Assembly: GCF_018336915.1 (NCBI RefSeq)
Contig: NZ_CP064923.1
Span: 2,940,001 to 2,972,000 of the forward strand
Direction of reading: 5' to 3'
Origin: Acaryochloris marina S15
GTDB taxonomy: Bacteria; Cyanobacteriota; Cyanobacteriia; Thermosynechococcales; Thermosynechococcaceae
DNA: 32,000 nucleotides
The translations under genes were made by a program, and so were the position numbers. This document shows positions 1-32,000 of this stretch, piece by piece. The notes under the pieces are model-generated. The model saw nothing but the letters and a program-made list of their open reading frames with translations, was not told the DNA's origin and ran no database searches. How positions within the stretch are numbered: position 1 is the stretch's first letter; each line of letters begins with the position of its first letter.

Positions 1-1041
1 GTGGTGGATTCGGGTCTAGTAATATAGCGCTGTAGTCCTTTTTGCTTGAGATTTTGCCCTTGCAGTGCCGCACTGGTATAGGCAATGGCAATCACAATAA
101 CGATAGCCACCAACCGTTCTTGCATGGCTTGAGAGCCTTCGAGACAATAGCCTCCTTTCTTGAAGTCCCGAAACATTTCTTCGATAGAGAAGCGTTTTTG
201 GTAGCTGACGATAGCACTATTGAGGTCACAGAAGTTGGTGAGAATAAACCATGCTTCATCAGGTGCAAACCCCTGATACCGTCGTTTCCACTTGGCTGCC
301 ACATTGAAAGTTCCAAAGCCTTTAGCCTGAGTGACGCGCACATCATTGAGAAATAGCTTTTGACCTGGGACAAGGCCAAACTGTTGGAGTTGTTGAGTAA
401 ACTGCTGAGCCAGAGCCACTTCGGTATTGCGCTTGAGTCGCAGACAAAAGTAGACCTCTTGTTGGCCTAACCACTGCCCCAGCTTGACGGAACAAAACTC
501 TCGGTCACCGAGGATGACCAGACGATAGGCTGATAAATGGCTGATAACTTTGCTTAAAACAGCGGTTTGCTCGTCATAGTTGCTGCTGCCCTTTTTGCAG
601 AGGGCTTCACACCATACGGGAATAGCGCGATGTTGCCAGACCACGCTGACCACCAATAGATTAATCACTCCCCAACTCGTACGGTCGATGACGACATAAA
701 GCTGGGAGCCTTGAGGATACTGCTGGCTCAGCCACAGCTTAACCAGCGGTAGCCCCAAAGCGTTTCAAGCTCAAGGGTCGGTAAGGATAAGAACCGTTGG
801 ATTTTTTTCGGCGACTGTCAAAAAGAATCGGCAGTGGCAGCCCTTCTGCTAGCGTCTCGATTTTGACGCAGCGAAGTGTTTGTAATAGATGAACGAGGAT
901 CTCTAGGAGAAGATACTGGGCAGGAGACAGTTGACGGCGTAAATGGGGTTGGTATAGTGGCAATATCATTGTCAATAAGGTGAGCTGGAGATACATCATT
1001 TGCAGCCCATCTTTTTTCTTATCTATCGGGTTATTGCACAA
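1..1041 (-). pseudogene. IS4-family DDE transposase (element A), frameshifted; C-terminus lies outside the window
   Basis: ORF 739-1041 is identical to 14954-15256. The remainder mirrors 15237-16172, which carries the IS4 Y(2)R(3)E(6)K signature (YQKRFSIEEMFRDFK). Confidence 0.75.
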
Positions 1042-1090
1042 ATAGCAAGGGGTTTACGACGCATGTCGCCCCTTCAGGACAAACACAGAC
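1..1090 (-). mobile_element. IS4-family element A, left-arm copy (partial; continues past window start)
   Basis: Mirror of 14905-16203. Inner terminal repeat catgtcgccccttcag lies at about 1062-1077, the reverse complement of 14918-14933. Confidence 0.7.
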
Positions 1091-1312
1091 CCTTCGTCCT
1101 CGTTTACCAGTGGTCAAAAAAGGGAAATCAAAAATACCTGCGAGTCCAATTGCTGCGTAGTTTGTAGCAACAGACGAAAATCTATCAATTTACTCACTCG
1201 CTAATATCGGGTGAGTAAATTGAGATGTCCAAAATGCTGTTGCAATTCATAGGCAAAAAATTAGATCTGAATCCATACATATCACGAAAGGAATATCGTG
1301 AGCTCATCGGGT

Positions 1313-2176
1313 CTATTCATCCATCTGTCCTTCCTTTTTTTCATTCCTTTTCTCCTTTTGTGTTTTGGGCTTAGATGTAGCGGTTGTTTCACTCGTTGTT
1401 TTATCCTCATCTGAACGGTCATTACTGATGTCCCCTTCTGGCTTCAGGGTCAGTTTACTGGTCAATTTCCTCATGGATTCTCCTCGAAGCGGGACCTTCA
1501 TCGCATCATGAATAATCCGGTCAAGAATGGCATCAGCCAGGGTGGGATCTTGAATTTGTGAGTGCCATTGTTCGAGGGGCATTTGCGTGGCAAATAAACA
1601 GGAAGCTTTACGGAAACGCTCATCTAAGATATCGAGTATTTCTCTAGCCTCAAAGACAGACAGTGGATCTCTAAGCCATTCATCGAGCACGAGTAGATCG
1701 TAAGCCGCTAATTGTTTTCGGAGTTTGGGATAAGACCCATCTCCTTTGGCTAACTTCAACTCCAGAACCAGATCAGCGGTTTTGATATAGCGCACGCTAT
1801 GGCCTTGTTTGCACAAATGATGGGCCAGTACAGCTGACAAGAAAGACTTTCCCACGCCCGTGGGACCAAGCAAAATCAATGACAGATTTTCTTGGAGCCA
1901 ATGGCCTTGAGCAAATTCGAGAAACTGGATCTTTTTGAGCCCTCTGGGCACATCAAAATCCACTGCATCAAGGGTGGCGTGCACCGGCAGTCGAGCTTGC
2001 CGGAGTCGGCGCTGCATCCGTTGGTTTTGTCGTCGGATGTATTCACGCTCTACCATCAAAGCGAGTCGTTCATCGAACGATAGATCATGATAGGTGGGCA
2101 AGGCCTGCTGTTCTCGCCAAGCCTCCAAGAGTTCCGTAAGCTTCATGTGTTGCAGCTGGTCAATCATTGCTTGCAT
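1313..2176 (-). CDS. istB: IS21-family helper ATPase IstB
   Basis: 287 aa; Walker A LLGPTGVGKSF, Walker B LLVLDEW; immediately downstream of the istA fragment, as in IS21 elements. Confidence 0.9.
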   Translation of the reverse strand: MQAMIDQLQHMKLTELLEAWREQQALPTYHDLSFDERLALMVEREYIRRQNQRMQRRLRQARLPVHATLDAVDFDVPRGLKKIQFLEFAQGHWLQENLSLILLGPTGVGKSFLSAVLAHHLCKQGHSVRYIKTADLVLELKLAKGDGSYPKLRKQLAAYDLLVLDEWLRDPLSVFEAREILDILDERFRKASCLFATQMPLEQWHSQIQDPTLADAILDRIIHDAMKVPLRGESMRKLTSKLTLKPEGDISNDRSDEDKTTSETTATSKPKTQKEKRNEKKEGQMDE

Positions 2177-2188
2177 CGTTGTCTCCCC

Positions 2189-2898
2189 CTAAGTTGCTTG
2201 ATAGTATTTGGACCCACGGACATTGGCATGGTGAAGAAGCACCACCTTATGCTCCTCATCCGGTAAGGGGTCAGATTCCAGTTTGTGTTGGAGCATGGAC
2301 TTGAGATAGCGTTGACCCACCATCCCCATGGCATTCGCTCGCTTACAGGCCGCCTCCAATCGCTGAGCACCATGGGTTGTTCTTAGATGTTGCACCCCTT
2401 TCAAAGCACGAAACGCCTGTTCATCATGGGCTTTCTTCTCAAAGATATCTATCACTTGCTGCTTTGTCGCCGGTCCAACATTCTGGGCCCAAGCCAGGAA
2501 GGTCTCTCTCGATTGGGTTTTGTAAGCCAAATGCGCTGGTGGCATATGCCCCTCTTCAGTGGAATGCTGAAACGGCAAGCTAGAACGTTCATGTATCGCA
2601 ATGCGCTGATGGTCATGGAAAATCTGCACCAAAGATTCCGTAATCTTGACGGATACTGATTTCCCCACATATTCATAAGGGACACTGTAATAGTGGCGGT
2701 TCACCTCAATGTGATAATCAAAACTCACTTTTGCGTTCTTAAATTCTCCAAACTCAAACACTTGACTGGGCAAGGGCCTGAGTTCTGGTTGGTCCACTTG
2801 CTCAAATAATTCTCGACGCGAGAGACCATAGGATTTCATGGTCCGATGATTGAGTTTCTCCAGCCCCACTGCGATAGCCTCATTGAGGTGTTTGAAAC
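2189..2898 (-). pseudogene. istA: IS21-family transposase IstA, C-terminal fragment
   Basis: Translation ...KHLNEAIAVGLEKLNHRTMKSYGLSRRELFEQVDQPELRPLP...YYSVPYEYVGKSVSV... is typical of the IstA C-terminal region. It is severed from the rest by element B at 2899. Confidence 0.85.
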
Positions 2899-2931
2899 CT
2901 GACTGCCTGACAGATCTTTGCCTTCCCCTGC

Positions 2932-3882
2932 TCATAAAGCCTTGCACTGTAAAGAGCGGATGTGAGAGAACCAGATTTTGTTGTAGTATTTCTTTTGAGC
3001 TTTTTTAGACGCAAAACACGGTTGTGGATCATGGCAGAGCAAGGGGACTGGCATCAACAACTCCCGTCCTTTATGGACTACCCCCTTGAGCCACCGTAAT
3101 CCAATTTTGAGATAACTAATGCCTCGCCGCCAATGTGGATCAACCTGTTGGCGCAGCCCTTTAATGTGAACAGCCATTCCTTGAGTCGTGCTGAATAGCA
3201 GTGCCACAGCAGCAACCAGATAAAGCCTCTCTAATGCATCAGCACAGCGAATTTTCGACTCTTCTAGCTCAAACACTCCAGACTTACTATCGAGAAATAA
3301 TTCTTCGACCCGAAACCTCAAAGCGTATTGCCACAAGGTCTGTAGCGTGGGTGATTCATCTGTAATCACCGCCCATGGTTCTTTCACTCCTCGGATATTA
3401 GCCAACACCAGATTGCACCGATAGATGCCATCTTCCCAAAGACCGACATTGCGGTAGAGGAGGGCTTCGCCTTTGGATGGCCACAATTGTCGGACTTCTC
3501 TTGGACATTGACGTGGACCATGGAGAAGGACATCACAAGGGACACGCAGACAGTAATGCCAATGGCTCTGTTGTAACCAGCTCATCAGTTGATGGTTCGC
3601 AAACCCACGATCTGCTAACACCATGACATCTGGATGCTGCCGCAATAACCAACGGGCCTGGCGCAATAGCGGTTGATATTCCTCAAAAGCGACAGCTGCA
3701 CTCTTGTGCTCTAATACTTTCCACAACAACGGTACTGCTCTGCCACAGCAGACGACGGATAGATGAATCATGCAATATTCATTCCATAACACCGTTGTAT
3801 CCATTGCCAGGTATAGACGATGAGATTGCCAGTTCTTAAGGGCTAGCAGGACTAGAGGTACATATAGCTTGTTAATAAGCAC
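2932..3882 (-). pseudogene. IS4-family transposase of element B, C-terminal catalytic part
   Basis: 316 aa with LAMDTT, VLADRGF and the YREK signature YALRFRVEELFLDSK. The N-terminal part is displaced to 6108-6338. Confidence 0.85.
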
Positions 3883-4883
3883 TTAGCTAAAATTAATTAC
3901 ATAATCATCGCCATAGGTTTTCAAAACTCTTTCCACATATTCGACCAAAGATGACCACCCCCAGTAGGCACTCATTTCAATCCACTGATATTTCATGAAT
4001 TGCCACAGACGCTCAATCAAATTTAGATGGGGAGAATAGCTTGGTAACTCAAACAAGGTAATTCCCCGTTCGGCCCACTCTGCCTTCATCTCATAGATTG
4101 CTTGGCTCGTATGGATAGGGGCTTGATCCATCACAATGACGGTGGGCAACTCCACGTCAGTAAAGAAGGTATCAATGCAATGACTGACAACCTCACTGGT
4201 GATGGTCTGTTCTGATGTATAAGCATGTAGCCCTTGTCGTCGACTCAAAAACCCCAGAACATTCAAGCGTTTACTTGAACGAGTCGGTATTTCCAGATAA
4301 GTCCCTATGGGTTGCCATCCGTAGGGAATACAGGGGACTAACGAAAAACCACTCTCATCCATAAAGAATAGGTGGATGTCTCCCTTCTCTTCTTGTTTCT
4401 TGAGATGTTCTAACTGCTGTTTTTTTCGAGGTAGTCGGCATATAAAGGCTGGCCTGATGTCCCTTGGCGAAAGCGATGCCAGCTCATATCCATCTGCTTC
4501 AAGACGCGTTTAACGGTGGCCTTTGACACGCGCACTGACCACTGCTGTTCAATCTGAGCTAGCACCCGATTGAGTTGGATGGGAGATGCCTGAGTCCACT
4601 CATAAATCTGCTGTTGTTGGTCGGGATTAAACATCGGTTTTCGACCTCGACCTGGGCGATTATAGAGTCCTGCAAAACCACGGTTATTCCAAGCCTTAAG
4701 CCAGTTGTACACGGTTTTAGGACTCACACTAAAAAGGGAGGCTAAGGTGTAGGGACTCACACCCTGGGCAGACAAAATGAGGCAATGGGCGCGTTGTCTG
4801 ACCTGATGATGGCGACTACAGCGATAAATCCGATGCAATAAGCGTAAGCTTTCGGTGGAGATAGGACGGACAATTGACATCAA
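3883..4883 (-). CDS. IS630-family transposase in two frames (HTH part 4410-4883, DDE part 3883-4362), joined at an A7 run
   Basis: N-terminal HTH region (VSPKTVYNWLKAWNNRGFAGL). C-terminal FFMDESGF...VMDQAPIHTS...LPSYSPHLNLIERLW is the IS630 DDE core. The downstream frame reads KKQQLEHLKKQEEKGDIHLFFMDESGF upstream of the listed ATG. Confidence 0.85.
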
Positions 4884-4934
4884 ATCAATGGATGTAAAAA
4901 AGAGGACTCAGGTAGTTTACAACCTGGAAATTCT

Positions 4935-6075
4935 CTCAGTACAGGACAAAAACTTGAAAGCGTAGACAAAGATAGGGTTCCATGGAGATAACTACCCCTC
5001 ACAATGAAACCCTATGAATCAGGTTACTCTTCTTCGTCAAACCTTGCAGCCCCACTTGCGATGGCATGGTGCTCGATTGAGCTTTGTCGCCTTATTTTTG
5101 ATAGCTCTGTTTCGGGTAAAGACCGTCAACCTTTCAGAATTGGCGACAGGATTTAGAGGTAAAGCGACTCAAGACGCTCACTACAAACGCTTACAACGAT
5201 TCTTCCGTAATTTTGAGCTAGATTACTACGACTTTGCCCATACCGTCGTGTCCTTGATGGATATCCCTGAACCTTGGGTCCTTAGTATTGACCGCACCCA
5301 ATGGCAATTTGGTTCAGTCGTGTTCAATATCCTGACACTAGGAATTGTTCATGAGGGTGTAGCTTTTCCAGTGCTGTGGTGGATGCTAGATAAGAAGGGA
5401 AACTCTAATACTCAAGAACGCATAGAGCTCCTGGATGAATGGCAACAGTTGTTTCCCCAGCGACAGGTCCAGTGCTTGACGGCAGACCGAGAGTTTATGG
5501 GAGAACAGTGGTTTGAATATCTGCTCAAGCAAACTCGCATGCCTTTCCGAATTCGCATTCGTGAAAGTGACAAACTCTCCAAGGGGCGAACAGGTCTCAA
5601 AGGTAAGGTTGTTTTTGCCCATTTGAAACCCAACCAGACTCAGGTACTCAAGAATCGTCGATGCTTATGGGGCCATTGGGTTTATGTTGCTGCACTCAAG
5701 CTTGAGGATGGGAAGCTACTAATTGTTGCGACGGCTCATGCACCTAAAACTGCGATCTCTGATTATGCACATCGGTGGGGGATTGAAACCCTCTTTGGCA
5801 TTTTCAAAACCCGTGGATTTTGTCTCGAATCTACCCATCTACAAGATGTAGAGCGGCTCAGTAAGTTATTCGCATTACTGACTTTGGCTCTGTGCTGGGC
5901 CTTTCGCACTGGACAATGGTTGCATCAACTCAAGCCTCTTAAGCTCAAGAAACATGGCAGGAGAACCAAAAGCATCTTTCGTTATGGCTTTGAGCATCTA
6001 CGAGGCATTGTTCTCAATCTCGACCAGAGGGCAGATGAGTTCCGGGAGGTGTTACCGTTTTTGTCCTGTACTTAG
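4935..6075 (+). mobile_element. IS4-family element C (left-arm copy), 1141 bp, apparently intact
   Basis: 19-bp terminal inverted repeats ctcagtacaggacaaaaac (4935-4953) and gtttttgtcctgtacttag (6057-6075), 1 mismatch. 9-bp target duplication ggaaattct at 4926-4934 and 6076-6084. Confidence 0.9.
5014..6075 (+). CDS. IS4-family DDE transposase of element C (intact, 353 aa)
   Basis: Full-length ORF with SIDRTQW, LTADREF and the YREK signature YAHRWGIETLFGIFK. The stop codon is the last 3 nt of the element. Confidence 0.9.
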   Translation: MNQVTLLRQTLQPHLRWHGARLSFVALFLIALFRVKTVNLSELATGFRGKATQDAHYKRLQRFFRNFELDYYDFAHTVVSLMDIPEPWVLSIDRTQWQFGSVVFNILTLGIVHEGVAFPVLWWMLDKKGNSNTQERIELLDEWQQLFPQRQVQCLTADREFMGEQWFEYLLKQTRMPFRIRIRESDKLSKGRTGLKGKVVFAHLKPNQTQVLKNRRCLWGHWVYVAALKLEDGKLLIVATAHAPKTAISDYAHRWGIETLFGIFKTRGFCLESTHLQDVERLSKLFALLTLALCWAFRTGQWLHQLKPLKLKKHGRRTKSIFRYGFEHLRGIVLNLDQRADEFREVLPFLSCT

Positions 6076-6107
6076 GGAAATTCTATGTAATTAATTTTGT
6101 CCATCTG

Positions 6108-6338
6108 CTTATCAATGCGTTGATTGGCTATAAATCGTTGCCACCGACGCTCGACACTTTGGGCTTTTCTGGCTCGGCAGGGAACATAGGATTCCCAGGC
6201 AGATAAGCTTAAGCGTTCACTACAGATTAAGGCGCTTACCATCCAGCCCAGAGCAATGAGATGGCGCAAATCTCGATAATGGCTGTGTTGACGTAAAAAG
6301 GAAAACAGTTGACGATAAATTTGGGTGGGGCCTGACAT
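6108..6338 (-). pseudogene. IS4-family transposase of element B, N-terminal fragment
   Basis: MSGPTQIYRQLFSFLRQHSHYRDLRHLIALGWMV...RRWQRFIANQRID is a typical IS4 N-terminus. It is cut by the IS630 insertion; the ORF tail 6072-6107 is read-through into IS630/IS4-C sequence. Confidence 0.75.
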
Positions 6339-6444
6339 TTGAATAACGCTGATTTGTGATTAAATCTAGCCTCACATGTCTCTCCACTCTTTTCTCATAA
6401 ACTATGTAAATAAAGGCTTTGACCTACTTCTGTCAGGCAATCAG

Positions 6445-7308
6445 GTTTGAAACTGGTAAAGGTCTGATCTCGTAATGGAGCGAGAATATGACGTTCCACT
6501 TGCTGCACCGCATTCTCCACTTTGGGTTTATCCCGAGGGCATTTAGGACGAGCAGGCAGAATAATCACGTTGTAGTGTTCGGCAAAGTCTTGATAGCTCT
6601 GATTGATACCGGGCTCATAACGACACGGATCTGTGACCCCTGACTTGAGGTTGTCAGGGACGAACGCGACCGGCACTCCACCAAAGAAGGCCAAGGTCCG
6701 TTGATGAGATCCGAGCCAGTTCTTGATGGTTTGGCTTTTGGTCGCCTCTGCATAGGTGTAGTTACTCGCTCCACAGCAGGCGACAAACACTTGGGCTTGA
6801 GTGACCTCACCGGTTTTGGGATGGACCACCGGCACCGTCATACCGCAGTAGTCTACAAAGATTTTTCCGCTCCCTTGTGGGTCTGGCGCATAGACAGCGA
6901 ATGCTGTTTTTTCCACTTACGGTATCGACGGCAAAAGCCACTATAGCTACAGTTCCAGTCTCCTCTCTCTTTACCTTCCATCCACAAAAGACACAAGGTG
7001 ACCCCTTTGCGTTGCATCTCTCGATGCACATACTCGAAGTCAATCCCAGGCTTCTTACGGGAAGACTGACGCTGACCTTTCCCCAGCAGATGCTGGACAT
7101 CACTATCACTCAATCGGCTTAACTGGTCATAACTGAGGGATTGACCCTGGGCACGATGCAGATAGTCTCGAACAGTGGAACGGGAGATTAGACAGCTACG
7201 GGCGATCTCAGATTTATTGTGACCGAGTTTATGTAAACGGATAATTTCGCGGAATTTACTCATGGACAGGGTTGCTCCTTGACGTTTATAGACCATTGCT
7301 GTCTCCAT
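6445..7308 (-). pseudogene. IS21-family transposase IstA, N-terminal HTH plus DDE part, frameshifted at an A5 run
   Basis: ORF 6853-7308 (MSKFREIIRLHKLGHNKSEIARSCLISRSTVRDYL, HTH) and ORF 6395-6916 (IFVDYCGMTVPVV...VPDNLKSGV) are contiguous IstA sequence in two frames. The shift is at ggaaaaatc; one extra A would restore ...GAEKIFVDYCG... Confidence 0.85.
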
Positions 7309-7460
7309 TCCTCTGGCTAATGCACAGAAGTTTAGAGGTTGGCCTGGTCTGGTTAGGGGAATGACCTGTCGAAATGATGGTTAGGGGGTGGCGAAGTTTA
7401 TTGCCATTTGACCGGCGAGGTTGCCCTCCAAAGGGGTGGCGAAGTTTGTGAGAATATGCA

Positions 7461-7659
7461 GACTTTTTGTCCGCTTCCCAAAGCCATCGCCTGAGGGTGG
7501 TTTACTACTGTTACGACTATCCTTGTCAAGACGTTCTTCTAGTCGCTCTATCCGCTCGATAAGACGGGTGACTAGTTCAACAACCGCATCCTCACCTTGA
7601 TGGTAGATTGCTCGAATATCAGATTCACTAATTTTCTGATCAGAGACTTTCTTGTTCAA
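7461..7659 (-). pseudogene. IS66-family transposase, N-terminal fragment only
   Basis: Coiled N-terminus ...LIERIERLEERLDKDSRNSSKPPSGDGFGKRTKSL matches the conserved IS66 TnpC N-terminal region (leucine zipper followed by NSSxPPSxD). Similarity stops abruptly after KSL, where the IS21-like sequence begins. Confidence 0.7.
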
Positions 7660-7910
7660 CGGAAGATCATGGATTGACTGCTGTTGTGCTTAAAACATAG
7701 CGCCAGAGAGAGTTATAACTTCATTCTCAACACAATGATTTAAGCCTGGGCAGTAACAAGTTATTTATAGAAAGAGTTTTAGGTGGCATGCTCTATAAGT
7801 ATTTATTTGGTCTTATTGACATACAAATATGCATAGAGAGTTTAGAAAGATTGTTTTTAGATGCTATTTCCTATAGTAAAGAGCACATTCTCTGCGATAA
7901 ATCTAACTTT

Positions 7911-7979
7911 AGGTGCAATAAATAGGTGCAATAAATAGGTGCAATAAATAGGTGCAATAAATAGGTGCAATAAATAGGT
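7911..7979 (+). repeat. Tandem repeat, 13-bp unit aggtgcaataaat x 5.3
   Basis: Read directly: five perfect head-to-tail copies at 7911-7975, plus a partial copy aggt. Confidence 0.95.
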
Positions 7980-7980
7980 A

Positions 7981-8014
7981 TGGTAATTAATAGTATTAAT
8001 ACTATTAATTACCA
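7981..8014. other. Axis of the palindrome: 34-bp AT-rich perfect palindrome core with no loop
   Basis: tggtaattaatagtatt|aatactattaattacca; the two halves are exact reverse complements. Confidence 0.95.
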
Positions 8015-8015
8015 T

Positions 8016-8084
8016 ACCTATTTATTGCACCTATTTATTGCACCTATTTATTGCACCTATTTATTGCACCTATTTATTGCACCT
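8016..8084 (-). repeat. Mirror copy of the 13-bp x 5.3 tandem repeat
   Basis: atttattgcacct units read directly; reverse complement of 7911-7979. Confidence 0.95.
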
Positions 8085-8335
8085 AAAGTTAGATTTATCG
8101 CAGAGAATGTGCTCTTTACTATAGGAAATAGCATCTAAAAACAATCTTTCTAAACTCTCTATGCATATTTGTATGTCAATAAGACCAAATAAATACTTAT
8201 AGAGCATGCCACCTAAAACTCTTTCTATAAATAACTTGTTACTGCCCAGGCTTAAATCATTGTGTTGAGAATGAAGTTATAACTCTCTCTGGCGCTATGT
8301 TTTAAGCACAACAGCAGTCAATCCATGATCTTCCG

Positions 8336-8534
8336 TTGAACAAGAAAGTCTCTGATCAGAAAATTAGTGAATCTGATATTCGAGCAATCTACCATCAAGG
8401 TGAGGATGCGGTTGTTGAACTAGTCACCCGTCTTATCGAGCGGATAGAGCGACTAGAAGAACGTCTTGACAAGGATAGTCGTAACAGTAGTAAACCACCC
8501 TCAGGCGATGGCTTTGGGAAGCGGACAAAAAGTC
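8336..8534 (+). pseudogene. IS66-family transposase N-terminal fragment (right-arm copy)
   Basis: Protein identical to 7381-7659(-). IS66-like similarity ends after ...GKRTKSL. Confidence 0.7.
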
Positions 8535-8687
8535 TGCATATTCTCACAAACTTCGCCACCCCTTTGGAGGGCAACCTCGCCGGTCAAATGGCAATAAACT
8601 TCGCCACCCCCTAACCATCATTTCGACAGGTCATTCCCCCTAACCAGACCAGGCCAACCTCTAAACTTCTGTGCATTAGCCAGAGGA

Positions 8688-9551
8688 ATGGAGACAGCAA
8701 TGGTCTATAAACGTCAAGGAGCAACCCTGTCCATGAGTAAATTCCGCGAAATTATCCGTTTACATAAACTCGGTCACAATAAATCTGAGATCGCCCGTAG
8801 CTGTCTAATCTCCCGTTCCACTGTTCGAGACTATCTGCATCGTGCCCAGGGTCAATCCCTCAGTTATGACCAGTTAAGCCGATTGAGTGATAGTGATGTC
8901 CAGCATCTGCTGGGGAAAGGTCAGCGTCAGTCTTCCCGTAAGAAGCCTGGGATTGACTTCGAGTATGTGCATCGAGAGATGCAACGCAAAGGGGTCACCT
9001 TGTGTCTTTTGTGGATGGAAGGTAAAGAGAGAGGAGACTGGAACTGTAGCTATAGTGGCTTTTGCCGTCGATACCGTAAGTGGAAAAAACAGCATTCGCT
9101 GTCTATGCGCCAGACCCACAAGGGAGCGGAAAAATCTTTGTAGACTACTGCGGTATGACGGTGCCGGTGGTCCATCCCAAAACCGGTGAGGTCACTCAAG
9201 CCCAAGTGTTTGTCGCCTGCTGTGGAGCGAGTAACTACACCTATGCAGAGGCGACCAAAAGCCAAACCATCAAGAACTGGCTCGGATCTCATCAACGGAC
9301 CTTGGCCTTCTTTGGTGGAGTGCCGGTCGCGTTCGTCCCTGACAACCTCAAGTCAGGGGTCACAGATCCGTGTCGTTATGAGCCCGGTATCAATCAGAGC
9401 TATCAAGACTTTGCCGAACACTACAACGTGATTATTCTGCCTGCTCGTCCTAAATGCCCTCGGGATAAACCCAAAGTGGAGAATGCGGTGCAGCAAGTGG
9501 AACGTCATATTCTCGCTCCATTACGAGATCAGACCTTTACCAGTTTCAAAC
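8688..9551 (+). pseudogene. istA: IstA N-terminal HTH plus DDE part, frameshifted at A5 run 9130-9134, truncated by IS4-B at 9552
   Basis: ORFs 8688-9143 and 9080-9601 are identical to the left-arm ORFs. Real IstA sequence ends at ...RDQTFTSFK. Confidence 0.85.
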
Positions 9552-9657
9552 CTGATTGCCTGACAGAAGTAGGTCAAAGCCTTTATTTACATAGTTTATG
9601 AGAAAAGAGTGGAGAGACATGTGAGGCTAGATTTAATCACAAATCAGCGTTATTCAA

Positions 9658-9888
9658 ATGTCAGGCCCCACCCAAATTTATCGTCAACTGTTTTCCTTTT
9701 TACGTCAACACAGCCATTATCGAGATTTGCGCCATCTCATTGCTCTGGGCTGGATGGTAAGCGCCTTAATCTGTAGTGAACGCTTAAGCTTATCTGCCTG
9801 GGAATCCTATGTTCCCTGCCGAGCCAGAAAAGCCCAAAGTGTCGAGCGTCGGTGGCAACGATTTATAGCCAATCAACGCATTGATAAG
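9658..9888 (+). pseudogene. IS4-B transposase N-terminal fragment
   Basis: Identical to the left-arm fragment; truncated by IS630. Confidence 0.75.
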
Positions 9889-9920
9889 CAGATGGACAAA
9901 ATTAATTACATAGAATTTCC

Positions 9921-10981
9921 CTAAGTACAGGACAAAAACGGTAACACCTCCCGGAACTCATCTGCCCTCTGGTCGAGATTGAGAACAATGCCTCGTAGAT
10001 GCTCAAAGCCATAACGAAAGATGCTTTTGGTTCTCCTGCCATGTTTCTTGAGCTTAAGAGGCTTGAGTTGATGCAACCATTGTCCAGTGCGAAAGGCCCA
10101 GCACAGAGCCAAAGTCAGTAATGCGAATAACTTACTGAGCCGCTCTACATCTTGTAGATGGGTAGATTCGAGACAAAATCCACGGGTTTTGAAAATGCCA
10201 AAGAGGGTTTCAATCCCCCACCGATGTGCATAATCAGAGATCGCAGTTTTAGGTGCATGAGCCGTCGCAACAATTAGTAGCTTCCCATCCTCAAGCTTGA
10301 GTGCAGCAACATAAACCCAATGGCCCATAAGCATCGACGATTCTTGAGTACCTGAGTCTGGTTGGGTTTCAAATGGGCAAAAACAACCTTACCTTTGAGA
10401 CCTGTTCGCCCCTTGGAGAGTTTGTCACTTTCACGAATGCGAATTCGGAAAGGCATGCGAGTTTGCTTGAGCAGATATTCAAACCACTGTTCTCCCATAA
10501 ACTCTCGGTCTGCCGTCAAGCACTGGACCTGTCGCTGGGGAAACAACTGTTGCCATTCATCCAGGAGCTCTATGCGTTCTTGAGTATTAGAGTTTCCCTT
10601 CTTATCTAGCATCCACCACAGCACTGGAAAAGCTACACCCTCATGAACAATTCCTAGTGTCAGGATATTGAACACGACTGAACCAAATTGCCATTGGGTG
10701 CGGTCAATACTAAGGACCCAAGGTTCAGGGATATCCATCAAGGACACGACGGTATGGGCAAAGTCGTAGTAATCTAGCTCAAAATTACGGAAGAATCGTT
10801 GTAAGCGTTTGTAGTGAGCGTCTTGAGTCGCTTTACCTCTAAATCCTGTCGCCAATTCTGAAAGGTTGACGGTCTTTACCCGAAACAGAGCTATCAAAAA
10901 TAAGGCGACAAAGCTCAATCGAGCACCATGCCATCGCAAGTGGGGCTGCAAGGTTTGACGAAGAAGAGTAACCTGATTCAT
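9921..10981 (-). pseudogene. IS4-C transposase, split into 235-aa and 137-aa ORFs by a 1-nt deletion relative to the left-arm copy
   Basis: The right copy has CCC at 10324-10326 where the left copy has GGGG at 5669-5672. Otherwise the two ORFs (10274-10981, 9921-10334) match the 353-aa protein. Confidence 0.85.
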
Positions 10982-11060
10982 AGGGTTTCATTGTGAGGGG
11001 TAGTTATCTCCATGGAACCCTATCTTTGTCTACGCTTTCAAGTTTTTGTCCTGTACTGAG
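9921..11060 (-). mobile_element. IS4-family element C (right-arm copy), 1140 bp
   Basis: Terminal inverted repeats ctaagtacaggacaaaaac (9921-9939) and gtttttgtcctgtactgag (11042-11060). 9-bp target duplication agaatttcc at 9912-9920 and 11061-11069, immediately inside the IS630 terminal repeat. Confidence 0.9.
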
Positions 11061-11111
11061 AGAATTTCCAGGTTGTAAACTACCTGAGTCCTCTTTTTTA
11101 CATCCATTGAT

Positions 11112-12112
11112 TTGATGTCAATTGTCCGTCCTATCTCCACCGAAAGCTTACGCTTATTGCATCGGATTTATCGCTGTAGTCGCCATCATCAGGTCAGACA
11201 ACGCGCCCATTGCCTCATTTTGTCTGCCCAGGGTGTGAGTCCCTACACCTTAGCCTCCCTTTTTAGTGTGAGTCCTAAAACCGTGTACAACTGGCTTAAG
11301 GCTTGGAATAACCGTGGTTTTGCAGGACTCTATAATCGCCCAGGTCGAGGTCGAAAACCGATGTTTAATCCCGACCAACAACAGCAGATTTATGAGTGGA
11401 CTCAGGCATCTCCCATCCAACTCAATCGGGTGCTAGCTCAGATTGAACAGCAGTGGTCAGTGCGCGTGTCAAAGGCCACCGTTAAACGCGTCTTGAAGCA
11501 GATGGATATGAGCTGGCATCGCTTTCGCCAAGGGACATCAGGCCAGCCTTTATATGCCGACTACCTCGAAAAAAACAGCAGTTAGAACATCTCAAGAAAC
11601 AAGAAGAGAAGGGAGACATCCACCTATTCTTTATGGATGAGAGTGGTTTTTCGTTAGTCCCCTGTATTCCCTACGGATGGCAACCCATAGGGACTTATCT
11701 GGAAATACCGACTCGTTCAAGTAAACGCTTGAATGTTCTGGGGTTTTTGAGTCGACGACAAGGGCTACATGCTTATACATCAGAACAGACCATCACCAGT
11801 GAGGTTGTCAGTCATTGCATTGATACCTTCTTTACTGACGTGGAGTTGCCCACCGTCATTGTGATGGATCAAGCCCCTATCCATACGAGCCAAGCAATCT
11901 ATGAGATGAAGGCAGAGTGGGCCGAACGGGGAATTACCTTGTTTGAGTTACCAAGCTATTCTCCCCATCTAAATTTGATTGAGCGTCTGTGGCAATTCAT
12001 GAAATATCAGTGGATTGAAATGAGTGCCTACTGGGGGTGGTCATCTTTGGTCGAATATGTGGAAAGAGTTTTGAAAACCTATGGCGATGATTATGTAATT
12101 AATTTTAGCTAA
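11112..12112 (+). CDS. IS630-family transposase in two frames (11112-11585 and 11633-12112), joined at A7 run 11569-11575
   Basis: Same proteins as 3883-4883(-). Frame 0 to frame -1 transition at gaa aaa aac. Confidence 0.85.
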
Positions 12113-13063
12113 GTGCTTATTAACAAGCTATATGTACCTCTAGTCCTGCTAGCCCTTAAGAACTGGCAATCTCATCGTCTATACCTGGCAATGGATACAA
12201 CGGTGTTATGGAATGAATATTGCATGATTCATCTATCCGTCGTCTGCTGTGGCAGAGCAGTACCGTTGTTGTGGAAAGTATTAGAGCACAAGAGTGCAGC
12301 TGTCGCTTTTGAGGAATATCAACCGCTATTGCGCCAGGCCCGTTGGTTATTGCGGCAGCATCCAGATGTCATGGTGTTAGCAGATCGTGGGTTTGCGAAC
12401 CATCAACTGATGAGCTGGTTACAACAGAGCCATTGGCATTACTGTCTGCGTGTCCCTTGTGATGTCCTTCTCCATGGTCCACGTCAATGTCCAAGAGAAG
12501 TCCGACAATTGTGGCCATCCAAAGGCGAAGCCCTCCTCTACCGCAATGTCGGTCTTTGGGAAGATGGCATCTATCGGTGCAATCTGGTGTTGGCTAATAT
12601 CCGAGGAGTGAAAGAACCATGGGCGGTGATTACAGATGAATCACCCACGCTACAGACCTTGTGGCAATACGCTTTGAGGTTTCGGGTCGAAGAATTATTT
12701 CTCGATAGTAAGTCTGGAGTGTTTGAGCTAGAAGAGTCGAAAATTCGCTGTGCTGATGCATTAGAGAGGCTTTATCTGGTTGCTGCTGTGGCACTGCTAT
12801 TCAGCACGACTCAAGGAATGGCTGTTCACATTAAAGGGCTGCGCCAACAGGTTGATCCACATTGGCGGCGAGGCATTAGTTATCTCAAAATTGGATTACG
12901 GTGGCTCAAGGGGGTAGTCCATAAAGGACGGGAGTTGTTGATGCCAGTCCCCTTGCTCTGCCATGATCCACAACCGTGTTTTGCGTCTAAAAAAGCTCAA
13001 AAGAAATACTACAACAAAATCTGGTTCTCTCACATCCGCTCTTTACAGTGCAAGGCTTTATGA
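12113..13063 (+). pseudogene. IS4-B transposase C-terminal catalytic part
   Basis: Identical to 2932-3882(-); YREK signature present. Confidence 0.85.
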
Positions 13064-13096
13064 GCAGGGGAAGGCAAAGATCTGTCAGGCAGTCAG

Positions 13097-13806
13097 GTTT
13101 CAAACACCTCAATGAGGCTATCGCAGTGGGGCTGGAGAAACTCAATCATCGGACCATGAAATCCTATGGTCTCTCGCGTCGAGAATTATTTGAGCAAGTG
13201 GACCAACCAGAACTCAGGCCCTTGCCCAGTCAAGTGTTTGAGTTTGGAGAATTTAAGAACGCAAAAGTGAGTTTTGATTATCACATTGAGGTGAACCGCC
13301 ACTATTACAGTGTCCCTTATGAATATGTGGGGAAATCAGTATCCGTCAAGATTACGGAATCTTTGGTGCAGATTTTCCATGACCATCAGCGCATTGCGAT
13401 ACATGAACGTTCTAGCTTGCCGTTTCAGCATTCCACTGAAGAGGGGCATATGCCACCAGCGCATTTGGCTTACAAAACCCAATCGAGAGAGACCTTCCTG
13501 GCTTGGGCCCAGAATGTTGGACCGGCGACAAAGCAGCAAGTGATAGATATCTTTGAGAAGAAAGCCCATGATGAACAGGCGTTTCGTGCTTTGAAAGGGG
13601 TGCAACATCTAAGAACAACCCATGGTGCTCAGCGATTGGAGGCGGCCTGTAAGCGAGCGAATGCCATGGGGATGGTGGGTCAACGCTATCTCAAGTCCAT
13701 GCTCCAACACAAACTGGAATCTGACCCCTTACCGGATGAGGAGCATAAGGTGGTGCTTCTTCACCATGCCAATGTCCGTGGGTCCAAATACTATCAAGCA
13801 ACTTAG
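13097..13806 (+). pseudogene. istA: IstA C-terminal fragment
   Basis: Identical to 2189-2898(-). The first 16 residues of ORF 13048-13806 derive from the IS4-B end. Confidence 0.85.
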
Positions 13807-13818
13807 GGGGAGACAACG

Positions 13819-14682
13819 ATGCAAGCAATGATTGACCAGCTGCAACACATGAAGCTTACGGAACTCTTGGAGGCTTGGCGAGAACAGCAGGCCTTGCCCA
13901 CCTATCATGATCTATCGTTCGATGAACGACTCGCTTTGATGGTAGAGCGTGAATACATCCGACGACAAAACCAACGGATGCAGCGCCGACTCCGGCAAGC
14001 TCGACTGCCGGTGCACGCCACCCTTGATGCAGTGGATTTTGATGTGCCCAGAGGGCTCAAAAAGATCCAGTTTCTCGAATTTGCTCAAGGCCATTGGCTC
14101 CAAGAAAATCTGTCATTGATTTTGCTTGGTCCCACGGGCGTGGGAAAGTCTTTCTTGTCAGCTGTACTGGCCCATCATTTGTGCAAACAAGGCCATAGCG
14201 TGCGCTATATCAAAACCGCTGATCTGGTTCTGGAGTTGAAGTTAGCCAAAGGAGATGGGTCTTATCCCAAACTCCGAAAACAATTAGCGGCTTACGATCT
14301 ACTCGTGCTCGATGAATGGCTTAGAGATCCACTGTCTGTCTTTGAGGCTAGAGAAATACTCGATATCTTAGATGAGCGTTTCCGTAAAGCTTCCTGTTTA
14401 TTTGCCACGCAAATGCCCCTCGAACAATGGCACTCACAAATTCAAGATCCCACCCTGGCTGATGCCATTCTTGACCGGATTATTCATGATGCGATGAAGG
14501 TCCCGCTTCGAGGAGAATCCATGAGGAAATTGACCAGTAAACTGACCCTGAAGCCAGAAGGGGACATCAGTAATGACCGTTCAGATGAGGATAAAACAAC
14601 GAGTGAAACAACCGCTACATCTAAGCCCAAAACACAAAAGGAGAAAAGGAATGAAAAAAAGGAAGGACAGATGGATGAATAG
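13819..14682 (+). CDS. istB: IS21-family helper ATPase IstB
   Basis: Identical to 1313-2176(-); Walker A/B motifs. Confidence 0.9.
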   Translation: MQAMIDQLQHMKLTELLEAWREQQALPTYHDLSFDERLALMVEREYIRRQNQRMQRRLRQARLPVHATLDAVDFDVPRGLKKIQFLEFAQGHWLQENLSLILLGPTGVGKSFLSAVLAHHLCKQGHSVRYIKTADLVLELKLAKGDGSYPKLRKQLAAYDLLVLDEWLRDPLSVFEAREILDILDERFRKASCLFATQMPLEQWHSQIQDPTLADAILDRIIHDAMKVPLRGESMRKLTSKLTLKPEGDISNDRSDEDKTTSETTATSKPKTQKEKRNEKKEGQMDE

Positions 14683-14904
14683 ACCCGATGAGCTCACGAT
14701 ATTCCTTTCGTGATATGTATGGATTCAGATCTAATTTTTTGCCTATGAATTGCAACAGCATTTTGGACATCTCAATTTACTCACCCGATATTAGCGAGTG
14801 AGTAAATTGATAGATTTTCGTCTGTTGCTACAAACTACGCAGCAATTGGACTCGCAGGTATTTTTGATTTCCCTTTTTTGACCACTGGTAAACGAGGACG
14901 AAGG

Positions 14905-16203
14905 GTCTGTGTTTGTCCTGAAGGGGCGACATGCGTCGTAAACCCCTTGCTATTTGTGCAATAACCCGATAGATAAGAAAAAAGATGGGCTGCAAATGAT
15001 GTATCTCCAGCTCACCTTATTGACAATGATATTGCCACTATACCAACCCCATTTACGCCGTCAACTGTCTCCTGCCCAGTATCTTCTCCTAGAGATCCTC
15101 GTTCATCTATTACAAACACTTCGCTGCGTCAAAATCGAGACGCTAGCAGAAGGGCTGCCACTGCCGATTCTTTTTGACAGTCGCCGAAAAAAATCCAACG
15201 GTTCTTATCCTTACCGACCCTTGAGCTTGAAACGCTTTGGGGCTACCGCTGGTTAAGCTGTGGCTGAGCCAGCAGTATCCTCAAGGCTCCCAGCTTTATG
15301 TCGTCATCGACCGTACGAGTTGGGGAGTGATTAATCTATTGGTGGTCAGCGTGGTCTGGCAACATCGCGCTATTCCCGTATGGTGTGAAGCCCTCTGCAA
15401 AAAGGGCAGCAGCAACTATGACGAGCAAACCGCTGTTTTAAGCAAAGTTATCAGCCATTTATCAGCCTATCGTCTGGTCATCCTCGGTGACCGAGAGTTT
15501 TGTTCCGTCAAGCTGGGGCAGTGGTTAGGCCAACAAGAGGTCTACTTTTGTCTGCGACTCAAGCGCAATACCGAAGTGGCTCTGGCTCAGCAGTTTACTC
15601 AACAACTCCAACAGTTTGGCCTTGTCCCAGGTCAAAAGCTATTTCTCAATGATGTGCGCGTCACTCAGGCTAAAGGCTTTGGAACTTTCAATGTGGCAGC
15701 CAAGTGGAAACGACGGTATCAGGGGTTTGCACCTGATGAAGCATGGTTTATTCTCACCAACTTCTGTGACCTCAATAGTGCTATCGTCAGCTACCAAAAA
15801 CGCTTCTCTATCGAAGAAATGTTTCGGGACTTCAAGAAAGGAGGCTATTGTCTCGAAGGCTCTCAAGCCATGCAAGAACGGTTGGTGGCTATCGTTATTG
15901 TGATTGCCATTGCCTATACCAGTGCGGCACTGCAAGGGCAAAATCTCAAGCAAAAAGGACTACAGCGCTATATTACTAGACCCGAATCCACCACTTCACT
16001 GAACAAGCGGCATAGTGCATTCCGAGTTGGACTATCTGCGTATATGTGGGCCATAACGGGGGATGGAGTTCTGGCTCGATTGGTGGATGAGCTAATGAAA
16101 CTCTCTCCCAATAAGCTACCTGAGTATCAACGGGGGATGAGAGCGATGGAGCTTGTCTGTGCTGGGTTGTAGCCTTCATGTCGCCCCCTCAGCTGAAACA
16201 GAC
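14905..16203 (+). mobile_element. IS4-family element A (complete copy; the palindrome passes through it)
   Basis: Core terminal inverted repeat ctgaaggggcgacatg (14918-14933) vs catgtcgccccctcag (16177-16192), 1 mismatch. There is weaker extension outward to gtctg (14905) and cagac (16203). No target duplication found. Confidence 0.65.
14954..16172 (+). pseudogene. IS4-family transposase of element A, in three frames (two 1-nt frameshifts)
   Basis: Frame change at A7 run 15187-15193: an extra A gives ...DSRRKKIQRFLSLPTLSLETLW. Second change at GGGG 15239-15242: an extra G gives ...LWGLPLVKLWLSQQY. The downstream part has VVIDRTSW, ILGDREF and YQKRFSIEEMFRDFK. Confidence 0.8.
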
Positions 16204-16942
16204 AATCCTTATTGTCAGCCCCATCCCGCAATCATGATGGTCACAGGCTATGTGGTAGAGAGAGGTTTAATCTTGCCCCCTTATGAAGTTGACCAGAAGA
16301 CCAATGAAATCAAGGCCTTGCCTGAAATGATTGAGCAGCTTGCTCTCAAAGGAGTGGTCTTTGCCTTTGATGCCATCAACACCCAAAAAAACAGCACAGC
16401 TCATTGTTGACAGTGGCAATGAGTATCTCGGGGCGCTCAAAGGCAACCAGAAAGGATTACTGACTGATGTGAAAGCACATTTTAAGCCAGAATCAACGGT
16501 TGAAACCCTGGGAAAAGGGCATGGTCGCATTGAAAAGCGAACCGTTAGTATCTGCCGTGACCTGAGTAATATTCGACAATGGCCAGGTCTCAAAACACTC
16601 ATTCGGGTTGAATCACAACGCTCTGAAATCTATAACGACATGATTGTCGATACCCAAGAGACTCGCTATTACATCACGTCACTCCTGGAGGAGGTAGAAC
16701 CTTTGGCACAAAGAATTCGGGGGTATTGGGGAGTAGAAAACAAGGTCCATTATGTTCGCGATGTCACCCAAGGTGAAGATGCTTCAAGGATTCGGACCAC
16801 ACCCCTTATTGGCCTGTTCGTACAAGCGCGTAATCTATCACTCAATCTTTATCGAGAATATGGATTCACCAATATGGCTCAGGCAAAGCGACGATGTGAA
16901 CAATCACTAGACATACTGATGGATGTTTTTAGAATGAAATAG
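16204..16942 (+). pseudogene. ISAs1-family transposase, N-terminally truncated and frameshifted at A7 run 16385-16391
   Basis: ...AIMMVTGYVVERGLILPPYEVDQKTNEIKALPEMIEQLALKGVVFAFDAINTQK / KTAQLIVDSGNEYLGALKGNQ...YWGVENKVHYVRDVTQGEDASRIRT matches the conserved ISAs1 (H-repeat) core. The ORFs 16153-16410 and 16331-16942 are consecutive parts in different frames. Confidence 0.8.
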
Positions 16943-17142
16943 CCCTGGTGGGAAGGGAGTATTCATGCAACAATACCCAATCGACAATGAATTCATTCAA
17001 CCATTGAATGTCTTGCTCCTGTCCACTTTTTCGAGTAAAGGTCACTGTCTACTTTTTCGAGACAAGATCATTTCAAAAATGGGCGAACCGTGAGTACAAG
17101 ATATATCGACTACTACACAGCTTTTTTTCAAAGGCTTTAATC

Positions 17143-17835
17143 TCAAACTTCAAAGTTAAATCCTTGTTGCTTCAATAGCTCATATTTGCTTTGGTCGAAC
17201 TGATAGAGCCTAGCAGCACGATGGGCAACTCCAATTTGTCGCTCATCCAGAGAGATTAAGAGATCCATTTTTAGCAATTTCTTACGGAAGTTACGTTTAT
17301 CTAAAGGATGACCCAAAACCGTTTCATAGAGATGCTGGATTTGGGTGAGCGTAAATTTTTGCGGCAGTAATTCAAAACCAATCGGTTCATAACGAACTTT
17401 GCTCTGCAAGCGGTGGATAGCCTGTTTCAAGATTTGAGCATGATCGAAGGCTAGGGATGGTAAATTTCCAAGGGAATACCAAGCTGCATCTTCAGCATCA
17501 GTAGCGGCCTGTAAGGGATATTCAATTAGGTTGATTAAAGCGTAGTAGGCAACGGAGATGATGCGATCGCGCGGATCTCGACCCAAATCACCAAAGGTAT
17601 AGAGCTGCTCTAGAAAGATACCTTGAACACCCGTTTCTTCCTGTAGTTCCCGGCGAGCCGCTTCTTCTAAAGATTCATCCATCTGCACAAAGCCGCCAGG
17701 CAGTGCCCACTGATGCTGGAAGGGAGGAATCTGGCGCTGAATTAGTAGGATTTTGAGATCAATCTGTTCGTCTAAGCCAAACACCACACAGTCAACGGTA
17801 AGACCAGGGCGCGGATAGTCATAGGTATAGGGCAT
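17143..17835 (-). CDS. nrtR: NrtR-family regulator: Nudix hydrolase domain fused to a C-terminal winged-helix DNA-binding domain
   Basis: Intact Nudix box [24 protein letters not shown] (GX5EX7REUXEEXGU). The C-terminal [33 protein letters not shown] is the hallmark NrtR wHTH segment. Size is 230 aa. Confidence 0.85.
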
Positions 17836-17850
17836 AGGATAGGGTCAATC

Positions 17851-17879
17851 TTGACATCGTGTAAAAGTGACACTATGAT
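17851..17879 (+). promoter_or_regulatory. Sigma70-type promoter for the PP2C-led operon: TTGACA (17851-17856), 17-nt spacer, TATGAT (17874-17879)
   Basis: Read directly: cTTGACAtcgtgtaaaagtgacacTATGATag. It lies 16 bp from the nrtR start codon and about 40 bp upstream of ATG 17920. Confidence 0.6.
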
Positions 17880-17910
17880 AGATTTAGTTGAGTTAGTGTC
17901 ACTTTTACAC
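17859..17910. promoter_or_regulatory. Candidate operator: 17-bp perfect inverted repeat GTGTAAAAGTGACACTA (17859-17875) / TAGTGTCACTTTTACAC (17894-17910)
   Basis: Arms are exact reverse complements. Each arm holds a mini-palindrome AGTG-N-CACT. The left arm fills the -35/-10 spacer. Confidence 0.6.
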
Positions 17911-17919
17911 TATAGAGCA

Positions 17920-18771
17920 ATGCAACAGCATTTTGAAGTCGCGGCTGGGTCTATTTTGGGCCAGAACCATCGACGAGTCAGTCAGAATAATCAGGATGCT
18001 TGGGCCATTCTTACACCAGGTCAAGCAACCATTGCGGTGGTATGTGATGGGTGCGGGAGTCGACCTAAAAGTGAAGTCGGAGCGCAGCTAGGGGCTCAGT
18101 TAACGGTGCACACTCTTGCTCAATTAGTGGCAGAGGAACGACCAGAAGACGAGCTGTTTTGGCAGACATTGAGAAAGCGCCTATTAGAGAAGATGCAGAC
18201 TTTAAAGGAGCCGTTAGGAGCGGATGAACAAGGGCTGTTGGATTACTTCTTATTCACCCTGACTGGGTGTTTAGTAACCCCAGAAACAACCTGGATTTTT
18301 GGTCTAGGGGATGGGGTATTTGCCATCAATGAGCAGCTTCATCAGATTGGTCCATTTGCCAATAATGCTCCGCCCTATTTGGCATACAGCTTGCTATGGG
18401 AAGCCGAGAAAGGCCCCGATCCATTTCAACTCCAGATTTATGCTCAACAACCTACTGAGCAGGTGCAGTCTGTGCTGATTGGAAGCGATGGGGTAGGGGA
18501 CTTAATGAATGTAGCGGAAGAGTATCTCCCTGGAAAGTTGGAACCTGTGGGACCACTGAATCAGTTCTGGTGTTGCGATCGCTATTTCCAGAATCCTGAT
18601 CAGGTGCGACGACGGCTCGCTCAAATCAATAGAGAGGTGATACAGCCGGACTGGGATGCTCAGCAGGTGCGGAAGATTCCAGGTTTATTACCGGACGACA
18701 CTACGTTAATCAGTATTAGACGGAAAGAGACGGAAGAAGGAGGCAGTGATGCTAGGTGCGATCGCAGGTGA
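17920..18771 (+). CDS. PP2C-family (PP2C_2-like) Ser/Thr protein phosphatase
   Basis: NQDAWAI, VVCDGCGS and LIGSDGVGD metal-binding aspartate motifs. Start moved from 17851 to the in-frame ATG 17920, because the upstream 23 codons overlie the promoter/operator. Confidence 0.75.
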   Translation: MQQHFEVAAGSILGQNHRRVSQNNQDAWAILTPGQATIAVVCDGCGSRPKSEVGAQLGAQLTVHTLAQLVAEERPEDELFWQTLRKRLLEKMQTLKEPLGADEQGLLDYFLFTLTGCLVTPETTWIFGLGDGVFAINEQLHQIGPFANNAPPYLAYSLLWEAEKGPDPFQLQIYAQQPTEQVQSVLIGSDGVGDLMNVAEEYLPGKLEPVGPLNQFWCCDRYFQNPDQVRRRLAQINREVIQPDWDAQQVRKIPGLLPDDTTLISIRRKETEEGGSDARCDRR

Positions 18772-19558
18772 CATGATTGGGTCAGTTTTTGAGCCCCATT
18801 GGCGACGAATGAAACGGAAAGAGTTTGAATTATTTAGTAAGAAATCGAAATTTACAGACGATACGGTACTTACGATGGTCCCCGACCGGCCTTCGGCCAT
18901 CGCAGTTGCGGATGCCATTCTCCATCAGAAGGAGTATGTCCATAGCATCAAGGACTATTATCGGCGCTATCCCAAAGCTGGCTATGGCAGAACCTTTCGA
19001 GAATGGGGGGCATCAGACAGCTTGGAACCGTATCACAGTTGGGGGAATGGTTCAGCCATGCGGGTCAGTGCTGTTGGATTTGCCTTTGATGATTTAGAAA
19101 CGGTATTGCGAGAAGCGAAGCGAAGTGCAGCCGTCACCCATGATCACCCAGAAGGGATTAAGGGAGCACAGGCAACTGCGGCAGCCATTTACCTAGGGCG
19201 ACAGGGGCAGTCTAAGGCGGAGATTAAAGCCTATATCGAAGCAACCTTTGGCTATGACTTGAGTTTGAGCCTGGAAGAGATTCGACCCCAGTATCAGTTT
19301 GATAGCTCCTGTCAGGGGTCGGTACCCCAGGCGATCACGGCATTTCTAGAATCTACAGATTTTGAAGATGCGATTCGCAATGCCGTATCGCTTGGAGGTG
19401 ATAGTGATACCCAAGCCTGTATTGCCGGTGGTATTGCTCAAGGGTTTTATGGTGGGGTACCAGAAAGGATTGCCCAGGAGACTTGGAAACGGCTCGATGC
19501 AGACTTACAGCAGGTGGCCACGACGTTTATACAGACTTTTGAGATCAAACAAGTTTAA
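18749..19558 (+). CDS. ADP-ribosylglycohydrolase (ARH/DraG-like) family protein
   Basis: N-terminal GAIAGDMIGS, FTDDT, SWGNGSAMR and C-terminal GGDSDTQACIAGGIA are the conserved ARH metal-binding and fold motifs. The ATG overlaps the PP2C gene 3' end by 23 nt. Confidence 0.8.
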   Translation: MLGAIAGDMIGSVFEPHWRRMKRKEFELFSKKSKFTDDTVLTMVPDRPSAIAVADAILHQKEYVHSIKDYYRRYPKAGYGRTFREWGASDSLEPYHSWGNGSAMRVSAVGFAFDDLETVLREAKRSAAVTHDHPEGIKGAQATAAAIYLGRQGQSKAEIKAYIEATFGYDLSLSLEEIRPQYQFDSSCQGSVPQAITAFLESTDFEDAIRNAVSLGGDSDTQACIAGGIAQGFYGGVPERIAQETWKRLDADLQQVATTFIQTFEIKQV

Positions 19559-19559
19559 A

Positions 19560-19574
19560 GCAATACGGTATTGC
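19560..19574. promoter_or_regulatory. 15-bp palindrome GCAATACgGTATTGC, first of five GCAATAC/GTATTGC heptamers in the 155-bp ARH-kinase spacer
   Basis: Heptamers at 19560, 19573 and 19640 (forward) and 19568 and 19676 (reverse). Confidence 0.4.
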
Positions 19575-19713
19575 AATACGGATTTATTTTAGGTGCGCTA
19601 GCAAAAAGCTCAATCTCTTTTCTGTGAAGAGGTTTTAGGGCAATACTGTATTTTATAAGATCGTATCGTCAATTGGTATTGCGATACGAAGCTCATGCTA
19701 CTTCTAAATTTCT

Positions 19714-21591
19714 ATGGACGTTTATATCAATCAAAAACGAGTTCGCCTACGCCCTAAGCAAGCGATTGGGAAGGGGGGAGAAGCGGATGTGTATCGCCTC
19801 AATCGAACCACGGCGGTGAAGCTATTTAAGTCTCCCAGTCATCCTGATTTTGTGGGCATGGCTGAGGCTCAGCAGGGCGCACGGGAGCGGTTGGCGCTGC
19901 ATCAGCAAAAGCTGCGGCAGTTTCCCCAGTCGTTACCTGAGCGGGTGATTGCCCCACAGGGGTTGGTGATGAATCAAGGCGGACGGCGAATTTTAGGCTA
20001 TACGATGCCGCTGGTGGCGAATGCGGAGGTGCTGTTACGGTATTGCGATCTCCGAAGGAGGGTCGGGGACCATCGCAGGCGGGTCGGAGACCATCGCCAG
20101 GTTCGGCAGACGATAGACACACAGGTGGTGGTCAATCTATTTCTGGATCTGCACGAGACGGTGGCCAAGCTGCATTGTGCAGATGTGGTGATTGGAGATT
20201 TTAATGACCTAAATATTTTAGTGCAGGGCACCCAGGCATTTCTGATTGATGCCGATTCATTCCAGTTTGGTTCATTTCCCTGTTCGGTGTTTACAGCCCG
20301 CTTTGTCGATCCACTACTGTGTGATCCGCAGGGAACACAGCCTATTTTATGTCGACCCTATTCCTGGGAGTCAGATTGGTACGCCTTTACGGTAATGCTG
20401 ATGCAGGCACTGCTGTTTGTTAATCCTTATGGTGGTGTTTATAGACCGTCTGATCCAGCTCAGAGATTGCCTGCGGCAGCTCGCCCCTTACATCGGATAA
20501 CGGTGTTTCATCCCCAGGTACGCTATCCGAAGCCGGCTTTACCGTGCGATCGCTTACCGGAAGCATTGTTAGATCATTTTCAGCGGGTGTTTGAACAGGA
20601 TTGGCGGGGAGCATTTCCGCGATCGCTATTGGAAAATTTGCGCTGGCAAACCTGTCCGTCCTGTGGGGTTGAACATGCTCGATCTGCTTGTCCCAGCTGT
20701 GTGCAATCTATAGGGGTTGCTCCACCCGTTCAGCAGGGACAGGTTAAGGTCACGACGGTCTTACAAACGGATGGGGTGATCTTGGCGGCTACGTTGACAG
20801 CAGGGCATCTGCAGTGGTTGGTCTGGGAGGAGGGGCAGTTTAAGCGGGAAGACGGAGCGGTGATGCTCACGGGCGATCTCAGTCCTGAGTCCGACTGGTA
20901 TCTACAGGGTCAAACTACTTGGATCGCACAGCAGGGTCAGGTGGTGAGATTATCGGCAGATACGGAGCGGATCTCGGTGGATTGCTATCAAGGTCGGCCC
21001 CAGGTTGCGGTGAATGATCGGCATTGTTATTGGTTGAGCCAAGGACAGTTAATGCGGGACCACTCAGTGGTGGGGGAGGTATTGGCCGGACAAACCCAGT
21101 TTTGGGTGGGACCTCGGTTTGGACTGGGTTTTTATCGAGCCGGACGGCTGAACGGGGCTTTCGTCTTCGATGTCCAGCGCTCAGGGATAAATGATCGGCT
21201 GTCGTTGTCCATGGGAGCGGGGACGATAGTGGCGGCCAACTGCACGTTTAGTCAATCTTTGGGATGGCTCTTCGTGACGATCCAGGACCAAGGGGTACTT
21301 CAACAGCAATGTTGGGTAATCGCACCGACGGGTCAGGTGGTGGCTCAGGCCGATGTGGGGGAATGGACGGCAGGGAGATCGCCCATTTGTCCCCATTGGG
21401 CGGTGGAAGATGCCCTGCTGGTGGCGACGGATGAGGGCATTGCTCGGGTGCAGGTAGATCAAGGGCGATTGATCCTGCAGCGACAATTCCCGGAAACGGA
21501 GCCGTTTGTGCAGACGGGCTATCAGGTATTGGCGGCTCCCCAGGGACTCTATACGGTAGGGTCCCAAACCATTCAGTTATTGCAGTTGTAG
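19714..21591 (+). CDS. Protein-kinase-like protein (N-terminal ~300 aa) with CxxC-x10-CxxC zinc-ribbon and ~290-aa uncharacterised C-terminal domain
   Basis: Gly-loop [16 protein letters not shown] lysine, catalytic-loop-like [15 protein letters not shown]-equivalent [31 protein letters not shown] lies at 20653-20700. Confidence 0.75.
20053..20094 (+). repeat. In-frame 21-bp tandem duplication encoding RRRVGDH x2 inside the kinase gene
   Basis: cgaaggagggtcggggaccat / cgcaggcgggtcggagaccat. The three nucleotide differences are all synonymous. Confidence 0.9.
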
Positions 21592-21602
21592 GAGATTTTA
21601 AA

Positions 21603-22634
21603 ATGATGTTGACGCAATTACCCATTCCTAATTTCTTTGACCCTCAACGGGTGGGGAAGGTGTGGCGGGTCCCTTACCAGGACAGAGTCCAACAGGCCCG
21701 GGACTGGGCAAGCCAACAGGGGGTGCAGCCAGCAGCGAAGGATAAAATGCGGATTTGTCTGATGGCAATTGATGTCCAAAATACGTTTTGTATTCCCGAC
21801 TTTGAGCTGTTTGTGGGGGGACCGTCTGGGATGGGGGCAGTGGAGGATAATCGCCGACTTTGTGAGTTTATCTACCGCAATTTGGGGACGATTACGGAAA
21901 TTGCACCGACGATGGATACTCATACGGCGATGCAGATCTTCCATGCTGATTTTTGGCTGAATGATCGCGGCGAGTCTCCCACGCCCCTGACGATGATTTC
22001 TTTGGCAGAGGTGGAACAGGGGGCCTGGAAGGTGAATCCGGCAATGGCCTATAGTCTGGGCAATTATATGGCTCTGCAGAATTTTGCCCGCCACTATGTC
22101 CAACGCCTTTCCCAGAAGGGGAAATATCCCCTGACTATTTGGCCCTATCACTCGATGTTGGGAGGCATTGGCCATGCCCTGGTGGCGGCGGTGGAGGAGG
22201 CCTGCTTTTTCCATAATCTGGCTCGCCATAGTCAGACCAATTTTGAAATCAAGGGGGGCAATCCTCTGACAGAAAATTACTCGGTGCTCCGACCGGAGGT
22301 TCTCGATGATCCGAAGGGACGGCCGATTGCCCAAAAGAATATCCGGTTTATCCAAAAGCTGTTGGATTTTGATGTGGTGATTATTGCTGGGCAGGCCAAG
22401 AGTCACTGTGTCGCCTGGACTATCGATGACTTACTCACGGAAATTCAAGCCCATGACCCGGACTTGGCGAAGAAAATTTACCTGCTGGAAGATTGTTCTT
22501 CGCCGGTGGTGGTGCCAGGGGTGGTCGATTTTACGGAGCAGGCCAATGAGGCATTTCTACGGTTTCAACAAGCGGGCATGCATTTGGTGCGTTCTACGGA
22601 TGAGATCGCAGGTTGGCCTGGCATCAATCCTTAG
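21603..22634 (+). CDS. Isochorismatase-superfamily cysteine hydrolase, nicotinamidase-like, unusually long (343 aa)
   Basis: AIDVQNTFC (PncA-like DxQNxFC), [11 protein letters not shown] (Asp/His metal-site-like) and [13 protein letters not shown] (nucleophile Cys). GGAG lies 8 nt upstream; only 11 nt separate it from the kinase stop. Confidence 0.7.
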
Positions 22635-22740
22635 ACGGATTAAACTATGGCTCGATCAGCGTCTGCTGGGTCTGCTGGCTTTTCTCAATAATGCGTCAAT
22701 CACTTCCTCTCTATACACCTCACTTTTTAAGGAGAATGTT

Positions 22741-23520
22741 ATGTCTCAAGTTCCGAATCTAAATGCACTATTCCAATCAGCCCAAGCGGATGGGGTACTC
22801 TCACAGGCATCGATGCAGGCCCTCAATATTGTCGATATTGGGGCACAGATCCAGGCTGGCCTGGGAACGCCAGTCGATGATGTGATGGCTAGTGAGGTGG
22901 TGCTGGTGACAATCATGCCGGATGATTCGGGTTCGATTCGGTTTGCCGGCCATGGGGCGGTGGTCCGGGCTGGACATAATACGGTGCTGGATACGTTGGC
23001 CATGTCCCCACAGAAAGACCATATTCTTGTTCACAACCGCTATCTCAATGGGGCGGTGCTCTATCCCTACTGTTCTGTTGACCAAGCGATGCGGATGGAT
23101 CAACACAATTATGATCCGAATCTGGGAACGCCGCTCTATGACCAAACTCTGGTGTTACTGGCTACGGTTCTAGCGAAGGCCCAAGCTTTTATCGATAATG
23201 GGGTGCCGGTGCGGACGGTATCTCTGATTATTACGGATGGAGCGGATGCCCATTCTCGGCGTTCTGTCCGGGAGGTCAAGATAATGGTCGAGGATATGCT
23301 GCGCACGGAAGACCATATTATTGCAGCAATGGGCATCGATGATGGACAGACGGACTTTAAACGGGTGTTTCGAGAGATGGGGGTGCGTGAACAATGGATC
23401 TTGACGCCGGGCAATTCCCATAATGAGATTCGGAAGGCTTTTCAGCTCTTCTCCCAGGCGGCGCTCACGGCCAGTCAGTCGGCACATAACTTTAATCCAA
23501 TGGGCGGATTCACGGCTTAG
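22741..23520 (+). CDS. von Willebrand factor A (vWA/TerY-like) domain protein with complete MIDAS motif
   Basis: VTIMPDDSGSIRF (DxSxS), GTPLYD (Thr) and LIITDGADAHS (Asp). AAGGAG lies 7 nt upstream of ATG 22741. The longer ORF from 22384 overlaps the previous gene in another frame. Confidence 0.75.
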   Translation: MSQVPNLNALFQSAQADGVLSQASMQALNIVDIGAQIQAGLGTPVDDVMASEVVLVTIMPDDSGSIRFAGHGAVVRAGHNTVLDTLAMSPQKDHILVHNRYLNGAVLYPYCSVDQAMRMDQHNYDPNLGTPLYDQTLVLLATVLAKAQAFIDNGVPVRTVSLIITDGADAHSRRSVREVKIMVEDMLRTEDHIIAAMGIDDGQTDFKRVFREMGVREQWILTPGNSHNEIRKAFQLFSQAALTASQSAHNFNPMGGFTA

Positions 23521-23567
23521 ATATGAGAAATGAGGCTAGAAGATGATCCTGGGGGCAAAGGCCAATA

Positions 23568-24059
23568 TCAATCAGGGGGCGATTCAGAGGTTATGGCAGG
23601 CTTTAATGCACAAACCAAATCATGACGAGTAATGATGCCTATCAAACATTGATCTTTATCAACCACAGGTAAACGGTTAATCTTCTTAGTCAACATCAAG
23701 TTGGCCGCAGACGTCAAAGGCATATCAGGCTGAGTTGTGATCGGCTGGTTTGTCATCACATCTTGAACCAACATCCCAAATGCTTTTTGCATATGCTGAT
23801 GGAATTGCTTCGGTGACTCAAAATAAATCACGCTTCCAAGCAATGTCATATATAGAGGAGGTTTCATAGGAGATTCTCTAACCAACAAATCACCTTCAGA
23901 AATAATGCCAACAACATGATTTACATCATCAACAACTGGCAAACCACTAATTCGGTGGTCTTCTAACAGCTTAATTACCGTCTCTAAAGAATCTGTGGGA
24001 GAGATAGCAATAGGATCTGGGGTCATAAAGTCTTTGACCACGGGACGAGAAATAGCCAT
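23568..24059 (-). CDS. CBS-domain pair protein
   Basis: 163 aa with two CBS repeats (VKDFMTPDPIAISPTDSL...ISGLPVVDD; VQDVMTNQPITTQPDMPL...INRLPVVDK). Confidence 0.85.
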   Translation of the reverse strand: MAISRPVVKDFMTPDPIAISPTDSLETVIKLLEDHRISGLPVVDDVNHVVGIISEGDLLVRESPMKPPLYMTLLGSVIYFESPKQFHQHMQKAFGMLVQDVMTNQPITTQPDMPLTSAANLMLTKKINRLPVVDKDQCLIGIITRHDLVCALKPAITSESPPD

Positions 24060-24115
24060 TAGCTCACCTATTTGATGTGTTAATTGCTCAGTCTGAAGCG
24101 ATACTATTCTATAAA

Positions 24116-24526
24116 TTAGTGAGTGGGAACTCTAGCTTTAACAAACCCCCAATCAGGACGTAAATGCCTGGCGCCTCTTTGGTAGATGTGATGAATCGGT
24201 TGATTCGGATCAGGAGTATTGAAATGAATCAAACAGCGTATACAAAAATCCAAATCACTTTCTACATACATTTGCTGCACATCTAGCAGGGGGACAGTAT
24301 CCCAGTTGGGACGCTGACGAGCAATTGCTGCAGGGAAAACGGCATCTAAATCCCGAGTAACAGAAAACGTTACGCTAATAATCTCATTCACATCCAGAGA
24401 ATTTTCTGACTCAATGGCCAACATGAGCTCAGTAACGACTTCCCGTATTGCGGCAACGGAATTCTCAGAAGCAGTCGTTGCCCCACGAATTGCTCGTACT
24501 TTCCATGACACAGAATTATCCTCCAT
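24116..24526 (-). CDS. aroH: Chorismate mutase, AroH class
   Basis: VRAIRGATT N-terminal motif, ~130-aa size and the VPLLDVQQM segment are typical of AroH-type monofunctional chorismate mutase. Confidence 0.8.
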   Translation of the reverse strand: MEDNSVSWKVRAIRGATTASENSVAAIREVVTELMLAIESENSLDVNEIISVTFSVTRDLDAVFPAAIARQRPNWDTVPLLDVQQMYVESDLDFCIRCLIHFNTPDPNQPIHHIYQRGARHLRPDWGFVKARVPTH

Positions 24527-24718
24527 AGCTAAATCATGCCTCAGGATTTAAGAAAACCTGCGCCATGTTAGCAAACTTGACATCTTCAGGGAATTGACCC
24601 ACATCACAGAAAATCTACGGTTCCCCACCTTACCTGTTTATTGAAACATGTAAGGCTCATTAAAGCTAAATTGAATTGCGATATCAATTCAACTCTAACC
24701 CTCTGAGGGACACCATAT

Positions 24719-25546
24719 TTAAGGTCGATAGAGCCACAAGGGTAAACCATTCGTTGCTATCTCAAAATTTACCCAATTAAGAACTTGGGGAGGTACAGAC
24801 AACGAAGATTGCCGGCTACCGGGTAGCAACTTACTCCAAAAAGATTTTTCTTCCTCGATGGTGTTACATTTAGCTTTTTCAGGATCGAGACCTGCCAGTT
24901 CAGCAGCCCAACACCGGGCATCTTCTTCCGTTCCCAATCGATCCACTAGGCCTAGTTCAAGGGCTTGTTGTCCCGTGAATACGCGCCCATCAGCAAACTG
25001 CTTGACAGCATCCACTTCTAAGTTGCGCCCTTCTGCCACAATCTCCACAAATTGAGAGTAGCTGCTATCAATCAGATCTTGGAGAATTTGCCTCTCCGGC
25101 TCGGTTAACTCTCGATCAAAGGCTAAAATATCTTTGTAGGGGCCAGACTTGATGACTTTGAAGGAAACGCCCACCTTGTCTAAAAGGCGTTCCAGGTTAT
25201 TTCCTCGGAGAATCACCCCAATACTGCCAGTTATAGTGCCTGGGTTAGCCATGATGTATTCAGCCCCCATGCCAATATAAACTCCGCCAGAAGCAGAAAT
25301 ATTGCCAAAGCTCGCAACAATCTTGACCTTTTCCCGCAGTTTAATTAGGGCACTATAAATTTCATGGGAGTCAACGACCGTTCCTCCTGGACTATCGATG
25401 CGGAGGAGAAGCACTGGATAGCCTTTCTCTTCAATGGTTTTGAGGGCTTCCAATACATGCTTTCGGGTTGCTCCTGCGATCGCACCTTTTATTTCTAAAC
25501 GGGCTATTTGTTTGCGGGCACCTTTAAACGGCCAAATCATGGGCAA
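24719..25546 (-). CDS. sppA: Signal peptide peptidase SppA, 36K type
   Basis: LLRIDSPGGTV and ASGGVYIG ClpP/crotonase-fold serine protease motifs; 275 aa. Confidence 0.85.
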   Translation of the reverse strand: MPMIWPFKGARKQIARLEIKGAIAGATRKHVLEALKTIEEKGYPVLLLRIDSPGGTVVDSHEIYSALIKLREKVKIVASFGNISASGGVYIGMGAEYIMANPGTITGSIGVILRGNNLERLLDKVGVSFKVIKSGPYKDILAFDRELTEPERQILQDLIDSSYSQFVEIVAEGRNLEVDAVKQFADGRVFTGQQALELGLVDRLGTEEDARCWAAELAGLDPEKAKCNTIEEEKSFWSKLLPGSRQSSLSVPPQVLNWVNFEIATNGLPLWLYRP

Positions 25547-25909
25547 TATTTATCACTGATTGTTTTCAACGCTATTGGGAACAGAAAGTTGAAAATGATC
25601 GGTCTATGCGTATCACTCCAGGCCTAGCCGATTGTGAATGCATGCCGTCCATTCAATCGCCATCAAGGTTCCCAAAGCCTGTATTGTAACTTGGTCATCT
25701 CTACAATGCTCACATCGGATAACCGCCCAACTAAATTGTGAACACCGAAGCATACATCTTATAATCAAAGCAAAGGTTACAAAAAGTTTAAGTTTCTCAG
25801 ACTAGATTTACGTAGGTCTGCGGCTTTTGTGGCTTTCTTTCATGCTTGGTGCTTTGAGACCAGCGTAACTAAAGCCTATTTTTCTTTTCGATCCTTGCTA
25901 CGGATAATT

Positions 25910-26977
25910 ATGCAATTTAGTCTGCCAGACTCCCAACGCTTTCCCAATCGTCTGACCCTGATCGCACCTTTCTTCCTATGGGGAACGGCGATGGTTGCAA
26001 TGAAGGGAGTTTTAGCCCACACCACTCCCCTTTTTATGGGTGGCTTGCGCATTGCACCCGCAGGGCTGCTGGTCATCGGAGTAGCCCTGCTACTGGGTAA
26101 AGCTCAACCCAAGGGATGGCGGGCTTGGCTATGGATATCGCTTTTTGCCCTAGTCGATGTCACCTTATTCCAAGGTTTTCTGGCATTAGGACTATCCCAT
26201 ACCTCTGCGGGGCTTGGATCTGTGATGATCGATTCACAACCCCTCGTGGTGGCCTTGCTGGCACTGATCCTCTACGGGGAGCGAATTGGGCTTTGGGGAT
26301 GGATAGGATTAGGCATTGGTGTGGGCGGGATTAGCTGTATTGGGTTGCCGGACGAATGGATTTTGCAGTTGGGGTCTGGGGAATGGCTGCAACAGGACTG
26401 GCAGCAGTTTCTAAGTTGGCCATACCTCAATCAACTCACCCAAAGTGGAGAGTTTCTGATGCTGCTCGCGGCGTTATCCATGGCAGTGGGTACTGTGATG
26501 ATCCGTCAAGTTTGCCGCTATGCCGACCCCATCAGTGCAACCGGTTGGCATATGGTCATTGGGGGGCTTCCCCTGTTTTTAGGATCTGGACTCTGGGAAT
26601 CTGAGCAATGGGTCCATCTAACCCATATGGATTGGCTATCCATTAGCTATGCTGCTGTTTTTGGCAGTGCGATTGCCTATGGCCTCTTTTTCTACTTTGC
26701 GTCCAAAGGCAACTTAACTAGCCTCAGTTCCCTAACATTTTTGACGCCAGTCTTTGCCCTGATCTTTGGCAACCTGTTTTTGTCAGAAGTCCTCAGCCCA
26801 GTCCAAACCTTTGGCGTCTGCCTCACTCTCGTCAGTATTTATTTTGTTAACCAAAGAGAGCAGCTACCCACCCTGGGAGAGCTTTTGTCATCTCTAGAAC
26901 TTCGGGTGTTGGGCACCAAAAAATCTAAGGTTGCTGAGATTACAGTTCGAGTAGATGCCAAAACTACCGCTAAATAA
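25910..26977 (+). CDS. EamA/DMT-superfamily transporter
   Basis: About 10 predicted TM helices in two EamA-like halves. Start placed at the in-frame ATG 25910 (MQFSLPDSQRF...) rather than the alternative start at 25829. Confidence 0.75.
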   Translation: MQFSLPDSQRFPNRLTLIAPFFLWGTAMVAMKGVLAHTTPLFMGGLRIAPAGLLVIGVALLLGKAQPKGWRAWLWISLFALVDVTLFQGFLALGLSHTSAGLGSVMIDSQPLVVALLALILYGERIGLWGWIGLGIGVGGISCIGLPDEWILQLGSGEWLQQDWQQFLSWPYLNQLTQSGEFLMLLAALSMAVGTVMIRQVCRYADPISATGWHMVIGGLPLFLGSGLWESEQWVHLTHMDWLSISYAAVFGSAIAYGLFFYFASKGNLTSLSSLTFLTPVFALIFGNLFLSEVLSPVQTFGVCLTLVSIYFVNQREQLPTLGELLSSLELRVLGTKKSKVAEITVRVDAKTTAK

Positions 26978-26991
26978 CAGGAATTCACCTT

Positions 26992-28248
26992 CTATTCACC
27001 GGGACTAGGATTTGGCAGGGCACTATTCAACAGCACCCCCATCAAGCTGGAAAGCCCAATGCCTTCCAAGGAAAACTGGCCGATTGCTAGGCTCATATTC
27101 CCAGCCCCCAGCACTAGAATCACCCCCACAATAATCATGTTTCGCGACTGCAGCAGGTTACTACCAGACTGCACCAAGCTGTTGATTCCCACTACGACAA
27201 TGGTGCCGAACAGCACGACCAACACCCCTCCCATTACGGGTGGGGGAATGGTCCTCAACAAAGCGCCTAATTTACCGGAGAAGGACAGCATAACGGCAAT
27301 GAGGGCTGCCCAAGTCATAATGCCAGGGTTAAAGGCGCGGGTCAGAGCGACTGCACCGGTTACTTCTGAGTAGGTGGTATTGGGAGGGCCCCCCAACATC
27401 GCTGCGATGGAGGTGGCTACACCATCCCCCAATAAGGTGCGGTGTAATCCTGGGTCACGCAGTAAAGGGTCGCCGGTGACTGAGCTAATCACGAGAATAT
27501 CGCCAATATGTTCGATGGCCGGGGCAATGGCAACGGGGATGAAGAATGCGATCGCAGGCCAATGCAGAGTCGGTGAGGTAAAGTGAGGCAACATAAACCA
27601 AGGAGCCGCCAAAACCGGGGCGAAATCAACAATTCCTAACAGCAGAGCACCGACATATCCCACACTAATCCCCATCAAAATCGGCACCAATTGAAACGTT
27701 CCTCGGGCCAACAGAGCCGCTACAATCGTTGTAAATAATGCCAAAGCAGCCAGGAACTGTGCCGTTCCCACACCATAATTAGAGCCTGCCTCGGACGCCA
27801 TTTGAATGGCAATGGGTGCCAAAGAAAGGCCAATCACCATGATCACAGGCCCTGTCACGATGGGTGGTAGCACTTTTAAGATCGGGTCTGGGCCCCGCCA
27901 CAAAACCAACAAGCTCAAAAGCATGTACAACAATCCAGCCGCTGCCAAACCCGACATCGTTGCAGCCAAGCCAAACTGCTGAATACCAGCTGTAATCGGC
28001 GCAATAAAGGCAAAGGAAGAGGCCAAAAAAGCAGGGACCTTCCCTTTGGTAATCAGTTGAAAGACCAGGGTTCCTATACCCGCCGTAAATAAAGCCACAT
28101 TGGGATCTAAGCCTGCCAGGATGGGGACTAAGACCAACGCCCCAAAGGCAATAAACAGCATTTGCGCGCCCAGGAGCATATCCTGGAGACGAAAGGAGTA
28201 GGAAGAGGATGAATCGACCGGCTGAGGAAGGCTGGGGTTCATAAACAA
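26992..28248 (-). CDS. NCS2-family nucleobase (uracil/xanthine) permease
   Basis: 418 aa, polytopic. LFIAFGALVLVPIL and the KGKVPAFLASSFAFIAPI region resemble UraA/PyrP-type permeases. Confidence 0.8.
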   Translation of the reverse strand: MFMNPSLPQPVDSSSSYSFRLQDMLLGAQMLFIAFGALVLVPILAGLDPNVALFTAGIGTLVFQLITKGKVPAFLASSFAFIAPITAGIQQFGLAATMSGLAAAGLLYMLLSLLVLWRGPDPILKVLPPIVTGPVIMVIGLSLAPIAIQMASEAGSNYGVGTAQFLAALALFTTIVAALLARGTFQLVPILMGISVGYVGALLLGIVDFAPVLAAPWFMLPHFTSPTLHWPAIAFFIPVAIAPAIEHIGDILVISSVTGDPLLRDPGLHRTLLGDGVATSIAAMLGGPPNTTYSEVTGAVALTRAFNPGIMTWAALIAVMLSFSGKLGALLRTIPPPVMGGVLVVLFGTIVVVGINSLVQSGSNLLQSRNMIIVGVILVLGAGNMSLAIGQFSLEGIGLSSLMGVLLNSALPNPSPGE

Positions 28249-28344
28249 ACAGTACCGGTTCCGAAATTTCTGTCTTCCCAGTATCAGTCAGCCTTTAAGG
28301 GGATCAAGATAGCGCTAGGGTTTTCTTCATACTTGGCTTAAGCT

Positions 28345-29445
28345 TTAATCCTGGCCCATCTTGGCAATCCCCTGCACCTGATAATGAATAGCTAACCATT
28401 GCCGATAGATTTGCTGTAACTGGCGAGTTTGATAGACCAGCCCTTGTATATCCACCTCAAACAGATCCAAATCATTGACGAGGGACACATACTGAACCTG
28501 CAACGGTATCAATGCCGTTTCGATCTGTTCTTCAATCTGGATCTGAGGAAGAGAGGGATTGAGTGTTGATGATTTCACGCTATTGAGGTCGAAACGCAAA
28601 CTTGCCGTCTGCTCTTGCAGCTGATGGAGAGAATATTGCAACCTCTGTTGATCCTTTTGAAAAGGGAGCAATCGTTCAGAAAAATCTGTTTGCATGCCTA
28701 CCAACTGATGGTTCAACGTTGCCATTTGCTCGTGCAGGTTCCTTAAGGGGTCTCCCTGAGAAGCTGAAATATCAGGAGACATCGGTTGTTTCACGGAGAA
28801 AGTGAGAGTCTCTAGCTGAGTTTGCATAGACTGCACCTGCTCCGACCAAGTTTGAACCAGTTCGGCTATTTGAGTTCTATCGATCGAGAGTGGAGCATTT
28901 TGGTAATGATGAAGGGTTGCCTTCAATGCTGCCAGAGAAGGCCGCTCAACCCTTGGGGTGGAAATTTCCTGTAAGTCCTGCATGAGGGAGGTTAGAGACT
29001 TTCTGCAATCCTGCCCTTGCTCTTTTAAAATCTCAATCTGTTCCACCCACTCCGGTCGTGTTTGAGCACCATCCCCCTTTTGGGTCTCCAGACGCTTAAG
29101 TTCACCGGATAAGTCAGCAAGGTACTGACGAATTTGAGTTACCTCAGACTCCCTGCCATCTCGTTGATGCCCAGACACATTAGCCTGAATCGCCTGCAGG
29201 TCTTGGTGTAAGAAGACTCGAATCTTATTCAGTCTTAATCCCGCATAGTAGTCAGTGAGTCGATCCATCTGACGCCGATTATGCAAATTGAGAACAACGG
29301 CACAACTAAGGGGGGCTGCAGCCAACACCATGTTATGAGTGACAAGGGTCGCAATCCCTCCAGCCATGACCATCAATGCCGAGAAAAACTCTAGGCCCTT
29401 CAGTCTGGTACTTTGCGCTTTTGCTCGCTGGGATAGGCCCGTCAT
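28345..29445 (-). CDS. Hypothetical membrane-anchored coiled-coil protein (Q/L-rich)
   Basis: Two N-terminal hydrophobic segments (FFSALMVMAGGIATLV, VLAAAPLSCAVVLNL) followed by about 300 aa of heptad-like Q/L/E-rich sequence. No recognisable enzymatic motif. Confidence 0.5.
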   Translation of the reverse strand: MTGLSQRAKAQSTRLKGLEFFSALMVMAGGIATLVTHNMVLAAAPLSCAVVLNLHNRRQMDRLTDYYAGLRLNKIRVFLHQDLQAIQANVSGHQRDGRESEVTQIRQYLADLSGELKRLETQKGDGAQTRPEWVEQIEILKEQGQDCRKSLTSLMQDLQEISTPRVERPSLAALKATLHHYQNAPLSIDRTQIAELVQTWSEQVQSMQTQLETLTFSVKQPMSPDISASQGDPLRNLHEQMATLNHQLVGMQTDFSERLLPFQKDQQRLQYSLHQLQEQTASLRFDLNSVKSSTLNPSLPQIQIEEQIETALIPLQVQYVSLVNDLDLFEVDIQGLVYQTRQLQQIYRQWLAIHYQVQGIAKMGQD

Positions 29446-29590
29446 GGCTGTTCGTCTTACATGCCTTGGACATCAAAGTTCAGGATTATCGCTATACCTT
29501 GCCCCTCTCTCGCTCTTATTCCTATTCTCCCTTTGGGGAAGCCAGACTGGAAAAAGTCTTTATAGGAATTTAATTCTGAACAACAAAAGG

Positions 29591-31831
29591 CTACGAAGAT
29601 GGCGCTGAAACGGATAGGTTAGGGTCTATGGGCTGTTGCTGAACTCGCCATTGGGGTCCGGCTTGCAGGTGCTCTTCCAGCTTCTGCTGACACATGGGTG
29701 GAGAAAACCAATATCCTTGTCCTCGTTCGCAGCCCAGTTTCTTTAAGTGTAGAGCCTCGTCTTCTGTTTCAATGCCTTCGGCAATCACATCCATATTTAA
29801 GGTGCGAGCCAGGGAAATGATAGTATTCACAATCTCAGCATCTTTCGGTTCAGAGATCATTCGACTCACAAAGGATTGATCAATTTTGAGGGTATCTAGG
29901 GGGAATCGATAGAGGTAGCTCAGGGACGAATAGCCTGTACCAAAATCATCCAGACTGATGGTGATGTTGCGATCGCGCAATTGCTGCAAGGTTTTAATAT
30001 GCTTCTCTTCATGGGACATCAGCATACTTTCTGTAAGTTCGAGCTTTAGATATTGTCCGTCTAACTCTGACTGAGATAAAACCTGATCAACAATTTGGAT
30101 AAAGTTGGGATCTTGTAGTTGTTCGCTGGATAAATTAACGCTAAATTTCAACTCCGTTGCAGAGGCAAACTTTTGTTGGTAAGCCCGCAGGGTCTGGCAA
30201 GCTTCCTGGAGAACCCATTGACCAATCTCCACGATCAACCCCGTCTCTTCTGCCAAGGGGATGAAATCCGATGGCATCACTAACCCCCGCTCAGGATGTT
30301 GCCACCTGACTAATACCTCAACATCGCTGAGGTCTCCCGTCGTCAGGTCAATAATCGGTTGATAATACAGCACCAATTCTTGCCGATCGACCGCAGAGCG
30401 TAGATCTCGCTCCAGTTTGAGCAGGCTCAGGGTCTGGGCATGCATTTCCGGGCTAAACACCACAAAGCAGCCTTTACCTAAGGATTTAGCGCGATACATG
30501 GCAATATCTGCATCCCGCAAGAGTAAAGTTGCATCGTCATACTGCACGGAGTTGTAGGCGATACCGATGCTGGACCCGGTAAAGACACTATGATCTCCCA
30601 CCTGAAATGGTGTTTTTAAGGTTTCTAGAATACGTTCTGCCACATGAATCGCATCATCAATGCCCTGAATGCCATCCAGGAGAATGGTAAATTCGTCTCC
30701 CCCTAAGCGAGCCACGGTATCAGAGGTGCGCAAGCAGTTTTCTAACAGATGTGCGATCGCAACCAGTAATTGGTCACCGACAAGATGTCCCAAACTATCG
30801 TTGATAATCTTAAATCGGTCCAGATCGATAAACAGCAATGCAAACTGATAATCGGGAATGCGATGTTGGCGCTTTAAGGACTGAGAGATCCGCTCCATCA
30901 TCAAATTACGGTTCGGCAGCCCCGTTAACTCATCATGAAAGGCATCATGGAGCAATTGAGCCTGAGCCCGTTTTTGCTCCGTAATATCGTAAATAATTCC
31001 ATCTAGGCGGCTGGGGCGTCCTTGATCATCCGTAATCACATGGCCCCGGTTTTTCAGCCACCTGATTTCTCCATCGGGCCGCAAAATTCGGTATTCAATG
31101 TTCAGAGAACCGGCTGCTAGCAATTGATCAAAGAAATGGACCATTTGATGGCGATCTGCAGGATGGATCACATCAAGCCATAAATCAGGACTACTGAGAA
31201 ACGACGATACAGGATAGCCATGAACCGCCTCTGCCGCCGGATTCAAATACAACAACTGAAACTCTTCAACTGCTGCTGACCACACCACATCATCTAATGA
31301 ATTGAGAATGCTTTCTAACCGGATTTCGCTCTCCTGCAATTTCTGCTGTACGAGCTGACGCTCATCAATTTCTCCTTTTAATTGAGAATTCACAGCTCGG
31401 AGAGTTCTATTCTGCTCAATTAACTGCTCATCTTGCAGATGGCTCTTTAATGCCGCCTTTACCGTTAGTTTTAAGTCAGTTTCGTCCCAGGGTTTAGCGA
31501 TGTAACGATATAAATTAGCAGAATTAACGGCATGAATCACAGCATCTAGATTAGCCTCACCCGTCAACAGAATTTTTCGGGTTTTCGGATATTGAATCTG
31601 TAAATAGCTGAGGAGAGAATCCCCCCCCATATCCGGCAAATTTTGGTCACAAATGACCAAGGGAATTGCAATTTGGTCTACCTCTAATTCAGAAAATAGC
31701 TCTAGGGCCTCTCCGCCACTTTCTGCCACCTCAATGTCGTAGGTATCGTCGATGATTCGCTGCAATTGATCTCGAAGACTATTCAGAATCAATCGGTCAT
31801 CATCAATGCAAATGATCGTGCCTTTGCTCAC
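29591..31831 (-). CDS. Response regulator with REC-PAS-GGDEF-EAL architecture (c-di-GMP turnover)
   Basis: REC (IICIDDD...LLTG...KPW), a PAS region, RLGGDEFTILL (GGDEF), then an EAL domain (LELTES, DDFGTGYSSLSYL, EGIETEDE). Confidence 0.9.
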   Translation of the reverse strand: MSKGTIICIDDDRLILNSLRDQLQRIIDDTYDIEVAESGGEALELFSELEVDQIAIPLVICDQNLPDMGGDSLLSYLQIQYPKTRKILLTGEANLDAVIHAVNSANLYRYIAKPWDETDLKLTVKAALKSHLQDEQLIEQNRTLRAVNSQLKGEIDERQLVQQKLQESEIRLESILNSLDDVVWSAAVEEFQLLYLNPAAEAVHGYPVSSFLSSPDLWLDVIHPADRHQMVHFFDQLLAAGSLNIEYRILRPDGEIRWLKNRGHVITDDQGRPSRLDGIIYDITEQKRAQAQLLHDAFHDELTGLPNRNLMMERISQSLKRQHRIPDYQFALLFIDLDRFKIINDSLGHLVGDQLLVAIAHLLENCLRTSDTVARLGGDEFTILLDGIQGIDDAIHVAERILETLKTPFQVGDHSVFTGSSIGIAYNSVQYDDATLLLRDADIAMYRAKSLGKGCFVVFSPEMHAQTLSLLKLERDLRSAVDRQELVLYYQPIIDLTTGDLSDVEVLVRWQHPERGLVMPSDFIPLAEETGLIVEIGQWVLQEACQTLRAYQQKFASATELKFSVNLSSEQLQDPNFIQIVDQVLSQSELDGQYLKLELTESMLMSHEEKHIKTLQQLRDRNITISLDDFGTGYSSLSYLYRFPLDTLKIDQSFVSRMISEPKDAEIVNTIISLARTLNMDVIAEGIETEDEALHLKKLGCERGQGYWFSPPMCQQKLEEHLQAGPQWRVQQQPIDPNLSVSAPSS

Positions 31832-31924
31832 CGTTGCTCCACCATCGTCGCTGCTGTCACTTTGGGCACATTCCGTTCAAATACAATGAGGATTAACCTA
31901 AAAATAAAGCGAATTCTCAACTCA

Positions 31925-32000
31925 TTAGCTCACTTCAAGCGGTAACCAAACCTCAAACCTAGTATGCCCTGGCTGGCTTTGACATTCGACCTTTCCTTGG
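31925..32000 (-). CDS. C-terminal end of a sensor histidine kinase (partial, continues past window end)
   Basis: The reverse strand reads ...QGKVECQSQPGHTRFEVWLPLEVS-stop, the typical HATPase_c C-terminus (G-x-G-T-x-F-x-h-x-LP). The stop is at 31925-31927. Confidence 0.55.
   Translation of the reverse strand, partial: QGKVECQSQPGHTRFEVWLPLEVS

Follow-up and report, generated by a model that had tools for sequence, protein, structure and literature searches.

Does the chromosome of Acaryochloris marina S15 really carry a palindrome of at least 16 kb without any spacer between its arms, or is one of the arms a by-product of sequencing and assembly? The question is raised by a stretch of 32,000 nucleotides (hereafter the window), the first half of which had been described in an initial annotation as a near-perfect inverted repeat without a loop, centred between 7997 and 7998, made entirely of nested insertion sequences (IS) and possibly extending beyond the window edge.

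The inverted repeat and its axis

Ungapped comparison of the window with its reverse complement gave a sharp minimum only at the axis 7997|7998, and self-BLAST returned one minus-strand match, 1-15994 against 15994-1, with 99.975% identity and no mismatches. In the arm-to-arm alignment, the inverted repeat had a loop or spacer of 0 nt and no substitution in 7,997 bp, and no central deletion or asymmetry was seen at the axis; self-BLAST revealed no repeat common to both sides besides the arms themselves. The sequence at the axis is ...TTAATAGTATT|AATACTATTAA..., and a 200-nt piece spanning it folded into a hairpin along its whole length (-108.7 kcal/mol, z = -30.6 versus shuffles). Taken together, the alignment and the folding compared with shuffles rule out a chance origin of the symmetry, and the geometry given in the initial annotation was borne out by all three sequence comparisons. 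The suspicion that the repeat may be longer was also justified: the left arm stops at position 1 and is joined to no other sequence inside the window, and the arm length of 7,997 bp is a lower bound. Since the outer limit of mirroring falls within an IS4-family element, it is set by the window edge and not by a sequence feature. The coordinates of all features are collected in Table 1.

Table 1. Features of the palindrome and of the adjoining chromosomal DNA (window coordinates)
Feature	Position	Strand	Remarks
Left arm	1..7997	-	reverse complement of 7998-15994; cut by window edge
Right arm	7998..15994	+	runs on into unique chromosomal DNA; collinear with A. marina MBIC11017
ATTAAT, 6-bp natural palindrome enclosing the axis 7997|7998	7995..8000	.	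also in related genomes
Non-IS core, 2 x 240 bp AT-rich intergenic DNA	7758..8237 (480 bp)	.	homologous to intergenic DNA at MBIC11017 record start and in Logan contig L089
Tandem array, 5.4 copies of 13-mer CTATTTATTGCAC	8016..8085	+	mirror copy 7910-7979
IS66-family 5' fragment	8238..8535	+	begins at left end GTTACTGCCCAGGC...; mirror 7460-7757
IS21-family element, inserted into IS66 fragment	8536..14756	+	matches at 90%; domains HTH + rve, Mu-transpos_C_2, IstB_IS21
IS4-like element, inserted in istA	9551..13098 (parts 9551-9886, 12118-13098)	+	DDE_Tnp_1
Second IS4-family element, interrupting the IS4-like one	~9887-11060	transposase -	DDE_Tnp_1/DDE_3 domain search
IS630-family element, interrupting the same IS4-like one	~11061-12117		DDE_Tnp_1/DDE_3 domain search
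IS4-family element straddling the outer limit of mirroring, 15994	14917..16192	+	98.2% match and domain search
ISAs1-family fragment, last mobile DNA before unique chromosome	16196..17097	+	98.1% match
NrtR-type NUDIX regulator, first conserved chromosomal gene, synteny anchor	17143..17835	-	
G/C-run discordance 1	right 10327 GGG (3) vs left 5669 GGGG (4)	.	arm alignment
G/C-run discordance 2	right 8640 GGGGG (5) vs left 7355 GGGG (4)	.	non-coding, IS21 left-end region

Composition of the arms

About 97% of each arm is IS-derived, so that the description of the repeat as nested IS elements holds except for the innermost 240 bp per arm; for the first 240 bp, no IS or plasmid match was found. 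The IS66 fragment shares 99% identity with the Moss Beach plasmid pMB01 and contains DUF6444, the N-terminal region of IS66. In the IS21-family element, istA is split (8688-9601 and 13048-13806) and istB lies at 13819-14682, while a search for a right terminal repeat found none. The IS4-like element is 99% identical to Moss Beach pMB05 and has terminal inverted repeats at 9543-9567 and 13081-13105.

The core shares 86% identity with positions 1-49 of NC_009925.1 and 80% with positions 273-476 of L089. The 13-mer of its tandem array, present in just one or two copies in L089, contains the TAGGTG/CACCTA motif, which is enriched in the region in all three lineages. An exact 26-mer, used to trace the tandem 13-mer elsewhere, matched neither genome nor metagenome contigs, and the conserved flank block had no matches in metagenome contigs. 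No exact-protein record was found for the ORFs of 45, 52 and 92 aa near the axis, and a homologue search with the six reading frames of the 240-bp core concatenated into a pseudo-protein was empty. The sole match of the 52-aa axis-spanning ORF in the representative library was P0123 on contig L096; this contig was discarded as a relative, being an unrelated sequence of 39% GC with a similar 13-mer array and homology nowhere else. A replication origin in the AT-rich core was rejected since no DnaA-box cluster was found, and so was a structured RNA or tRNA attachment site, in view of no Rfam matches and no tRNA.

Chromosomal context of the right arm

Homology to relatives begins at about 17097, where the ISAs1 fragment ends. 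In the comparison with MBIC11017, positions 1-10741 of locus L009 correspond to window positions 27769-17097, and its positions 12271-12319 to 8237-8188, in the same order and orientation. Judged by sequence comparison, the window is Acaryochloris chromosomal DNA, and from the right arm outward into unique sequence it is collinear with the beginning of the MBIC11017 chromosome, position 1 of whose record is only about 190 bp from the equivalent of the axis. We regard the right arm as the authentic copy, since it passes directly into unique chromosomal sequence and shares this collinearity with MBIC11017. The earlier suggestion that one arm alone could be real stands, the real one being that from 7998 onward. 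An exact-protein look-up of the NrtR regulator retrieved only short Logan contigs of strains about 98.5% identical. Two loci from Acaryochloris metagenome-assembled genomes (L010 and L052) were rejected as the ancestral left flank: the NrtR side is common to them, and the downstream DNA matches neither each other nor the core.

The axis site in related genomes

In L089, an independent short-read contig, the intergenic DNA runs past the axis-equivalent into non-mirrored DNA, where a Tn7-like transposon begins with its left end; the contig has 1.8 kb of different sequence beyond the axis-equivalent, and the equivalent of MBIC11017 position 1 is internal as well. L089, L091 and L092 all read ...AATAGTATTAAT followed by GTC..., with ATTAAT at the homologous position, and neither L089 nor L091 has an inverted repeat longer than ATTAAT centred at the axis-equivalent. 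In four contigs (L089, L090, L091 and L092), the junction between the flank and a tnsB-tniB-tniQ left end lies 2 bp from the axis, and in L097 the same short flank motif adjoins the axis-equivalent. Thus, the axis position, on which the three options of the initial annotation were silent, is non-arbitrary, lying both in ATTAAT and next to the transposon end of relatives. At this junction, the element of the relatives carries genes for a TnsB/Mu-type DDE transposase, TniB and TniQ. Transposases of this type nick 3' ends exactly at the transposon/flank junction and are not known to form hairpins on the flank. A flank hairpin of transposase origin, as in hAT/RAG-type excision, was accordingly dismissed on the type of the element found in the relatives.

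The same contigs bear on another reading, in which the palindrome arose by reading through the covalently closed hairpin telomere that ends a linear replicon, with the tip at 7997|7998 and only one real arm. Its signature would be identical to the terminal inverse duplications of 5-18 kb found in ONT assemblies of Borrelia (10.1101/2025.07.18.665644). A sceptic could add that the MBIC11017 record begins so close to the axis-equivalent because that assembly stopped near a physical end. We nevertheless hold this reading to be barely plausible. The site is internal in L089, and the self-complementarity conserved in L089 and L091 amounts to 6 bp, while a resolution-type inverted repeat would span tens of base pairs. 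Moreover, the DNA is chromosomal and syntenic with the MBIC11017 chromosome, which was published as circular, and the chromosome of a related strain, obtained from ONT data, is a circle of 7.25 Mb. A Pfam scan of 20 window ORFs, all lying before 23.5 kb of the window in a genome of several Mb, gave no telomere-resolvase-like match, and a literature search for hairpin telomeres in Acaryochloris found none. The telomere option of the initial annotation is therefore disfavoured.

Differences between the arms

The arms differ solely at two sites, each a one-base change in the length of a G run (Table 1). At the first of them, the IS4 transposase is frameshifted in the right arm (9921-10334 + 10274-10981), whereas the left arm has an uninterrupted copy of 353 aa (5014-6075). 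Since only G-run lengths are affected and one of the changes disrupts a transposase reading frame in the arm whose genomic status is certain, we interpret the differences as noise and not as divergence. By their form, they are of the sequencing-error type, typical of the residual error of a nanopore-type consensus in repeat-rich DNA. The Moss Beach IS copies compared for the correct run length included no homologous copy of site 1, and for site 2 the Moss Beach homologue was too diverged to decide. At site 1, the reading frame, and nothing else, argues for the left-arm length.

Origin of the palindrome

We estimate at roughly 0.6 the probability that the palindrome derives from a fold-back molecule which was read by a long-read sequencer and used by the assembler to extend a contig, in which case only the right arm would be real. 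The left arm (1-7997) is thus probably a non-genomic fold-back copy. We lean toward this explanation because of the zero spacer, the error-type differences between the arms and the literature on fold-back reads. Among ONT genomic-DNA reads, about 0.55-0.6% are of this kind; less than half of these carry any sequence between their halves, and they appear to originate in library preparation and can tangle assembly graphs (Heinz, Meyerson and Li 2026, PMC12870357). The circular genome of the related Acaryochloris strain was assembled with Flye from ONT reads with only 7x Illumina polishing, which provides an example of this type of assembly within the genus.

Under the fold-back explanation, the real chromosome would have the order NrtR gene cluster, nested IS pile of about 9 kb and AT-rich intergenic stretch of 240 bp. 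A DNA end at or next to ATTAAT would have turned back onto the complementary strand by snap-back, template switch or head-to-head joining, either in library preparation or in a rare broken copy of the chromosome, and the sequencer would have read the resulting molecule, with which the assembler then extended a contig that had stopped here. Since the progenitor offers only the 6 bp of self-complementarity in ATTAAT, the site matches a microhomology-type fold-back junction. This scheme would entail long-read data with homopolymer errors, a contig end in or near the left arm, and a fold-back missing from most chromosome copies.

Some observations speak against an artefact. A random fragment end is unexpected within 2 bp of a transposon-end junction and so close to the equivalent of MBIC11017 position 1; this non-random position of the axis hints at a site-specific DNA end and is also compatible with a real event in vivo. 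Furthermore, should the window sit mid-way in a long finished contig, it would be less easy to account for an artefact exceeding 16 kb inside it.

A pure assembler or graph error without any fold-back molecule seems very improbable to us; in this case, a contig stopping at the edge of a repeat or mobile element would have been fused with its own reverse strand. The axis does coincide with a mobile-element boundary of relatives, and the region is of the most IS-dense kind, in which graphs break; in related strains, every short-read contig is interrupted at the IS boundary near 17100. However, an overlap mis-join is not expected to produce a base-perfect junction in a 6-bp palindrome with no bases lost or added, and, apart from the arms themselves, it finds no shared repeat across the axis on which to act.

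The remaining alternatives invoke real DNA. A recent genuine inverted duplication, carried by the chromosome or by a substantial share of its many copies, is in our opinion unlikely. In bacteria, long perfect palindromes are expected to be lost through SbcCD cleavage or replication slippage, or soon made asymmetric. A loop-less perfect palindrome of at least 16 kb would be expected to be extremely unstable, yet its center is intact and symmetric, and the outer junction that a real duplication requires is absent from the window. In the proposed route, a 3' end or nascent strand would switch strand at ATTAAT and copy back at least 8 kb, in the manner of snap-back tandem inversion duplications (TID) or U-turns, and nicking or breakage where the Tn7-like transposon seated here in relatives ends might have been the trigger. 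In favor of such an event, the junction falls in a short natural palindrome, as in the microhomology-mediated U-turn inversions of plastid DNA (PMC4417113), and a transposase nick at the nearby left-end junction would yield a site-specific DNA end; the transposon, however, is known from contigs of relatives alone and not from the strain of the window. A more specific version appears quite improbable: TnsB-type nicking at the Tn7-like (CAST-like) left end would repeatedly yield an end ...AGTATTAA|TGT..., which turns back on ATTAAT and gives a hairpin-capped or head-to-head duplicated arm, abundant enough for assembly in a polyploid cyanobacterium. The initial annotation had placed an artefact first; this ranking was reasonable and has not been overturned, although an artefact and a real inverted duplication are inseparable from sequence alone.

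Implications

Annotations in 1-7997 probably represent a phantom second copy of 7998-15994 and should be excluded from counts of genes, IS elements and repeats. The two arms can, however, be used for mutual correction of homopolymers, as in the case of the IS4 transposase, and the locus flags an assembly that needs a read-level check. If recurrent fold-back at the transposon end were true, it would offer a direct view of chromosome breakage by a Tn7-like/CRISPR-associated-type transposon in its native host and show how polyploid cyanobacteria tolerate broken chromosome copies.

Comparison with known systems

With the hairpin-telomere systems of Borrelia (ResT), phage N15 (TelN) and Agrobacterium (TelA), the palindrome shares kilobases of spacer-less inverted duplication in a long-read assembly. 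Unlike in these systems, the site is internal in relatives, a conserved telomere-type inverted repeat is missing, and the genus assembles as circular replicons. Inverted duplications primed by short palindromes or microhomology (Salmonella snap-back TID, U-turn-like inversions in the DNA of plastids and mitochondria (PMC4417113), and palindromic amplification starting at short inverted repeats) resemble it in having a very short inverted repeat, already present in the progenitor, at the centre of the junction and a large perfect palindrome as product. Evidence for such events comes from reads or genetics, and they are usually rare or soon remodelled, whereas the palindrome described here is known from assembled sequence. 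[quoted passage not shown]

The palindrome and its arms

Set against its reverse complement, the window (32,000 bp, GC content about 47%) showed a sharp drop in mismatches only with the axis placed between 7997 and 7998. Self-BLAST returned a single minus-strand alignment of 1-15994 with 15994-1 containing no mismatch, and direct alignment of the arms revealed two differences: GGGG at 5669 on the left against GGG at 10327 on the right, and GGGG at 7355 on the left against GGGGG at 8640 on the right. The loop-less inverted repeat described in the initial annotation was thereby borne out. There is no spacer at the axis, where TTAATAGTATT is followed directly by AATACTATTAA, and a 200-nt piece spanning it folds into one unbroken hairpin (-108.7 kcal/mol, z = -30.6). 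As also noted initially, the palindrome reaches the window edge: the left arm runs to window position 1 and the mirror point, 15994, lies within an IS4-family transposase gene, so the arm length is fixed by the edge of the window. The accompanying statement that it is made entirely of nested IS elements is correct for about 97% of each arm, but not for the central 480 bp (7758-8237), which are AT-rich intergenic DNA.

The right arm leads outward through a pile of IS elements to ordinary genes (see the table). Plasmid matches of the window (megablast) were confined to Acaryochloris and ran via IS21, IS4, ISAs1, and IS66 family elements. In window 14683-14916 the IS21-family element shows no right terminal repeat that could be recognised, and the rest of the IS66 element that it interrupts is missing, which indicates that the pile also underwent deletions. 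An IS4-family transposase is intact in the left arm (353 aa, 5014-6075) and frameshifted in the right arm (9921-10981) by a one-base difference in the length of a G run. This frameshift is probably a consensus error and implies that residual homopolymer errors are present in the assembly. Farther out, the ORF 19714-21591, whose conserved product lacks any Pfam match, contains a 21-bp tandem repeat (20056-20097) that encodes RRRVGDH twice. Related strains have the unit once, so the copy number is polymorphic in frame, and the protein measures 618 aa in those strains and 625 aa in the window.

Features of the right arm and the adjoining DNA, listed outward from the axis
Feature	Window position	Remark
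AT-rich DNA, 20 bp	7998-8017	
Tandem array of the 13-mer CTATTTATTGCAC, 5.4 copies	8016-8085	Mirror at 7910-7979
Further AT-rich DNA	up to 8237	No IS or plasmid match
IS66-family element, left end and first 298 bp	8238-8535	99% to Moss Beach pMB01
IS21-family element, interrupting the IS66 fragment	8536 to about 14756	Own istA split by IS4-like element
IS4-like element splitting istA	9551-9886 and 12118-13098	
IS4-family and IS630-family elements	about 9887-12117	Nested in the istA-splitting IS4-like element
IS4-family element	14917-16192	
ISAs1 fragment	16196 to about 17097	
NrtR-type NUDIX regulator, PP2C phosphatase, ADP-ribosylglycohydrolase, and other ordinary genes	from about 17100	

Synteny with the MBIC11017 chromosome

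A search with the NrtR protein led to the A. marina MBIC11017 chromosome (NC_009925.1), where the locus is found right at the beginning of the record. Record positions 1-12319, taken in reverse (L009), aligned with window 27769-17097 at 85-86% identity, and, beyond a 1.5-kb stretch absent from the window, L009 12271-12319 aligned with window 8237-8188. Together, these NrtR-side and core alignments indicate that the right arm is collinear with the related chromosome as far as the AT-rich core. The 1.5-kb stretch of MBIC11017, composed of a truncated reverse-transcriptase gene and AT-rich DNA, is replaced by the IS pile in the window. The MBIC11017 record has its first base within the intergenic AT-rich DNA of the core (NC_009925.1 positions 1-49 correspond to window 8188-8237), about 190 bp from the axis-equivalent. 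All seven Logan contigs, assembled from short reads of strains that share about 98.5% identity with the window, end just past NrtR, at an IS66 end. Immediately downstream of NrtR lies a hot spot of insertion in three occupancy states, namely an ISAs1 end in the window, an IS66 end in these seven strains, and the truncated reverse-transcriptase gene in MBIC11017, which share the join ...CGATATATC (window 17031-17110; 3' ends of L002-L008; L009 10690-10760).

The axis-equivalent site in relatives

A 45-aa ORF in the core (8070-8207, minus strand) has one homologue, P0001, on the 2,288-bp Logan contig L089. Positions 29-322 of this contig match the MBIC11017 start region, and positions 273-476 match window 7758-7963 (equivalent to 8237-8032) with 80% identity, the homology extending, by eye, to ...AATAGTATTAAT. 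Past this point the window folds back as AATACTATT..., whereas L089 goes on with TGTCGAGTGCCAAATTAAATGACC...GTGCCAAATTATTTGACC... and then a gene whose product has HTH, rve, and Mu-transpos_C domains. The closest relative of this gene, P0002 (84%), belongs to a context of tnsB (570 aa), tniB/tnsC (281 aa), and tniQ (174 aa) modules, with tnsA absent. The element is Tn7-like and resembles Tn5053 or type V-K CAST; cas12k was not seen on the element-bearing contigs, which are short.

The junction of L089, ...AATAGTATTAA/TGTC..., recurs in three further contigs (L090, L091, and L092), and that of L097 reads ...AAATAGTATCAG/TGTCGAGTGCC.... Since L095 has the same TGTC... terminus next to an unrelated flank, TGT is taken as the element terminus, and the shared junction places the axis (TATT/AATA) 2 bp from the boundary between flank and left end. 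The ATTAA of the flank and the first T of the element form the 6-bp palindrome ATTAAT, and no longer inverted repeat is centred at the axis-equivalent in L089 or L091. Across the cyanobacterial contigs carrying this Tn7-like family (L089 487-2288; L090, L091, L092, L095, and L097), the core comprises tnsB of about 570 aa, tniB/tnsC of about 275 aa, and tniQ of about 175 aa, again lacking tnsA, and the TGTC left end has repeated putative TnsB sites.

The hexamer TAGGTG/CACCTA is strongly enriched in the AT-rich region of three lineages, with 5-6 occurrences in each versus about 0.1-0.4 expected (window 7910-7979 and 8016-8085; L089 424-475; L009 11700-12319), and could be a protein-binding motif. 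The 13-mer array that bears it has 1-2 copies in L089 versus 5.4 in the window. Neither DnaA boxes nor an Rfam family nor a tRNA was found in the AT-rich region. Seven tandem copies of CTTATTTATTGCA, one base off the window's 13-mer, occur at 10100-10200 of an unrelated ENA metagenome contig (L096, 39% GC) with no other similarity to the window; this likeness is probably a coincidence.

Origin of the palindrome

Long perfect palindromes are unstable in bacteria. This instability, the zero spacer with no central remodelling, and the restriction of arm differences to the homopolymer-error type all speak for an artefact or for a molecule of rare occurrence. One such difference, that frameshifting the IS4 transposase intact in the other arm, lies in the arm that is necessarily genomic. 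Moreover, a survey of fold-back reads points the same way: their share among ONT genomic reads is about 0.55-0.6%, the two halves adjoin directly in more than half of them, and they are ascribed to library preparation and can upset assemblies (PMC12870357). Adapter sequence would be expected in the middle of a template/complement read that had escaped splitting, but the occurrence of such spacer-less reads takes away this objection to an artefact. The best explanation, to which we assign a probability of roughly 60%, is therefore a fold-back molecule or read that extended a contig, the right arm alone being genomic, and the initial ranking with an artefact first was kept. A genuine inverted duplication seems unlikely, though sequence alone cannot decide between it and an artefact, and a mis-join by the assembler is less probable still. 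The palindrome is useful as an assembly warning.

Read-through of a hairpin telomere would give the same assembly signature, as in ONT assemblies of Borrelia, where 5-18 kb terminal inverse duplications, likewise spacer-less, occur at hairpin telomeres (10.1101/2025.07.18.665644). Unlike a telomere, however, the axis-equivalent site is internal in L089; its flank is chromosomal DNA arranged in the same order as in MBIC11017, and ONT data of a related strain were assembled into a circular 7.25-Mb chromosome and circular plasmids. Furthermore, a conserved resolution-site-like inverted repeat is absent, no resolvase-like protein was among the 20 window ORFs scanned with Pfam (all upstream of 23.5 kb), and no literature link between Acaryochloris and hairpin telomeres was found. 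We thus consider a telomere highly improbable.

A fold-back of purely random origin is argued against by the position of the axis, 2 bp from the mobile-element terminus of relatives and about 190 bp from where the MBIC11017 record starts. By our estimate, a random fragment end would produce either coincidence with a probability of only about 1e-4 to 1e-3, which makes a site-specific DNA end at the axis plausible. If the element known from relatives is also present in the window's strain, a candidate for such an end would be a nick introduced at its 3' end by a transposase of the TnsB type and then turned into a break. An end of this origin would fit the folding back of a recurrent end at the library stage as well as an in-vivo snap-back or U-turn event like those known from plastid DNA (PMC4417113).

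Follow-up and report, generated by a model that had tools for sequence, protein, structure and literature searches.

The locus described here belongs to a predicted NrtR-repressed, widely conserved module which, in the reading we prefer (probability of roughly 0.5), would respond to NAD+ cleavage and handle its products, with a TerY-P-type phospho-switch as the gate. In Acaryochloris marina it comprises six genes, nrtR on the minus strand and, divergent from it, PP2C-ARH-kinase-ISO-vWA on the plus strand (17143–23520). We use ISO as the label for the gene of a long PncA-like, nicotinamidase-type cysteine hydrolase. As judged from the comparison of homologous loci, the invariant centre of the module is the ISO-vWA pair, not ARH, and ISO is the hub gene.

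Re-reading of the open reading frames returned the six genes and the spacing that had been claimed for them. PP2C and ARH overlap by 23 nt with ATG 18749 as the ARH start (the ARH ORF itself opens at GTG 18746), and spacers of 155, 11 and 106 nt separate ARH from kinase, kinase from ISO and ISO from vWA, respectively. The genes from PP2C to vWA are predicted to form one operon behind a σ70-type promoter. Pfam searches of the locus proteins matched the expected NUDIX plus NrtR_WHD, PP2C_2 and ADP_ribosyl_GH families, and gave no match above threshold for kinase, ISO and vWA. No gene for an ADP-ribosyltransferase or NADase was found within the locus, in line with the original prediction.

Table 1. 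Features of the Acaryochloris marina locus; positions refer to the window, i.e., the whole 32-kb stretch of DNA that was analysed.
Feature	Position	Strand	Evidence or remark
nrtR, Nudix and winged-helix repressor, NrtR/AraR family	17143..17835	-	Pfam NUDIX 5.8e-22, NrtR_WHD 6.5e-28
σ70-type promoter, TTGACA - 17 nt - TATGAT	17851..17879	+	11/12 consensus matches, best site in 17000–24200
Predicted NrtR operator box 1, ATCGTGTAAAAGTGACACTAT	17856..17876	.	PWM 23.2 bits; between -35 and -10
Predicted NrtR operator box 2, TTAGTGTCACTTTTACACTAT	17893..17913	.	PWM 25.5 bits; just 3' of -10
Divergent promoter-like site for nrtR, GTGACA - 16 nt - TATCAT	17902-17875	-	10/12; overlapped by box 2
PP2C-type Ser/Thr phosphatase, PP2C_2 family	17920..18771	+	Pfam PF13672, 2.3e-22
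ARH3-like ADP-ribosylglycohydrolase, accessory	18749..19558	+	Pfam PF03747, 2.4e-34
ARH-kinase spacer	19559..19713	+	Perfect 15-bp palindrome GCAATACGGTATTGC and related repeats
Kinase-like protein	19714..21591	+	Kinase domain, 4-Cys Zn ribbon and beta-rich C-terminal domain
Kinase domain, about aa 1–300	19714-20613	+	Pkinase matches in the family
21-bp tandem duplication within the kinase gene	20056..20097	+	Adds RRRVGDH twice; strain-specific
4-Cys Zn ribbon, aa 311–332	20644-20709	+	Four cysteines invariant in family
Kinase C-terminal domain, beta-rich, without assignment, aa 340–625	20731-21588	+	
ISO, nicotinamidase-type cysteine amidohydrolase, 343 aa	21603..22634	+	Fold match, motifs, homologues
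vWA, complete MIDAS, N-terminal helical extension	22741..23520	+	AF2 pLDDT 85, fold matches

Control by NrtR, also claimed at the outset, is backed by phylogenetic footprinting, which revealed two operator palindromes over the promoter. Both boxes are 21 bp long and are the sole PWM matches in the 32 kb; with the threshold set far lower, the number expected is still only 0.25. Box 1 has a perfect GTGT-N7-ACAC core at the same place in 19/19 loci with a short intergenic region between nrtR and PP2C, and box 2 is present in all but one of these (18/19; L059 has one box). The TTGACA element and the box that follows it are kept in other cyanobacterial loci as well. The boxes fit the GT-N7-AC core of published NrtR sites, from which NrtR is released in vitro by ADP-ribose (PMC2330246). 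Divergent transcription of nrtR from the shared region suggests autoregulation. Among PDB sequences, NrtR matches AraR (5bs6, 1e-57) and Shewanella NrtR (3gz5, 1e-36); since its closest solved relative is the Bacteroides AraR, an arabinose sensor, its effector is not certain. The Nudix signature is intact when the translation is read against GX5EX7REUXEEXGU (PMC2330246), and NrtR therefore probably also hydrolyses ADP-ribose, like NuhA.

The arrangement PP2C-(ARH×0–3)-kinase-ISO-vWA was found across cyanobacterial orders with order, orientation and tight spacing kept. The neighbourhood is not specific to this strain but strongly conserved, whereas a lack of conservation outside the strain would have spoken against the original prediction; recurrence in dozens of independent genomes places the arrangement far beyond chance. 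Sufficient flanking sequence was available for 56 cyanobacterial loci, of which 23 have PP2C-kinase-ISO-vWA and 27 have ISO on its own; the triad accompanies about 45% of cyanobacterial ISO loci. Where a kinase gene is present and enough downstream sequence is available, vWA is always found (31/31 loci). Could nrtR and a pncA-like gene simply form an ordinary NAD-salvage regulon, next to which PP2C, kinase, vWA and ARH just happen to lie? Both pncA and pncB are classical members of NrtR regulons (PMC2330246) and ISO is often solitary, yet we consider this very improbable and rejected it. In the PWM scan the boxes lie 5' of the first gene PP2C, not of ISO, in every full cluster, whether nrtR is located elsewhere or not. 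The conserved gene order, orientation and spacing, the strict kinase-vWA linkage and the co-occurrence of the four families in viral contigs in circularly permuted order (see below) also contradict it. Boxes 5' of ISO were seen in the loci with ISO-vWA only and in the split Kovacikia locus, and most of the cyanobacterial loci with ISO alone have no box of the GTGT-N7-ACAC type.

The best solved relatives of ARH are ARH3/ADPRHL2 (4e-17), to which it aligns in the metal motifs TDDT and GGDSDT. Its copy number varies between zero and three in relatives; it is missing from 15/36 cyanobacterial clusters and was not detected in the viral cassettes with the cyanobacterial ARH profile. As ARH is optional, the ARH-driven feed-forward induction that had been proposed cannot be the core logic of the system. 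Nor is the feed-forward idea new: Iyer et al. (2022; PMC9503650) put it forward for related, ARG-centric systems, in which ADP-ribose freed by the ARG would lift a Nudix-HTH repressor. These systems are the closest published idea. No published description of the cassette was found in the searchable literature, as had been claimed for the five-gene combination. Overall, the original prediction is supported in part.

ISO homologues are 74–94% identical across cyanobacteria and are annotated at their source as isochorismatase or nicotinamidase-related amidase. The only significant match in a fold search against PDB was the A. baumannii nicotinamidase 2wta (E 3e-4), using a predicted structure with pLDDT 74 and low confidence around the active site. 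The motifs WPxH, KG..YS and SHCV align to what we take to be the M. tuberculosis PncA sequence (hhalign probability 33%). Among 136 unique sequences, D57, D105, H107, H183, K217 and C269 never vary and H114 is retained in 134. The gene first described as PncA-like does encode a long hydrolase with all catalytic and metal residues. Some ISO relatives have a 250-aa N-terminal domain without assignment. Motifs and genomic context point to nicotinamide as the probable substrate. That ISO instead hydrolyses another amide or ester (e.g., a modified protein or nucleotide), the NAD link being regulatory only, is doubtful. The isochorismatase superfamily has many substrates, ISO is 100–150 residues longer than PncA owing to an N-terminal extension and insertions, its match to Pfam isochorismatase is below threshold, and the additional domain of some relatives would also fit. 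However, the nicotinamidase-specific metal ligands (D105-x-H107, H114, WPxH183) and KG..YS are kept beside the D-K-C triad, the sole fold match is a nicotinamidase, and the family repeatedly adjoins NrtR, Nudix, macro-domain, ARH and NAD kinase genes.

The vWA protein was predicted to have a full MIDAS, and both fold and motif agree: the top PDB and viral matches of the model are all vWA/integrin I domains, and D61-x-S63-x-S65...T130...D166 is invariant in the family. In the kinase family K36, D162, N167 and D179 are invariant, and 30/32 members match Pkinase weakly; active-site residues are invariant in all three families (ISO, vWA and kinase). A Sphingomonas plasmid carries a canonical vWA-PP2C-kinase/Zn-finger triad, whose kinase is homologous to the Acaryochloris kinase (hhalign 98.3%, E 2e-14), as is the kinase of a viral-contig cassette (99.6%, E 1e-23). 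With BLASTP the PP2C matched the Sphingomonas triad PP2C (2e-6) and that of a gut viral-contig cassette (3e-8). Together, the MIDAS-vWA, the PP2C_2 phosphatase and the Zn-ribbon kinase uphold the assignment to a TerY-P-like triad. The C-terminal domain of the kinase is common only to cassettes in PP2C-kinase-ISO-vWA order, and the RRRVGDH insertion is missing from 31 aligned homologues.

We propose that NAD+ consumption by ADP-ribosyltransferases, sirtuins or NADases would yield free ADP-ribose, which would bind the Nudix domain of NrtR and cause it to leave both operators; the module is probably inducible by ADP-ribose. ISO would act on nicotinamide, the second product of NAD+ cleavage, or on a compound that contains it, and by deamidation yield the corresponding acid, which would enter Preiss-Handler salvage while a product inhibitor is removed. 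Where present, the ARH3-like enzyme would take ADP-ribose off modified substrates or O-acetyl-ADP-ribose and so supply more inducer. The vWA protein, kinase and PP2C would make up the phospho-switch: the MIDAS face of vWA would bind ISO or a shared client, reversible phosphorylation would set the timing, and the C-terminal domain of the kinase would be the sensor. The triad may act on ISO or on another client.

A four-gene core (ISO, MIDAS-vWA, PP2C and Zn-ribbon kinase) recurs in cyanobacteria and viral contigs. IMG/VR holds 188 ISO relatives. Of 83 ISO loci in viral contigs or phage records, 81 have vWA nearby, 72 PP2C and 67 kinase, and at the level of ISO clusters at 60% identity (n = 15) the counts were 12, 12 and 11. 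These cassettes have the order ISO-vWA-PP2C-kinase, a circular permutation of the cyanobacterial order, with intact active sites, and the homology between cyanobacterial and viral members was confirmed pairwise. In three huge-phage genomes, vWA and kinase-like genes lie close to ISO, and NrtR adjoins the cassette in two large viral contigs (L156, confirmed by Pfam, and L159). The ISO-vWA pair also recurs with NrtR on betaproteobacterial megaplasmids: in the soil bacterium Variovorax, NrtR is divergent from ISO-vWA, with Nudix, macro-domain and NAD kinase genes adjacent. Carriage by phages and megaplasmids fits a role in conflict no less well than one in housekeeping salvage.

These findings qualify the claim that the locus is host-adapted, which holds for the Acaryochloris marina copy, while homologous cassettes are located on phage/viral contigs and megaplasmids. 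Five HIP1 sites (GCGATCGC) were counted inside the locus, as reported before, against zero in 1–17000 and nine in the window (0.26 expected), and the cyanobacterial cluster looks vertically inherited. The viral copies could mean that the cassette serves phages or mobile elements in counter-defence, converting nicotinamide from host TIR/SIR2 NADases to nicotinate under kinase/phosphatase control and thereby restoring NAD+, the cyanobacterial copies having been domesticated long ago as part of the NrtR NAD regulon. Large phages commonly carry NAD+ synthesis genes (PMC9503650, section 3.6), and the NrtR-like neighbours in the two viral contigs would agree with this. We nevertheless regard it as quite unlikely: IMG/VR contigs can take in prophage flanks or misbinned bacterial DNA, in PHROGs neither ISO nor PP2C has an annotated family, the need for a vWA/kinase/PP2C switch is unexplained, and transfer may have run either way.

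Anti-phage defence by a TerY-P variant is likewise unlikely. Here an infection-sensing kinase/PP2C/vWA switch would unleash ISO as the effector, which would destroy nicotinamide or deamidate NAD+/NMN such that NAD+ cannot be rebuilt, leading to abortive infection or blocking phage NAD+ reconstitution; NrtR would hold the system off until ADP-ribose appears. TerY-P-like modules have been reported as stand-alone defence systems (PMC11090510), and the kinase homology to such a triad, the patchy presence of the triad, the viral/prophage-like contigs and megaplasmid, and the IS block abutting the Acaryochloris locus all speak for it, as does a logic the same as that of the ARG-centric systems. ISO and vWA are, however, 70–80% and 62–76% identical across the cyanobacterial phylum in a vertical-looking cluster with many HIP1 sites, which differs from fast-evolving defence genes; ISO is commonly alone; and genes within curated huge-phage genomes argue for counter-defence rather than defence. 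With PADLOC, weak matches of the kinase to PD-T4-6, MkoA and mad6 speak for defence; against it, ISO, vWA and PP2C had no convincing match, though the PADLOC TerY model is narrow and barely detects even the canonical Sphingomonas vWA.

The ORF listing recovered the five co-directional genes and the divergent nrtR of the original prediction (see table), and the predicted spacing is exact, with a 23-nt overlap, a 155-nt spacer, an 11-nt gap and a 106-nt spacer. The operon encodes a PP2C phosphatase, an ADP-ribosylglycohydrolase (ARH), a kinase-like protein, a long nicotinamidase-type cysteine hydrolase (ISO) and a vWA protein. As also predicted, neither the ORF listing nor Pfam revealed an ADP-ribosyltransferase in the locus, and the count of five HIP1 sites within it was reproduced (nine in the window against 0.26 expected, none in its first 17 kb).

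Genes of the nrtR-operon locus and a mirrored ORF pair of the adjoining IS region (window positions)
Feature	Position	Strand	Source
nrtR	17143-17835	-	ORF listing
PP2C	17920-18771	+	ORF listing
ARH	18749-19558	+	ORF listing
kinase-like gene	19714-21591	+	ORF listing
ISO	21603-22634	+	ORF listing
vWA gene	22741-23520	+	ORF listing
IstB-like 287-aa ORF, mirrored pair	1313-2176 and 13819-14682	- and +	palindrome 1-15994

Positions 1–15994 of the window form one perfect palindrome centred at 7997/7998, whose arms (1–5682/10313–15994, 5670–7359/8637–10326 and 7356–7997/7998–8639) are all 100% complementary. It is made of IS genes in mirrored ORF sets and contains no HIP1 sites. The probable explanation is a fold-back assembly artefact at a contig end; the alternative is that IS elements have produced a genuine inverted duplication.

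Three of the predicted protein identities were recovered directly by Pfam: PP2C_2 for the phosphatase (PF13672, E 2.3e-22), ADP_ribosyl_GH for ARH (PF03747, E 2.4e-34), and an N-terminal NUDIX (PF00293) with a C-terminal winged helix, NrtR_WHD (PF21906), for the regulator. PP2C had no match in a PDB sequence search. ARH is nearest to ARH3, to which its TDDT and GGDSDT acidic di-metal motifs align. The kinase, ISO and vWA received no assignment from Pfam, PDB sequence or PADLOC, and since both direct and profile PDB sequence searches gave nothing useful for ISO and vWA, fold prediction was needed. The AlphaFold model of the vWA protein (32 homologs, pLDDT 85) has fold matches in the PDB and BFVD solely to vWA/integrin I domains, and the MIDAS (DxSxS...T...D) is complete, with D61, S63, S65, T130 and D166 invariant. 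Predicted fold and invariant residues together agree with the vWA protein with a full MIDAS that had been proposed.

The ISO model is weaker (pLDDT 74), and its single significant Foldseek match is the A. baumannii nicotinamidase 2wta (E 3e-4, target-normalised TM 0.53). An hhalign alignment with M. tuberculosis PncA brings WPxH, KG..YS and the active-site cysteine of HCV into register. Across 136 unique sequences the catalytic D57, K217 and C269 and the metal-site D105, H107 and H183 never vary (H114 is kept in 134). ISO resembles PncA/Pnc1 in its Asp-Lys-Cys triad, Asp/His metal site and both motifs, and has the one fold match to A. baumannii PncA, but it is longer (343 aa versus about 190–215 aa), falls below the Pfam PF00857 threshold, and belongs to a large family of its own, almost always paired with a dedicated vWA protein. 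PF00857 is reached by one distant family member, P0446, which is a tandem ISO-ISO protein. At E<=1e-30 the ISO family counts 614 representatives among 1.8 billion library proteins clustered at 50%, and it is essentially unannotated; database sources name ISO relatives isochorismatase or nicotinamidase-related amidase. Around 8 of the top 150 representatives (e.g. P0361, P0362, P0367, P0368, P0373, P0379 and P0395) carry an extra N-terminal domain of ~250 aa without a Pfam match. This extension is unlike the vWA, kinase, PP2C, ARH and NrtR profiles, and a Rosetta-stone fusion was therefore rejected.

The kinase-like protein has a Gly-rich loop, K36, a D162-x4-N167 catalytic loop and IDADSFQFG as 'DFG-equivalent', followed by a four-Cys Zn ribbon (CxxC...CPxC) and a ~285-aa domain without assignment. 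The catalytic K, D, N and D and the Zn-ribbon motif are invariant in the family. Pkinase is matched weakly by 30 of 32 relatives, while the PDB yielded only sub-threshold kinase and Nop10 Zn-ribbon matches. A 21-bp tandem duplication at 20056–20097 inserts RRRVGDH twice between kinase subdomains; it is missing from all 31 aligned homologs, one of them 86% identical.

In the summaries of PMC11090510 and PMC4978471 (after Anantharaman et al., 2012), TerY-P brings together a TerY-like vWA, a PP2C and a Ser/Thr kinase that carries a Zn ribbon at its C-terminus. In PLSDB the window kinase has a sole match, a kinase/Zn-finger gene that belongs to a canonical VWA-PP2C-kinase operon of a Sphingomonas plasmid (hhalign 98.3%, E 2e-14), and the IDADSFQ(F/W)G motif is common to both. 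Similarity to the PP2C of this triad is weak (E 2e-6), and the vWA proteins compare at E 0.008 and 5% probability in hhalign, with all MIDAS motifs aligning. The PADLOC TerY model did not match the window vWA even at E<=10. As this narrow model barely detects the canonical Sphingomonas vWA (E 0.0068), the lack of meaningful PADLOC matches across the locus carries little weight. The TerY-P-like triad of the original prediction holds in that one operon encodes all three of its protein types: a vWA with a MIDAS, a PP2C_2, and a Zn-ribbon kinase that is homologous to the kinase of a canonical triad. There are also differences. A three-gene vWA-PP2C-kinase unit free of an inserted enzyme was not seen: ISO, the most conserved member, always lies inside, and the order vWA-PP2C-kinase is permuted to PP2C-kinase-ISO-vWA or ISO-vWA-PP2C-kinase. 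The kinase has its extra ~285-aa C-terminal domain, the vWA is too divergent for the Pfam VWA and PADLOC TerY models, the operon has predicted NrtR regulation, and the locus is without Ter, McrBC/CoCoNuT or DNA-processing neighbours.

The closest solved relatives of the regulator in a PDB sequence search are Bacteroides AraR (5bs6) and Shewanella NrtR (3gz5), and the nearest, AraR, senses arabinose, which makes ADP-ribose less certain as the effector. The Nudix signature GX5EX7REUXEEXGU, read from the translation, is intact, a feature that tracks real ADP-ribose pyrophosphatase activity in the NrtR family, as in NuhA versus Slr1690 (PMC2330246). Against NCBIfam NF050029, the equivalog model of an ADPR-responsive repressor, it scores 184 bits with a cut-off of 400; by sequence it is a family member and not an equivalog of the modelled protein. 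ADP-ribose would be the inducer of the operon.

Two NrtR boxes are predicted between nrtR and PP2C, at 17856–17876 (box 1) and 17893–17913 (box 2), the only PWM sites in the 32 kb. Both fit the published operator, a 21-bp palindrome with a GT-N7-AC core (PMC2330246). Box 1 fills the spacer of the region's best promoter-like site, whose two elements are TTGACA (17851) and TATGAT (ending at 17879). Box 2 comes after the -10 element, where it overlaps a second promoter-like site that points divergently towards nrtR. All short NrtR|PP2C intergenic regions have TTGACA directly before ATAGTGT-N7-ACACTAT, with a second box 5–16 bp downstream of the first except in L059, which has one box. Across the retrieved loci the boxes sit at essentially one place, the operon 5' end: before PP2C, also where nrtR is not adjacent (L015, L034, L036, L048, L050, L007 and L045), and before ISO in loci with ISO-vWA only (L002, L016, L023, L024, L035, L049 and L051) and in the split Kovacikia locus. 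Because the boxes lie essentially at the operon 5' end across loci, all five genes would constitute one NrtR-controlled unit. We consider this regulatory anatomy, with two predicted operators over the -35/-10 elements that keep both position and core across taxa, likely to be correct, and it is in line with the NrtR control originally proposed.

The ARH-kinase spacer (19559–19713) contains a perfect 15-bp palindrome, GCAATACGGTATTGC, at 19560–19574. It also has a near copy at 19641–19653 and an inverted CGTATCG...CGATACG pair, and these repeats are kept in part in two Acaryochloris relatives. One possibility is a second operator, another an RNA element. An Rfam search of 17000–24000 gave no match, so the spacers are without a known riboswitch or sRNA.

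An ISO-seeded genome scan retrieved 80 loci, which were searched by tblastn with all six window proteins. PP2C-(ARH×0-3)-kinase-ISO-vWA, always co-directional, recurs across cyanobacteria, namely in Acaryochloris, Pseudanabaena, Nodosilinea, Scytolyngbya, Kovacikia, Pleurocapsa and relatives, Microcystaceae and Coleofasciculaceae. The nearest retrieved locus, from an Acaryochloris MAG (L005), has the identical gene order. The conservation of gene neighbourhood on which the original prediction depended is seen, variants included. The flanks were long enough in 56 loci. Of these, 23 combine PP2C, kinase, ISO and vWA, 5 have just the ISO and vWA pair, 27 lack the triad around ISO, and in one ISO is accompanied by PP2C and NrtR alone. 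Every kinase-bearing locus with enough downstream sequence also has the vWA (31/31). Identity to the window proteins is highest for ISO (70–80%), vWA (62–76%) and NrtR (66–79%), followed by ARH (55–66%), kinase (45–55%) and PP2C (40–55%). Comparison of the loci shows that the conserved centre of the predicted NrtR-operated operon is ISO with vWA, usually plus PP2C and the TerY-P-type kinase. A physiological role in cyanobacterial NAD turnover is favoured by the high conservation, by the apparent vertical inheritance and by how often ISO stands alone.

Three curated huge-phage genomes and one gut scaffold labelled 'bacteriophage' encode ISO relatives at 31–37% identity, and a scan of IMG/VR, whose contigs were taken as viral by its own assignment, gave 188 relatives. 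Viral loci were searched with iterated profiles built from the cyanobacterial proteins, whose E-values are inflated by construction; the matches had cleared 1e-3 in the first round, and separate checks were made on key pairs. Within 6 kb of ISO, the 83 viral ISO loci have a vWA homolog in 81 cases, PP2C in 72 and a kinase in 67. The order is ISO-vWA-PP2C-kinase in 55 of the 83, a circular permutation of the cyanobacterial order, and PP2C-kinase-ISO-vWA in 6. When ISO is clustered at 60% identity, most of the 15 resulting clusters keep the association. No ARH was detected in the 83 loci with the cyanobacterial ARH profile. Pairwise comparisons bear out the homology with the viral cassettes, at 99.9% for ISO, 87–93% for vWA including a C-terminal helix signature and 99.6% for the kinase through the Zn ribbon, with E 3e-8 for PP2C; the gut-type kinase lies above the Pfam Pkinase threshold. 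The catalytic and metal residues of ISO, the vWA MIDAS and the kinase catalytic residues are essentially invariant (90–136 unique sequences per family). Two large viral contigs, L156 and L159, have NrtR genes next to the cassette (Pfam-confirmed for L156). PHROGs has no annotated family for the cassette proteins. In two gut-type loci (L095 4373–5851 and L086 2255–3706) a second, larger vWA (DUF2828 + DUF7788 + VWA_2) precedes the ISO-vWA-PP2C-kinase cassette. A 592-aa gene after the vWA in huge phage LR745208 was considered as the kinase and dismissed for want of kinase homology; a kinase-like gene lies ~5 kb off.

Variovorax megaplasmids encode a bona fide NrtR divergently from ISO-vWA, and the region separating the two contains a pair of TTAGT-N11/12-ACTAA palindromes. 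Close by are genes for a second Nudix protein, a macro-domain protein and NAD kinase. In Variovorax sp. SRS16 plasmid 2 (L169, 633571–646404) the region also has RecX, AlkB, RNase HII and a nucleoside 2-deoxyribosyltransferase-domain protein. It is an NAD/ADP-ribose-themed island on a megaplasmid.

The recurrence of the same families in viral cassettes, the operator placement and the locus counts, among them the 31/31 kinase-vWA pairing, led us to reject the alternative raised with the original prediction, in which the triad genes were unrelated neighbours of a pncA regulon. A role in conflict is argued for by the patchy triad, its kinship to a reported defence module, and the presence of the cassette in phages and on a megaplasmid.

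The nearest published concept is the ARG-centric systems of Iyer et al. (2022; Viruses 14:1977, section 3.8; PMC9503650), where ARG corresponds to ARH. These systems are described there as regulated by Nudix-HTH or WYL proteins and predicted to act against viral ADP-ribosylation, and the ADP-ribose induction loop, in which released ADP-ribose lifts repression, was already put forward in that paper. Our locus likewise combines an ARG without a linked partner ART, an NrtR-like Nudix-HTH repressor, a linked phosphatase and a vWA 'chaperone', and the same loop is proposed. However, ARG is central in the published account, whereas it is no invariant core here and is absent from 15 of the 36 cyanobacterial loci with PP2C and kinase. 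The phosphatases named there are rhodanese-phosphatase, calcineurin-like, HD or HAD, not PP2C, and section 3.8 mentions neither a kinase nor a nicotinamidase, while our operon has both, the latter as a nicotinamidase-type enzyme. The systems of that account were described as fast-evolving and came from actinobacteria, planctomycetes and proteobacteria, in contrast to the high conservation in cyanobacteria seen here.

NrtR regulons of NAD metabolism, including cyanobacterial Slr1690 and the catalytically active NuhA, are known from Rodionov et al. (2008; PMC2330246). They share with our locus the Nudix and wHTH domains, the GT-N7-AC-core palindrome over the promoter, the divergent arrangement and a pncA-type gene among the targets; the difference is that the targets here include signalling proteins. 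The cyanobacterial regulons listed in that paper comprise nadA, nadE, nadD, pncB and nadM-nadV, and the window operon is not among them, a comparison that leaves aside the RegPrecise 'NrtR2' regulog (PMC5062996). Full-text literature searches combining isochorismatase/nicotinamidase, vWA, PP2C, TerY and NrtR gave nothing relevant, which agrees with the original view of an undescribed combination; they did not extend to the original TerY-P survey or RegPrecise. We read the locus as a TerY-P-type triad joined to a putative NAD-product enzyme and placed under predicted NrtR control.

NAD+ depletion and reconstitution is a central battleground between bacteria and phages. ISO may act on nicotinamide or a nicotinamide-bearing compound, the vWA/kinase/PP2C switch might gate ISO or a shared client, and ARH would free ADP-ribose and so supply more inducer. 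We regard this full mechanism, with ADP-ribose as inducer, as evenly balanced. On our broadest reading, ISO-vWA-PP2C-kinase would be an unrecognised, ancient four-gene signalling/enzyme cassette of cyanobacteria, gut phage-like elements and huge phages, with its ISO-vWA centre on a proteobacterial megaplasmid, and repeatedly NrtR-wired to ADP-ribose sensing. The cassette would open a new arm in the conflict over NAD+ between phages and hosts, where controlled destruction or rerouting of nicotinamide decides NAD+ rebuilding after NADase or ADP-ribosyltransferase attack, and would provide the first enzymatic output for a TerY-P-type phospho-switch. We give this tentative reading a probability of roughly one in three. 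If true, a nicotinamide-consuming enzyme under ADP-ribose control, on both host and phage sides, would add a new move to this conflict. TerY-P-type triads are widespread, and we know of no established output for them. Here the triad is fixed to one assayable enzyme and a regulator from a family with a characterised effector, which makes the phospho-switch experimentally tractable, including which protein is phosphorylated, what partners the MIDAS face and what the kinase C-terminal domain senses. For cyanobacterial physiology, the locus points to a candidate nicotinamidase of very high conservation and to an NrtR-regulon branch so far unlisted.

With 0, 1, 2 and 3 copies in 15, 12, 8 and 1 of the 36 PP2C + kinase loci, ARH is an accessory gene. 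A bacterial OGFr_N (PF04664) gene, found at L001 2594–3142 and in L026, L027, L030, L042, L057 and L063, is accessory too (seven loci). Its position varies: it separates ARH copies, parts ISO from vWA, or accompanies ARH next to a stand-alone ISO. The comparison thus shows both to be lineage-specific additions to the predicted NrtR-operated operon. Four cluster contigs with ISO 72–75% identical (L052, L064, L032 and L068) are binned as Entotheonellaceae, Andersenbacteria, Actinomycetota and Planctomycetota MAGs, but misbinning of cyanobacterial contigs probably accounts for this. The nrtR of L052 and L064 is co-directional, with an identity of only 42–44%. In Pseudanabaena a 198-aa ORF without a Pfam match lies between kinase and ISO (L025 9368–9964 and eight other loci), and its 'VVVVEAKK' stretch gives the impression of a restriction-endonuclease-like motif.
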